A DNA stretch of 40,397 bases from a virus. Its lineage: Duplodnaviria; Heunggongvirae; Uroviricota; Caudoviricetes. Shown piece after piece: positions 1-40,397 of this stretch; within the stretch, counting starts at the first letter, position 1; each line of letters begins with the position of its first letter. Made by a program: the position numbers and the translations under genes. The DNA is taken from the IMG/VR virus record IMGVR_UViG_2663763428_000010. One strand, given 5' to 3'. The notes under the pieces were generated by a model that was not told where the DNA came from, did not search any database, and saw nothing but the letters and a program-made list of their open reading frames with translations.

Positions 1-1251
1 GTGCTTACCGATACAAAATTAAAAAACCTCAAGCCGCAGGACAAACTGTACAAGGTCTCCGATCGTGACGGGCTGTATGTAGCTGTGCTTACGTCAGGCA
101 CGGTCTCGTTTCGCTATGACTACCGTATCAACGGTCGCCGCGAAACACTGGTAATCGGGCAGTATGGGCGTGACGGTATCAGTCTAGCAGAAGCGCGAGA
201 AGAACTGATTGCTGCAAAGAAGCTGCTTAAAGCAGGCCAGTCGCCGGCTGCGGCTAAACGTGACGGTATCAAAAAGATTCGTGGTGCCGAGACGTTTGCG
301 GTACATACCGACAGTTATATGAAACACGTCATCCTGGCTGACAGTACCCGCGCAATGAAGCAGGCGGTGATCGACCGTGACATACTTCCGGTTCTTGGCA
401 ACAAAATGATGGCTGAAATTACCACATCGATGGTTCGTGATTTGTGTGACCGGATTGTCGAACGTGGTGGTCGGGCAACAGCAGTACAGGCCAGGGAGAT
501 CATCAGCAGCGTATACCGTCACGCCAATGACCGTGGTCATGGTTTGTTTAATCCTGCGGCTGACATTAAACCTTCGTCTATCGCCATATTTAAACCACGA
601 GAGCGAACACTGACACCAGAAGAAATTGGCCTGTTCTTCCGCACGCTGGATGCCATTGGTGCTATGGGCACTATGAAAATGGCTTTAAAACTGGTGCTTA
701 TCACTATGGTTCGTAAGGGCGAATTCACCAATGCAACGTGGGATGAAATAGATTTTAAAAAATGGACATGGACAATTCCTCCAGACCGCATGAAGGGAAG
801 CCGGGCGCACGTTATTTACCTGCCTAAACAGGCACAGGATATATTGGTCGGGTTGCAGATGTGCGCTGGTGGAAGTGAATATCTGGTTCCTGGTCGTTAC
901 AATTTCCGGAAGCCATTATCTAATGCCGCGCTGAACTCTCTGATCGACAGAACGGTGAAAATAATAAATGAAGATGGTGAGCATATTCAGGATTTTACCG
1001 TACACGATATGCGCCGTACAGCCAGTACGTTGTTGCATGAGGCTGGTTATCCTTCAGACTGGATTGAAAAGGCTCTGGCACATGAGCAGAAAGGTGTGCG
1101 CGCCGTATATAACAAAGCGGAATACGCCAGACAGCGCGCCTACATGTTGCAGCAGTGGGCCGATATGATTGATTCCTGGATTAACGGGGAGCATACGGAT
1201 CTGATTCCGTTCTCCCCGTCGAAGTTTGAGAAGTGGATGGCGGGGGAATAA
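1..1251 (+). CDS. int: Tyrosine site-specific integrase, P4-like; start at window edge (GTG at 1, possibly a few codons missing)
   Basis: 416 aa ORF; N-terminus LTDTKLKNLKP..DGLY resembles P4/CP4-57-type integrases as recalled; C-terminal HDMRRTAST..Y region typical of tyrosine recombinases. Confidence 0.85.
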   Translation: MLTDTKLKNLKPQDKLYKVSDRDGLYVAVLTSGTVSFRYDYRINGRRETLVIGQYGRDGISLAEAREELIAAKKLLKAGQSPAAAKRDGIKKIRGAETFAVHTDSYMKHVILADSTRAMKQAVIDRDILPVLGNKMMAEITTSMVRDLCDRIVERGGRATAVQAREIISSVYRHANDRGHGLFNPAADIKPSSIAIFKPRERTLTPEEIGLFFRTLDAIGAMGTMKMALKLVLITMVRKGEFTNATWDEIDFKKWTWTIPPDRMKGSRAHVIYLPKQAQDILVGLQMCAGGSEYLVPGRYNFRKPLSNAALNSLIDRTVKIINEDGEHIQDFTVHDMRRTASTLLHEAGYPSDWIEKALAHEQKGVRAVYNKAEYARQRAYMLQQWADMIDSWINGEHTDLIPFSPSKFEKWMAGE

Positions 1252-1254
1252 CGT

Positions 1255-1449
1255 TTAATAGTTCTGCTGATTTTCTTCCATCTCGGCTTCTGCTGCCAGT
1301 GATTCAATTTTATCTGTGAATATTGCTGACAGTGTTGCAAATTCAGCATCAGTGACAGCGGGAATTGGAACAAACCTGATCCCGCTGTGTGCAAGCATGT
1401 TTGCAGTTTCAAGGCATTTCCTTAAATCTGCTGGTGATGCCCTGTTCAT
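1255..1449 (-). CDS. Small hypothetical protein (64 aa), last gene of leftward early operon
   Basis: ATG at 1449-1447 overlaps the methyltransferase TGA stop (ATGA coupling); below the 60 aa start-to-stop threshold so only seen as part of a longer track ORF. Confidence 0.35.
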   Translation of the reverse strand: MNRASPADLRKCLETANMLAHSGIRFVPIPAVTDAEFATLSAIFTDKIESLAAEAEMEENQQNY

Positions 1450-2096
1450 GCTGCACGCTCCCGTCCCTGGTTGTCTGTTGGTGACAGCGGAGCATTGCTG
1501 AATGCATTTGTTAATCTGGCAATATCCAACGCGTATCCAGGGTGTAGTTGCACTGCCGGGTCTTCGCACTGATTACCCCAAACATCGAAGCCATGAGACG
1601 ACTGGCGGGCGAACAGTTCAATGCGAGAAACATCGCCTAACAATTGCACAAGTTTTTCACGAACGACATCTGGTTTTCTTGAATGCTCAAGCCGCGGTGC
1701 GGTAAATGACTGAACGATCCATGCATTAATGCGCGGAGGTAGTTTTCCCTTTACTGCAAACAGGCAATCTTCACTATTGGCGCGAGTCATGTGACCCATA
1801 CCCATAACCAGTTTATCTGGTTGTCGACTACCACATTTTATCCACGTGAAGCCCTTCATCGTCATCAGACGAAATCCCCAGGCTTCAACAACTTTTAGTG
1901 CTTCGAGTGGTTGTGTTGGCACCCACCACATGGCCAACAGACAGTTTTCAGCGGTCAAATCCCACACAGGAAGGCGGCAGATATCCAGCACACTCATAAC
2001 CGGATATTTAAAACCGGCACCGCGATTACCATCTGCGGCTTTGTCCCGGTATACCCAGGGTGGATCTGCATAGATTAGTGTGTATTTCTTAGTCAT
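1446..2096 (-). CDS. MT-A70 family DNA N6-adenine methyltransferase
   Basis: DPPW motif (LIYADPPWVY) near N-terminus; ATG at 2096 preferred over the upstream GTG used by the ORF track. Confidence 0.8.
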   Translation of the reverse strand: MTKKYTLIYADPPWVYRDKAADGNRGAGFKYPVMSVLDICRLPVWDLTAENCLLAMWWVPTQPLEALKVVEAWGFRLMTMKGFTWIKCGSRQPDKLVMGMGHMTRANSEDCLFAVKGKLPPRINAWIVQSFTAPRLEHSRKPDVVREKLVQLLGDVSRIELFARQSSHGFDVWGNQCEDPAVQLHPGYALDIARLTNAFSNAPLSPTDNQGRERAA

Positions 2097-2388
2097 AAAC
2101 CACCCCACAACATCCTATGCCGCTATAGTCGCCACGGCGAAGGCCGTTACCTTTTGTGATACATTGGTCCCTGCGAACCGCGATCCTTGCACGTTCAACA
2201 TCACCAGAAGCAACATCCATACACTGAAGCCAAAGGTGAGCGGCAATGCGGAATTGCCCTTTTTTCTCTCTTTCAATCGCGCGTTTTTCGATCTCTATCG
2301 CCGCAGGAGTAACGGCGACAATCTTTGAAGGGCTGCGCATTGAAACCTTGTTCATGTGATATTTTTCAAGTCGGCTTAACTTTCTCAC
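2089..2388 (-). CDS. Hypothetical protein (99 aa as tracked; true start uncertain)
   Basis: ORF whose stop overlaps the methyltransferase start by a few nt; no recognisable domain. Confidence 0.4.
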   Translation of the reverse strand: MRKLSRLEKYHMNKVSMRSPSKIVAVTPAAIEIEKRAIEREKKGQFRIAAHLWLQCMDVASGDVERARIAVRRDQCITKGNGLRRGDYSGIGCCGVVYD

Positions 2389-2497
2389 TTAATCCAACCC
2401 TCTCTGAAAATTAATGCCAGCAGATAAAGCCATGCTGAAACAGAGGCCAGGAATAAGTACCATCCTGACCATTTGCTCCAGTGCCTTAGCAGCACAC

Positions 2498-2746
2498 TCA
2501 TGCCGCGTTGCTCACGGGACGATATACACGTTGCTGAACAGGAGGTTTTTTACCCTGGAACTCTGCCGGGCTTGCTGCCTGACGTTCATCAAGCCAACGC
2601 TCAACTTCATCACGGTTCCATGCGCAGCGTTTATCGGTGATATACCAGCGTTTAGGAAATTCCCCTGCGCGCTCCATACGGTCGATAGTGCTCCATGACA
2701 GTGGCACCACCGCCAGGAGTTCCTTCTTACCTAATGCACCTTTCAT
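2498..2746 (-). CDS. AlpA-family DNA-binding protein (excisionase/regulator-like)
   Basis: 82 aa; short HTH protein with the W..E(V/I)..W(L) signature typical of AlpA/Xis-like phage regulators. Confidence 0.65.
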   Translation of the reverse strand: MKGALGKKELLAVVPLSWSTIDRMERAGEFPKRWYITDKRCAWNRDEVERWLDERQAASPAEFQGKKPPVQQRVYRPVSNAA

Positions 2747-2795
2747 AAATACCTCTCTTGGTTGCAGTGCGGCGCGCGTGGCGCCGCGGTGGTGG

Positions 2796-3677
2796 TTACA
2801 TAGATGTTTCGTTTAATTCTTCCCGACGAACGCTGTAAACGTCGGTGGCTTTTGCCAGCAGTTCGTCATCATCTGAAAGTTTTTGTGCAATGTATTTGTA
2901 AGCCTTATCCAGTTCGGAGACAGTGCTGTAATTCATCGCTGCGCTGGTAAAGGCCATCAGCATTTCTTCTGGCTCACGGCTATCCGCTTTACGCGTTTGC
3001 TCATCAGGCTTTTTCACTGATTTAGCGTTGATCAGACTGTTCATTCCCGCAGCCGTAGTCATTTGCGGAGTAATGTCTCGCTCAACGCGCGGTGCCGTTT
3101 CCTGTAATTCGTCAGGGGTGTAAACACCGAGAAGTACATCAGGAGCGTGCAGGCGAGCCCATCGTTTCGTGCAAAGATAGGCAAGTTGCTGGCGCGGATC
3201 CTGTTCCCACAATGGAGAGTTACGCACTCCTGCTTGCGCCATACTGATGGTAAGCTCACGTGGTTCTGCTTCTCCTTTAAGAACTGCTGACACAGTTACC
3301 GTCAGATTCGGTGATTTATCTGTTTTGCCGTTAACATTCGACCAGTCACCGCTCCAGCGATAATTCAGGCGTGTCGCCAGCAGGCTGGAAGAGGATACGA
3401 CCGCGTTTACCAACTGTGCTTCGTAGCCTAACGTTCCGTTTACCACATGCGTTTTCTGCGCCACGGCGAAAGGGTTCATTCCCCACTGTGCCGCCTGCAT
3501 GGTCACCGCCAGGCAATCGGCAGGTTTGCCTTCAAGATGTTTCGGTACAGTCGCTTTGCTTTGTGACATCAACTCCGCGAAACGCACCAGTTGATTCATG
3601 CCCTCGGGGCTGAAGATTGCCGCAGCAGTGCCTACAGTTGCGCCTGGTTGTGATGTGATTGCGATATCATTGCTCAT
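2796..3677 (-). CDS. bet: Bet/RecT-superfamily single-strand annealing protein
   Basis: 293 aa; C-terminal ERDITP segment and overall layout resemble lambda Bet as recalled; sits directly downstream of the exonuclease with overlapping stop/start. Confidence 0.7.
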   Translation of the reverse strand: MSNDIAITSQPGATVGTAAAIFSPEGMNQLVRFAELMSQSKATVPKHLEGKPADCLAVTMQAAQWGMNPFAVAQKTHVVNGTLGYEAQLVNAVVSSSSLLATRLNYRWSGDWSNVNGKTDKSPNLTVTVSAVLKGEAEPRELTISMAQAGVRNSPLWEQDPRQQLAYLCTKRWARLHAPDVLLGVYTPDELQETAPRVERDITPQMTTAAGMNSLINAKSVKKPDEQTRKADSREPEEMLMAFTSAAMNYSTVSELDKAYKYIAQKLSDDDELLAKATDVYSVRREELNETSM

Positions 3678-4495
3678 ACGTACATATCCTGTTTACGTGC
3701 CCAGTCAGGGCGTTTAATAATTTCCACTCCGCCCCATTCATCGTTGATGCGGCATTCGTGATAGGTATTCAGATCCCGGCGGAACAGAGCGTGCCCGGCA
3801 TCGACATCCGGCGCATCCAGCTCGAACACGCGTACCGGATACCGACCACAATCAATGCTTTCGCTCACGGCAAGAAAGAAAAAACCATGTGGCTGACCAG
3901 TAACCCTCATTGCGCCTTCGCGGTACATTGCGTCCTGCACGTGGTAGCGGAACTCCTCGATGTGGCGTGCAAAACGGTCCATATCTGCAACCTTTTTCAC
4001 GTCGACGATCACGTTGTGCTCTTTCAGCCATTTGTCTGGACGAATTCGGCACAACTCACCCGTATCTTCATCGTTCCAGTACATTGATGCTTCGCAGTAA
4101 CCAGGTGCTTCCAACATCCAGCGTGCCGCCGGGTGAGCCATTGCGCTATCACGCATCAGCTCCAGTTTTCGCCACTGCTCTGCATCAAGTACCGAAATCC
4201 CCATATCCGCTACATCACGAATAAATGCCTCTTCGTCAGCTTTACCTTGTTTTGTCCGACGATCGAATTTCGGTGAAACGATGAAGCGTTTGTCAAACTC
4301 TCCAGGTTCCAGAAGCAGACAGTGCAGAGCAGTACCCATGTCCAGTGCAGACTTCTTCTCTTCGTCTTCCGGAGCAGCCTTCACCCATTTCAGAAGGGCA
4401 GGGTTCTTAGCCACCATATCTAGCTGCGACTTACTCACGCCGTCACCGGCGTGGTAGTCCTCGTTGCTGATATCGAAATAAATTCCCGGATTCAT
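3674..4495 (-). CDS. PD-(D/E)xK recombination exonuclease (RecE/exonuclease VIII-like)
   Basis: 273 aa; RPD...IVDVKK fits a PD-(D/E)xK motif; N-terminal GIYFDISNEDYHAG segment typical of phage RecE-like exonucleases; paired with bet. Confidence 0.6.
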   Translation of the reverse strand: MNPGIYFDISNEDYHAGDGVSKSQLDMVAKNPALLKWVKAAPEDEEKKSALDMGTALHCLLLEPGEFDKRFIVSPKFDRRTKQGKADEEAFIRDVADMGISVLDAEQWRKLELMRDSAMAHPAARWMLEAPGYCEASMYWNDEDTGELCRIRPDKWLKEHNVIVDVKKVADMDRFARHIEEFRYHVQDAMYREGAMRVTGQPHGFFFLAVSESIDCGRYPVRVFELDAPDVDAGHALFRRDLNTYHECRINDEWGGVEIIKRPDWARKQDMYV

Positions 4496-4791
4496 GCCGC
4501 GTCCCTCTGCCCATCAATCTGATCAGCCAGATCCCAGCGGGCGATAATTGCCATTGCCTCGCGCCGGTAGGCATCCATTAGTTCTTCGAACTCAGGGCTG
4601 TCTTTAGCGGCCTCCAGTACTTCCTGGCGAACGCCTTTAACTGTTACAACGTCGAAAGTTGATGCCAGTTGATGAAGCCGGATACTCTCAATCAGTTCAA
4701 CTTGTCGGTCATATAGCTGTTCTGACAGGCGGTAGTCCTTGTCGAATGCCAGCATGATTTTTTGAAGATTTTTCTGCTGATTAACGTTCAT
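4492..4791 (-). CDS. Hypothetical early protein (99 aa from ATG MNVNQQ)
   Basis: GGAGGG Shine-Dalgarno upstream of the ATG at 4791; stop overlaps exonuclease start. Confidence 0.5.
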   Translation of the reverse strand: MNVNQQKNLQKIMLAFDKDYRLSEQLYDRQVELIESIRLHQLASTFDVVTVKGVRQEVLEAAKDSPEFEELMDAYRREAMAIIARWDLADQIDGQRDAA

Positions 4792-4796
4792 TATCA

Positions 4797-4946
4797 GCCC
4801 TCCCATATCTCGTTATCGTTGGCCACATCGCGAGCTTCTTTGCTGACGAAAGCCCACTTAATGCCTTCCTGTAAGGTGCGGAACTTCCAGCTCATGAATC
4901 CGCATGCAGTAACGCAGTACCAACCGTTGATGATTTTCCACTGCAT
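4797..4946 (-). CDS. Small hypothetical protein (49 aa), first gene of leftward early operon
   Basis: ATG at 4946 preceded by GAGGTAA Shine-Dalgarno that lies inside an operator half-site; TGA stop just before the next gene RBS. Confidence 0.35.
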
Positions 4947-4965
4947 AACTTGTTACCTCGGTCTG

Positions 4966-5042
4966 TTACCGTTGAGGTAATAATTATTCGTATCTGGTTT
5001 GATGTCAATAGATATGAGTTAAAAAAATTACCCATTAGGTAA
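4966..5042 (-). promoter_or_regulatory. Leftward early promoter region with two operator palindromes (4966-4980 TTACCGTTGAGGTAA; 5028-5042 TTACCCATTAGGTAA)
   Basis: Two perfect TTACC-N5-GGTAA palindromes between the repressor terminator and the first leftward gene. Confidence 0.6.
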
Positions 5043-5052
5043 TCGAATAGGC

Positions 5053-5078
5053 AATAAAAAAGCCGCCAGAAGGCGGCT
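5053..5078 (-). terminator. Rho-independent terminator downstream of repressor gene
   Basis: AGCCGCC-AGAA-GGCGGCT hairpin preceded on plus strand by an A-tract (U-tract on minus strand). Confidence 0.65.
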
Positions 5079-5099
5079 TACTTACTGAAAAATATGATT

Positions 5100-5684
5100 T
5101 TATTGTTTGTTTTTTTCGTTCTGGTTGATGACAAATTCAATGTAACTTTCGATCTTTGCTTTCTCGGTTTCGGGTAACAATGCGTAGCGCGAGCGATCAT
5201 AGTTGATGGTCGCAGGGTCGTGCGGGTGAATCAGTAATTCATAGCCGTGACGCCCGAATGCGGATGCAACATTCTCCAGGGTGGAAATGGAAACGCTGAC
5301 CTCATTGTTTAACAGGCGGCTGATTGTCACCTGGGCGACGCCGGATGCGCGGTGAAGTTTTCCCTGTGTTGAAAGGTCGCGGCTTTCGCTCATCCAGCGT
5401 TCCAGGTTGTGAGCCGCAAGCTGACCTATATCGCTCGGGCCGACAGGCTGAAAACCCTCCTGAGAAAGCGAACGATCAATATCAAGCCAGTTACGGGGTT
5501 TATTGGCGGCAGCTTCAATTTTTCGTGCAACCTGGTCGCCGATAACCTTCTTGCCAAGAGCCCAGCGGTTTACCAGATTTGCCTGAGTTCCAAGTTTTTC
5601 TGCCATCCGCGTCTGAACACCATTGAATTCACGGTCGATCAAGTCGTTGAGATTTTGCCTGCGGACGTCCTGGATACTTTTCAT
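5100..5684 (-). CDS. Prophage repressor, tandem HTH_XRE domains, no S24 peptidase domain
   Basis: 194 aa; two Cro/CI-type HTH-like segments; divergent from a Cro-like gene across an operator-rich intergenic region. Confidence 0.7.
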   Translation of the reverse strand: MKSIQDVRRQNLNDLIDREFNGVQTRMAEKLGTQANLVNRWALGKKVIGDQVARKIEAAANKPRNWLDIDRSLSQEGFQPVGPSDIGQLAAHNLERWMSESRDLSTQGKLHRASGVAQVTISRLLNNEVSVSISTLENVASAFGRHGYELLIHPHDPATINYDRSRYALLPETEKAKIESYIEFVINQNEKNKQ

Positions 5685-5739
5685 TTTCTGGAAAATCGCC
5701 TCATATATGAATCAGTAGATGATTCAATTTAAAGCAATA

Positions 5740-5802
5740 TTACCCAACAGGTAAATGCACCCCACAGGTAACTATCCTTGATTTTTGTTACCTTATGGGT
5801 GA
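5740..5802. promoter_or_regulatory. Immunity-region operator cluster with three sites (5740-5754 perfect; 5757-5771 degenerate left half; 5788-5802 near perfect) and divergent promoters
   Basis: TTACCCAACAGGTAA, GCACCCCACAGGTAA, TTACCTTATGGGTGA between divergent repressor and cro-like genes; TTGATT -35-like hexamer at 5778-5783. Confidence 0.65.
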
Positions 5803-5838
5803 ATATTTATTATCTGAAATAAATATCAGGCAATAGCT

Positions 5839-6069
5839 ATGAGCGATAACGGACATTTCGATTTCAAAAAGCACTGGCTTGCACTTACTCCGGATGAGCG
5901 TGAAGCCTTCGCACAGGAAGCCGGAACGACGAGTCACTATATCCAGACTCACTTAACAGGTAAGCGCAAAATGCCAGGTAAGGTATTGATGAATGGGCTT
6001 TTTAAAGCCTGTAAAACAAGACAATGGCTGCGCTCAAAAGCAGAACTGGCATACTTCTTCTACTCATGA
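5839..6069 (+). CDS. Cro-like small DNA-binding protein
   Basis: 76 aa ORF divergent from the repressor, immediately downstream of the operator cluster. Confidence 0.55.
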   Translation: MSDNGHFDFKKHWLALTPDEREAFAQEAGTTSHYIQTHLTGKRKMPGKVLMNGLFKACKTRQWLRSKAELAYFFYS

Positions 6070-6090
6070 TATCCAGCCACAACCCTCTGT

Positions 6091-6116
6091 AGACCGCCAT
6101 CCGGCGGTCTTTTCAT
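6091..6116 (+). terminator. Rho-independent terminator after cro-like gene
   Basis: AGACCGCC-ATCC-GGCGGTCT hairpin followed by TTTTC. Confidence 0.6.
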
Positions 6117-6124
6117 ATCTATTC

Positions 6125-6139
6125 GTACCTCAAAGGTAA
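6125..6139. promoter_or_regulatory. Operator palindrome (GTACCTCAAAGGTAA) upstream of the replication operon
   Basis: Family member of TTACC-N5-GGTAA with one mismatch, directly after the cro terminator. Confidence 0.5.
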
Positions 6140-6219
6140 TAAAAAACCAAATATGGTTGATCTTTTTTTTGTGTCAGCACAAAATAACCGTAATCCCAAT
6201 ACTAATAACAGGGCTTACC

Positions 6220-6420
6220 ATGGAAATCATTACACGTATTGATGCCGCAAAGCGCGGACTTAAACGCTACTACACCGGAAAACCATGTAAGCACGGACAT
6301 GACAGTGAACGCTGGGTTTACAACGGACACTGTGTTGAGTGCACCATGGAATCAAACCGTCGCATCAGGGCAGAGATTAAGCAGATCATGATTAATTCCT
6401 CCCCACAACACTCAAGCTGA
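6220..6420 (+). CDS. Small Cys/His-rich hypothetical protein at the cII-equivalent position
   Basis: 66 aa from ATG at 6220; track ORF begins upstream at a TTG, rejected; PCKHGH...GHCVEC motif. Confidence 0.45.
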   Translation: MEIITRIDAAKRGLKRYYTGKPCKHGHDSERWVYNGHCVECTMESNRRIRAEIKQIMINSSPQHSS

Positions 6421-6435
6421 TAGCGGAGATTAATC

Positions 6436-7251
6436 ATGAGCAGACATGCAACAGATTGGGCCTGGGAGACAGATCCAGGTAGCTCATCATTAAAGCTCAT
6501 ACTGCTCTCGATGGCTGACAGAGCCGATGAATATAACCTCTGCTACCCCAGCATAGAACGCCTCGTTAAAGACACTTGCCTGAATAAAAAAACCGTGCAG
6601 GCCGGGCTTATATCGCTCATGAAAATGGGGCTTATTTCAGATACCGGAGAGAGAAAGGGAGCGACAAAAAGAGTGCGGGTTTTCTCTCTTAATATAACCA
6701 AAAACGGGAACATTAAAGGCAACCGGGAGGGGGGCAATGAACCAGAAAACGGTAATGTTACCGAAAACGGGAATATACCCAAAAACGGGATGTTGAATGA
6801 TCCCAAAAACGGGATGTTGAATGATCCCAAAAACGGGATCCAGAACCAGTCATATAACCAGTCATTTAACCAAGAGAGGGAGAGCAGGACAAAAAACGGG
6901 GATTCTGTGCATCATGACCCCGGCGCAAACAACGCCGTGATGAATAACTTTGTTCCTCCTGGTGGGCCAGGGCAATTAGGCAAATTTGTCATGCATGAAC
7001 AATGGCAGCCATCAGATGACTTTCTTCGGAAAAGCTCATTGCAGGGGATCTACCTGGACAGTCTGCCAACGGCACAGGAACTTGCAGAGTTCAGAATTTA
7101 CTGGATGGCTGAGGGTAAGGCATACCATCAGGCACAGTGGGAGCAGAAGCTGGCAAGGCGGCTGCAGATTAGCAGACAGAAGCAATCAACATTATCTGAT
7201 AACAACGTTCCGCACTGGAACAGCCCTGAAGCATGGGAGGATTTCTTGTGA
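6436..7251 (+). CDS. Replication initiator, lambda O-like, N-terminal HTH
   Basis: 271 aa; N-terminal HTH-like domain; internal iteron-like DNA repeats; stop overlaps the P-like gene start. Confidence 0.7.
   Translation: MSRHATDWAWETDPGSSSLKLILLSMADRADEYNLCYPSIERLVKDTCLNKKTVQAGLISLMKMGLISDTGERKGATKRVRVFSLNITKNGNIKGNREGGNEPENGNVTENGNIPKNGMLNDPKNGMLNDPKNGIQNQSYNQSFNQERESRTKNGDSVHHDPGANNAVMNNFVPPGGPGQLGKFVMHEQWQPSDDFLRKSSLQGIYLDSLPTAQELAEFRIYWMAEGKAYHQAQWEQKLARRLQISRQKQSTLSDNNVPHWNSPEAWEDFL
6697..6841. repeat. Iteron-like direct repeats (core CCAAAAACGGGA) including an exact 24-bp tandem duplication at 6778-6825; candidate replication origin
   Basis: Repeated motif at 6697, 6741, 6759, 6778, 6802, 6826 and 6888; followed by AT-rich repeated CCAGTCAT(A/T)TAACCA. 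Confidence 0.55.
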
Positions 7252-8033
7252 ACAACGTTTTTACCGCGATACAAAACCGTGACGGAGAAGCCCTTTCTCG
7301 CATGTCAGGTTATGAGCATCAGTACGTCAACAATGACAATGTGGTTAACATGTCAGCAGAGAGGCTTGTTGATGCCCTTTTCAAACAGCTGAAACAACTG
7401 TTTCCGGCGGCAGTGGTAACCAACCTGAAGACGCCAGAGCAGGAAGTAGCTGCAAAACAGCAGTGGATTGCTGCGTTTGCCGAAGGGGGGATCCGAACCC
7501 GTGAACAGGTTTCTGCTGGTATGCGCCACGCCCGCGCCAGTGAATCTCCGTTCTGGCCGTCGCCTGGGCAATTCATCAAGTGGTGTAAAGACAGCAAGAT
7601 GGTTCTTGGCGTCACCATTGACGATGTGATGGCGGAGTTTCACCGGTACAGCAAGGAAAAAAGTTTATATCCTGGTGGTCCCGAAAGATTCCCGTGGCGA
7701 CATCCGGTTATGTACTGGGTCGTATGTGATACCCGCCGTGCAATGTATCAGCGCCAGCTTAGCGAGATTGAGGTTGAGAAACACGCGCGCAGGCTGCTCG
7801 ATGATTGGGCGAAAAAGGTGGCTTCCGGACAGCAGATACCCGATCCGGTGATCAGCATACAGGCAAAGCCAGAACCCATGAGTACACCTCCGGACACAGG
7901 GAGAGACGTTTACCATCCACCAGGGCGAAGTTTCGGGTGCATGCCTAACGCCGCCACCCTTGGTGGAATAACACCGGCGCAGTGGCTGATGGAGGAATAC
8001 AGGCGAGGAAAGGCGGCAGGATTTATCAAGTAA
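7248..8033 (+). CDS. Replication protein P-like (helicase loader)
   Basis: Central region RTREQVSAGMRHARA..PFWPSPGQFIKWC resembles lambda P as recalled; GTG at 7248 with GGAGG RBS overlapping O stop (GTGA). Confidence 0.75.
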   Translation: MNNVFTAIQNRDGEALSRMSGYEHQYVNNDNVVNMSAERLVDALFKQLKQLFPAAVVTNLKTPEQEVAAKQQWIAAFAEGGIRTREQVSAGMRHARASESPFWPSPGQFIKWCKDSKMVLGVTIDDVMAEFHRYSKEKSLYPGGPERFPWRHPVMYWVVCDTRRAMYQRQLSEIEVEKHARRLLDDWAKKVASGQQIPDPVISIQAKPEPMSTPPDTGRDVYHPPGRSFGCMPNAATLGGITPAQWLMEEYRRGKAAGFIK

Positions 8034-8038
8034 TACCA

Positions 8039-8058
8039 GCGCGATAGCGCATTTTTTT
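8039..8058 (+). terminator. Weak terminator-like hairpin after P-like gene
   Basis: GCGC-GATA-GCGC short stem followed by ATTTTTTT. Confidence 0.35.
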
Positions 8059-8070
8059 ACGCCTCAACAA

Positions 8071-8147
8071 TTACCTGTTAGGTAATAAAACATTCTAAAA
8101 TCTATTGATTTCGTGTCTTATGTGGTTTTTAATTACCTCAGAGGTAA
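8071..8147 (+). promoter_or_regulatory. Promoter flanked by two operator palindromes (8071-8085 TTACCTGTTAGGTAA; 8133-8147 TTACCTCAGAGGTAA)
   Basis: -35-like TTGATT 8105-8110, 17-bp spacer, -10-like TTTAAT 8128-8133 overlapping the second operator, whose right half also supplies the GAGG RBS for the ATG at 8151. Confidence 0.55.
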
Positions 8148-8150
8148 ATC

Positions 8151-8495
8151 ATGAGAAAACAGATACAGGCTCTTGGTCGACTCAAAACAGGTCAGATGAA
8201 CAAAACAGAATCTGCGTATTGCCAGCACCTTGAGCTGCGTAAACGTGCAGGAGAAATCGTCTGGTATCGATTTGAGGGTATCAAGCTGCGGTTAGCTGAC
8301 AACACGTTCTATACGCCCGATTTTGCTGTGATGCTCGCCACCGGCGAGATGGAACTGCACGAAGTGAAAGGTTTCTGGACCGACGACGCCAGGGTGAAAA
8401 CCAAAGTCGCCGCAGATCAGTATCCGTTCCGAATCATCGGGGTAACGGTTAAACCAAAGAAAGCAGGTGGTGGCTGGATCATCGAAGAGTTCTGA
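8151..8495 (+). CDS. DUF1064-like phage protein (possible PD-(D/E)xK/resolvase-like fold)
   Basis: 114 aa ORF with RBS; family assignment recalled from similar lambdoid prophage proteins, not verified. Confidence 0.5.
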   Translation: MRKQIQALGRLKTGQMNKTESAYCQHLELRKRAGEIVWYRFEGIKLRLADNTFYTPDFAVMLATGEMELHEVKGFWTDDARVKTKVAADQYPFRIIGVTVKPKKAGGGWIIEEF

Positions 8496-8556
8496 ATCGA
8501 CGATCTTTTTAGTTATCAATGTTATCAATAAGTTATGTGGATAAGCGAGGGTAAAT

Positions 8557-9069
8557 ATGGAAAGTAATATCAAAGGGTTAGTTTCTGCCGGGCATGAGAT
8601 GGCTTCGGAACTGAAAGCTGAATGTGGTGCCGTTGATATGCGCAGTGTGGCAAAGCTGCTCAGCGATTTGGCAACGCAACTGGAAGTGCAACTGGTGCGT
8701 GCTAATGCGCTGGCCGAAGACCACCAGAGCGCGATTGAGTCAATTAAGCAGGCTGATGCTGCTGTTAAGTTGGCACACGAGAAGTTTTCAGCGCTGGCAG
8801 CGGAGAATGCAAAGCTGAAGAAGTTCTGCAAAGACGCTGCATTCGATGCCGATTACGAAGCAGAGCTAGGTATGGAGAGAGGTGGCTTCAGTGATGCACT
8901 TAACGAAATCAAAACCCCGGCCACCGACGCATTCCTTGCTGAAGTCCGGGCGCAGGGCGTGGAGATGGCTATGGAGCATATGCAGTCGAGCGGTTCGTTA
9001 ACATTTGGAGATTGCTACATATCACTTAACGAGTTCGCCGCAGAGCTTCGCAAAGGAGGCAACCAGTGA
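8557..9069 (+). CDS. Hypothetical protein, coiled-coil rich
   Basis: 170 aa ORF with GAGGGTAAAT RBS. Confidence 0.55.
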   Translation: MESNIKGLVSAGHEMASELKAECGAVDMRSVAKLLSDLATQLEVQLVRANALAEDHQSAIESIKQADAAVKLAHEKFSALAAENAKLKKFCKDAAFDADYEAELGMERGGFSDALNEIKTPATDAFLAEVRAQGVEMAMEHMQSSGSLTFGDCYISLNEFAAELRKGGNQ

Positions 9070-9824
9070 GCAAGATTGACTATCAGGCACTGCGTGAGTT
9101 AGCAAAACAGGCAACACAGGGCGAATGGGTCGCATTTATTTCGCCGGGTACTGGTACGTATGCGGTGCATACGCCAGGTGATAAACGATGCGAAGATGTT
9201 ATCAAATGGCCTGGGTTTGATGGACAGAAAAAAGCTGCTGCTAATGCTCGTTATATCGCAGCTTTCAACCCTGAAGTAGTGCAGGCACTGCTGGATGAAC
9301 GGGAAAGAAACCAGCAATACATCAAACGCCGCGACCAGGAGAACGAGGATATTGCGCTAACGGTAGGGAAGCTGTTAATCGAAAACGGTCAGCTTGTTGC
9401 CGATACGCTACGCCACTTAGCTGATAACGAAATCGACTCTGATTATTTTGCTATCACCTCAACTAATGAGAACGGTACTGAAATTGATCATGAGATGTCT
9501 ATTACCGATTACGCACTGCAAGCTGCCGGAACTGTAGACGAATTGGTTGCGGCGCTGGAAGCCGCAAAATCAAAACTCAACGAGCAGCGTGAATATTACG
9601 AGGGAGTAATCGCGGATGGAAGTAAGCGCATAGCAGAGTTAGAAAGTGGTTCTCAGGCACAAAAGTTAGTTGAAGCAATCATTGTTGCGATAGAAAACGA
9701 ACAGGAACGTCTTTTTGATGAAGATTACCTAATGGATTCGAAAGAATGCATTGACGTAATTCGTGAAGAAGTAAAGCGATGGAATGATTCCCGCGCCGCT
9801 GGCATTCGCATCAAAGGAGAGTGA
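9066..9824 (+). CDS. Ead/Ea22-like protein
   Basis: 252 aa; N-terminus MSKIDYQALRELAKQATQGEW characteristic of Ea22-like proteins; GTG start overlapping previous stop. Confidence 0.6.
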   Translation: MSKIDYQALRELAKQATQGEWVAFISPGTGTYAVHTPGDKRCEDVIKWPGFDGQKKAAANARYIAAFNPEVVQALLDERERNQQYIKRRDQENEDIALTVGKLLIENGQLVADTLRHLADNEIDSDYFAITSTNENGTEIDHEMSITDYALQAAGTVDELVAALEAAKSKLNEQREYYEGVIADGSKRIAELESGSQAQKLVEAIIVAIENEQERLFDEDYLMDSKECIDVIREEVKRWNDSRAAGIRIKGE

Positions 9825-9825
9825 T

Positions 9826-10062
9826 ATGGCAACTTTGAAAAAAGAAGATCGTTTTACCAAAAAACAAATCGCCGAGGCAAAAATCCTCGATAACAACGGA
9901 ACCTACTTCATCAACGGTTCCATTCTTCCAGTTTATATCAATGAGGATGGAGACACTTACCTTATTGAAGAGTACGAAAAAGGCGAGCCGAGCGAACACC
10001 TCATTAAAGATTTGTTCGCGGATGGCGTTATTGTTGCGGTTAATCCAATCGGATACAACTGA
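9826..10062 (+). CDS. Hypothetical protein (78 aa)
   Basis: ATG at 9826 preceded by AAAGGAGAG RBS; track ORF start further upstream rejected. Confidence 0.5.
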   Translation: MATLKKEDRFTKKQIAEAKILDNNGTYFINGSILPVYINEDGDTYLIEEYEKGEPSEHLIKDLFADGVIVAVNPIGYN

Positions 10063-10072
10063 GGCATAATTT

Positions 10073-10243
10073 ATGACCACTTTAACCGACAAAGAACTGA
10101 TTAAAGAAATCAAAGAGCGTATCAGCAGCCTGGACGTTCGAGACAATATTGAACGCCGGGCTTATGAAATTGCACTGGCATCGCTGGAAGCAGACCCGGT
10201 TGTGTTCTGGTTTGAAAAATATCAAGAAGGGGCTACGGCATGA
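10073..10243 (+). CDS. Small hypothetical protein (56 aa)
   Basis: ATG with GAGG RBS; stop overlaps next start (ATGA); N-terminus MTTLTDKEL resembles next gene N-terminus MTTFTNSKL. Confidence 0.4.
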   Translation: MTTLTDKELIKEIKERISSLDVRDNIERRAYEIALASLEADPVVFWFEKYQEGATA

Positions 10244-11022
10244 CCACTTTTACCAATAGCAAACTAACAGACGAATACGTTTCAAATGCAACGTTGATTC
10301 GGCTCATTCTGTGGGCTGACCAGCACAATAGCCATTATGTTGTAGCGGCTCTGCGCGAGCTACAGGAGCGCCGCAAGGCTGATAGTGCCGAACCTGCAAG
10401 TAATCATGAAGAGTTGCCACTTGATTATCTCCAAGGTCAAAAAGATGGTCTTGAATGGGCTGCGCAGCTTGCAGAAGCAAATCACCCACAAACTGGCGAC
10501 TGGCTTTACGATGACCCGCTGGAGCTGGCTAAAGCTATCAGAAAAGGTCCTGACATGCCCGAATTCGATGGACCAACTCCGGTAACTCCGGCTCTTCTGC
10601 CTGGTGGTTTCACCATTGAGGAGGCGAAGGAATTACATGAAAACCTGGTACGCAGCCACATAAGCAAGGCCTTAAGTGGCGAAAAGATGAAAAAGAAAGA
10701 TCGCGATGCTGATTTGCGCTGGATTCATGGCGTAATAGTTCAGGCCGCGTGGTTTATAAAAGCATCACTGGAGCAGACCGCGCTATCGGGCACTCCTCCG
10801 GTAATTCCAGATGGTTGGATAAGCTGTAGTGAGCGAATGCCGGAAGACAACAAAATGTTACTGGCATTTAGTCAAGGTCAAATAGTGGCAGCATATTGGA
10901 ACTGGGTAATGAGTCCAATTGATTACAAAAAATATAGAGCTTTCACATATTTATCAGGAAATATCTTGGATGACGTAACCCACTGGATGCCGCTACCAGA
11001 ACCGCCGCAGGAGGTTAAGTGA
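10240..11022 (+). CDS. DUF551-domain protein
   Basis: 260 aa; C-terminal THWMPLPEPP segment typical of DUF551 as recalled. Confidence 0.55.
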   Translation: MTTFTNSKLTDEYVSNATLIRLILWADQHNSHYVVAALRELQERRKADSAEPASNHEELPLDYLQGQKDGLEWAAQLAEANHPQTGDWLYDDPLELAKAIRKGPDMPEFDGPTPVTPALLPGGFTIEEAKELHENLVRSHISKALSGEKMKKKDRDADLRWIHGVIVQAAWFIKASLEQTALSGTPPVIPDGWISCSERMPEDNKMLLAFSQGQIVAAYWNWVMSPIDYKKYRAFTYLSGNILDDVTHWMPLPEPPQEVK

Positions 11023-11372
11023 TGGACTATTCACAGTTAAGTGATTTTGAAATTAACAGAATGGTAGGAGACATAATTTTTAAAGGCCTTTGGGCGTGTA
11101 AACCGGAAACATCAGGGAATAACACCAACAAATGGTATTACGGAAATACTGATACAACTTTTGAGCCATTAAACCCTTTACCTGACTACTGCAATAATCC
11201 ATCGGATGCATGGCCTATTATTGTTGATAATAAAATCAGTCTAACCTGCCACCACTCTCGCGGTGAGTGGTCAGCTGTTTTTAATGCCGAGAACATTTGC
11301 TTTCATGCGAATAATCCACTCCGAGCCGCCATGATTGTATTTCTCATGATGCAGGAAAATCAGAATGGCTAA
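11019..11372 (+). CDS. Hypothetical phage protein (possibly DUF2591-like)
   Basis: 117 aa ORF overlapping neighbours; family guess unverified. Confidence 0.5.
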   Translation: MMDYSQLSDFEINRMVGDIIFKGLWACKPETSGNNTNKWYYGNTDTTFEPLNPLPDYCNNPSDAWPIIVDNKISLTCHHSRGEWSAVFNAENICFHANNPLRAAMIVFLMMQENQNG

Positions 11373-11703
11373 ATCAGCAGCAGAGCGCAAAGCCGCTCAG
11401 AGAGCCAGACAAGCTGAATCCGGTGTGCGTAAGCTGGAAATTATGCTTGATGCTCAGGAAATTGAAATGCTGGAGCGTAACTGTGCCACGCGTCGCCCCG
11501 GGCGTGCGCCTTACGAATTTGGTGAGTATATAGCGTTACTGATCCGCCAGGATGATGCACGCGTGCGTGGGCGTATGAAATCGATCAGCAGAAAACGTTG
11601 CGGTAAGTGCGGAGAGAGAGTTCCTGTGAATTCATGCCCGTGTAATGGTGACTCGCAATGCTGGGTGACTAAAGGCTGGCATGAAACGAAATTAATAGTG
11701 TGA
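11365..11703 (+). CDS. Hypothetical protein with C-terminal Cys cluster
   Basis: 112 aa; CGKCG...CPC motif; TGA stop lies inside the GTGACATGTCAC palindrome. Confidence 0.5.
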   Translation: MAKSAAERKAAQRARQAESGVRKLEIMLDAQEIEMLERNCATRRPGRAPYEFGEYIALLIRQDDARVRGRMKSISRKRCGKCGERVPVNSCPCNGDSQCWVTKGWHETKLIV

Positions 11704-11711
11704 CATGTCAC
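11700..11711. repeat. Exact 12-bp palindrome GTGACATGTCAC, copy 1 of 3
   Basis: Direct read; overlaps stop codon of the preceding gene. Confidence 0.9.
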
Positions 11712-11752
11712 GAGTAGATTATACATGATGAATTTGATGGGTTTTGAATACT

Positions 11753-11778
11753 GCCGCCAACTATGGCGGCTTTATTTT
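11753..11778 (+). terminator. Rho-independent terminator at end of early-right region
   Basis: GCCGCC-AACTAT-GGCGGC hairpin followed by TTTATTTT. Confidence 0.65.
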
Positions 11779-11789
11779 GCATGGTACTA

Positions 11790-11822
11790 TTACCACAACG
11801 GTAACTATTACCACGGTGGTTA
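11790..11822 (+). promoter_or_regulatory. Two operator palindromes immediately upstream of terminase small subunit (11790-11804 TTACCACAACGGTAA; 11808-11822 TTACCACGGTGGTTA)
   Basis: Tandem ACTATTACCAC direct repeats forming two TTACC-N5-GGTAA-type sites; second site abuts the terS start codon. Confidence 0.55.
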
Positions 11823-12418
11823 TGATGTCTGCTGAACCTAAAACCTATAAACGCAAATCAACGCAATTTAAGCCACTAACAGCAATGCAGGAGGCTTATT
11901 GCCAGTCATACATCAAAACGCCTGAAAACCAGACTCAGGCAGCGATTAACGCAGGATTCTCCCCAAATACAGCGGCAGTTAAAGCCAGTGTCATGATGCG
12001 CGATGAACGCATTCAAAAACGGATTGCCGAGTTGATGGAGGAGCGCAACAAACGAATGCGCGTCAGTGCTGATTACGTTCTCATGCGCCTGGTGGAGATC
12101 GACCAGATGGACGTGATCGACATCCTCAACGACGATGGGAGCCTTAAGCCAATCCGCGAGTGGCCGAAAATCTGGCGCACTACGCTTAGCGGCTTTGATC
12201 TGTCATCGACCATCATGAACATGAACGAGGATTCGATAGAGACAATCCTCAAAAAAATTAAATGGCCTGACAAGGTGAAGAACCTCGAACTGATTGGTAA
12301 GCACGTCGACGTCAACGCATTCAAAGAACGCCTGGATGTTAATGTGAATGTGACAATTGCTGATCGCATAGCAGCAGCCAGGAAGCGACTCAAAGAACGT
12401 CAGGATTGTAATCAGTGA
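11822..12418 (+). CDS. Terminase small subunit
   Basis: About 198 aa from ATG at 11822; position immediately upstream of large terminase; track ORF N-terminal extension crosses terminator and operators and is rejected. Confidence 0.65.
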   Translation: MMSAEPKTYKRKSTQFKPLTAMQEAYCQSYIKTPENQTQAAINAGFSPNTAAVKASVMMRDERIQKRIAELMEERNKRMRVSADYVLMRLVEIDQMDVIDILNDDGSLKPIREWPKIWRTTLSGFDLSSTIMNMNEDSIETILKKIKWPDKVKNLELIGKHVDVNAFKERLDVNVNVTIADRIAAARKRLKERQDCNQ

Positions 12419-13890
12419 CAGATACAGCGTTATCTCCTGAAGAGCAGTTGATCGAGGATATTGCAGGGTTCACTCACGATCCGCTTGGCTATGCCCTCTA
12501 TGCGTTCCCGTGGGGGGAAGAGGGGACTGAACTGGCACATGCTACCGGCCCACGTCAGTGGCAGGCTGATGCGTTCCGAGAGATACGTGATCACCTGCAG
12601 AATCCGGAGACGCGCTATCAGCCGCTTATGCTGGCACGCGCTTCTGGTCACGGTATTGGTAAATCCGCATTTATCTCAATGCTGATCAACTGGGGCATGT
12701 CCACTTGCGAGGATTGTAAGGTCGTGGTGACCGCCAACACCGACAACCAGCTACGAACGAAGACCTGGCCGGAAATTATCAAGTGGTCGAACCTTGCTAT
12801 CACGAAAGACTGGTTTACCTGTACCGCTACCGCGATGTACAGCAATGACCCTGGGCACGACAAGCGGTGGCGAGCTGACGCAATCCCCTGGTCTGAGCAC
12901 AACACTGAGGCATTCGCCGGACTACACAACGAGCGCAAACGCATCATCGTGGTATTCGATGAAGCGTCGAACATTGCGGATCTGGTGTGGGAAGTCGCTG
13001 AGGGTGCGCTTACGGACGAAGACACTGAGATTATTTGGGTGGCGTTCGGAAACCCGACGCGTAATACCGGACGTTTCCGCGAATGTTTCCGCAAATATAA
13101 ACACCGCTGGAAAACTGCGCAGATTGACAGCCGGACGGTGGAAGGCACCAACAAACAGCAGTTGCAGAAATGGGTTGATGACTACGGGGAAGACAGCGAC
13201 TTCGTTAAAATCCGTGTGCGCGGCATATTCCCTGATGCATCTGAATTGCAGTTTATCCCTACCGGTCTTACTGACGAGGCAATGAAACGGGTGGTAACTG
13301 CTGCGCAGGTGGCACATGCTCCGGTGATAATCGGCGTTGACCCTGCATACTCCGGTGTTGATGACGCGGTGATATACCTGCGGCAGGGGCTGCACAGTAA
13401 GGTGCTGTGGACCGGCAACAAGACCACTGACGATCTGATTATGGCAAAGCGTATCGCTGACTTTGAAGACCAGTATCAGGCTGACGCGGTGTTCATCGAC
13501 TTCGGTTACGGTACCGGGCTGAAGTCAATCGGTGACGGTTGGGGGCGCACATGGCAACTTGTTCCGTTCGGTGGCGCGTCTACTGACCCGCAGATGCTCA
13601 ACAAGCGTGGGGAGATGTTCAACTCATGCAAGACATGGCTGAGGCTGGGCGGCATGCTGGATGACCAGGAAACAGCGGACGACCTGTCGGCGGCAGAGTA
13701 CAAAGTTCGAGTGGACGGTAAAATCGTTATCGAACCGAAGGAAGATATCAAGGAGCGGCTTGGGCGTTCGCCGGGTAAAGGCGATGCGCTACTGCTGACG
13801 TTTGCGTTCCCTGTGTCTAAGCGTCTGCGAATTCCCGGGCAGCAGAACCAGCAAGGCAAGGCCATTACAGATTACGATCCCTATGCTTAA
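12415..13890 (+). CDS. Terminase large subunit
   Basis: 491 aa; Walker A-like GHGIGKS; nuclease-like C-terminal region; overlaps terS stop. Confidence 0.85.
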   Translation: MTDTALSPEEQLIEDIAGFTHDPLGYALYAFPWGEEGTELAHATGPRQWQADAFREIRDHLQNPETRYQPLMLARASGHGIGKSAFISMLINWGMSTCEDCKVVVTANTDNQLRTKTWPEIIKWSNLAITKDWFTCTATAMYSNDPGHDKRWRADAIPWSEHNTEAFAGLHNERKRIIVVFDEASNIADLVWEVAEGALTDEDTEIIWVAFGNPTRNTGRFRECFRKYKHRWKTAQIDSRTVEGTNKQQLQKWVDDYGEDSDFVKIRVRGIFPDASELQFIPTGLTDEAMKRVVTAAQVAHAPVIIGVDPAYSGVDDAVIYLRQGLHSKVLWTGNKTTDDLIMAKRIADFEDQYQADAVFIDFGYGTGLKSIGDGWGRTWQLVPFGGASTDPQMLNKRGEMFNSCKTWLRLGGMLDDQETADDLSAAEYKVRVDGKIVIEPKEDIKERLGRSPGKGDALLLTFAFPVSKRLRIPGQQNQQGKAITDYDPYA

Positions 13891-13932
13891 TCCGTTAGCG
13901 GGGATAATGACGGAGATATCCTCTGGTGAGGA

Positions 13933-13960
13933 TAAAACAAAGCCAGCTCATCGGCTGGCT
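13933..13960. terminator. Bidirectional rho-independent terminator between terminase and Gp49-like gene
   Basis: AGCCAGC-TCATCG-GCTGGCT hairpin flanked by A-tract upstream and GTTTGT downstream. Confidence 0.6.
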
Positions 13961-13964
13961 GTTT

Positions 13965-13976
13965 GTGACATGTCAC
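13965..13976. repeat. Exact 12-bp palindrome GTGACATGTCAC, copy 2 of 3
   Basis: Direct read; 4 nt from the stop codon of the Gp49-like gene and adjacent to the terminator hairpin. Confidence 0.9.
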
Positions 13977-13980
13977 GGTG

Positions 13981-14337
13981 TTATTGCTCGCTTAACTTCT
14001 GCTTCAGCAAGTAACCTTCAAGCATCCAGATTTTGTTTACAGCATTCTGCCGGGCAATCTTCCGACCAATTTCCGCATCAAAGTTTTCCGGGCTTGCACA
14101 GGCGCTCTCTCCGGTGACGGTGAAGCCGTTGCGCAGCACCAGAACGCAGAAAGTCAGGAGGTCTGTAGATTTATGCGCTGTCCATGAATCGCCAACGCCC
14201 ATATTGGCAGCACGAATGCCGTCATAAGCAGTAAAGAAATGCTCTTCAAGAATAATGCTTTCGATATATTGAGGCGTAACGCGCGGCGCGGCTAAACCTT
14301 TAGCCTGAATTTCAGATTCAATGTCTTTGTCACTCAT
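13981..14337 (-). CDS. N4 Gp49 / Sf6 Gp66-family protein (moron, function unknown)
   Basis: 118 aa minus-strand ORF inside an otherwise plus-strand late region; AAGGTGAG RBS; family assignment from recalled sequence pattern. Confidence 0.6.
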   Translation of the reverse strand: MSDKDIESEIQAKGLAAPRVTPQYIESIILEEHFFTAYDGIRAANMGVGDSWTAHKSTDLLTFCVLVLRNGFTVTGESACASPENFDAEIGRKIARQNAVNKIWMLEGYLLKQKLSEQ

Positions 14338-14353
14338 AGTCTAATCTCACCTT

Positions 14354-14377
14354 AAAAAAATGCCCGGCGAACCGGGC
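14354..14377 (-). terminator. Rho-independent terminator downstream of tRNA gene (minus strand)
   Basis: GCCCGG-TTCG-CCGGGC hairpin followed on the minus strand by U7; sits directly upstream of the Gp49-like gene RBS. Confidence 0.65.
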
Positions 14378-14540
14378 GAACTGGAAGCAATGAGTTATGC
14401 CTTCCGTGGCTGTACTGGTTTACAGCATGAAGTCATCGCAATGGCGTCCTGCTGTAAAAAGGGCGGTGATAGTCCTTCAAGGGAAACCATCACCGCCAAG
14501 CCCCTGGAACTTCTGGCATCACGGTCCTTAGGCGTGATTC

Positions 14541-14617
14541 TGGCGTGGCATGCAGGATTCGAACCTGCGACCAACCGCTTAGAAGGCGGTTGCTCTGTCC
14601 AACTGAGCTAATGCCAC
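14541..14617 (-). tRNA. tRNA-Arg, anticodon UCU (reads AGA)
   Basis: Reverse complement folds as full cloverleaf: acceptor GTGGCAT/ATGCCAC, D-arm GCTC...GAGC, anticodon stem ACCGC/GCGGT with loop CTTCTAA, T-arm GCAGG-TTCGAAT-CCTGC, discriminator G and encoded CCA. Confidence 0.85.
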
Positions 14618-14939
14618 AACGCTGAGAGCACTTAGCCTGTTAAGGCACCACACTTTGTCGCGGCTCCATAAATGCTCTCATCGTTGTACCCTCGCCTCTT
14701 CCGAGGCGTCACACCGAATCGCCGGGATGGTGAATCCCCGTGCGCGGAATAAAACCGCTCGACTTGCACATTCCGGCTACCTGGTTCGTTTGCCCGAGCA
14801 AGGGAGGGTGCCCCTTAAACGTATCCAGACCGCTATCGTCGCATGTGCCATACGCCGTACTGCTCAAAATAAAAGCTCACTCCACCTGTTCAATTTAACG
14901 ACAAGCCAGTCAGGTTAGTAACCGGAATGAACCCTTTAG

Positions 14940-14954
14940 TTACCTGAAGGGTAA
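14940..14954 (+). promoter_or_regulatory. Operator palindrome (TTACCTGAAGGGTAA) upstream of head gene operon
   Basis: TTACC-N5-GGTAA family member about 90 bp upstream of the ATG at 15045. Confidence 0.5.
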
Positions 14955-15044
14955 TAATTCGCGCGTTAAATGTCAACTGTCTACGATAAATAAATCATAT
15001 GTGGTTAAATTGGTAATGATTTAATTGCGTACGGAGTCATTGAT

Positions 15045-15251
15045 ATGTGCATGGGTAGCTCATCATCAGTGCCTGCAACACCAGAAGTTCAGGCAGCACC
15101 ACAGGAGCAGGATGCCGCCGTTGTTGATGCCCGCGACGAAGAAACTCGTCGCCGTCGCGCTGCTGCTGGTCGTAGTTCTACGCTGCTTACCGGTTCTCAG
15201 GGCGACACATCAACCGCTAATACCAGCGGTAAAACGCTGCTTGGTCAGTAA
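15045..15251 (+). CDS. Small hypothetical protein preceding portal (68 aa)
   Basis: GGAGTCATTGAT-ATG RBS context nearly identical to the portal RBS context. Confidence 0.45.
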   Translation: MCMGSSSSVPATPEVQAAPQEQDAAVVDARDEETRRRRAAAGRSSTLLTGSQGDTSTANTSGKTLLGQ

Positions 15252-15265
15252 CCGGAGTCATTGAA

Positions 15266-16945
15266 ATGGCGGAAACAACTAAAGAGCGATTGAACAAACA
15301 GTTCGCACAACTTGAAAGCGAGCGTCAGTCGTTCGAGCCGCACTGGCGCGAGTTGAGTGATTACATCAACCCGCGTGGTTCCCGCTTTCTGACTTCTGAG
15401 GTCAACCGTAACGATCGACGCAATACACGCATTATTGATTCGACCGGGACTATGGCGGCGCGCACTCTCGCCAGCGGCATGATGTCAGGCATCACAAGCC
15501 CCGCGCGTCCGTGGTTTCGCCTGGCTACGCCAGATCCTGAAATGATGGATTATGGCCCTGTTAAGTTGTGGCTTGAGGCGGTGCAGAACCGCATGAACGA
15601 TATGTTCAATAAGTCGAATCTCTATCAGTCGCTGCCGCAGTTATACGGAAGCCTCGGCACATACAGCACTGGTGCAATGGCAGTGCTGGAAGATGACGAG
15701 GACATCATTCGCACAATGCCATTCCCGATAGGCAGTTACTACCTGGCTAACTCACCTCGTGGCAGTGTGGACACCTGTTTTCGCAAGTTCGCTATGACTG
15801 TTCGTCAGCTTGTTCAGGAGTTCGGGCTAAATAACGTCAGCGAATCCGTAAAAAGCATGTGGGAAAGCGGCACCTACGAGAAGTGGATTGAAGTGATGCA
15901 TTCGGTTTACCCGAACATTGACCGCGATACATCGAAGCTGGATAGCAAGAACAAGCCATTCAAATCGGTTTATTACGAGGTTGGTGGCGATAACGACAAG
16001 TTGTTGCGTGAGTCCGGATTCGATGAGTTTCCAATTATGGCTCCGCGCTGGGAAGTTAACGGCGAAGATGTTTATGGATCATCATGCCCGGGTATGCTGG
16101 CGCTTGGACCTGTTAAGGCATTGCAGCTTCTTCAGAAGCGCAAGTCGCAGTTGATTGATAAAGCCACCAATCCGCCGATGGTTGCTCCGACTTCCCTCAA
16201 GAATCAGCGTGCCTCCCTTCTTCCTGGCGACATCACGTATATCGATCAGATTACTGGTCAGGATGGTTTCAGGCCTGCTTATCTGGTTAACCCCAGTACA
16301 GCAGATCTGGTAGCAGACATTCAGGACACTCGGCAAATCATTAACAGCGCCTACTTTGTCGATCTGTTCATGATGTTGCAGAACATCAATACCCGCTCGA
16401 TGCCTGTTGAAGCGGTGATCGAAATGAAAGAAGAAAAACTTCTGATGTTGGGGCCGGTTCTGGAGCGTCTGAACGACGAATGTCTTAATCCTCTCATTGA
16501 CCGCGCTTTCTCGATGATGGTGCGTAAAAACATGCTGCCGCCACCGCCTGACGCGATGGAAGGTATGCCCCTGAAGGTCGAATACATTTCCGTCATGGCT
16601 CAGGCGCAGAAGTCTATCGGCCTGTCCAGTCTGGCATCCACGGTCAACTTCATTGGTCAACTTGCGCAAGCGAAACCAGAAGCTCTCGACAAACTCAACG
16701 TTGATCAGGCGATCGATGCATTCGCTGATATGTCCGGAGTGTCTCCAACCGTCATTGTTCCGCAGGAACAGGTTGAGCAGGCTCGCCAGCAACGGGCACA
16801 GCAACAACAGCAGCAACAAATGATGGCGATGGGGATGGCGGCGGCACAGGGGGCCAAGACGCTAAGCGAAGCTAAAACTTCGGATCCGAGTGTGTTGTCA
16901 GCTATGGCGAATGCAGTTAGTGGTCAGGGTGGGCAATCACAATGA
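15266..16945 (+). CDS. Portal protein, T7 gp8-like head-to-tail connector
   Basis: 559 aa; size, position after terminase and poly-Q/acidic C-terminal tail; family call by recalled similarity. Confidence 0.8.
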   Translation: MAETTKERLNKQFAQLESERQSFEPHWRELSDYINPRGSRFLTSEVNRNDRRNTRIIDSTGTMAARTLASGMMSGITSPARPWFRLATPDPEMMDYGPVKLWLEAVQNRMNDMFNKSNLYQSLPQLYGSLGTYSTGAMAVLEDDEDIIRTMPFPIGSYYLANSPRGSVDTCFRKFAMTVRQLVQEFGLNNVSESVKSMWESGTYEKWIEVMHSVYPNIDRDTSKLDSKNKPFKSVYYEVGGDNDKLLRESGFDEFPIMAPRWEVNGEDVYGSSCPGMLALGPVKALQLLQKRKSQLIDKATNPPMVAPTSLKNQRASLLPGDITYIDQITGQDGFRPAYLVNPSTADLVADIQDTRQIINSAYFVDLFMMLQNINTRSMPVEAVIEMKEEKLLMLGPVLERLNDECLNPLIDRAFSMMVRKNMLPPPPDAMEGMPLKVEYISVMAQAQKSIGLSSLASTVNFIGQLAQAKPEALDKLNVDQAIDAFADMSGVSPTVIVPQEQVEQARQQRAQQQQQQQMMAMGMAAAQGAKTLSEAKTSDPSVLSAMANAVSGQGGQSQ

Positions 16946-17238
16946 CAGATTACGAAGACGATCAACTGAAAGAAGAAAACGCCCGTAAGCAACGTGACAT
17001 GGCGCAGCGTGAAATTGATGACATTCGCTTTGTCATGAGCAGTGAACAGGGGCGTCGCGTTGTCTGGTCGGTGCTGGAGAAAGGCCGTGTGTTTTCCGCT
17101 ATCTCACCGATGGACGCTATGGCAATGGCATTTAATGAGGGGCAACGCAATCTGGCGCTGGAACTGTTTCAGCGCGTTATGGCGCATTGCCCTGAACAGT
17201 ATTTGAAGATGGCCAAAGAGGCCAGTGAACAGGAGTGA
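16942..17238 (+). CDS. Hypothetical head-associated protein
   Basis: 98 aa; ATGA overlap with portal stop. Confidence 0.5.
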   Translation: MTDYEDDQLKEENARKQRDMAQREIDDIRFVMSSEQGRRVVWSVLEKGRVFSAISPMDAMAMAFNEGQRNLALELFQRVMAHCPEQYLKMAKEASEQE

Positions 17239-17240
17239 TC

Positions 17241-17936
17241 ATGAATTTATTTGAGCGTTTGCCGTATCGCCGTCTTTGCAATGAGCAACCAGTCGATGGT
17301 GGAGCAGCTCCGGCTGCGTCAGAACCGTCAGCGCCTGCAGGTGATACCCCTGCTCCAGTTGGTGATCCATCACAACAGGAAGGTGATAAGACACAACCTG
17401 TTGCTGATGGCGATAAACCTGCTGATGACAAAAAGCCTGAAAGCGATAAGCAGGGTGAAAAAAAGGACGGCGATAAACCGGAGGGTGCGCCGGAGAAGTA
17501 CGAGTTTCAGGCTGCCGAAGGCGTAGAGCTGGATACAGAAGCGTTGAAGGAATTCGAGCCGGTGGCGCGAGAACTAAACCTGACCAACGAGCAAGCGCAA
17601 AAGCTGGTTGATGCTTATCCGAAGATTCTGGCAGGTGTGCAGCAGCGCCAGGCAGAAGCCTGGCAGAAAACAACCGAGCAGTGGGCTGCTGATGTAAAAG
17701 CTGACAAAGAAATCGGTGGCGACAAGTTGATTTCTAACCTTAGCGCCGCACAGCGTGCGCTTGACCAGTTCGGGACACCTGAACTCAAAGAATATCTGAA
17801 CACCACCGGGCTCGGTAATCACCCTGATCTGGTCAAAACGTTCGTGAAAATCGGAAAGGCGATGTCTGAAGATGGCATGGTCACCGGTGGTAATGAAGGC
17901 CAGCGTAGTGCGGCCGAAGTGCTCTATGGCAAATAA
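17241..17936 (+). CDS. Scaffolding protein candidate
   Basis: Acidic, Pro/Ala-rich N-terminus and helical C-terminus; located between portal and major capsid; ATG at 17241 with AGGAG RBS. Confidence 0.5.
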   Translation: MNLFERLPYRRLCNEQPVDGGAAPAASEPSAPAGDTPAPVGDPSQQEGDKTQPVADGDKPADDKKPESDKQGEKKDGDKPEGAPEKYEFQAAEGVELDTEALKEFEPVARELNLTNEQAQKLVDAYPKILAGVQQRQAEAWQKTTEQWAADVKADKEIGGDKLISNLSAAQRALDQFGTPELKEYLNTTGLGNHPDLVKTFVKIGKAMSEDGMVTGGNEGQRSAAEVLYGK

Positions 17937-17944
17937 GAGAGGAA

Positions 17945-18937
17945 ATGACAATGGCTGTTAAAGGCTTAACTGCGCTAACGCTGGCTGACTGGGGTAAGCG
18001 CGTCGATCCAAACGGGAAAGTCGATAAGATTATCGAGCTTCTCGGTCAAACTAACCCGATCCTTCAGGATATGCCTTTTGTCGAAGGGAATCTTCCTACC
18101 GGACACCGAACCACCATTCGTTCTGGTTTACCTTCAGCTACCTGGCGTTTGCTGAACTATGGCGTACAGCCAAGCAAATCAACCACAGTGCAGGTCACCG
18201 ATTCCGTTGGCATGCTGGAAACCTATGCTGAAGTCGATAAGTCACTGGCTGATCTGAACGGTAATACCGCCGAATTCCGCCTGTCTGAAGACCGCGCATT
18301 TATTGAAGCGATGAATCAGCAGATGGCGCAGACGTTGTTTTATGGTGATTCCAGCGTTAACCCTCAGCAGTTTATGGGACTGTCCTCCCGCTATTCCAGC
18401 CTGTCTGCGGGTAATGCTCAGAACATCATTGATGCTGGTGGCACGGGTACAGATAACACCTCAATCTGGTTAGTGGTGTGGGGCGAAAACACCGTGCATG
18501 GCATCTTCCCGAAAGGGCAGAAGGCTGGCATCCAGATGGAAGATAAAGGCCAGGTGACACTGGAAGATGCTAATGGCGGCAAGTACGAAGGCTATCGCAC
18601 CCATTACAAATGGGACAACGGACTTGCTCTGCGTGACTGGCGTTATGTTGTTCGCATTGCAAACATCGATGTCAGCAATCTTTCAGAACCTTCCTATGCC
18701 GCAAATATTGCGAAGTTGATGGTTAAAGCACTGCATCGCATTCCAAACCGTGGAATGGGTCGCCCGGTGTTCTACATGAACCGCACTGTAGGCCAGGCTC
18801 TTGATCTGCAATCTCTGGAGAAAACATCTCTGGCGATCAGCGTAAAAGAGACAGAAGGCGAGTGGTGGACTTCATTCCGTGGTGTACCAATCCGTGAAAC
18901 TGATGCGCTTCTGGAAACAGAAGCCCGCGTGGTGTAA
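17945..18937 (+). CDS. Major capsid protein
   Basis: 330 aa ORF after scaffold with AGAGAGGAA RBS; followed by small virion genes and a strong terminator. Confidence 0.7.
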   Translation: MTMAVKGLTALTLADWGKRVDPNGKVDKIIELLGQTNPILQDMPFVEGNLPTGHRTTIRSGLPSATWRLLNYGVQPSKSTTVQVTDSVGMLETYAEVDKSLADLNGNTAEFRLSEDRAFIEAMNQQMAQTLFYGDSSVNPQQFMGLSSRYSSLSAGNAQNIIDAGGTGTDNTSIWLVVWGENTVHGIFPKGQKAGIQMEDKGQVTLEDANGGKYEGYRTHYKWDNGLALRDWRYVVRIANIDVSNLSEPSYAANIAKLMVKALHRIPNRGMGRPVFYMNRTVGQALDLQSLEKTSLAISVKETEGEWWTSFRGVPIRETDALLETEARVV

Positions 18938-18988
18938 CGCCTGTTATTAACCTGTGGGTCGTAACAGACCCACTAATGGAGAAAGAAG

Positions 18989-19426
18989 ATGATCACCGAC
19001 AAACTGTTGATGTTCTCCGAAGCTCAGGCGGTTACGAATACCGCGGCTTCTACTGACGTAATCGATCTCGGTCCAATTGATGGAAACCGTCGCGATATCG
19101 GTGTGGGTTACCCGCTTGAGTTTTGGGTGCTGGTTAACGAAGCCGCCACGGCAAGTGGTGATGCAACTGTAAACATCCAGTTGCAGACGAGTGAGAATAA
19201 CAGCTCATGGACCACTATTTATGATAGTGGCGCACTGGCAAAGACCGCCCTGACAGCAGGTAAACGAGTTGTTTCTGCAAAGGTGCCTGCCGGTGTTCAG
19301 CGATATCTGCGTGTTAACTACTCCGTCGCAACTGGCCCACTAACGGCTGGCGAATTCACTGCTGGTATCAGTCTTGATGTTGATGCCAATACGCCGTATC
19401 CGATCCGCTCAAAAGTAACTGGTTAA
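18989..19426 (+). CDS. Hypothetical virion protein (possible capsid decoration protein)
   Basis: 145 aa ORF directly after capsid gene. Confidence 0.45.
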   Translation: MITDKLLMFSEAQAVTNTAASTDVIDLGPIDGNRRDIGVGYPLEFWVLVNEAATASGDATVNIQLQTSENNSSWTTIYDSGALAKTALTAGKRVVSAKVPAGVQRYLRVNYSVATGPLTAGEFTAGISLDVDANTPYPIRSKVTG

Positions 19427-19427
19427 G

Positions 19428-19772
19428 GTGATATCGATGTCAGGTGAGAAACCAAGATACCGCGTTCTGCGCCTCTCTCATATCCATAACACTCTGTGGC
19501 CGGAGGGGGCAGAAATCGAATACGAAGGTGAGCCTGGTAGCGCACTGGAACCTGTTAACGATGCAGCCAGACAGGCAAAAGCAAAAGTTGCAGGAAAGGT
19601 GTCAATGGCAGCAACCAGCACCAAAATCATCAACGATGTGTCAGATGATGGTGAACTGGATAAGCTCCGTGAAGAGTACGAATTGCTCTTTAACGAGAAG
19701 CCACACCATAACGCCAAAGCCGAAACGCTCCGCGAGAAGATCGCAGATAAGCGTAAAGAACTGGGCGTGTAA
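19428..19772 (+). CDS. Hypothetical protein
   Basis: 114 aa ORF; followed by terminator. Confidence 0.5.
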   Translation: MISMSGEKPRYRVLRLSHIHNTLWPEGAEIEYEGEPGSALEPVNDAARQAKAKVAGKVSMAATSTKIINDVSDDGELDKLREEYELLFNEKPHHNAKAETLREKIADKRKELGV

Positions 19773-19788
19773 GCCTCGCGAATCAGAC

Positions 19789-19810
19789 AAGGGGCTTCGG
19801 CCCCTTTATT
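19789..19810 (+). terminator. Rho-independent terminator after capsid gene block
   Basis: AAGGGGC-TTCG-GCCCCTT hairpin followed by TATT. Confidence 0.65.
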
Positions 19811-19822
19811 GCAGGAGTGTAT

Positions 19823-20146
19823 ATGGAACTCGTAAACCTCAAAACCGGCACTGACAGCTACCAGGATGAGAGCGGAGAAACCAGAACTCGCGATGAATAC
19901 CCGTGGGGGCTGTGCATCAATCTTAATAACGACACATTGAATAAGCTGAAGGCGCAACCTCAGGGCGTCGGAACAGAAGTGATGATAACTGCAAAGGCTG
20001 TTATTCGAGGCCTGTCTGCCAGAGAAACTGACGATGGTGTTAATCGCAGCGCCGATCTGCAGATCACTGATATGGCGATCGCTCATGTTTCCGGGGATGT
20101 AGAAAAATCAGCGGCTGAAACCCTGTACGGCAATGGGGGTGAGTAA
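19823..20146 (+). CDS. Hypothetical virion protein
   Basis: ATG at 19823 with GGAG RBS; track start 19817 less likely. Confidence 0.5.
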   Translation: MELVNLKTGTDSYQDESGETRTRDEYPWGLCINLNNDTLNKLKAQPQGVGTEVMITAKAVIRGLSARETDDGVNRSADLQITDMAIAHVSGDVEKSAAETLYGNGGE

Positions 20147-20751
20147 TGGCCTCTGTAGTAGAGATCTGTAATCGTGCGCTGTCCAATATTGGCAACAGCC
20201 GCAGCATTAACAGCCTGACGGAAGCCAGCAAGGAAGCGGGGGAATGTTCGCTGCACTTTGAGGCCTGCCGTGATGCTGTTCTTTCTGATTTTGACTGGAA
20301 CTTTGCTACCAAACGCGTGGCGCTTGCAGATACGAGCAATCCACCACCTGACTGGGAATATGCGTACCAGTACCCGTCCGATTGTCTGCGCATTACTGAA
20401 ATTATGCTTCCTGGTGTACGCAATCCAACAGCAGCAATGCGCGTTCAGTACGAAGTTGGTGCAGACACCAACGGAACAGGAAAGTTGATCTACACAGACC
20501 AGCCGCAGGCATGGCTCAAGTATGTCTCTCGCGTTTCAGATGTGAACATGTTTGATGCCATTTTTATGGAGGCGTTGGCCTGGCGTCTTGCGGCAGCTAT
20601 TAACATGGCGCTGACTGGGAATGCAGACCTCGGTACGTTTGCCCTCAATATGTACAATCGCGTGATTCTTAGTGCTGGCTCGCATAGCCAGAATGAATCA
20701 CAGGAACCACAGCCACCGGTTGACGAGTTTACCATTGCGAGGTTGTCCTGA
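20146..20751 (+). CDS. Tail tubular protein A-like (T7 gp11 analogue)
   Basis: 201 aa; size and position immediately before an 823 aa protein mirror the T7 gp11/gp12 pair. Confidence 0.5.
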   Translation: MASVVEICNRALSNIGNSRSINSLTEASKEAGECSLHFEACRDAVLSDFDWNFATKRVALADTSNPPPDWEYAYQYPSDCLRITEIMLPGVRNPTAAMRVQYEVGADTNGTGKLIYTDQPQAWLKYVSRVSDVNMFDAIFMEALAWRLAAAINMALTGNADLGTFALNMYNRVILSAGSHSQNESQEPQPPVDEFTIARLS

Positions 20752-23222
20752 TGGCTATCAGTTGGATCCAGCCCAGCTTTGCCGGTGGTGAGATTGGACC
20801 GTCGTTGTACGGTCGTATCGACATGGCGAAGTACCAGGTGGCATTGCGCAAGTGCGATAACTTTATCGTGCGGCAGTATGGCGGCGTTGAGAATCGACCT
20901 GGTACGCGTTTTGTCGGTGCCGCCAAATACCCAAATCGGAAATGCCGCCTGATCCCGTTCCAGTTCTCGACGGTTCAGACTTATGCTCTGGAGTTCGGAC
21001 ACCAGTACATGCGCGTTATCAAAGATGGTGCGTTGGTGCTGAACAGCAGCAATGTTATTTATGAAATTGCCACGCCATATACTGAAGCCGATCTGTTCCG
21101 AATTAAATTCACGCAAAGCGCAGACGTGCTTACGCTGGTTCACCCGGCATACCCGCCGAAAGAGTTGCGCCGCTACGCGCATGACAACTGGCAACTGGTT
21201 GATGTGGTAACGAAGAACGGGCCATTTGAAGATATCAATATTGACGAGTCAGTGACGGTTTATGCCAGCGCCAGCACCGGGACAATTACGTTAACGGCAA
21301 GCGCCTCTATTTTTGGCGCGGAGCAGGCAGGCAAATTGTTCTATCTGGAACAGCCTGCAGTGGATTCAGTGCCGGTATGGGAAACCAGTAAGAGTACGTC
21401 GATTGGCGATATTCGCCGTGCAGACAGTAATTACTATCGCGCCGTTACAGCAGGCAAAACAGGCACTTTGCGCCCTTCGCATACAGAAGGCACATCATGG
21501 GATGGCTGGGGCGGATCCGGTGATGATGATACTGGCATTGAGTGGGAGTATCTGCACAGTGGGTTTGGCATTGCCCGTATCACTGCTGTAAACGGCACTA
21601 CTGCAACTGCCGAGGTGATTTCCTATATCCCTTCGCAGGTCGTTGGCGAGGATAATGCCAGCTATAAATGGGCTAAATATGCCTGGAACAGTGTTAATGG
21701 TTATCCTGGCACTGTTGTTTATTATCAACAACGTCTTTACTTCGCCGCATCGACTGCGTTCCCTCAGACTATCTGGGCCAGCCGTACCGGGGATTATAAG
21801 GATTTTGGCAAAAGCAATCCTACGCAGGATGACGACAGAATTATCTACACCTATGCCGGGCGTCAGGTTAATGAGATCCGCCACCTGATTGATGTCGGCT
21901 CGCTGGTGGCACTGACTTCCGGAGGTGAGTACGTCATCACCGGCGACCAGAACAAAGTGTTAACCCCATCATCATTTGCATTCAGCTCTCAGGGATCAAA
22001 TGGCTCGAGCAATGTCCCACCAATTGCCGTGGCGAATATTGCTCTGTTCGTCCAGGATAAAGGCAGTGTTGTCCGTGATCTGGCCTACTCATTCGATGTT
22101 GACGGCTATCAGGGGAACGACCTGACCATCCTTGCCAATCATCTTTTTCAGAAGCACAGCATTGTTGACTGGTGCTTCTCTATTGTCCCTTACTCCAGCG
22201 CCTTCTGCATTCGTGATGACGGTAAATTACTGGTGATGACCTATTTGCGTGATCAGCAGGTTTTTGCATGGGCACCACAATCCAGTGCCGGAAAATATGA
22301 AAGCACATGCAGCATCAGCGAAGGCAATGAAGATGCAGTGTATTTCGTCGTTAACCGTACCGTTAACGGGCAAACAGTGAGATACATCGAGAGACTGTCC
22401 AGCCGTTTATTTACCAGCGATGAAGATGCTTTCTTTGTTGATTCTGGCCTTAGCTATGATGGAAGAAATACGTCTGACAGAACGATGACCATCACTGGTG
22501 GTTCTGGTGAATGGGATTACCGTGCGGAATATACAATCAGTGTTTCTGGTGGTGCGTACTTCACCGGTAGTGATGTCGGTGCGCAACTACAGTTCCCTTA
22601 TACCGGAGCTGATCCTGATACTGGCGATGAAGTGTCAAAAGAATTACGTTGCGACATTATTTCTGTAACCAGCAATACCGCTGTAGTGGTTCGTGCTAAC
22701 AGGAACGTCCCGCCATCCCTCAGGAATGTGGCCACCACGAACTGGCAGATGGCGCGCCGGACATTTGGAGGCCTGTCTCATCTTGAAGGCCAGACCGTAA
22801 ACATTCTCTCTGATGCGAACGTGGAACCACAGAAAGTGGTTTCCGGAGGTGCCGTCACGCTGGAATCTCCGGGGGCTGTAGTGCACATCGGCCTGCCAAT
22901 AACTGCTGAATTCGAAACACTGGATATCAACATTAACGGACAGGAAACGCTGCTGGACAAAAAACAGGTGATCCCGTCCGTTACTCTGGTTGTGAATGCC
23001 AGTCGCGGCATCTGGGCGACTACGCCCGGCGGTAAATGGTACGAATATCCACAGCGTGAATTCGAGTTCTATGATGATCCTGTTGATGACGCTACCGGAA
23101 AAGTAGAAGTGAAACTGGACAGTAACTGGGGCAAAAACGGACGTGTAAAAATCCGTCAGCTTGACCCGTTGCCGCTGTCTGTTCTTGCCGTTATTCCTCG
23201 CCTTACTGTTGGGGGATTCTGA
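20751..23222 (+). CDS. Tail tubular protein B-like (T7 gp12 analogue)
   Basis: 823 aa; ATGA overlap with preceding gene. Confidence 0.55.
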   Translation: MAISWIQPSFAGGEIGPSLYGRIDMAKYQVALRKCDNFIVRQYGGVENRPGTRFVGAAKYPNRKCRLIPFQFSTVQTYALEFGHQYMRVIKDGALVLNSSNVIYEIATPYTEADLFRIKFTQSADVLTLVHPAYPPKELRRYAHDNWQLVDVVTKNGPFEDINIDESVTVYASASTGTITLTASASIFGAEQAGKLFYLEQPAVDSVPVWETSKSTSIGDIRRADSNYYRAVTAGKTGTLRPSHTEGTSWDGWGGSGDDDTGIEWEYLHSGFGIARITAVNGTTATAEVISYIPSQVVGEDNASYKWAKYAWNSVNGYPGTVVYYQQRLYFAASTAFPQTIWASRTGDYKDFGKSNPTQDDDRIIYTYAGRQVNEIRHLIDVGSLVALTSGGEYVITGDQNKVLTPSSFAFSSQGSNGSSNVPPIAVANIALFVQDKGSVVRDLAYSFDVDGYQGNDLTILANHLFQKHSIVDWCFSIVPYSSAFCIRDDGKLLVMTYLRDQQVFAWAPQSSAGKYESTCSISEGNEDAVYFVVNRTVNGQTVRYIERLSSRLFTSDEDAFFVDSGLSYDGRNTSDRTMTITGGSGEWDYRAEYTISVSGGAYFTGSDVGAQLQFPYTGADPDTGDEVSKELRCDIISVTSNTAVVVRANRNVPPSLRNVATTNWQMARRTFGGLSHLEGQTVNILSDANVEPQKVVSGGAVTLESPGAVVHIGLPITAEFETLDININGQETLLDKKQVIPSVTLVVNASRGIWATTPGGKWYEYPQREFEFYDDPVDDATGKVEVKLDSNWGKNGRVKIRQLDPLPLSVLAVIPRLTVGGF

Positions 23223-23686
23223 TGATCGATGTTCAAATTATTCCCGCTACCGAAGAGCATCTTCAGATGATTTTGCCGGATGTTCGTCAGGCTGATATTG
23301 ACGAACTGTATGCGGTATCGCTGATGACTACCGAAGATGCGCTGCGTGTTGGTCTTCGCACTGCGACTATGGCCTGGTCAGGATTTGCGAACGGAGAACT
23401 GGTAACCATGTTTGGCGTATCTCCGGCGTCAATGATCGGTGGCAATGGTACGCCCTGGCTGGTAGGAACCAGCCGTATTGAAAAATATCAGAAGACATTT
23501 CTTCGCCACTGCCGCCCTGTATTGCAGCAGATGCTGGCAGTTTATCCGCGCCTGGAAAACTACGTCGACGAGCGAAACCATGTTGCCAAAGCATGGCTGC
23601 ACTGGCTTGGATTCAGGCTTGAAGAAGCCGCGCCTTATGGTGCTCTTGGTCTTAATTTCCACAGATTTCACATGGAGAGAAAATAA
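23222..23686 (+). CDS. Internal virion protein candidate
   Basis: 154 aa; position after tail tubular genes. Confidence 0.4.
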   Translation: MIDVQIIPATEEHLQMILPDVRQADIDELYAVSLMTTEDALRVGLRTATMAWSGFANGELVTMFGVSPASMIGGNGTPWLVGTSRIEKYQKTFLRHCRPVLQQMLAVYPRLENYVDERNHVAKAWLHWLGFRLEEAAPYGALGLNFHRFHMERK

Positions 23687-24225
23687 TGTGTAACCCAGCC
23701 ATCGCTTTGGTTGCCGTCACAGTGGCATCCACAGCAGCGTCAATGTACAGCCAGAGCAAGCAGGCAAAATACCAGTCAGCCATAGCAGATCGGAATGCTG
23801 AAATTGCTGAAGCTCAGGCACAGGATTCAATCAATCGTGGGAATATTGAAGCGGATCAGCGTCGTCGTGAAATGCGTCAACGCTCAGGCACTGCGGCGGC
23901 TACTATGGGGGCTACCGGTGCGGAATTAAGTAGCGGAACAGCTCTTGACGTTTTTGCGGATAATGCTCAGTTCGGCACTCTTGATGCGTTAACGACAGTG
24001 AATAATGCTCAGCGTGAGGCATATGGGTATCAGGTTCAGGGAATGAATGCTCAGGCACAGGGGGCTGCTGCTCAGTCGGCTGCTAAATCATCGATGACCA
24101 GCACTTTGTTAACGGCACCACTAAAAGCATACGGTGCATACCAGATGGGCGGCGGAACGTGGAGCCCGTTCTCTCAGAAGGCTGCGCCGATTTCTGCTGC
24201 TGTTGGCACTCCAACCGGTCGATAA
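23686..24225 (+). CDS. Internal virion protein candidate (Ala/Gln-rich)
   Basis: 179 aa; low-complexity helical protein in the ejection-protein block. Confidence 0.4.
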   Translation: MCNPAIALVAVTVASTAASMYSQSKQAKYQSAIADRNAEIAEAQAQDSINRGNIEADQRRREMRQRSGTAAATMGATGAELSSGTALDVFADNAQFGTLDALTTVNNAQREAYGYQVQGMNAQAQGAAAQSAAKSSMTSTLLTAPLKAYGAYQMGGGTWSPFSQKAAPISAAVGTPTGR

Positions 24226-24237
24226 GGGGATAATAAG

Positions 24238-26751
24238 ATGCCAGTTGTACCAACAACATCGGGCCGTCAGGTTCAGAGCAGAGGGATTTCGACGCAGGGA
24301 TTCTCATCGTTTCAGACACCAAATGTCGGTGATGTACTTGGCGATGTTGCAGAGCAATATGCAGGTATTATTGCGCAGGCAAAACAGCGTGCGAATGTTG
24401 CTATGGCTCAGGATGCTTCTCTTAGCTTAAGCCAGATAAGCAGCGATCTGCTGAATAACCCTGAAACAGGTTTGCTTAACCTGAAAGGGAAAAATGCTAT
24501 TGGAAAAGGTCAGGAGTATACGCAGCAGTTTGATGCTCAGATCGAACAACTGGCTATGTCGCTGCCGGATGAACAGGCTCGTAATGCTTTCATGCAGCAG
24601 GCGCAGCAGCAGCGTATTCAGTTCACTACGCAGGCCGGGCGGCACGAGATAGGGCAAATAAATGCCTACGAAGAAGGCCAGTTTCAGGCGACGCTGCTGA
24701 ACAATGGTAAAAATGCCGCAGCATTGTATGGCGACAACGCCGCATACGTATTGGCTAATAAGCAAACTTTCCAGCAAATTGAGGATTACGGCATTGCGCA
24801 TGGCTGGAGCGACGAGCAAATACAGGCCAAGAAAATCGAGTTTAAAGAGAAGGTTGCTGATGCCGCATTGTCCCAGTGGTCGGCAAACAATGCGACCGCA
24901 TTCATCCAAAGTAATGGTGAGTTAAGTGATACTGCTGCTGGATCTCGCCGTGCTGTAGCAGATAGTGGCTATTCCGATCGTGCTCGAGGTATACGCAACA
25001 ATAACCCCGGCAATCTTGAATACAGCAAAACTAATCCGTGGGTAGGCCAGACCGGTGATGATGGCCGATTTGCTAAATTTGAAACGCCTGAACACGGGAT
25101 TCGTGCATTAGGGCGAAACCTGATGTCGTATCAGCGGCAGGGTATTGATACCGTCAACGAGATAATTAATCGCTGGGCACCGCCTACTGATAAAAATGAC
25201 ACAATGTCGTATATCAAAGCCGTGTGCGAACAACTTGGCGTTTCTGCTGATGAGCCTCTCGATGCATCTAATCCGGATACCCTGAAGGCGCTTTGTGCAG
25301 CCATTATCCATCATGAGAACGGTAGCCAGCCATACAGTGATCAGCAGTTAACTGCTGGTGTCAACGCAGCACTTGGTTTATCAACAATTCCAACCAACAC
25401 CAAACGCTATACCGGTAATGCAGCATTCGATGCGGCATCTCCTGAGGCTCAGGCAAGTTTTATGCGGCAGGCGGATCAACTGCGTCGGCAGCAGCAGGCT
25501 GAATATAAAACGATGATTGACAGCCAGGTTCGCGATGCGACGGCTGCGTATATGCGTGGCGTTGAATTTCCTAACCCACCAGGTGAGGCTGATTTTATTG
25601 CAGCTTATGGCGTCAGAGAAGGAAACCTGCGATATACCGAGTTCAGAAATACGCAGATCGCTGGACAGTATATAGGCTCTTTCCGCAACATGCCGACAAG
25701 CAGCATTACAGCATATGTTGAGCAATTACGCCCGGATACTGGTGATACAGGGGAGGGGTATGCGGCACGCGCAGCTCTTTATGACAACGTTGTTTCTGCT
25801 GCAAATCAGGTGATAAAGCAGCGGCAGTCGGATCCTGTGCAGTTCTCTCTTTCCTCCGGACAGGCAAAGCCTATCGACATGAGCAATAAGGATAACTTTG
25901 GACAGAGCGTTGCCTTGCGTGCCGCTCAGGTCAGTGACCTTGCTAAGTCATATGGCACTCCACTGACGTTCTTTTCCAAAGACGAGGCCAATCAGATCGG
26001 TGTTTTCTTTCGTGATGCTCCAGTTTCCCAACAGGCAGCATATCTCGATACCATCAGGCAGAGCACTGGTGGTGGGCAGGTGTATATGTCAGCACTACAG
26101 CAGATCAGTGCCAACGCTCCATCTGCTGCCGTTGCCGGGATACTGATGGACAAGCCTGGTGGTATTTTGGCAGAAAAAAACTGGTTTAATCCGGATGTTT
26201 CCGTGTCTCCTGAAACCGCTGCGCAGACAATTCTTGCTGGCGCGGCGGCTCGTAAAGGTACTGATGATGCGAAAGGTATTCCGATGCCTAAAGATGCTGA
26301 TCTTCGCCTTGAGTTTTCTGACATGGTGAAGGATGCATTTGCTGGTGATGCTCAGGGGGCATCAATGGCATACGAGATCGCAAAGGACTATTACGCTGGT
26401 GTGATGGCGAAAAAAGGCGTGGTATCAGGCGAAATTGACACTGATATCTGGAAACAGGCTGTTAACGTAGCTACAGGTGGCGTGCATGACTATAACGGAA
26501 TGGGGAATGTCCTTTTGCCGTGGGGAATGTCTGCAGAGCAATTCGATAAGCAGGTTAATCAGGCTTGGAATGAACAAGTTGTCGGCACCGGGATAAAAAC
26601 ACCGCCTGGTCAGTATGGTTTGCAAAGTTACGGCGATAGTCAGTACCTGGTGAAACTTGGTACTGGTTATCTGCTGAAAGATGATGGTTCTCCTGTTGTT
26701 CTTGATCTGACACAGAAGCGTCAGAGATTCTCCGGAGATATTCCGCAATGA
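24238..26751 (+). CDS. Internal virion / ejection protein (large)
   Basis: 837 aa; part of three consecutive large proteins typical of podovirus core/ejection proteins. Confidence 0.55.
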   Translation: MPVVPTTSGRQVQSRGISTQGFSSFQTPNVGDVLGDVAEQYAGIIAQAKQRANVAMAQDASLSLSQISSDLLNNPETGLLNLKGKNAIGKGQEYTQQFDAQIEQLAMSLPDEQARNAFMQQAQQQRIQFTTQAGRHEIGQINAYEEGQFQATLLNNGKNAAALYGDNAAYVLANKQTFQQIEDYGIAHGWSDEQIQAKKIEFKEKVADAALSQWSANNATAFIQSNGELSDTAAGSRRAVADSGYSDRARGIRNNNPGNLEYSKTNPWVGQTGDDGRFAKFETPEHGIRALGRNLMSYQRQGIDTVNEIINRWAPPTDKNDTMSYIKAVCEQLGVSADEPLDASNPDTLKALCAAIIHHENGSQPYSDQQLTAGVNAALGLSTIPTNTKRYTGNAAFDAASPEAQASFMRQADQLRRQQQAEYKTMIDSQVRDATAAYMRGVEFPNPPGEADFIAAYGVREGNLRYTEFRNTQIAGQYIGSFRNMPTSSITAYVEQLRPDTGDTGEGYAARAALYDNVVSAANQVIKQRQSDPVQFSLSSGQAKPIDMSNKDNFGQSVALRAAQVSDLAKSYGTPLTFFSKDEANQIGVFFRDAPVSQQAAYLDTIRQSTGGGQVYMSALQQISANAPSAAVAGILMDKPGGILAEKNWFNPDVSVSPETAAQTILAGAAARKGTDDAKGIPMPKDADLRLEFSDMVKDAFAGDAQGASMAYEIAKDYYAGVMAKKGVVSGEIDTDIWKQAVNVATGGVHDYNGMGNVLLPWGMSAEQFDKQVNQAWNEQVVGTGIKTPPGQYGLQSYGDSQYLVKLGTGYLLKDDGSPVVLDLTQKRQRFSGDIPQ

Positions 26752-28550
26752 GTTACTTTGGCCTTAATCCAGTAAACCAGAATCAGCAACTTGACGAAGC
26801 AGCATCAAATCCAGCGGGCTTTAACAGCGATGTTGGTTTTTTCGACAATGCTGTAGGAGCGGCATTGTCTGGTTTGTACTCCGGGCTGGTGGCAAAGCCA
26901 GATCAGTTGCTATGGGCAGGGATGGATAAAATCGTATCCCCGATTGCTCAGTTTATTAACGAAAACACCTCGCTCAATGATACTTCAGTTTCATACATTG
27001 CCGAGCAGAGAAAACTAGCAGAGCAGCAGGTTAAGCGGCTGACGCCTGATGCCGCGACAACCGGAACCGCCGGGCAGGTTCTTTATGGGTTGTTCGATAT
27101 GGGCGGGCAGGCTGTTGTCGGTACAACGCTCGGTGGTCCTGTCGGAGGTGCAGCGGCGGTAACTTCGCTACAGGGTTTTTCTGAGTTTGAACGGCTGACA
27201 GCACAGGGTGTTGATTTCAGGACGGCGCAGGAAGCGGGATTAGTGCAGGGCATTACTGCTGGTGCCGGAACACTGATCCCTATGAGCCTCGGGTTACGTG
27301 CTGGTGGTGCGCTGGCGGAAGGTGTGGCGGCTCAGCTTGCGCGGACGGGTGAGAGTTCAGTGCGACGCGCCGCAGCAACAGCAGTACGTGCAACGCCAGA
27401 TATTGCCTATGCCGCAGGTACAAATATTGCGTTCGGTATGGCACAGCGTGGGCTTACTGCAAAAACGCTTCGTGATGGTGGCTATAGCGAAATGGCTAAC
27501 CAGTATGATGTGTTGGATCGACAGGCAATTGCTATTGATGCTGTTCTTGGGGTGGCGTTTGGTGGTGTCGGCAGATTTATTAACTCTCGCGGCGAGTCTA
27601 CAAGCGCACCAAATTTTTCACCAGTTGATGTCGATGCTGCACTGGCGGCGAATGCCGCTCATCATGCTGAAATTGATATTGCTCCTGGCGTCCCGATCAA
27701 CGTGCTTTCGCGCAATTCTCACATTCAGGCTCTGCGAAAAGCCATGTCTGATGTTAGCCAGGGGAGACCTGTAGACGTTGCCAGCATTGTTGAGTCTGCA
27801 TCTTTCAGTGAAATTCCTGGGCGCAAGAGTCTGCTGTCTCAGGCAGTTAATGAGGCTCTGTCATCTGTAGATGATGGAGTAACGGCGCGCGCTATAGAAA
27901 ATCGGTTGCTTGAAGAACAGGCCGCGCAGCTTTTGCCGCGTGGCGATAGACAGGTTTACCAGTCTGAAATCGCTAATAGCCAACGAATTATTGAAAATCT
28001 CACTGAACAGCGCGCACAAATTCTTGCAGAAGAGCCAACCGGTAGCGGTAAGGCTTTATCTCGTGCTCGATCAGATAAACAGGCCAGACTTCGCGATATT
28101 GACCAACGAATCCGGCAGGCGCAAGAACGCCTGGAATTTTCTCGTAACGCGTTGGCACCGCATGAGCCTGGCGGTCAGTTTTTTGAAGCTCGAGCAGAAC
28201 TGGCACGGCGACAGCAGGCAGAAAGTGAACTTAATGCTCAGGCTGTTTCATTCTATAAAACAGCAGAGGTCAGGACGCCAGACGAAGTAGCTCCTTTTGA
28301 GCCCGGTAAGATATTGCAACAGACAGAACAAAAAATGATGGCAGATCCGGCAGGAGATATTGATCTGCGTATAGCTGAAGACTCGCTGCTTGAATCTCCG
28401 GACATGATAATCACCGTGCTGGATGATGATGGTAATCCACAATCGCGCAGTGCGCGTGAAGTACTGGATGAAGCGAACAGGGAAAGTGAGCAGGCAATAC
28501 AGGATTCCAGCCTGTTTGATGTTGCTGTGGCGTGTTTCTTGAGAGGTTAA
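26748..28550 (+). CDS. Internal virion / ejection protein with Gly-rich hydrophobic segments
   Basis: 600 aa; ATGA overlap; glycine/alanine-rich hydrophobic stretches suggest membrane insertion. Confidence 0.55.
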   Translation: MSYFGLNPVNQNQQLDEAASNPAGFNSDVGFFDNAVGAALSGLYSGLVAKPDQLLWAGMDKIVSPIAQFINENTSLNDTSVSYIAEQRKLAEQQVKRLTPDAATTGTAGQVLYGLFDMGGQAVVGTTLGGPVGGAAAVTSLQGFSEFERLTAQGVDFRTAQEAGLVQGITAGAGTLIPMSLGLRAGGALAEGVAAQLARTGESSVRRAAATAVRATPDIAYAAGTNIAFGMAQRGLTAKTLRDGGYSEMANQYDVLDRQAIAIDAVLGVAFGGVGRFINSRGESTSAPNFSPVDVDAALAANAAHHAEIDIAPGVPINVLSRNSHIQALRKAMSDVSQGRPVDVASIVESASFSEIPGRKSLLSQAVNEALSSVDDGVTARAIENRLLEEQAAQLLPRGDRQVYQSEIANSQRIIENLTEQRAQILAEEPTGSGKALSRARSDKQARLRDIDQRIRQAQERLEFSRNALAPHEPGGQFFEARAELARRQQAESELNAQAVSFYKTAEVRTPDEVAPFEPGKILQQTEQKMMADPAGDIDLRIAEDSLLESPDMIITVLDDDGNPQSRSAREVLDEANRESEQAIQDSSLFDVAVACFLRG

Positions 28551-28555
28551 ATTAA

Positions 28556-31030
28556 ATGAGACAGGAATGTATACAAGCGGTCCAGCAGGCGGCGCAGCGC
28601 ACGTTAACGGCGCGAGAAATACAGAACATTGAAGACCGCATTTATCGAAATATGCGCTCCATTGCTCGTGATGACCCGATGTCGTGGCGACAACTTTCCG
28701 AATCAGAACGGTTGTATCGTGCAGCACAATTGGCATCTGAAGAATTACAGCGAGAAGCGGCATTAAAGAAACGTCGTGTGGCTCTCACTATAGCCGCACG
28801 TCAGAGATTGGATAAATTTATCAATAGCTATCAAGGGGCTGATGGGAAACTTGGCGCTCTTAACCGTACTATTGCTTTTAATGCAGACGGTAAATCGAAT
28901 TTCCTCTCTGTTGAATCCAGAACAAAAGCCACTCGTGATTATGCATTGAGTCAATTGCAGGAGGCATTTGAAGCAGTTGATCCTCGCTTTTTTGGTCTGT
29001 TTGAAGATGAAGCGGGCGTACGTGACCTGGTATATGAAATGCGGGGGCAAAATACTGGCAATGCTAAAGCAAGAAAAGGTGCTAAGGCGTGGAGAGAAGT
29101 TACAGAGCTGCTGCGCCGCCGGTTTAATGATGCTGGTGGGGACATTGGCTATCTCGAAAACTGGGGGATCCCTCAACATCATTCTATGGAAAAGGTTGGG
29201 GCGGTATCAAAGGATAAGTGGGTTAGCGATGTTATAGGTAAGCTGGATCGCAAATATTATACCCGAGCCGATGGACAACTGATGAACGATGCCGAGTTGT
29301 CTGCATTTCTTGGAGAGGCTTATAACACGATCGCTACTGGTGGGCTGAATAAGCTTACTGATACCGGAATGCGAATTTCCGGCGCACGTGCTAACCGTGG
29401 TAATGCATCACGACAGATACATTTCAAAGATGCAGATTCCTATCTCCAATATCAACAACTTTATGGCGATCGCTCTCTATGGGAAATCATGGTCGGTCAC
29501 CTGGAAGGTATCAGTAAAGATATTTCTCTGGTGGAAACATATGGTCCAAACCCCGATCATGTTTTCCGCTCACTTCTTGATCAGGTTAAGGCAGAAACGG
29601 CAACAGCTAACCCGAGTAAAACCGGTAAAGTCGAGCGGCTGGCGAACAACACAGAGAATCTGTACAACTTTATTTCCGGAAAGACACAGCCTGTAGCGAA
29701 TCCGCACATCGCGCAATGGTCTGACAATATCCGCAACTGGCTGGTTGCCAGCAGACTCGGATCCGCGTTGCTGTCATCGTTCTCTGATCTTGGAACCATG
29801 TATCTGTCTGCGAAGGTGACCAACCTTCCAATGAACCAGTTATTCCGCAACCAGCTTGAAGCTATGGACCCAACGAACCGTACTGAGCTTGCGCGGGCGC
29901 GACGCGCTGGTCTGGCGATGGAATCTCTACTTGGCAGCGTTAACCGCTGGGCGATGGATAATATGGGGCCGTCTGTGTCTCGTTGGGCTGCAACGGCGGT
30001 AATGCGTGCTAGTGGGCTTACAGCATGGTCAGATGCGCACAAGCGCGCCTATGGCGTAACCATGATGGGAAGCCTGGGAGAAGTAGTGTCACGGACACCA
30101 GACCTTCATAGCCTCGATGATTCTGATTTTCGTATCCTGAAAAGCAAAGGGATTACTGACACAGACTGGAGCGTATGGAGGCTGGCGCAACAGGAGGACT
30201 GGGGGAACGGCAATAATACGATGTTGACACCGGAAAGCATTATGCGTATCCCTGATTCAGCAGTTAAACATCTTGGTGAGCCTGAACGCGTGAAATTTGA
30301 GGCAATGCGTAAATTGCTCGGTGCCGTAACTGAAGAAGTTGATATGGCTGTTATTACACCGGGAGCACGTGAGCAACTGATAACTGGTTCTGGTATTCAG
30401 CGTGGAACATGGAAAGGTGAATTAACGAGAAGTGTTTTCCTGTTTAAATCGTTCCCTATCTCGGTGGTTATGCGTCACTGGTCACGCGCTATGGGTATGC
30501 CGTCTGCTGGTGGGCGTGCGGCATATATTGCGACGTTTATTGCCAGTACGACCATTCTTGGCGCTTTGTCGCAGCAACTTAACGACCTTGCGTCTGGTCG
30601 TAATCCTCGAGAGATGACAGGAGAAGATGCCGCAAAATTCTGGCTTGGTGCTCTACTGAAAGGTGGTGGTCTTGGCCTTTACGGTGACTTTTTATTGTCA
30701 GATCACACTAGGTACGGAAGCGGCGCGCTGGCGTCGATGCTTGGCCCGGTAGCTGGTCTGGTTGATGACGTAGTGAAGATTGCTCAGGGCATACCGTTAA
30801 ATGCTGTGGAAGGGAAGAATGAGCAGACTGGTGGTGATCTGGTTAAGCTGGGGAAAGGTTTGATGCCTGGTGCGAATCTCTGGTACTTGAAGGCGGCTCT
30901 CGATCACATGATCTTTAACCAGATGCAGGAGTATTTTTCACCAGGCTATTTGCGTAAAATGGAGCAACGTTCGAAGAAAGAGTTTAACCAGACATACTGG
31001 TGGAGACCTCAGGATGTCACTCCGCAATAA
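28556..31030 (+). CDS. Internal virion / ejection protein (large)
   Basis: 824 aa ORF completing the ejection-protein block. Confidence 0.55.
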   Translation: MRQECIQAVQQAAQRTLTAREIQNIEDRIYRNMRSIARDDPMSWRQLSESERLYRAAQLASEELQREAALKKRRVALTIAARQRLDKFINSYQGADGKLGALNRTIAFNADGKSNFLSVESRTKATRDYALSQLQEAFEAVDPRFFGLFEDEAGVRDLVYEMRGQNTGNAKARKGAKAWREVTELLRRRFNDAGGDIGYLENWGIPQHHSMEKVGAVSKDKWVSDVIGKLDRKYYTRADGQLMNDAELSAFLGEAYNTIATGGLNKLTDTGMRISGARANRGNASRQIHFKDADSYLQYQQLYGDRSLWEIMVGHLEGISKDISLVETYGPNPDHVFRSLLDQVKAETATANPSKTGKVERLANNTENLYNFISGKTQPVANPHIAQWSDNIRNWLVASRLGSALLSSFSDLGTMYLSAKVTNLPMNQLFRNQLEAMDPTNRTELARARRAGLAMESLLGSVNRWAMDNMGPSVSRWAATAVMRASGLTAWSDAHKRAYGVTMMGSLGEVVSRTPDLHSLDDSDFRILKSKGITDTDWSVWRLAQQEDWGNGNNTMLTPESIMRIPDSAVKHLGEPERVKFEAMRKLLGAVTEEVDMAVITPGAREQLITGSGIQRGTWKGELTRSVFLFKSFPISVVMRHWSRAMGMPSAGGRAAYIATFIASTTILGALSQQLNDLASGRNPREMTGEDAAKFWLGALLKGGGLGLYGDFLLSDHTRYGSGALASMLGPVAGLVDDVVKIAQGIPLNAVEGKNEQTGGDLVKLGKGLMPGANLWYLKAALDHMIFNQMQEYFSPGYLRKMEQRSKKEFNQTYWWRPQDVTPQ

Positions 31031-31039
31031 GGAAGTGTT

Positions 31040-31213
31040 GTGTTTTTAATTATTTTGAGTGTGATAATTTCTGGTGGATTGTTATTTATTGACCGCTACA
31101 AATATTTTCTTAACCCTCAGACTCAAGCTATTTGCTGGTTCATCTTTGCTGTGCAGGGAGTAGTTCTTGTTGCAAGCCTTATTGAGGGGAGGCCTCTTAT
31201 TTTTATTGGGTAA
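31040..31213 (+). CDS. Small hydrophobic protein candidate (57 aa, two predicted TM helices)
   Basis: GTG start with GGAAG RBS; below the 60 aa track threshold, read directly from sequence. Confidence 0.3.
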   Translation: MFLIILSVIISGGLLFIDRYKYFLNPQTQAICWFIFAVQGVVLVASLIEGRPLIFIG

Positions 31214-31225
31214 ATAGGTGACTAC

Positions 31226-31522
31226 ATGCAAGCTATAGGATTCATTGTTTATATCGTCGTTGGTCTTTTTCAGTTGGCAGCAATTATGGCTGGGCTTGAA
31301 TCATGGTGGGGATTGCACTGGATAATTGCAGCCCCCATTGCTTTCATCGTGAGCTATATTCCATTTGTTGGAGCGATTGTTGGTATGGTTGGCGCTGTGG
31401 ATGTATGGCGGTGGGAGTGGTGGCAGGCTGGCCTTCTATTCTTTGGTGGGATAATCTTTGCTATTGTCTGCGGTGGAATGTCATCATTTTTCGAATGGCT
31501 ATCATTCAGAAAAGGGACGTGA
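31226..31522 (+). CDS. Integral membrane protein (moron; possible superinfection exclusion)
   Basis: 98 aa, three to four hydrophobic helices, Trp-rich; AGGTGA RBS; stop inside GTGACATGTCAC palindrome. Confidence 0.55.
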   Translation: MQAIGFIVYIVVGLFQLAAIMAGLESWWGLHWIIAAPIAFIVSYIPFVGAIVGMVGAVDVWRWEWWQAGLLFFGGIIFAIVCGGMSSFFEWLSFRKGT

Positions 31523-31530
31523 CATGTCAC
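31519..31530. repeat. Exact 12-bp palindrome GTGACATGTCAC, copy 3 of 3
   Basis: Direct read; overlaps stop codon and abuts the terminator. Confidence 0.9.
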
Positions 31531-31556
31531 AGGCCGCTTTCGCGGCCTTGTTTTTA
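31531..31556 (+). terminator. Rho-independent terminator
   Basis: AGGCCGC-TTTC-GCGGCCT hairpin followed by TGTTTTTA. Confidence 0.7.
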
Positions 31557-31715
31557 ACGAATGCCACCGCCGCCCGGGCGGGAATCCGCAGAACGCCCAC
31601 CGCAGCGGGAGCCGTCAGCGGCAGTATCGCTGTCGTGCTGACAACGGCCGGCAAAGGCCTGAGTTGAAGCTACCAGAGACAACAAAACGAACAGTGCAGC
31701 AAATGCTTTTTTCAT
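31554..31715 (-). CDS. Small signal-peptide protein candidate
   Basis: MKKAFAALFVLLSLVASTQAFA signal-like N-terminus followed by a short GC-rich Cys-containing tail; weak RBS. Confidence 0.25.
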   Translation of the reverse strand: MKKAFAALFVLLSLVASTQAFAGRCQHDSDTAADGSRCGGRSADSRPGGGGIR

Positions 31716-31798
31716 TGTGAAAAATTTCCATCTATAAGCCACCTCAATGTGGCGTCAATGAGTGTAGCACTGACTTTTGTTTCGTCCATAAAAAACTA

Positions 31799-32311
31799 CT
31801 ATGCAGGCTTTTTGGATTTGTACGAATAATCCCACGGATAAACATTTCTACTAAGTGGAGCTGTATTCGTTCGTTCATGAAATAATTTTGTGAAATTCAA
31901 TACGGAATCCATCCAAACTTTTGCGTTAGCTTTGGTGTGTGCGGGCGGGTCCCAATAAGCTAGTAAGGCTGCATCTCTTATTTCATTGACTGCATATATG
32001 AGATATGCGTTACTGGTTGGTTTTGGCCTGTAATTTCCTTGTTCATCAATCAATCCATATGACCACTCATCCCAACACTGTTCAGTACATGAGTATGAAT
32101 ATGATGCATATTCACCAATATTGACATGAACCTTTCTGAGATGGAAGCCTAATACTTCCTCTGGTCTTTCAAAAAGAGTATCTTTTCCCAGATCAGGATG
32201 ATGACCATGACGCCAGTGTTGTTTAAAAGCATCTTTTAGCGAAATCAGAAAGTCATCAGTTTTAAACTCACCAGTAGGTATAACCTTCCCGCTATACTCA
32301 CTCAAAAACAT
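31799..32311 (-). CDS. Toxin-like protein, tentatively YafO-family
   Basis: 170 aa; segments HGHHPDLGKDTLF, LRKVHVNI and TSNAYLIY...LLAYWDPPAH resemble E. coli YafO as recalled from memory; ATG embedded in the end of the upstream gene with GGAAGAGGAA RBS. Confidence 0.45.
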   Translation of the reverse strand: MFLSEYSGKVIPTGEFKTDDFLISLKDAFKQHWRHGHHPDLGKDTLFERPEEVLGFHLRKVHVNIGEYASYSYSCTEQCWDEWSYGLIDEQGNYRPKPTSNAYLIYAVNEIRDAALLAYWDPPAHTKANAKVWMDSVLNFTKLFHERTNTAPLSRNVYPWDYSYKSKKPA

Positions 32312-32624
32312 CGAATTCCTCTTCCTTCATATGCGTTTCTAATGAGTTAAGCTGGCGGAAAGATATCTCTTTTGATTCTGCAGATGAGAGTTTTTTTATC
32401 CGCTTTATATTCTTTGTGATAGGAATAGACATTGTATGCACATCAGCGGATGCTCTTGGCTTTGTGCTGATAAAAATATGGCGCAATGCCGCATTTTCAC
32501 TATTGAACGAGCCAATAGCTGATTTACGTGCTACAACCTTACCAGTAAAAATACGACTCTTGCTACGCTTTGCATGAGTTCCGCTTCTTACCGGACCTCT
32601 CATCACGAATCCAAGTTTTGTCAT
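32298..32624 (-). CDS. Basic small protein, candidate partner/antitoxin of the downstream toxin-like gene
   Basis: 108 aa; GGAG RBS; overlaps the downstream gene by 14 nt; acidic C-terminus EEEFDVFE. Confidence 0.45.
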   Translation of the reverse strand: MTKLGFVMRGPVRSGTHAKRSKSRIFTGKVVARKSAIGSFNSENAALRHIFISTKPRASADVHTMSIPITKNIKRIKKLSSAESKEISFRQLNSLETHMKEEEFDVFE

Positions 32625-32666
32625 CTTTAATCTCCGGTAAGTTACAGGTATAAAATAAAAACAGGT

Positions 32667-32681
32667 TTACCTTTAAGGTAA
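32667..32681 (-). promoter_or_regulatory. Operator palindrome (TTACCTTTAAGGTAA) upstream of the two-gene toxin-like operon
   Basis: Perfect TTACC-N5-GGTAA about 45 bp upstream of the start at 32624, in an AT-rich promoter-like region. Confidence 0.5.
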
Positions 32682-32753
32682 TAGTACGCTATTCACCCCC
32701 GGTCTGCAATCTGTACAGAATTATTTAAAGGCACATCCCTGTGCCGCCGCCCG

Positions 32754-33464
32754 TCAGAAGAACCCTGCCTTGTCGTTGATGTACTCCGCGTGCGTCTGGA
32801 TATCACGCAGGCATTTACTCACACCGACGATGTAGCAGAACATGGTGGTCAGCTCCGCCGCCGCGCCCGATACGTCGTGCCCGTCGTCCTGCAACTGATT
32901 CAGCAGATTCATCAGCAATGAGTTCTCCGTCAGGCCGAGAACACCAGACGGCGAATGAATCAGACTGCGGTAGCCGGGCTTCAGTGGGGCACTGTAGGTT
33001 TTGTTCTCTATCTTCATTGCCTGCATCACTGCTGACGCCGTGGCGTTGGCTACCTGGTCGGCAACCATCTTTATGCGTTCTTCCTGCGGGAACGAGTTTT
33101 TAATGTAGCTTCCTGTTCGACGGATCTGAGGAAGTACCTCACCTGTAACCCATTTACGAAAGCGGTAGGGGATAGTGCCTAGTGTCACTGCGTCGCGGCA
33201 GCGGAGGATCAGTGTGTAGAGGCCTGACTCGGAGATGATGTTGATCTCTTTTACTCGGCTGTCAAAAATTGCACGATGTTCATGCCCTATGTTGAACATA
33301 GACCTTTCATCATCATCCAGTTTTTCAAGTGCTTGGGTGACGTTTTGGATACGCAGCGCACTACAAACGTCTTGGGCTACAAACCATGGTTGGCCATCGA
33401 TAATGATGGAACGGATAGGGTTAACAGATTCAAATTTGAAGATGGCAGTTTGAGCATTAGCCAT
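32754..33464 (-). CDS. Bro-N domain antirepressor-like protein
   Basis: N-terminal Bro-N-like segment; ATG at 33464 with GGAG RBS; C-terminal domain homologous to the small protein at 34613-34870. Confidence 0.65.
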   Translation of the reverse strand: MANAQTAIFKFESVNPIRSIIIDGQPWFVAQDVCSALRIQNVTQALEKLDDDERSMFNIGHEHRAIFDSRVKEINIISESGLYTLILRCRDAVTLGTIPYRFRKWVTGEVLPQIRRTGSYIKNSFPQEERIKMVADQVANATASAVMQAMKIENKTYSAPLKPGYRSLIHSPSGVLGLTENSLLMNLLNQLQDDGHDVSGAAAELTTMFCYIVGVSKCLRDIQTHAEYINDKAGFF

Positions 33465-33733
33465 GGTGGTTATCTCCACTTAGTGATTTTAATCACCACC
33501 GCAACGCCAATTACTGGTGGTGAACTGGACAAGGTTGGCGTACCGGCCTAAGTGGTACCGGTGTCCTTTCGGACCCCTGCCCAGCCCACCATAATTCGGA
33601 TATAGCTGTGCTTAACGCATAAAAAAACCACGTCTGGCGTGGTATGCGCCACTTAGTAACCCGGGACGCCAATCCCGGCACTGGATTTTGCCAGTGCCCG
33701 ATTACTATGGCACAAGAGGAGTGCGATGTAAAT

Positions 33734-33748
33734 TTACCGCAAAGGTAA
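33734..33748 (-). promoter_or_regulatory. Operator palindrome (TTACCGCAAAGGTAA) upstream of antirepressor gene
   Basis: Perfect TTACC-N5-GGTAA in the long leader upstream of the Bro-N gene. Confidence 0.5.
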
Positions 33749-33826
33749 TGATAAGCGCGGATAAATATTAAAATCAACCGTATTTGGTTGATTACGTTTA
33801 ACGCTTGATCACCTGAAAGCAAGATA

Positions 33827-33841
33827 TTACCTTTAAGGTAA
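33827..33841 (+). promoter_or_regulatory. Operator palindrome (TTACCTTTAAGGTAA) upstream of membrane zinc-ribbon gene
   Basis: Perfect palindrome 20 bp upstream of ATG 33862; TTGATC -35-like hexamer at 33804-33809. Confidence 0.5.
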
Positions 33842-33861
33842 TGTTATTGTGAGGAAAAGCA

Positions 33862-34590
33862 ATGGAAGTTTTCTGGATAGTTGTTGGTGTGGTTGCGGTG
33901 ATTATTTACGTTATCAACCAGAACAAGACTAAGATCTCTGATCGTACGGTCGTTAATCATAACAAAACGATAAAGACCGAAGATGGGGAGATAACGATTA
34001 ATCGTACACAGGTGATAGAACACACCTCTACTCAGTTTCAAAAAACTGGAGGTAATGCGCCTGATATTTCCGCACCTCCTGCTTATGATAGTGCGGTAAT
34101 CCAGACATATTATAAACAGCAGGAGTTAGCAAAAGAGAGGCAACTGATTCAGCCAAAGCCGTTTACAGCTGAGCTTCCACCTGGAGTGTCAACGCGTCCG
34201 GCATATCATGGAAGATTCCCTGGTGATGACATATCGTCTCAGTCATCTAAAAAAGCACCTCAGGCAGTATCAGAGCCAGCAAGAATAACTTCTGTATCGC
34301 CGCCAAAAGAAGAATCAGCTAACAGAGTTTCAAGTGGTAGCAAGCAGTGCTTGCGATGCAGAATAAACCTTCCATATGAAAAATTCAGGAAATCGTCAAA
34401 AAATCCAGATGGATTGACTAAGTGGTGTGCAAGGTGTCTCGATGGCCCAAAGAATACACGCCATATGAAGTGGTGCCCAATTTGTAATGTCCGCAGAAAA
34501 CGAACCAGCTTTTACCCTAATAATCAAAATGCGGACGGCTTAATGGCATGGTGCAAAACGTGCTGGGATGAGCACAAAGCGAAACGATAG
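33862..34590 (+). CDS. Membrane-anchored protein with two tandem C4 zinc-ribbon repeats
   Basis: 242 aa; N-terminal TM helix; two repeats of CxxC-x21/22-CxxC sharing DGL...WC...C. Confidence 0.6.
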   Translation: MEVFWIVVGVVAVIIYVINQNKTKISDRTVVNHNKTIKTEDGEITINRTQVIEHTSTQFQKTGGNAPDISAPPAYDSAVIQTYYKQQELAKERQLIQPKPFTAELPPGVSTRPAYHGRFPGDDISSQSSKKAPQAVSEPARITSVSPPKEESANRVSSGSKQCLRCRINLPYEKFRKSSKNPDGLTKWCARCLDGPKNTRHMKWCPICNVRRKRTSFYPNNQNADGLMAWCKTCWDEHKAKR

Positions 34591-34614
34591 GCCGCTCTTG
34601 CGGCCTTTAAATTT
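34589..34614. terminator. Hairpin terminator between convergent genes
   Basis: AGGCCGC-TCTT-GCGGCCT followed by TTAAATTT. Confidence 0.45.
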
Positions 34615-34870
34615 ACCGGGTTTGTTTTCGTAATTGTTCGGCACAATAGTCGAGATGTGTTTGCAGATCCCGCATAGACATCTGTGAGCTGGTGACGTAG
34701 TTAATCAGTGCAGTCAGTTCGGCAAGTGGGCCATCGACATTAAATCCATCCTTATCGAGATCCCGGAGTAATTTCATCAAGTGCGATCCCTCCACCAGTG
34801 ACCTGACGCCTCCCGGCGTGTGAATCCTTTCGGTAAATCCGTCTTCCAGTGGATAGTGATACTGCTGCAT
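34613..34870 (-). CDS. Small protein paralogous to the C-terminal domain of the Bro-N antirepressor
   Basis: 85 aa from ATG at 34870 with GGAGAAG RBS; alignable by eye to Bro-N protein residues about 150-235 (shared LRDIQTH / MRDLQTH block). Confidence 0.55.
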   Translation of the reverse strand: MQQYHYPLEDGFTERIHTPGGVRSLVEGSHLMKLLRDLDKDGFNVDGPLAELTALINYVTSSQMSMRDLQTHLDYCAEQLRKQTR

Positions 34871-34946
34871 CTTATCTTCTCCATGCAATAACTGTATATT
34901 TATACAGTATCAAATAATTTGTTTGCTATCCAGCACGTTTTGCAAA

Positions 34947-34961
34947 TCACCTGAAAGGTAA
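34947..34961. promoter_or_regulatory. Operator palindrome variant (TCACCTGAAAGGTAA) between small Bro-C paralog and tailspike
   Basis: One-mismatch family member in the divergent intergenic region 34871-35065. Confidence 0.45.
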
Positions 34962-35065
34962 TATCTATTCGTATTTACAGCCTTTCTATCCATATATGGT
35001 TTTTCAGGTAATAGAATAACCAGATATGCGGCGCAACGGGTGCTGCGGCTATCTGGAGATTTAAC

Positions 35066-37228
35066 ATGACGGTCTCAACCGAAGTTAACCACAACGAATA
35101 CACAGGTAATGGTGTTACGACCACATTCCCTTACACCTTTAGGGTTTTCAATAAATCTGATCTGGTGGTGCAGGTGATTGACCTTGAAGAAAATATCGCT
35201 GTGCTGGCTCCTGATACTGATTACACAGTTACCGGGGCGGGAAGCTATTCAGGTGGGAGCGTTGTGTTGATGTCACCTCTGGCCAACGGATGGCAAATCT
35301 CTATCTCACGTGACTTGCCTGTTACCCAGGAGACTGATCTGCGTAACCAGGGGAAATTTTTCGCAGAGGTACATGAGGATGCGTTCGACAAGCTGACCAT
35401 GCTTATCCAGCAGTGCTTCAGCTTTCTCCGCCTGGCGCTGCGTAAGCCGTCGTTCATCGCGAACTATTACGACGCACTCAACAACCGCATTCGTAATCTG
35501 CGTGACCCGTCACAGGCACAGGATGCAGCAACAAAATCTTATGTGGACTCGGGAGATAATGACAGCACTCATCATGCAGATGGTCTTTTCCAGCGAACTT
35601 TGCGAGTTCCGGAAAGTCAGGTAGGAATCATGGCATCTGTACGAGCCAGAGCAAATATGCTGATTGGATTCAATGACCAGGGGGATCCTGTTCCGATTGC
35701 AGGGCAAACTGAAACGGCAGATTTGGCAATCAAGCTAGCATCAAAAGACGGTGCTGGCTTAGTTGCTACGGAAACAGGAAGAACGGTAGAGGCTTCTATT
35801 CGTGCTGCGTCTGGATCATCACAGGCCCTTTTCCCAAATTTCGTCAATAAATTAACAGCTTATCGGCATGGGGTTTCTGGCTATCAGAACTTATTTCGAC
35901 TCTATGGGTTTGGTTCTTCTGTTGGGGTTGGTGCTACGCTTCCTGATCCAGCAACACAGGCACCAGTTGCTAAATTTTTTGAGTATATGAACGATACGCT
36001 AAATAAGCAGCGTATTTATCCCATTAACTTCACAAACAAATCTGTTAATGGTTCAACGATAAATAATTTTATTGTTAACCAATGGCCTGAAGTTGTTGCT
36101 GAAGGAATATATCCTGATATTGCTTTGTTTATATATGGAATGAATGATTTTCCTACCGCACAATATAATGCCGGGCAAACATTCAATGAAAACGGATTTA
36201 AACAGCGCCTTCGAAATGCTATTAATTTAGTCAGGGAGGCCGGCGGGGATGTTGTGCTAACAACCACACCTCATCCGAATATTTCTGAATATAGCTGGAG
36301 CATGCCGGCTGGAATTTCTCAAATATGGCCTTCATATTCTCCGGCCCCAGTCTCTGATAATAACATTATACCATCTGCCGCAAACTCAAATGTCACGTTT
36401 GAGTGGAATGGGGTAAATATTCAAGCAGGTGTCCGCTTCCTTCGAGGAAACGATGCGATCAGGAAAATCGCTGTAGAAATGGGTTGCGTGCTTATCGATG
36501 TGGAAAAATACTGGTTTGATGCTGTTGCTAAATATGGTGAAACGGCATTATTTGACCGGACCCCTGAAATACAGACTGTTCACCCTAACCTTTTAGGTCA
36601 TCAGCAATCATACTGGCTGGCTTTCGAGGATTTCTTTAGAAATCTGGACAGGAACGGATGGATTCCTGCAGTTGCAAATCATTATGATGTTTTTGATGTC
36701 GGTGGAAAAGCGACTTTCCCTAATCCACGTACTGCAGATATTGATCTGCAGAGCAACGGGATCAGAGATAATGCATACATTCATCGAGATCAATTTGCTC
36801 GTCCTCTACTGACAATCGGTCATACTGGCGTGAGAACCAAGACCTGGTATACCTCTCAAGACCCTGCAGCAAATGCAGGTTATAGCATTAGCTGGATAGA
36901 TTACGGAACTCGTTTTCAAGGTCTGGTAAATACAGGTGAAGTCAAATCCATCGCAATACCAAACAGAACGACGCAGAGAATCCTTATCGATGCTTGGTCT
37001 TCTGCACAAAACACCTGGGCTGAATGTTTAGAGCTACTCGTTGCTAACCGTGAGGGTACCATTTCAATATCGATCACAGGTGAACTCGATACCACTCCAC
37101 CGGCGGGGGGCGGAACGTCAGGCGGACGGCGCTTATTCTCTATTTCAGCGGGGAGTGGTGTATTAAACATAACTGTTAATGTTGATCTCTCTACGCTAAA
37201 AGTTAGAGTCGGCGGTTTCAGCGCTTAA
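35066..37228 (+). CDS. Tailspike / tail fiber with T7 gp17-like N-terminal adaptor and SGNH esterase-like domain
   Basis: 720 aa; N-terminus NHNEYTGNGVTTTFPYTF typical of T7-type fiber N-domains; SGNH-like blocks GFGSS, GMND and VHPN. Confidence 0.75.
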   Translation: MTVSTEVNHNEYTGNGVTTTFPYTFRVFNKSDLVVQVIDLEENIAVLAPDTDYTVTGAGSYSGGSVVLMSPLANGWQISISRDLPVTQETDLRNQGKFFAEVHEDAFDKLTMLIQQCFSFLRLALRKPSFIANYYDALNNRIRNLRDPSQAQDAATKSYVDSGDNDSTHHADGLFQRTLRVPESQVGIMASVRARANMLIGFNDQGDPVPIAGQTETADLAIKLASKDGAGLVATETGRTVEASIRAASGSSQALFPNFVNKLTAYRHGVSGYQNLFRLYGFGSSVGVGATLPDPATQAPVAKFFEYMNDTLNKQRIYPINFTNKSVNGSTINNFIVNQWPEVVAEGIYPDIALFIYGMNDFPTAQYNAGQTFNENGFKQRLRNAINLVREAGGDVVLTTTPHPNISEYSWSMPAGISQIWPSYSPAPVSDNNIIPSAANSNVTFEWNGVNIQAGVRFLRGNDAIRKIAVEMGCVLIDVEKYWFDAVAKYGETALFDRTPEIQTVHPNLLGHQQSYWLAFEDFFRNLDRNGWIPAVANHYDVFDVGGKATFPNPRTADIDLQSNGIRDNAYIHRDQFARPLLTIGHTGVRTKTWYTSQDPAANAGYSISWIDYGTRFQGLVNTGEVKSIAIPNRTTQRILIDAWSSAQNTWAECLELLVANREGTISISITGELDTTPPAGGGTSGGRRLFSISAGSGVLNITVNVDLSTLKVRVGGFSA

Positions 37229-37317
37229 CTATTACCATTTATCCATAAACGGTTTATTGTGTATGATGAACTTACCCAACTAAGGAGGTTCATCATGCAT
37301 AGTAAACGGTGGTCATC

Positions 37318-37719
37318 ATGTCCGCATCGCTAACAGCTGATACGATAAATCAGGGGCTTAGCTACGGTGCGCTGGCGGCAGTCATCGCCGGCGTACCTCC
37401 TGAAGTGGCGCTTGGATCGCTGGCTGGGGCGGTGATTTTTGTTACCTCTGCAGTAGAGTATCCCATTCGTCGTCGTGTGCTCCTGTCGATGCTTAGCTTT
37501 CTCTGCGGACTTCTTTTCTATAAACCAGCAGCATCAATTCTTATCGGCATAGCCAGCCTGATCCCTACCATCACGCAGGACTCTTTCGAGAAAGGGATTG
37601 TTTTCTCTGCTGGTGCATTCGTGTCAGCAATCGTTGCAGTTCGAATTGGCATCTGGCTCTATCACCGTTCCGATAATCCACGCGAGTTAATTCCGAGGAG
37701 AAAAGGCGATGGTAACTAA
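37318..37719 (+). CDS. Holin (three predicted TM segments)
   Basis: About 133 aa from ATG 37318 (track start GTG 37309); hydrophobic helices and charged C-terminus; first gene of lysis cassette. Confidence 0.6.
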   Translation: MSASLTADTINQGLSYGALAAVIAGVPPEVALGSLAGAVIFVTSAVEYPIRRRVLLSMLSFLCGLLFYKPAASILIGIASLIPTITQDSFEKGIVFSAGAFVSAIVAVRIGIWLYHRSDNPRELIPRRKGDGN

Positions 37720-38017
37720 TGAGCTTGTTTTGCTTATCACCAATGCACTTATTTGTACTGGCATAGCAATTCGTGTTGTCACATTCCGGCGTAACGGTTC
37801 ACAACATCGAAGGTGGGGAGGGTGGCTTGCTTATTTCCTTATTGTTGCTGCGGCCAGTATTCCTGTTCGTGTCGTCTATGCAATCTGGTTACGCACGCCA
37901 ATGGCTGTGGATTTATCTGAGGTCATTATCAACGCTGTCATGCTTGCTGCGGTTCTTAAAACTCGCGGTAACGTCGTTCAGATTTTCAAAATAACGAGGT
38001 CTAAACATGGAGATTAA
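37709..38017 (+). CDS. Second holin-like small membrane protein (holin/antiholin candidate)
   Basis: 102 aa with hydrophobic helices; overlaps flanking lysis genes. Confidence 0.5.
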
Positions 38018-38636
38018 ACAATTCCAGCGAGCTGCTGGTATTAGCGAGGCGCTGGCCGCACGCTGGTTCTCGCATATAACTTCTGCGATGAAAGAGTTTG
38101 GTATCAGCAAACCAGAAGATCAGGCAATGTTTATTGCTCAGGTCGGGCATGAGTCTGGAGGTTTCACCCGGTTGCAGGAAAATTTCAACTACAGCGTCAG
38201 CGGACTGGCTAACTTTGTTCGGGCTGGGCGTCTCACTCAGGGGCAGGCCAACGCATTGGGGCGACGCGCAGGCGAACCACCATTGCCACCTGAGCGCCAG
38301 AGAGCGATTGCCAATCTGGTGTACAGCAAACGCATGGGCAACAATGCTCCTGGCGATGGCTGGAACTACCGTGGGCGCGGACTTATCCAGATTACCGGTT
38401 TGAATAACTATCGTGACTGTGGAAACGGCCTGAAAGTGGACCTGCTGGAAAATCCTGAACTGCTGGCGCAGGACGAATACGCGGCTCGTAGCGCGGCGTG
38501 GTTCTTCTCCAGCAAAGGCTGCATGAAGTATACCGGAGATATTGCACGTGTAACTCTGCTTATCAATGGTGGCCGGAACGGCATTGATGACCGGCGCGCG
38601 CGATACATCACTGCCAGTAAGGTGCTGGCGGTATGA
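38007..38636 (+). CDS. Endolysin, glycoside hydrolase family 19 (chitinase-like lysozyme)
   Basis: 209 aa; [12 protein letters not shown] motif characteristic of GH19; GAGG RBS. Confidence 0.8.
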
Positions 38637-39130
38637 TCTGGGCATTCGCAAAAGCATACTGGAAACAGTTGGTTATCATGGCGATGCTTGCTGTTCTGGT
38701 CATATCAGGAGTTGTAGCCTGGAATGCACACGGCAGTCGTCAGTACGACGCCGGGTATGCGCAGGCACAGGAAGATCAGAAACAGGCTGATGATAAGGCC
38801 AGGTCACAACGTGATCAGGAGAAAACACAAATTGAACGTGAAGCACAATCCCGTATCGATGTGGCGCGTGTTGATGCTGGGCATGCTAATGCCGCTGCTG
38901 ACAGCCTGCGCGCCGAGCTTGACAAAACCAAGCGACTCGCCGAACACTATACCGGATCTTTCCCCACTGGCACGCCAGCCAGCAAGGTCATCGGTGTGCT
39001 CGCCGACATGCTTGAAGAAAGCAACCGAGTTTACAACGCAACAGCAGCTGAGGCTGAAAAGTATCGGATTGCAGGAGAATCCTGCGAACAGCAATACGAT
39101 TCACTGAAGAAGCAAAAATCGTGGTACTGA
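38633..39130 (+). CDS. Rz-like i-spanin
   Basis: 165 aa; N-terminal TM helix followed by coiled-coil periplasmic domain; ATGA overlap with endolysin stop. Confidence 0.7.
38859..39107 (+). CDS. Rz1-like o-spanin lipoprotein embedded in the +1 frame of Rz
   Basis: [17 protein letters not shown] signal with lipobox LLTAC; Pro-rich mature part; fully contained within Rz; exact start among nearby ATGs uncertain. Confidence 0.5.
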   Translation: MWRVLMLGMLMPLLTACAPSLTKPSDSPNTIPDLSPLARQPARSSVCSPTCLKKATEFTTQQQLRLKSIGLQENPANSNTIH

Positions 39131-39257
39131 TTTTCGGTGACGGTATATAAAACGGTACGGTGAAAATCAGGATGCAGAAAGTTGTTGTCAGTCAATTGGT
39201 TATGTATGTCGTAAATAATTGAGTGGGAATGATTTTGATCCCTGCACTATGAATGAA

Positions 39258-39290
39258 CAAAACCCTCTGTTACTACAGAGGGTTTTTTAT
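39258..39290. terminator. Bidirectional rho-independent terminator at right end of lysis cassette
   Basis: AACCCTCTG-TTACTA-CAGAGGGTT hairpin flanked by ACAAAA and TTTTTAT. Confidence 0.7.
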
Positions 39291-39326
39291 CTTCAAGAAT
39301 TATAGGCTTGAAGTTACTTACATCGA

Positions 39327-39866
39327 TTAATTAAACCAGCTGTCCGATTTGTTCTCTTCTGCTTTGCCCACGCTTTTCATCAGATCTCGACCGCCCTCAG
39401 TCATATTCCTGTTTGCGTCAGCTTCAGATTGCACCACATCGGTTTGCGCAGCTTTGTGCTTCAGTTCCTGATCGATAAATTCGTTTTCTCGCTTAACGCG
39501 GGCTTCTTCTTTCGCCAGCGCCAGTTTTTGTTTCTGAATCTCTAAGCTGCGTAGCTCATCTTGATAACTTTGATCGCGTTTTTTGTCCGCAGAGGCTTCG
39601 GCGTCCAGTTTATCCTGACGAGCTTTCTTATTTGCCGCTGCCGTTGTCGCTCTTTTGTTAGCGGCGGCCTGGGCGTTTGCGCGACGTTGCTTCTCTTGCT
39701 GGATTTCCCTGTTGCGCTCCGCGACCCATTCGTCATGCTGCCTTTGCTCTTCATTTTTACCTTGCTGTTCCGCTTCTGCGACAGCAGAGAGTTGATCCTG
39801 CAATGATGAGGCGATAGCCGGATAGCTTAAGGAAGCTAAGATGGCGCAAAGAAAAACTTTCTTCAT
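39327..39866 (-). CDS. Secreted coiled-coil protein (signal peptide; likely host or cargo gene)
   Basis: 179 aa; MKKVFLCAILASLSYPAIA signal-like N-terminus; Lys/Glu/Ala-rich helical body. Confidence 0.55.
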   Translation of the reverse strand: MKKVFLCAILASLSYPAIASSLQDQLSAVAEAEQQGKNEEQRQHDEWVAERNREIQQEKQRRANAQAAANKRATTAAANKKARQDKLDAEASADKKRDQSYQDELRSLEIQKQKLALAKEEARVKRENEFIDQELKHKAAQTDVVQSEADANRNMTEGGRDLMKSVGKAEENKSDSWFN

Positions 39867-39881
39867 GACTCCTCCTGATTA

Positions 39882-40397
39882 TTAGCTCTTTTCAGGACAT
39901 TTGGTATTTGGCTGAATACGCGTTTCGTTATACGTCGTGGTAATAACAACGGCTAAACCTGTCGTAAACTGGCACTCTTTACCCACCTGGGTGGAGGTAT
40001 ACACTTTGGTGCCTTCCTTATACGTTAGAGAAACACCTTCCACTAAGGTTTTATCATTCACCATAGAACCCGCTGCCGCGCCAACAGCTCCGCCGCCAAC
40101 TGCACCTGCCGTCGTTCCGGAATTGCTGCCAGACCCGACGTTGTGGCCAATAACACCGCCAGCGACTGCACCAATAAGCGCGCCGAAGGCTTGTGCGTTT
40201 CGTTTATTTTGGGAGTTGTCTACGGCAACTTTTGCGGGAAGAATGGAAATAATATTAACGGTTTTAGTTTCTTGTTTGGTATTCAGTTGATCGGTTTGAT
40301 AAACATCGGCGGCATGATCATCAGCATTTGACTGGCATCCTGCCAGAGTGAATGACGCTAACATTACCACAGGCAGAAGACATTTTTTAAATTTCAT
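39882..40397 (-). CDS. Lipoprotein with glycine-zipper domain (SlyB-like)
   Basis: 171 aa; lipobox LAGC; Gly-rich GxxxG repeats; start codon at last position of window. Confidence 0.65.
   Translation of the reverse strand: MKFKKCLLPVVMLASFTLAGCQSNADDHAADVYQTDQLNTKQETKTVNIISILPAKVAVDNSQNKRNAQAFGALIGAVAGGVIGHNVGSGSNSGTTAGAVGGGAVGAAAGSMVNDKTLVEGVSLTYKEGTKVYTSTQVGKECQFTTGLAVVITTTYNETRIQPNTKCPEKS

Follow-up and report, generated by a model that had tools for sequence, protein, structure and literature searches.

A conserved terminator-ribosome-binding-site junction with exchangeable cargo, including an acb4-family gene, in a backward-facing unit of phiV10/epsilon15-like prophages

Between terL and gp3/portal of a phiV10/epsilon15-like (Uetakevirus) prophage lies what is best read as a self-contained accessory unit that faces backwards. 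On this reading its parts follow one another in the order P(-), a leader RNA of ~170 nt, a long hairpin, tRNA-Arg(UCU), the terminators T1 and T2, acb4 and the terminator T3. Judged by comparison of relatives, the T2 hairpin, its U-tract, the Shine-Dalgarno sequence and the ATG form one conserved 'socket', in which the cargo gene is swapped exactly at the start codon. On balance, and with somewhat better than even confidence, we favour a model in which this is an early counter-defence unit, controlled by the repressor Rep, whose cargo depends on read-through of terminators for its expression. Neither the tRNA nor the Gp49/Acb4 gene is new in itself; the novelty is their arrangement. The window (the whole stretch of DNA analysed, 40,397 nucleotides) is 95.5% identical to phiV10 and 100% identical to an E. 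coli chromosome. Its relevant features are as follows.

5100-5684, minus strand: Rep gene, homologous to the SPC32H repressor (PDB 5D50, E=4e-42)
12415-13890, plus strand: terL
13941-13960, both strands: T3, bidirectional terminator separating the convergent genes acb4 and terL (-12.1 kcal/mol, z=-4.2)
13981-14337, minus strand: acb4-family (PF13876, 'Gp49') gene, 118 aa, from its PF13876 match
14347-14353, minus strand: Shine-Dalgarno AAGGTGA, straight after the T2 U-tract, read from the sequence; ATG at 14337
14354-14377, minus strand: T2, intrinsic terminator, GCCCGG-UUCG-CCGGGC (14377-14362), A, U7 (14360-14354) (-12.7 kcal/mol, z=-3.1)
14378-14455, minus strand: T1-T2 spacer, with stem-loop GGAAGGCA..UUGCUUCC and motif CCAGUU, conserved across genera
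14456-14497, minus strand: T1, intrinsic-terminator-like, 14-bp hairpin (14497-14462) and CU5 (-22.8 kcal/mol, z=-5.2)
14541-14617, minus strand: tRNA-Arg(UCU), CCA encoded (ARAGORN Arg, anticodon tct; Rfam RF00005)
14616-14688, minus strand: long hairpin that adjoins the 5' end of the tRNA, candidate RNase III or processing site (-37.4 kcal/mol, z=-5.4)
14687-14860, minus strand: structured leader RNA, ~170 nt, seven helices including an H-type pseudoknot (covariation, covariance model CM R1)
14940-14954, no strand assigned: predicted Rep repressor operator TTACC-N5-GGTAA (motif enrichment, epsilon15 annotation)
14971-14976, minus strand: predicted -35 element TTGACA of P(-) (conserved spacing to the operator)
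starts 15045 / 15266, plus strand: gp3 / portal

The junction and its cargo

T2 has the form of an intrinsic terminator, with six G-C pairs, a UUCG loop and A + U7 on the minus strand; read on the plus strand, the sequence offers it no U-tail. A consensus terminator scan alone performed at chance level (four found versus 2.3 +/- 1.3 expected), and we regard T2 as real because it is conserved with compensatory changes in relatives, not because of the scan. It is present in 41 of the 48 operator-type loci, where the arms read GG/CC (28 loci), AC/GU (11) or GC/GC (2) and are complementary in every case, a pattern indicating that the structure is maintained by selection. The T2 homologue in the epsilon15 record is annotated as a rho-independent terminator.

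The original prediction placed T2 right against the Shine-Dalgarno sequence of the Gp49-like gene, and AAGGTGA does follow directly after U7. It implied an accidental juxtaposition; the arrangement T2-U7-AAGGTGA-N5-9-ATG is instead conserved across phiV10/epsilon15-like prophages of many genera, being retained in Klebsiella, Erwinia, Scandinavium, Pseudocitrobacter, Citrobacter, Superficieibacter and Pseudescherichia. Epsilon15, in which the tRNA is absent, keeps T2-U7-AAGGTGA-ATG with two compensatory stem pairs. T2 had also been assigned to the tRNA as its terminator. Both T1 and T2 persist in relatives that lack the tRNA (L009-L017, L030 and L037), as T2 does in epsilon15, and T2 is therefore part of the junction between backbone and cargo. 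T1, which sits between the tRNA and T2 and is the stronger terminator-like hairpin of the two, had been overlooked, and T3, which the phiV10 record marks as a terminator, had gone unmentioned. A small ORF in the T1-T2 spacer (MTLRCKP...) was considered and rejected, since neither the window nor phiV10 keeps its frame open.

At least 10 unrelated cargo families begin 11-16 nt past the U-tract, among them Acb4 (nine loci), a Tad2-like protein (PF11195, E=4e-26, three loci) and an HNH endonuclease; Pfam and PHROG annotation gives mostly no known function for the other cargo ORFs, which include families of 139, 110, 86, 143 and 201 aa with no assigned function. Two cargo types bring their own upstream regions of 35-108 nt along. 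Since the same junction precedes at least 10 cargo ORFs, it behaves as a plug-in slot. The parts of the unit, their conservation and this exchange of cargo are what the analysis shows. The socket points to a compact hot spot of anti-defence genes in a common enterobacterial prophage family and, because Acb4 and a Tad2-like protein share it with several genes of no known function, it yields a short list of candidate counter-defence proteins. It also poses a testable question, namely by what route a gene comes to be expressed when a strong terminator stands immediately in front of it.

The acb4-family gene

By its profile match the cargo in the window is a member of the anti-CBASS sponge family Acb4. 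The protein matches Pfam PF13876 (Phage_gp49_66) over the entire profile (1-82 of 82) with E=1.5e-34 and 118.8 bits against a cut-off of 27, in agreement with the Gp49-like identity first proposed. PF13876 is the family that was named Acb4, an anti-CBASS sponge, by Chang et al. Such a sponge is a homotetramer sequestering 3'3'-cGAMP or other CBASS signals. Beyond SPO1 Acb4, eight of eight further PF13876 homologues that were tested bind 3'3'-cGAMP. The pairwise match to anti-CBASS 4 (PDB 9E4W) is weaker (E=0.0039) and spans only 44 residues (60-103), within which the ENFxxEIGR segment and the stacking phenylalanine (F72 here, F48 in SPO1) are kept. In this short alignment the ligand-contacting residues F48, F62 and I66 of 9E4W have conserved equivalents, whereas K36, E49, Y57 and T70 do not; the guanine-reading K36 and E49 of SPO1 Acb4 correspond to L60 and T73. 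The protein also carries an N-terminal extension and a hypervariable loop compared with SPO1 Acb4. Values of dN/dS against the phiV10, epsilon15 and Klebsiella orthologues range from 0.09 to 0.39, and acb4 is under purifying selection. As had been claimed, both acb4 and tRNA-Arg(UCU) lie on the minus strand, antisense to terL and gp3/portal.

Predicted promoter and operator, and a proposed read-through model

The original prediction also held that there was no room for a conventional promoter in front of the gene. Only U7 and the Shine-Dalgarno sequence separate T2 from the spacer to the ATG, and neither a scan nor inspection of hexamers in the aligned relatives gave a sigma-70-like promoter between T1 (or T2) and the acb4 ATG. 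Read-through from upstream is therefore the most economical route of expression. A candidate promoter, P(-), lies upstream of the leader RNA. In 46 of the 48 operator-type loci a TTGAC precedes the operator by exactly 16 nt, although the sequence of this spacer is variable. The sole minus-strand promoter-like match of the scan, TAGACA-18-AATTAT (14983-14954), overlaps the perfect TTGACA; the predicted -10 element of P(-) is weak (TACCCT) and would overlap the operator.

The operator motif occurs at 10 exact sites in the window, or 15 with at most one mismatch, against 0.57 expected. Sites flank the Rep gene (4966, 5028, 5740 and 5788) and one lies at 14940; they match up with sites annotated in epsilon15. 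The homologous site of epsilon15, upstream of gp3, is annotated as a repressor binding site; the annotators seem to have assumed that it serves the gp3 promoter. The identity of the operator is a prediction from GenBank annotation and statistics, and it could instead, or also, serve the plus-strand gp3 promoter.

ARAGORN scores a tRNA-Arg (tct) at 14541-14617 on the minus strand, Rfam RF00005 matches it at full length (1-71; 73.3 bits, E=2.5e-14, gathering score 29) and its 3' CCA can be read in the DNA, all of which bears out the tRNA-Arg(UCU) with encoded CCA that had been proposed. A tRNA is found in 28 of the 48 operator-type loci, Arg(tct) every time; relatives without it have other tRNA-like folds at its position. 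AGA is used 6.4 times per 1000 codons in the window and 8.3 times in its early and accessory ORFs, against 4.2 in the tRNA-less epsilon15. Set against general E. coli codon frequencies, AGA use by the phage is presumably ~3x that of its host. In relatives, and at some lambdoid loci, the leader RNA is likewise followed by the long hairpin that lies next to the tRNA here; this hairpin may have a role in processing.

From these parts we infer promoter activity, control by Rep, read-through and timing in the following way. The unit would be silent in the lysogen because Rep would occupy the operator, and would be switched on as soon as the phage infects or is induced, the time at which a counter-defence protein is required. 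The tRNA would be cut from the precursor and would supply an AGA decoder to a phage genome richer in AGA. Since acb4 has no promoter and lies behind T1 and T2, its expression would need read-through, and it would be translated only from transcripts that pass both. Two strong tandem terminators should, from their features, leave little read-through. A sponge protein needs to be abundant, so active antitermination may be missing from the model.

A leader RNA shared with P1 and lambdoid prophages

The segment downstream of the predicted operator encodes a structured RNA. In alignment A1, which comprises 26 diverse copies, paired cells amount to 97.2%, compared with 88.7% after shuffling; compensatory changes are seen at 13 pairs, and covariation scores 0.276 versus 0.117, with slid controls at 0.03-0.08. 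Invariant G-U pairs fix the strand, which is the sense strand. CM R1 scores the copy in the window at 136.7 bits, and a search of Rfam gave no family for it. P1 has the RNA too, as do lambdoid PL regions and 34% of complete E. coli genomes, and it is never annotated. By covariation and distribution this is a well-supported and very common structured RNA of temperate coliphages, including P1. Literature searches, made with sequence strings of the RNA and for RNAs of the P1 ban region, returned nothing relevant.

Could this RNA supply the missing antitermination? Leader RNA made from P(-) would then modify RNA polymerase, or block Rho, in the manner of HK022 put; only transcripts from the Rep-controlled promoter would pass T1 and T2, and T2 would insulate the cargo from all other transcription. 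We consider this possible but doubtful. The RNA is real and sense-oriented, and it is promoter-proximal in two independent phage groups: the Uetakevirus copies lie downstream of the Rep operator, and the lambdoid copies follow PL-like promoters at a distance of 0-60 nt, immediately downstream of cI, in prophages with no annotated N gene. T2 is present in all nine species-level relatives that have the RNA and in two of five that do not, the cargo is promoterless behind strong terminators, and a non-exhaustive Pfam check of early ORFs gave no Q/N-like domain. Set against this, the RNA has no likeness to put in sequence or structure (CM R1 is negative on HK022) and is far longer, ~170 nt compared with ~70 nt. 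In P1 a T2-like terminator precedes it and ban follows it directly, no terminator intervening, and for most lambdoid copies no intrinsic terminator can be detected in the next ~1 kb downstream. One relative, L018, has the T2-SD-ATG junction and no leader RNA detectable with CM R1. That model also finds no second copy in the window or in relatives; with one copy per genome, there is no equivalent for the rightward operon. Nor did the aligned upstream sequence of relatives show an antiterminator pairing that covaries with the T2 arms. We would put forward only tentatively that the leader RNA is a put analogue and represents a new class of cis-acting phage RNA that renders early, repressor-controlled transcription resistant to termination. 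If true, this would account for the expression of anti-defence cargo that lies promoterless behind T1/T2, and for the reading of the leftward operon in some lambdoid phages without N.

Other explanations of the terminator region

The terminators could have another purpose altogether, defining the ends of small RNAs (DicF- or 3'ETS-like) cut from the tRNA 3' trailer or from the leader, with cargo expressed only by incidental leak, in the way that dicB is expressed downstream of dicF. Conservation of the T1-T2 spacer and of the CCAGUU-hairpin-U7 module is consistent with this, as is a homologous module in P1, at the end of the 'dicF-like region' annotated shortly downstream of Pban; T1, moreover, resembles the DicF terminator. 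Rfam DicF (RF00039) gives no match in 13900-15100, even at E<=5, and Rfam contains no known sRNA matching the T1/T2 region. The scan found no promoter for a spacer RNA, and the spacer folds no better than its shuffles (z=-1.1). A small-RNA function would also leave unexplained why the Shine-Dalgarno sequence and ATG belong to the conserved block and why cargo is swapped at the ATG. We judge it unlikely.

The 'unusual promoter' overlapping the hairpin that the original prediction allowed for, that is, a cryptic or non-sigma-70 promoter over T2 or in the T1-T2 spacer that drives acb4, is in our view very unlikely. A conserved TTTACA over the T1 U-tract and a TTGCGA in the spacer might serve as -35 elements, but no aligned relative offers either of them a usable -10 at a spacing of 16-18 nt, and the scan finds no promoter there. 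The seven U residues and the 7-nt Shine-Dalgarno sequence are all that lies between T2 and the spacer to the ATG, and although the cargo genes share their upstream sequence, two types nevertheless import regions of their own. Least probable of all is a counter-defence role for the tRNA, which as cargo in its own right would replace, or act as a decoy for, host tRNA-Arg cut by an anticodon nuclease: it shares an early unit with anti-defence cargo (Acb4, Tad2-like), occurs in the manner of an accessory gene (28 of 48 loci) and has its position taken by other tRNA-like folds elsewhere, but the AGA frequencies of the window and epsilon15 fit codon supplementation, no Arg(UCU)-specific nuclease was identified in this analysis and the Rfam tRNA alignment reveals no peculiarity of the anticodon loop.

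Comparison with known systems

The closest relatives of the unit are in phiV10 and epsilon15, where orthologues of the acb4-family gene (gp03, NC_007804, and gp50, NC_004775) occupy the minus strand between terL and gp3. Unlike the window, epsilon15 has neither the tRNA nor the leader RNA, through deletion. In the phiV10 RefSeq entry the tRNA is unannotated and an antisense CDS is drawn over it. A link to Acb4 or a cargo slot is mentioned in neither record. With SPO1 Acb4 (PDB 9E4W) the protein shares, besides the strong PF13876 match, ENFxxEIGR and the stacking phenylalanine.

HK022 put and lambda nut sites resemble the Uetakevirus and lambdoid copies of the leader RNA, though not the P1 copy, in lying just downstream of a repressor-controlled early promoter; genes behind terminators follow in the unit described here, but rarely after the lambdoid copies. 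Put has a two-stem V shape of ~70 nt, in contrast to the pseudoknotted, single-copy RNA described here, and is not detected by CM R1. In dicF-dicB of the Qin prophage a terminator also lies upstream of a gene, dicB, which is expressed through read-through or processing of a long repressor-controlled transcript. What differs here, apart from the missing Rfam DicF match, is that the U-tract touches the Shine-Dalgarno sequence and that the arrangement is reused for many cargo genes.

A classical moron, a concept from HK97 and HK022, consists of a promoter, a gene and a terminator and is expressed from the prophage. Being an additional and exchangeable gene of the late region that is followed by a terminator of its own (T3), acb4 is reminiscent of one, and the original prediction called it a moron. 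Since it lacks its own promoter, it is not a classical moron; it is predicted to be repressed in the lysogen, its exchange boundary is the start codon, and PF13876 is now characterised as the Acb4 anti-CBASS sponge.

The ban operon of P1 offers a further parallel. It runs from the C1-controlled Pban through a dicF-like region, trnA, trnT, tci genes and trnI to ban, and, likewise early and under repressor control, combines tRNAs with accessory genes and non-coding modules. It carries the same ~170-nt RNA (140.9 bits with CM R1) and a T2-like CCAGUU-hairpin(UUCG)-U-tract module. The order differs, the T2-like module coming first and the RNA lying between trnI and ban, and the cargo of P1 is a DnaB-like helicase (ban), whereas that of the unit described here is an anti-defence sponge.

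Gene order and layout of the minus-strand unit

Across positions 13700-15300 the window matches the E. coli WCHEC005784 chromosome at 100% identity and phage phiV10 at 95.5%, and the RefSeq gene order agrees: terminase, "Gp49 family protein" (minus strand), tRNA-Arg (minus strand), small hypothetical protein, portal. This identity and gene order point to a phiV10/epsilon15-like (Uetakevirus) prophage. As originally predicted, the tRNA, the Gp49-like ORF (acb4) and the terminator before it (T2) lie on the strand opposite to their neighbours terL, gp3 and portal. The features are:

13941-13960, both strands: bidirectional terminator T3, closing the unit against terL
13981-14337, minus strand: acb4 (118 aa)
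14377-14362, minus strand: terminator hairpin T2
14497-14462 plus CU5, minus strand: terminator-like hairpin T1 (-22.8 kcal/mol), between the tRNA and T2
14541-14617, minus strand: tRNA-Arg(UCU)
14687-14860, minus strand: leader RNA (~170 nt)
14940-14954: operator motif of the repressor (Rep), near the predicted promoter P(-)

An 83-aa plus-strand ORF (14360-14611), antisense to the tRNA and spanning T2, is annotated as a CDS in phiV10 (p04), TL-2011b (gp24) and EC.W1-9; it is probably a mis-annotation. The AAATAAATCATATGTGGTTAAATTGGTAATGATTT block upstream of gp3 (14985-15022, plus strand) is nearly invariant among all enterobacterial relatives and may serve gp3-portal as an extended -10 promoter or a 5' UTR element.

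A terminator-RBS junction with exchangeable cargo

The reported contact between T2 and the Shine-Dalgarno sequence (SD) was confirmed: on the minus strand GCCCGG-UUCG-CCGGGC (-12.7 kcal/mol) is followed by A, U7 and then directly AAGGTGA, with the ATG nine bases past it. T1, which is stronger than T2, and T3 had both been overlooked. Epsilon15 lacks the tRNA, yet retains T2 with two compensatory pairs (GCCCAC/GUGGGC) and a U7-AAGGTGA junction to the Gp49-like gp50 identical to that of the window; its record already annotates the equivalent hairpin as a rho-independent terminator. When one genome per species was scanned by TerL, 14 enterobacterial prophages turned up that share this terL-gp3 slot. 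In all 14 the slot lacks a tRNA, and T1 and T2 are kept in most of them. The original attribution of T2 to the tRNA is thus not upheld; because T1 and T2 persist in relatives without the tRNA, they are backbone features, and the tRNA is a later, patchy insert. It occurs in 28 of 48 loci of the operator type, as Arg(tct) every time.

In phiv142-3 the slot is empty; T2 and AAGGTG...ATG are still there and lead into an ORF of 8 codons. Homology to TL-2011b and EC.W1-9 ends exactly past the U-tract, where these two have other genes with their own 108 and 63 nt upstream. When IMG/VR contigs are included, T2 is found in 41 of 48 loci, with arm variants GG/CC (28 loci), AC/GU (11) and GC/GC (2) and a loop that is mostly UUCG. 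An SD of the same AAGGTGA type precedes at least 10 unrelated ORF families, which start 11-16 nt past the U-tract: the Gp49/PF13876 gene (9 loci), a 139-aa protein (9), a PHROG 11227 membrane protein (3), a 173-aa protein with a Tad2-like domain (3; PF11195, E=4.2e-26), an HNH endonuclease and several unknowns. The conservation of T2 and this variety of cargo behind one SD type argue for a conserved design with exchange at the start codon and against a one-insertion accident. In the three IMG/VR contigs with the 173-aa cargo (L132, L143, L155) it is the first ORF after T2, its Tad2-like domain C-terminal and preceded by an N-terminal domain that has no family assignment; an 86-aa cargo (L091) shares the motif GY..Y..GY.S.SP..FE..Y with its N-terminal part.

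The Gp49-like gene of the original prediction was verified as PF13876 (N4 Gp49 / Sf6 gene 66; E=1.5e-34). Chang et al. (bioRxiv 10.1101/2024.12.30.630793) named this family Acb4; the SPO1 protein, a tetramer, acts as a sponge that takes up 3'3'-cGAMP and related CBASS signals; 8/8 further homologues tested bound cGAMP. A second paper defines Acb4 by PF13876 and Tad2 by PF11195. The window protein also gives a direct hit to 9E4W, the solved Acb4 chain (E=0.0039), and keeps the ENFxxEIGR segment and the stacking phenylalanine, but not the guanine-reading Lys and Glu. We infer ligand binding for this protein. Compared with its orthologues in phiV10, epsilon15 and Klebsiella, the gene has dN/dS values of 0.09-0.39, which indicate purifying selection around a hypervariable loop. 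Since Acb4 and a Tad2-like protein occupy one socket (the T2-U7-SD-ATG junction), the slot is best described as an anti-defence cargo site.

The tRNA

ARAGORN agrees with the original tRNA call (tRNA-Arg, anticodon tct), its only one in the whole window; the Rfam tRNA model scores 73.3 bits (E=2.5e-14). The gene includes the CCA end, as claimed. AGA and AGG stand at 6.4 and 4.4 per 1000 codons in the window (our own ORF set), AGA at 8.3 in early/accessory ORFs versus 4.25 in the late block. AGA is at 4.2 in tRNA-less epsilon15, and E. coli averages are near 2 (AGA) and 1 (AGG). These differences in usage make codon supplementation plausible. That the tRNA instead serves as a decoy against tRNA-cleaving defence seems highly improbable.

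A -37.4 kcal/mol hairpin after the leader RNA abuts the 5' end of the tRNA and is a likely processing site. Its 3' arm (14622-14640, minus strand, with equivalents in L009, L012 and L030) reads AGUGCUCUYNNCGUUGUGG and bears a partial resemblance to the boxA core, UGCUCUUU. At the tRNA position, between the long hairpin and T1, the tRNA-less loci L009, L011, L012, L016 and L017 carry larger folds that are closed by GUGGUG...CACCAC plus ACAACCCA and in some cases include T-arm-like GGTTCGAnTCC hairpins; ARAGORN called no tRNA in these folds.

A predicted repressor-controlled promoter

A scan of the window and inspection of aligned relatives found no sigma-70-like promoter between T1 and the ATG, in keeping with the original view that there is no room for one between T2 and the SD. 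'Repressor' sites of the sequence ATTACC-N5-GGTAAT are annotated in the epsilon15 record, and one of these lies upstream of gp3. TTACC-N5-GGTAA occurs in the window 10 times exactly and 15 times with at most one mismatch, against 0.57 expected, and flanks a homologue of the SPC32H repressor (5100-5684; PDB 5D50, E=4e-42). Motifs at 4966, 5028, 5740, 5788, 6125, 8071, 8133, 11790, 14940, 32667, 33734, 33827 and 34947 lie throughout the prophage, also ahead of terS and the tailspike gene, a distribution that suggests direct Rep control of many operons. Near the motifs at 33734 and 33827, an adjoining C4 antisense RNA (63.6 bits) and isrK (67.7 bits) at 33513-33697 (minus strand) resemble an antirepressor control region of the P1 immI or Gifsy isrK kind.

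On the minus strand, operator 14940-14954 has a perfect TTGACA upstream of it at a distance of 16 nt. This distance to TTGAC is exactly conserved in 46 of 48 loci, whereas the sequence in between is freely variable. We predict a Rep-controlled promoter, P(-), with a weak -10 (TACCYT) inside the operator, which would be silent in a lysogen and active upon infection or induction; the operator might also serve gp3. A 201-aa cargo family (L006, L056, L080, L149, L165, L173) has its own TTACC-N5-GGTAA (1642-1656 in L006) between T2 and ATG and appears to have a separate Rep-controlled promoter.

A widespread leader RNA

Between P(-) and the tRNA lies a highly conserved non-coding block common to the relatives, found in at least 120 viral contigs (pattern scan), in 83 phage records (BLAST; including P1, P7, D6, SJ46, Stx2 phages, cdtI and mEp460) and in 1833 of 5426 complete E. 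coli genomes, annotated in none. When aligned, 26 diverse copies support a fold of seven helices with an H-type pseudoknot: 97.2% of cells are paired (shuffles, 88.7%), compensatory changes occur at 13 pairs, and the covariation score is 0.276 versus 0.117 (0.03-0.08 with slid partners). Invariant G-U pairs assign the RNA to the same strand as the tRNA and acb4. No Rfam 15 family matches it. The covariance model finds one copy per genome (136.7 bits in the window; also P1 NC_005856 71021-71200 and L178 2999-3171) and has no match in HK022.

The RNA follows the Rep operator in Uetakeviruses; in lambdoid prophages, where PL-like promoters stand 0-60 nt before it, it comes just past the cI gene and the cI terminator; in P1 the C1-controlled ban operon has it between trnI and ban. 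In epsilon15 (L003/L008, 2580-2730) a ~335 bp deletion between two GTTYCCCTTGATGCT copies removed leader RNA and tRNA position; a remnant still scores 29.6 bits.

Expression of acb4

The most likely and economical model is read-through of P(-) transcripts. The tRNA would be excised, transcription would terminate partially at T1 and T2, and acb4 would be translated from the read-through fraction; T3 would shield terL from the unit and keep late transcription out of it. An argument against pure leak-through is that two strong terminators in tandem should leave little RNA for a protein that acts stoichiometrically. Active read-through driven by the leader RNA, the evident candidate by analogy with the HK022 antiterminator RNA put, would fit its position and the presence of T2 in 9/9 species-level relatives with the RNA versus 2/5 without. 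However, the T2-like module of P1, GCTTCCAGTT-hairpin-U6, with which the annotated 'dicF-like region' ends, comes before the leader RNA, most lambdoid copies have no intrinsic terminators nearby, and L018 has the socket and no leader RNA. On balance of these points we regard antitermination by this RNA as rather unlikely. The P1 region (L177 769-870 = NC_005856 68791-68892), just after Pban, ends in GCTTCCAGTTTGCCCATCTTCGGGTGGGCGTTTTTT, and its end module is homologous to T2 with its CCAGUU lead-in. A DicF-like small-RNA role for T1/T2 seems unlikely and finds no support in Rfam.

Comparison with known systems

The tRNA/acb4/T2 finding is real and its puzzle genuine. A phage tRNA-Arg, an Acb4-family gene and a terminator already annotated in epsilon15 are of known kinds. 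New are the conserved terminator-RBS cargo socket with anti-defence genes, the predicted repressor control of the unit, and a very common, well-supported and unnamed leader RNA.

Follow-up and report, generated by a model that had tools for sequence, protein, structure and literature searches.

The YafN-YafO pair of Escherichia coli is encoded in the dinB-yafN-yafO-yafP operon (toxin family PF13957), and YafO ranks among the least studied toxins of the RelE type; sequence search of the PDB detects no solved YafO structure. In the prophage-borne PaaR2-PaaA2-ParE2 modules of E. coli O157, a small, disordered antitoxin without a DNA-binding domain neutralizes a toxin of the RelE/ParE fold through a helix at its C-terminus, and a separate repressor controls transcription. 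RegB of phage T4 is an RNase of the RelE fold that acts on transcripts on behalf of the phage. Among phage immunity regions, immI of P1 and P7 is composed of the c4 antisense RNA, icd and ant, and Gifsy-1 carries isrK-anrP. Pfam assigns YafO to the RelE/ParE BECR superfamily, with the gene order antitoxin then toxin (PMC11980606), and prophage YafO genes have often been reported as orphan toxins (PMC10449497).

The stretch of DNA analyzed here (the window, 40,397 nucleotides; IMG/VR record IMGVR_UViG_2663763428_000010) is a complete epsilon15/phiV10-like (Uetakevirus-type) E. coli prophage bounded by the integrase gene (1-1251) and by the lysis genes, the last of which ends at 39130; the genome of E. 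coli WCHEC005784 matches it at 100% identity across the full length. It contains a pair of overlapping genes that is probably a variant type II toxin-antitoxin (TA) system, judged from sequence comparison: a putative YafO-type RNase with a non-Phd partner, the transcription of which would be delegated to the regulatory circuit of the phage.

Prophage setting and organization of the gene pair

The pair has the location that the earlier note on this DNA had given it: on one side lies the virion core/ejection block (20751-31030), which includes a core protein of the T7 gp14 family, and on the other the tailspike gene (35066-37228). Several further genes are found in this interval, namely those of a membrane protein of 98 aa, a signal-peptide protein of 53 aa, a Bro-N antirepressor and proteins of 242 and 85 aa. 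Both genes of the pair are on the minus strand: the 170-aa toxin-like protein, which belongs to a long YafO subfamily, is encoded at 31799-32311, and the 108-aa basic partner, a candidate antitoxin (PHROG 5933, function unknown), at 32298-32624. The ORF coordinates bear out the 14-nt overlap read previously (32298-32311; toxin ATG at 32311-32309, partner stop codon TGA at 32300-32298). The proposed translational coupling was likewise recovered by direct sequence reading of the junction (32298-32321, minus strand), the ribosome site of the toxin, GAGGA (32321-32317), being located within the partner ORF 5 nt upstream of the toxin ATG; the partner has its own site, GGAGA (32635-32631), 6 nt upstream of its ATG.

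The two genes fill an exchangeable cargo segment of 869 bp (31796-32664, minus strand) which is delimited by breaks of blastn identity, one end lying at the operator edge and the other 3 nt beyond the toxin stop codon. With a GC content of 39.0% versus 49.2% for the prophage, a value equally low in only 0.3% of equal-sized windows, the segment is indeed the AT-rich insert that the note had described. Downstream of the cassette follows the phage-backbone gene of the 53-aa signal-peptide protein (31554-31715, minus strand; PHROG 14503, "membrane associated protein"); the terminator scan revealed no terminator-like site between the toxin gene and this gene, which is probably co-transcribed with the cassette. 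The converging transcription units are ended by a GC-rich hairpin terminator (31531-31548, terminator scan), and the matching site carries a terminator annotation in phiV10. On the other side of the cassette, the sequence contains the minus-strand hairpin GGCACA-GGGA-TGTGCC followed by TTTAAATAATT (32730-32745, direct sequence reading), likely a weak terminator of the upstream antirepressor gene; an equivalent hairpin is kept in the loci L003, L004 and L006. A "Gp49 family protein" encoded elsewhere in the window (13981-14337) was considered as a second RelE-type toxin and rejected, being a member of the N4 gp49/Sf6 gene 66 family.

The YafO-related protein and its partner

The 170-aa protein matched the YafO_toxin profile PF13957 over positions 7-100 of 101 with 20.1 bits (E 7e-4), a score below the Pfam gathering threshold of 25. 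Among 32 members of its family, 17 gave a match to this profile at E<=0.01 (best E 1e-7), and the relative of phage TL-2011b reached 26.3 bits, above the threshold. The alignment by hhalign of the 32-sequence family profile with YafO of E. coli K-12 extended over 113 columns (90% probability, E 1.6e-6), and the resemblance to YafO that the earlier note had tentatively proposed is thereby substantiated; the protein has the RelE/ParE (BECR) fold of the YafO family. An exhaustive phmmer search over 1.8 billion cluster representatives retrieved only 42 relatives, nearly all of which are 160-200 aa long. Residues F29, G36, G42, H62, W80, Y106 and H125 are invariant in the alignment of these relatives and R112 is nearly invariant in the family; all family-invariant residues except W80 are identical in E. 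coli YafO (F29/F25, G36/G32, G42/G39, H62/H60, Y106/Y88, H125/H109), as is D44 (D44/D41). Judged from this conservation, H62, Y106 and H125 are candidate catalytic residues, with D44 as a further residue identical in E. coli YafO. The profile comparison places the additional Cys/Tyr/Trp-rich insertion that had been noticed before at about residues 66-95; relative to E. coli YafO it comprises about 20-30 residues, including C75, C79, W80 and W83.

The pI of the toxin is 6.4 and that of E. coli YafO 7.0. Homologues from Enterobacter, Serratia, Salmonella and Raoultella show 66-82% identity, and the values of pN (0.13-0.23) and of the saturated pS (0.76-0.83) indicate strong purifying selection at the sequence level. 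RefSeq applies the label "type II toxin-antitoxin system YafO family toxin" to this protein in over 100 E. coli genomes, and the toxin assignment as such is therefore not new; what is defined here, from sequence relationships, is a long YafO subfamily that is almost exclusively phage-borne. The literature search found no published experiments on this subfamily. Foldseek comparison of the toxin with PDB and BFVD revealed no significantly similar structure, and sequence searches of the PDB, whether with the toxin itself, its family profile or E. coli YafO, yielded nothing meaningful (matches to fucose lectins at E about 1 are due to low-complexity Trp/Cys similarity). Neither protein of the pair had a relevant match in NCBIfam or a match to a defence system in PADLOC-DB 2.0 at E<=1.

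The profile searches of both proteins that the earlier note had recommended had a divided outcome: the toxin matched the YafO profile, and the partner matched no known family in Pfam, NCBIfam or PADLOC. The partner is basic overall (pI 10.6), with an acidic stretch formed by its last 20 residues (pI 4.6). Its ends are conserved (N-terminal MTKLGFVM, C-terminal ..KLSSAESKEISFRQLNSLETHMKEEEFDVFE, also given as ..SFRMLNSLEDRMKEEEFDVFE), their codons showing synonymous variation, and the middle is variable. The conserved acidic C-terminal helix comprises about residues 78-108; in the AF2 model of the partner alone, which is of low confidence (pLDDT 62.6), a helix of residues 81-107 is the sole ordered element and the rest is mostly disordered. 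Partner homologues are 43-50% identical, with pN 0.29-0.41 and pS 0.44-0.61, and by identity as well as pN the partner diverges faster than the toxin. This anatomy would fit an antitoxin that folds onto its toxin. Counter-points to be recorded for the pair are the sub-threshold Pfam score and the missing significant Foldseek match of the toxin, and the basic character of the partner, unlike that of most antitoxins.

In a survey of viral contigs for toxin relatives, run with an 11-sequence alignment, a small same-strand gene was located upstream of the toxin relative in 72 of 75 contigs or loci. The encoded partners fall into five classes: class A, the type of the window; class B, ending in ..FDGPE; class C, ending in ..YDDAE; class D, of 62 aa and starting with MTTFSFVM; and class E, the 59-aa type of TL-2011b. 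A C-terminal module of about 30 residues with the consensus K-φ-S/T-x-x-E-x-x-x-φ-S-x-R/x-φ ... F/Y-D/E-x-x-E (φ, hydrophobic) is common to classes A-D, and the N-termini vary (about 25-140 residues). When about 1,546 ORF segments were searched with the class A profile, ranks 1, 7 and 8 went to three other partners; after addition of these three, a class D partner was the top new match (E 0.008). Direct hhalign comparison gave E values of 2.5e-5 for classes A and D, 6e-4 for A and B, and 9e-3 for A and C, with no significant similarity between A and E (E 0.41). The TL-2011b-type (class E) partners and the partner of locus L020 were also considered as relatives of the window partner and set aside, the profile comparison having demonstrated no similarity.

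No known DNA-binding domain was detected in any partner class; the DNA-binding, autoregulating antitoxin of type II systems thus has no counterpart in the window partner, the N-terminus of which is predicted to be disordered. The partner is also no recognizable Phd/YefM antitoxin, in line with the earlier remark that it does not resemble YafN: it has no Pfam match, BLASTP found nothing, hhalign aligned only the C-terminal tails of partner and YafN without significance (E 0.11, probability 0.5%), and the class profiles yielded nothing against YafN. The resemblance of EEEFDVFE in the partner to DDDFNDFKE in YafN was rejected as evidence of homology, the similarity not being significant, and is kept as a lead only.

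Operator, promoter and cargo slot

The operator palindrome TTACC-N5-GGTAA (TTACCTTTAAGGTAA, 32667-32681) abuts the -10 hexamer of a putative sigma-70 promoter of the cassette (32681-32709, minus strand), which was read from the sequence as -35 TTGCAG (32709-32704), a 17-nt spacer and -10 TACTAT (32686-32681), with the operator directly after. The consensus promoter scan did not call this promoter, which was deduced because of its resemblance to other operator-linked promoters: the leftward early promoter (near 4966-5010) has the same layout, TTGACA-16-TAATTA with the operator directly after, and the -10/operator arrangement recurs at 8133. The palindrome was not reported by the inverted-repeat finder because its arms are short.

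The window contains ten perfect copies of TTACC-N5-GGTAA and 15 with at most one mismatch, as compared with 0.57 expected by chance; none of 100 shuffles reached 15 copies. The gene of the prophage repressor (5100-5684) is flanked by copies on both sides (4966 and 5028; 5740 and 5788), and further copies are situated at 6125, 8071, 8133, 11790, 11808, 14940, 33734, 33827 and 34947, almost all of them being intergenic and overlapping promoter elements. The number of copies and their presence around the repressor gene identify the palindrome as a phage-wide operator; an ATTACC...GGTAAT operator is reportedly described in the epsilon15 genome paper. Of the earlier proposal that the pair stands behind an operator palindrome of its own, the palindrome itself was found as described, but its ownership was not, the motif being spread over the phage genome and also present around the repressor gene.

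The repressor is 100% identical to those of phiV10 and phage ZX5, and when the ZX5 repressor was overexpressed, free phage disappeared and the transcripts of the lysis genes fell by over 99.9% (PMC9782041). In view of this identity and of the operator layout, the cassette promoter is predicted to be controlled by the prophage repressor and not by autoregulation. Across the viral contigs, the operator was found upstream of the partner start, usually at 30-60 nt, in 20 of 21 cassettes of class A, 5 of 9 of class B, all three of class C and 31 of 32 of class E; it was present in none of the five class D cassettes, which are sited in sipho- or myovirus tail modules.

In blastn comparison with TL-2011b and HEMP4, near-identity extends up to 31795 and resumes from 32665, with unrelated sequence between these positions. 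The slot so defined contains a YafO-type toxin of 33% identity (E 1e-27) with a 59-aa partner in TL-2011b, proteins of PHROG 5954 and PHROG 8607 in HEMP4, and no cargo in phiV10, for which reason the cassette must be dispensable for lytic growth. As promoter and operator are common to unrelated cargos, both belong to the phage backbone; this argues against the self-regulated moron envisaged in the earlier note, a reading that needs correction, and leads one to expect that the prophage repressor is in control. Rfam detected isrK and C4 antisense RNAs immediately ahead of the gene for the Bro-N antirepressor, with a repressor operator upstream of both, an arrangement that marks a P1-like immI operon; the slot is located at the 3' end of this c4/isrK-antirepressor operon.

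The slot flanks are present in 534 of 5,426 complete E. coli genomes (about 10%). In 69 of these 534 the slot holds the cargo of the window, and the cassette occurs anywhere in the genome in 114; other slot contents include DUF4760, DUF2335 and hypothetical genes. The pair recurs with an identical 14-nt overlap in Salmonella, Serratia and metagenomic contigs, the overlap and the ribosome site within it being kept from genus to genus, and it was found in three kinds of mobile element, i.e. epsilon15-like phages, a P22-like immI region and an AlpA/integrase island; the copy in the latter keeps the operator, and no cognate repressor is evident in the 8.5 kb examined. Together with the operator-less class D cassettes, this island implies that the pair must be capable of staying balanced where the repressor is absent. 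The generic gene layout of type II TA systems (small, adjacent, co-directional and coupled genes that are mobilized as a unit) is present, and the sequence comparisons support the view that the pair behaves as a mobile unit like TA cassettes.

Functional interpretation and comparison with known systems

According to the TA reading that we prefer, the 170-aa protein would be a YafO-family endoribonuclease arresting translation by mRNA cleavage, by analogy to E. coli YafO, with an active site comprising the residues common to both proteins (H62, Y106, H125 and D44). The partner would be made first from the common mRNA, and translational coupling would provide it in an amount at least equal to that of the toxin; its basic, lineage-variable N-terminal part would be disordered, and the acidic C-terminal helix (about residues 78-108) would neutralize the toxin by docking. 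Transcription would start from the backbone promoter whose -10 hexamer abuts the phage-wide operator, at a level set by the prophage repressor; control by this repressor is predicted over autoregulation because the partner has no recognizable DNA-binding domain and the promoter at the operator is backbone. The cassette would be one of several alternative cargos of a recombination slot. Likely roles are competition between phages, abortive infection or selfish maintenance; defence is a plausible function for the cargo of a prophage slot, though PADLOC matches neither protein. For a classical TA system a tension arises at this point, since full silencing of the promoter in lysogens combined with a labile antitoxin would leave new lysogens poisoned; it would be resolved either by partial repression at the single operator or by a module that acts on derepression.

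The prediction of repressor control invites a different explanation, namely that the toxin is a host-takeover RNase of the lytic phase, silent in the lysogen and expressed early after induction or infection, which remodels or degrades host or early transcripts, its partner then being a dosing or timing inhibitor and not an addiction antidote. A junction of operator and -10 hexamer identical in layout to those of the leftward early promoter and of the site at 8133, the backbone nature of promoter and operator shared by all slot cargos, the position downstream of the antirepressor operon controlled by repressor and c4, and the experimentally observed global shut-off of lytic genes by the identical ZX5 repressor would all agree with such a function. 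We nevertheless hold it to be unlikely: in the AlpA/integrase island and in class D the pair stands alone, without an evident repressor or without the operator, respectively, phiV10 grows lytically without the cassette, and a single operator may repress only partially.

Of similarly low probability is a purely selfish TA hitch-hiker which persists by post-segregational or anti-deletion effects and benefits neither phage nor host. Patchy occurrence (69 of 534 slot-bearing E. coli genomes), foreign GC content, the presence of the same pair in unrelated mobile contexts and the lack of a PADLOC match to known defence systems are what such an element would display; the many alternative cargos of the slot, as in accessory or defence hot spots of prophages, and the strong purifying selection on the toxin speak against it, although both are compatible with selfishness.

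A third possibility, to which we likewise give little credence, takes up the derepression alternative: RNase and short-lived inhibitor would be made only on derepression, as an induction-coupled switch for host shut-off or suicide. Any cassette inserted into the slot may come under the master repressor of the prophage, the trigger may be SOS induction, the action of the antirepressor, or inactivation of the repressor by a superinfecting phage, and the N-terminal modules of the partners may be swappable trigger sensors on a constant toxin-docking helix.

Very improbable, finally, is the absence of any TA function, i.e. a non-toxic BECR-fold RNA-binding or regulatory protein beside an unrelated basic, nucleic-acid-binding operon neighbor: the Pfam score below threshold, the insignificant Foldseek results, the partner without an antitoxin family and the reversal of the usual TA charges (near-neutral toxin, basic partner) could be read in this way, but the pI of E. 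coli YafO itself is 7.0, the His, Tyr and Asp residues shared with YafO are invariant family-wide, and the tight, conserved coupling, the parallel variation of partner class and toxin lineage and the constant C-terminal module are hard to explain without physical interaction.

Through these comparisons, orphan phage YafO toxins gain a candidate antitoxin family with a constant C-terminal helix and variable N-terminal modules. This family, the long YafO subfamily and the precisely bounded, operator-gated cargo slot are the new, modest results; the earlier interpretation of the pair is partly supported. Provided that the regulatory prediction is true, the pair would represent a TA cassette whose transcriptional control has been handed to the prophage repressor, which bears on the timing of toxin expression from prophages. 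The bounded slot, with its flanks in about one tenth of the complete E. coli genomes, is a convenient site to search for accessory and defence genes. Current understanding is not overturned by these results, which add a modest variation to a well-known theme.

With YafN-YafO of E. coli the window pair shares a homologous toxin of near-neutral pI, the order antitoxin then toxin, and a small upstream partner with an acidic ..F-D-x-F-E tail resembling ..DDDFNDFKE of YafN (a similarity that is not significant). It differs in the length of the toxin (170 versus 132 aa), in the insertion and a C-terminal extension, in the partner, which is basic and without a Phd/YefM domain whereas YafN is acidic, in the gene junction (overlap of 14 nt, in contrast to 2 nt between yafN and yafO) and in context, i.e. 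prophage cargo instead of the SOS dinB operon. The relationship to HigB2 of Vibrio cholerae (5mje/5jaa) and to the RelE, HigB, YoeB and YafQ mRNases is distant (6-16% identity, Foldseek not significant); in higBA the genes stand in the opposite order, and the antitoxins possess DNA-binding domains. In common with immI of P1 and P7 and with isrK-anrP of Gifsy-1, isrK/C4 RNAs and an antirepressor are present, in the neighborhood of the cassette and not within it; P1 immI contains icd and no YafO-type pair. The gp44/gp45 genes of TL-2011b occupy the same slot, with the same promoter and operator, and consist of a YafO-family toxin gene after a small overlapping gene, but the partner is of 59 aa (PHROG 6685) and the overlap 26 nt, compared to 108 aa and 14 nt in the window. 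The PaaR2-PaaA2-ParE2 module resembles the pair in the disordered partner, the C-terminal helix, the separate repressor and the prophage location, features that are predicted for the window; its toxin is of the ParE type instead of a YafO-type RNase, and its regulator is a dedicated third gene, whereas the window cassette would be governed by the master repressor of the prophage through a genome-wide operator.

Cargo slot and mobility of the toxin cassette

The hot spot in which the cassette of the 108-aa partner and the 170-aa YafO-type toxin resides could be delimited exactly in the window (31796-32664) and in two comparison loci (L001, 3279-4050; L012, 2795-3448), and its flanks were found in 534 of 5,426 E. 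coli genomes. Among related phages, this slot is occupied in TL-2011b by a YafO pair of its own type and in HEMP4 by PHROG 5954 and 8607 proteins of no assigned function; DUF4760, DUF2335 and other hypothetical genes serve as cargo in E. coli genomes. Downstream of the slot, a minus-strand gene (31554-31715; PHROG 14503, "membrane associated protein") that is probably co-transcribed with the cassette encodes a 53-aa signal-peptide protein with a Gly/Arg-rich tail. Its reading frame runs further upstream in HEMP4 (MDETKVS...); in the window, the upstream frame (to 31795) is closed by a stop codon just before the ATG.

The cassette also occurs in another setting: in the comparison loci L004 and L005 (3202-4940) it lies, together with the operator, inside an integrase/AlpA island, adjoined by a Rap1a-family gene, and retains a remnant of the 3' end of the antirepressor gene. 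To judge from this arrangement, the island cassette evidently left a phage and carried its upstream control region along.

Operator motif and prophage repressor

The motif (A)TTACC-N5-GGTAA(T) is present in the window in 10 perfect copies, and in 15 when one mismatch is allowed, versus 0.57 expected; a similar operator has reportedly been described for epsilon15. Matches are located at 4966-4980, 5028-5042, 5740-5754, 5788-5802, 6125-6139, 8071-8085, 8133-8147, 11790-11804, 11808-11822, 14940-14954, 32667-32681, 33734-33748, 33827-33841 and 34947-34961, whereas the operator-like copy at 35229-35243 is probably a chance occurrence. Since the repressor gene has copies on both sides, and most transcription units (those of the head, terminase and tailspike genes among them) have a copy overlapping their -35/-10 elements, the distribution of the motif suggests a repressor acting directly on the whole genome in the manner of P1 C1.

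The 194-aa prophage repressor (5100-5684, minus strand) comprises two helix-turn-helix regions (YdaS-like, residues 21-61; HTH_3, residues 106-147), and no peptidase S24 domain was detected in it; this domain make-up fits a prophage induced via an antirepressor rather than by RecA-mediated self-cleavage of the repressor.

In the small-terminase ORF (region 11744-11830), the copies at 11790 and 11808 fall inside the N-terminus annotated from TTG 11744 and are directly followed by an in-frame ATG at 11825, which is therefore probably the true start. Between the terminase and portal modules, a tRNA-Arg gene (14544-14617, minus strand) is adjoined by the gene of a protein (13981-14337) that was considered as a RelE-type Gp49 toxin and rejected as such, its family being N4 gp49/Sf6 gene 66.

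Antirepressor leader and its neighbours

On the plus strand, divergent from the antirepressor leader and with an operator copy in front, the gene at 33862-34590 encodes a 242-aa protein (PHROG 6762). Near its C-terminus are two Cys-rich repeats resembling zinc ribbons, which weakly match endonuclease VII, Lar-like and Stc1 models. Adjoining the tailspike, an 85-aa protein (34613-34870, minus strand) is encoded behind its own operator copy (34947); because the PHROG models that it matches (450/15539/1760) are also those matched by the last third of the Bro-N antirepressor, this protein resembles a separately encoded copy of that protein's C-terminal domain.

Ahead of the gene for the Bro-N antirepressor (32754 to 33464 or 33479, minus strand), its leader contains three minus-strand Rfam matches: C4 antisense RNA (33513-33596; 63.6 bits) and the Hfq-binding RNA isrK (33621-33697; 67.7 bits), both above the gathering score, and the c4 a1/b1 target (33658-33710), just below threshold. 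By these matches, the leader is an immI control region like those of P1/P7 and Gifsy-1, here in an epsilon15-like podophage.

Follow-up and report, generated by a model that had tools for sequence, protein, structure and literature searches.

Which host surface polysaccharide does the tailspike of this temperate phage recognise, and what would it do to it? The window analysed here is the whole 40,397-nucleotide stretch of IMG/VR record IMGVR_UViG_2663763428_000010, and it holds a ~39-kb epsilon15/phiV10-like (Uetakevirus-type) prophage integrated beside guaA in Escherichia coli. The gene under study (Table 1) was called a tailspike in the initial annotation, and this identity is supported: it lies in the tailspike slot of the prophage, the position of epsilon15 gp20 and of the phiV10 tail fibre, and its product begins with a virion anchor. 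It is flanked by homologues of gp17 and gp19 on one side and by the holin-endolysin-Rz cassette on the other, in the same order as in epsilon15 and phiV10, and a Klebsiella pneumoniae prophage shares this synteny, with a gene of 90% identity at the equivalent place. The protein is identical (100%) to WP_064764887.1 from E. coli WCHEC005784, which RefSeq names 'SGNH/GDSL hydrolase family protein'. Residues 1-249 match phrog_1640 ('tail protein') and residues 198-720 match PHROG 18703 ('tail fiber protein', 1026 bits); NCBIfam has no family for it. No second fibre or spike gene was found among the annotations of the prophage, and the tailspike is its sole receptor-binding protein. A scan for promoters and terminators around the gene gave nothing above chance. 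A LexA box is located just upstream. In epsilon15 and phiV10, serotype-conversion genes directly follow the spike, whereas here only 80 nt separate the tailspike stop codon from the holin gene, which rules out a hidden serotype-conversion gene 3' of the tailspike.

Table 1. Positions in the window of the tailspike gene, its domains and its sequence motifs.
Feature	Position	Strand	Remarks
Shine-Dalgarno GGAG	35055..35058	+	7 nt ahead of the tailspike ATG; read from the sequence
Tailspike / receptor-binding protein gene	35066..37228	+	720 aa plus stop; from the ORF list, ATG start
Virion-anchor domain, aa 1-160	35066..35545	+	epsilon15 gp20 type, remotely T7 gp17-like
Stalk / neck, aa 161-234	35546..35767	+	epsilon15 gp20 homology stops at aa 234
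SGNH esterase domain, aa ~255-530	35828..36655	+	
Block I, GFGSS, aa 281-285	35906..35920	+	Ser285 probable nucleophile; directly after model strand 277-282
Block II, NKSVNGS, aa 324-330	36035..36055	+	Gly329, oxyanion-hole glycine by alignment to TesA and LAE5
Block III, GMND, aa 358-361	36137..36148	+	Asn360, oxyanion-hole asparagine by alignment to TesA and LAE5
Family-specific stretch between blocks III and V	36263..36499	+	near-invariant T400, P402, H403, R457, N462, R466
Block V, QTVHPN, aa 503-508	36572..36589	+	aligned to DRIHPN of LAE5 (PDB 5jd3); His506 predicted catalytic
C-terminal tailspike-type beta-sandwich, aa ~570-720	36773..37225	+	

Over aa 1-234 BLASTP gives 68% identity with the part of epsilon15 gp20 that binds the virion; at the DNA level the N-terminal region shares 78% identity with phiV10, and the N-terminus is also matched by that of the Carin-1 tail fibre, taken from a tail-complex structure. 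The N-terminus had been described as a conserved adaptor of the T7 gp17 type, which holds, though only at a remote level. BLASTP finds no similarity between T7 gp17 and the tailspike, and the Pfam model Phage_T7_tail (PF03906) scores 15.5 bits, below its cut-off of 25.2, over residues 135-161 only. On the other side, a profile alignment with the N-termini of T7, K30 and KL01 gp17 (hhalign) has a probability of 93% and an E-value of 3e-7 over 142 columns, against 0.4% for a reversed-template control, and places tailspike residues 11-162 on T7 gp17 residues 10-156. Judged by these profiles, the relation to T7 gp17 is one of remote homology, not of family membership by Pfam's rule, and the close relative is epsilon15 gp20. 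Residues 135-233 match the stalks of the Acinetobacter-type depolymerases 9m4c and 9m4d, and the stalk ends in a junction motif, LASKDGAGLV (aa 225-234). In the monomer model pLDDT is below 50 at residues 87-240; the stalk region is modelled poorly, as would be expected of a trimeric stalk, the spike being presumably a trimer.

Beyond residue 234 the tailspike has no BLASTP similarity to epsilon15 gp20, a protein of 1070 residues with a right-handed beta-helix body (PF13229); by Pfam this domain is absent from the tailspike. What follows the anchor is a module, aa ~225-720, that recurs behind P22-type, T7-type and other anchors, so that the proposal of a swapped receptor-binding module is well founded. 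In a P22-like prophage, at a place following mnt/arc, a P22 head-binding domain stands before the module (95% identity), and in an alignment the P22-type and other fusions pass into the module at this LxSKxGAxLV junction. In Klebsiella phage KL01 the module stands behind a T7-type N-terminus, and in coliphage K30 (gp17.3) and in KpV289 and KpV766 it is a separate second receptor-binding protein. Klebsiella-annotated relatives of the tailspike reach 74-91% identity, and the very close relatives in Klebsiella prophages indicate that the module moves between genera and phage types. Base composition had been cited in support of a swap, with the centre of the gene described as AT-rich relative to its ends. 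The AT-rich centre is real (GC 0.367 in 300-nt windows at 35850-36299; a 450-nt window at the same region falls within the bottom 1.2% for GC across the prophage), but GC at third codon positions, 0.556 in the anchor, falls at about residue 160 and stays at 0.29-0.40 to the end of the gene. Thus, the foreign-looking part is everything past the anchor, not just the centre.

The core of the module is an SGNH domain. The blocks GFGSS, GMND and VHPN (the last at aa 505-508, nt 36578-36589) noticed at the outset are not chance resemblances: Pfam Lipase_GDSL_2 (PF13472) scores 41.8 bits over residues 299-513, above its 32.9-bit cut-off, and the motif residues are invariant across 35 homologues. Structure prediction agrees with the domain search, giving a three-layer alpha/beta/alpha SGNH fold with the Ser, Gly, Asn and His positions conserved, and the closest fold matches of the domain are carbohydrate O-acetyl esterases. 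At the sequence level the relationships are distant. A single-sequence search of the PDB returned matches to the N-terminus only, a profile search added one partial match, LAE5, and neither search gave a direct link to the solved structures of esterase spikes. A single-sequence search of 1.84 billion representatives did not reach mainstream SGNH enzymes, and the subfamily that it delimits comprises 193 clusters at 50% identity.

Taking anchor, module and hosts together, we consider it likely that the gene encodes a tailspike with an esterase module for an acetylated host polysaccharide, and that this polysaccharide is most probably the Klebsiella-like group 1 capsule. We infer the esterase activity, acetyl as the leaving group and the capsule as the substrate. 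The first ~234 residues are the conserved portion that docks the spike onto the tail, and where epsilon15 gp20 has its beta-helix glycanase body the protein carries, from residues ~225-235 on, a portable module made up of a short linker, the SGNH esterase domain and the C-terminal beta-sandwich. In the proposed mechanism, the presumed trimer would bind an O-acetylated host surface polysaccharide, most likely the group 1 capsule, either as such or linked to lipid A, of the prophage carriers in the O8/O9 family of E. coli. An acetyl ester would then be hydrolysed with Ser285 as the nucleophile and His506 as the base, without the canonical Asp, in an oxyanion hole predicted to consist of the Gly329 backbone and the Asn360 side chain. 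Deacetylation would let the virion pass the polysaccharide layer and commit itself to infecting the cell while leaving the glycan backbone uncut, as has been shown for gp63.1 of phage G7C and gp41 of Acinetobacter phage Aristophanes.

These precedents resemble the tailspike to different degrees. Phage G7C carries a second receptor-binding protein, gp66, whereas the prophage studied here relies on the tailspike alone. Among phage proteins related by fold, only G7C gp63.1 (PDB 4QNL), an SGNH deacetylase of O-antigen, has been structurally characterised; it is just 12% identical to the tailspike, is not matched in sequence searches, and has the anchor of an N4-like phage as opposed to an epsilon15-like one. 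As PMC13123978 cites, it takes an O-acetyl group off LPS. For Aristophanes gp41, NMR showed deacetylation of the K26 capsule (PMC8471582); it is similar by description, as a podovirus spike that is a capsule polysaccharide deacetylase; its phage infects another host genus (Acinetobacter) and belongs to another family (Autographiviridae). According to PMC13123978, SGNH ranks with the most frequent enzymatic domains of Klebsiella prophage receptor-binding proteins, and two such proteins, 164_08-KL2 and 174_38-KL55, hydrolyse p-nitrophenyl acetate. Like the tailspike, the Klebsiella prophage SGNH proteins come from temperate phages of Enterobacteriaceae with group 1-type capsules and have the SGNH domain in a C-terminal module. 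The likeness of 164_08 and 174_38 is again by description: their N-termini are unlike that of the tailspike, and the motif of at least 164_08 is of the GQSN type, in contrast to GFGSS. For epsilon15 gp20 itself, the title of a 2026 preprint refers to a protruding esterase domain.

K30 gp17.3, the second receptor-binding proteins of KpV289 and KpV766 (Przondovirus) and the tail fibre of KL01 are true homologues of the whole module at aa ~240-720: they align with 99-100% of it at 52-59% identity and give the same Pfam match. K30, KpV289 and KpV766 encode it as a stand-alone protein of ~511-517 residues beside a gp17 fibre, whereas here it is fused to the virion anchor; this group of phages is described as having two receptor-binding proteins. 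These homologues appear to be uncharacterised, and our literature search returned no paper naming KpV289 together with SGNH. They also supply a point against our proposal: to our knowledge the K30 capsule is not acetylated, and coliphage K30, whose module is 54% identical, is named for that capsule.

The surface polysaccharide loci of the hosts bear directly on the choice of substrate. Among seven complete E. coli genomes with the tailspike gene, which probably represent only two or three clones, six have Klebsiella-like group 1 capsule loci with wzi-wza-wzb-wzc. For the seventh carrier, IH5, whose chromosome is rearranged relative to the others, a capsule locus was not found in three annotation windows and one search. 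The capsule loci of the carriers are of two unrelated types, those of WCHEC005784 and BE311. Each encodes its own hexapeptide-repeat acyl/acetyltransferase, and the two enzymes are unrelated to each other; since many capsule loci carry such an enzyme, its presence in two of two loci is weak evidence. The module is 99.8% identical between hosts of the two unrelated loci, so that spike and K type do not pair one to one. The K locus of the WCHEC005784 type occurs in seven genomes, two of them with the tailspike, and that of the BE311 type in 22 genomes, four of them with the tailspike; the prophage is absent from the remaining 5/7 and 18/22, respectively. A strict link between spike and capsule type is therefore ruled out, one spike being found with two unrelated K loci and most locus-bearing genomes being free of it. 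PMC13123978 reports for the SGNH receptor-binding proteins of Klebsiella prophages a looser specificity for the K locus than that of beta-helix depolymerases, and one spike in two K loci fits this pattern.

This loose association is one of several observations that could direct the same esterase spike to the LPS O-antigen, or to some other acetylated surface glycan, and not to the group 1 capsule. G7C gp63.1, the sole structurally characterised phage fold relative, acts on O-antigen (cited in PMC13123978), and PMC12115436 likewise considers a receptor other than the capsule for certain SGNH prophage spikes. The epsilon15 and P22 lineages, which share the anchor or the module, classically use O-antigen. 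The hosts themselves speak against such a substrate. The O9-family O-antigen genes adjoining the capsule loci are interrupted by insertion sequences, and the O9-family export gene wzm is a fragment, according to RefSeq, in both host types inspected, which makes a normal O-chain doubtful; in BE311 wbdC is a fragment too. In addition, the closest relatives of the tailspike are found in Klebsiella prophages and in capsule-specific Klebsiella phages. On balance we regard a substrate other than the capsule as rather unlikely.

The lack of a strict capsule type can also be read within a broader idea, to which we give little weight at present: the module may represent a small self-contained SGNH branch, nearly confined to phage receptor-binding proteins, that recognises the acetyl decoration rather than a particular backbone. 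If so, one sole spike would open hosts of different capsule types.

Whether the domain is an enzyme at all depends on its active site. Sequence alignments with solved enzymes fix two of its positions: Gly329 aligns to Gly44, and Asn360 of GMND to Asn73 of GGND, in E. coli TesA (hhalign), and LAE5 places Gly329 likewise and puts GMND on GIND. Block I, which departs from GDS(L) in having GSS(V), lies outside both the Pfam alignment and those with LAE5 and TesA. Its probable register, GSSVGVG against GDSLSAG of TesA, comes from the motif, and the assignment of Ser285 as nucleophile rests on this register and on conservation, because the alignments skip the block. In block V, His506 aligns to the catalytic His of LAE5. 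Three residues before it, position 503 holds Gln in 115 of 225 relatives, Glu in 95, Asn in 7 and Asp in none. As aligned, Gln503 sits in place of the canonical Asp, and the family is without a canonical catalytic Asp, in contrast to the D-x-x-H type of G7C gp63.1. Q/E-x-x-H may be a variant of DxxH, with a Ser-His dyad at work or with Glu used in part of the family.

The Asp missing throughout the family and the altered block I would also suit a catalytically dead, lectin-like SGNH domain in a spike that merely binds polysaccharide. We find this very unlikely. Across the 225 homologues, whose identity otherwise goes down to ~30%, Asn360 and His506 are kept in 225/225, Ser285 and Gly329 in 224/225 and Ser284 in 217/225, so that each of the four predicted active-site residues persists in at least 224/225 sequences; selection on a working site would give such a pattern. 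Moreover, there are known SGNH enzymes that function with a Ser-His dyad or whose acid is non-canonical. Another activity (taking off a different acyl substituent, hydrolysing lipids or lysophospholipids, or transferring an acyl group in place of hydrolysis) might be read from the small size and distinctness of the subfamily and from its own near-invariant residues (H403, R457, N462, R466, D478, E480), but is highly improbable given that carbohydrate O-acetyl esterases give the best matches in fold, that the phage receptor-binding-protein precedents are all deacetylases and that outside the cell a virion protein has no acyl donor to draw on for transfer.

SGNH receptor-binding proteins are well described, neither the concept nor the fold is new, and the gene has been annotated before; it opens no new question. 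If the preferred reading is right and the spike is an active deacetylase, it would determine which hosts can be infected by a temperate phage circulating among E. coli lineages with Klebsiella-type capsules. It would also add a further case to the mounting evidence that, in encapsulated Enterobacteriaceae, temperate phages frequently modify the capsule and do not degrade it. An active spike would also bear on the prediction of phage host range, on serotype-based typing and on vaccines. The carriers of the prophage include human clinical isolates as well as isolates from piglet faeces and cattle.

The open reading frame at 35066-37228 (plus strand, 720 amino acid residues) is the sole fiber or spike gene of the element and occupies the same slot as epsilon15 gp20 and the phiV10 tail fiber. 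Its product is 100% identical to WP_064764887.1 of E. coli WCHEC005784, which RefSeq names "SGNH/GDSL hydrolase family protein", and in PHROGs its residues 198-720 match phrog_18703 ("tail fiber protein", 1026 bits). The gene already carries an SGNH hydrolase annotation, and its product falls within a class of receptor-binding proteins described before in phages; nothing particular to it departs from known esterase receptor-binding proteins. Esterase spikes as a class are established: G7C gp63.1 is cited as deacetylating the O-antigen (PMC13123978), Aristophanes gp41 deacetylates the K26 capsule (PMC8471582), and a fiber of Pectobacterium phage Possum is described as having a deacetylating action (PMC9569702). 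In a 2026 study, SGNH ranked among the commonest enzymatic domains in receptor-binding proteins encoded by Klebsiella prophages, and two of these proteins were shown to hydrolyze pNPA (PMC13123978); a 2025 survey reported the same prevalence (PMC12115436).

Several independent tests identify residues ~255-530 as an SGNH domain. The Pfam Lipase_GDSL_2 match exceeds the curated cut-off and the AlphaFold2 model is confident across this region, in agreement with the initial annotation, whose observation is confirmed overall and whose interpretation is supported, predicted esterase activity and substrate aside. Pfam comparison revealed no beta-helix in the spike, whereas epsilon15 gp20 has one. Catalytic residues were assigned through alignment to the solved enzymes TesA and LAE5: blocks II and III pair with Gly44 and Asn73 in E. 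coli TesA, whose numbering is consistent, and block V pairs with the LAE5 catalytic His. Among 225 relatives taken from two database searches, Asn360 and His506 are kept in all, Ser285 and Gly329 in 224 each, and Ser284 in 217. We take Ser285 as the probable nucleophile because it is more conserved than Ser284 and because GSSVGVG appears to fit the GDSLSAG register of TesA. The triad-Asp position of SGNH enzymes is Gln503 in the spike; relatives have Gln (115), Glu (95) or Asn (7) there, and never Asp. Residues T400, H403, R457, N462, R466, D478 and E480 are near-invariant and peculiar to this family, and roughly 80 residues in the domain fall outside the superposition with canonical SGNH enzymes. 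Searching 1.84 billion representative proteins gave no more than 193 clusters with E values of 0.001 or less, about 16 of which share the whole module (linker, SGNH domain and C-terminal beta-sandwich). The module is a small, distinct SGNH branch living in receptor-binding-protein-sized proteins.

The N-terminus had been described as a T7 gp17-type adaptor. Results on this point are mixed: the Pfam T7 tail-fiber model scores under threshold on the spike and BLASTP gives no match to T7 gp17. A profile of epsilon15-type N-termini, however, can be aligned over 142 columns with one built from the gp17 N-termini of T7, K30 and KL01 (93% probability, E 3e-7), versus 0.4% for a reversed template. At the level of remote homology, the statement therefore holds.

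There is good support for the proposal that the receptor-binding module has been swapped. A P22-like E. coli prophage has the module (residues ~225-720; 95% identical) immediately after mnt/arc, fused to a P22 head-binding domain; Klebsiella phage KL01 has it fused to a T7-type N-terminus, and elsewhere it follows tail-collar and TSP1/gp66-type N-termini. Free-standing forms (coliphage K30 gp17.3 and the homologous protein of KpV289/KpV766) each adjoin a gp17 fiber. In the alignment, the junction of all fusions is a conserved LxSKxGAxLV motif (residues 225-234). Of 5426 complete E. coli genomes, just 7 carry the module, whereas 43 have the 5'-terminal ~490 nt of the gene, joined to other bodies. 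Base composition is in line with a swap. The center of the gene had also been considered AT-rich, and the 450-nt window 35850-36299 is indeed among the lowest 1.2% of the prophage in GC, but third-position GC is 0.556 in residues 1-160 and 0.29-0.40 in each later segment, so the low-GC part comprises all that follows the anchor rather than the center alone. Compared with the BE311/F41/K99S allele, 38 of 42 differences lie within nt 22-196 of the gene (35087-35261, 175 nt), the remainder being 99.8% identical; this is a mosaic patch within the anchor domain. Between the window and BE311 prophages, the downstream lysis genes are only about 90-95% identical and the upstream cargo block is wholly replaced.

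What is particular to this spike is the fusion of the SGNH module straight to an epsilon15-type anchor as the sole receptor-binding protein, in a family that, judging from the alignment, lacks the catalytic Asp. Klebsiella relatives are 74-91% identical, and one comes from an epsilon15-like prophage of K. pneumoniae whose synteny is the same. Also particular is the absence of serotype-conversion genes between spike and holin. The spike stop codon is only 80 nt from the first holin gene, whereas epsilon15 has gp21/gp22 and phiV10 the O-acetyltransferase gene oac right after the spike; such genes are likewise absent from the Klebsiella prophage carrying the homologue.

We also considered the surface-polysaccharide loci of the carriers. 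WCHEC005784 has a Klebsiella-like group 1 capsule locus (wzi-wza-wzb-wzc, wcaJ, glycosyltransferases, a hexapeptide-repeat acyltransferase, wzx, rfbBADC) followed by an O9-family O-antigen locus whose wzm is cut by ISKpn26 (46141-47482 of its stretch L007). BE311 has a different, wbaP-initiated group 1 locus with its own hexapeptide acetyltransferase, and its adjoining O9-family locus is heavily degraded, with IS1, ISKpn26 and IS66 among wzm and wbdC fragments (1146-7239 of its stretch L008). The spike is present in 2 of 7 genomes with the WCHEC005784-type capsule locus and in 4 of 22 with the BE311-type, so six of seven carriers fall within two rare capsule types, together about 0.5% of genomes; the seventh, IH5, was not placed to a capsule type. 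This points, weakly, to capsulated O8/O9-family hosts and makes an acetylated capsule a plausible substrate of the predicted esterase. The indication is weak because the carriers probably represent no more than two or three clones, neither the two loci nor their acetyltransferases are related to each other, capsule loci commonly contain acetyltransferases, and lineages of this kind frequently switch capsules. Within ST167, 30 group 1 types were reported (PMC12405470), and a similarly loose link between SGNH spike and K type is reported for Klebsiella prophages (PMC13123978). The WCHEC005784 capsule locus also encodes, between wzx and gnd, a 425-residue right-handed beta-helix protein (Pfam Beta_helix; L007 38007-39284).

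The window is a piece of E. coli chromosome, and the spike belongs to a complete prophage of ~39 kb in it, located between guaA and yfgI. The prophage runs from the integrase at position 1 to Rz at about 39130; the host genes yfgI and yfgH come next. In gene order and in several proteins it matches Salmonella phage epsilon15 and coliphage phiV10 (genus Uetakevirus); genes in common include portal, capsid, T7-gp14-like core protein, large internal proteins, tailspike, two holins, GH19 endolysin and Rz. RefSeq lists two early genes as incomplete pseudogenes, and the prophage may therefore be partly decayed.

Features of the prophage outside the spike gene (window positions)
Feature	Position	Strand	Remark
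ead/Ea22-like gene, early region	9066-9648		incomplete pseudogene per RefSeq
DUF551 gene, early region	10073-10207		incomplete pseudogene per RefSeq
tRNA-Arg gene (anticodon TCT)	14541-14617	minus	
Low-GC cargo block	31666-32865		GC about 0.38-0.40
YafO-family toxin gene, in cargo block	31799-32311		RefSeq annotation
Small partner gene upstream of toxin gene	32298-32624		RefSeq annotation
242-aa ORF	33862-34590		just upstream of spike region
91-aa gene	34613-34888	minus	epsilon15 gp19-like
LexA (SOS) box	34890-34909		one mismatch to pattern searched
Spike-to-holin gap	37229-37308		

The cargo block is missing from epsilon15, and the otherwise near-identical BE311 prophage has a DUF4760 gene in its place. 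The 242-aa ORF has a cysteine-rich C-terminus (CxxC pairs), matches only Stc1 in Pfam, below threshold, and is about 100% conserved in the BE311 prophage. A near-perfect LexA box, AACTGTATATTTATACAGTA, the sole match in the window (0.01 expected by chance), lies in the gap between the 91-aa gene and the spike start. The C-terminus of the gp19-like product is similar to that of the BRO-N protein, and box and gene together may form an antirepressor-type switch under SOS control that governs prophage induction.
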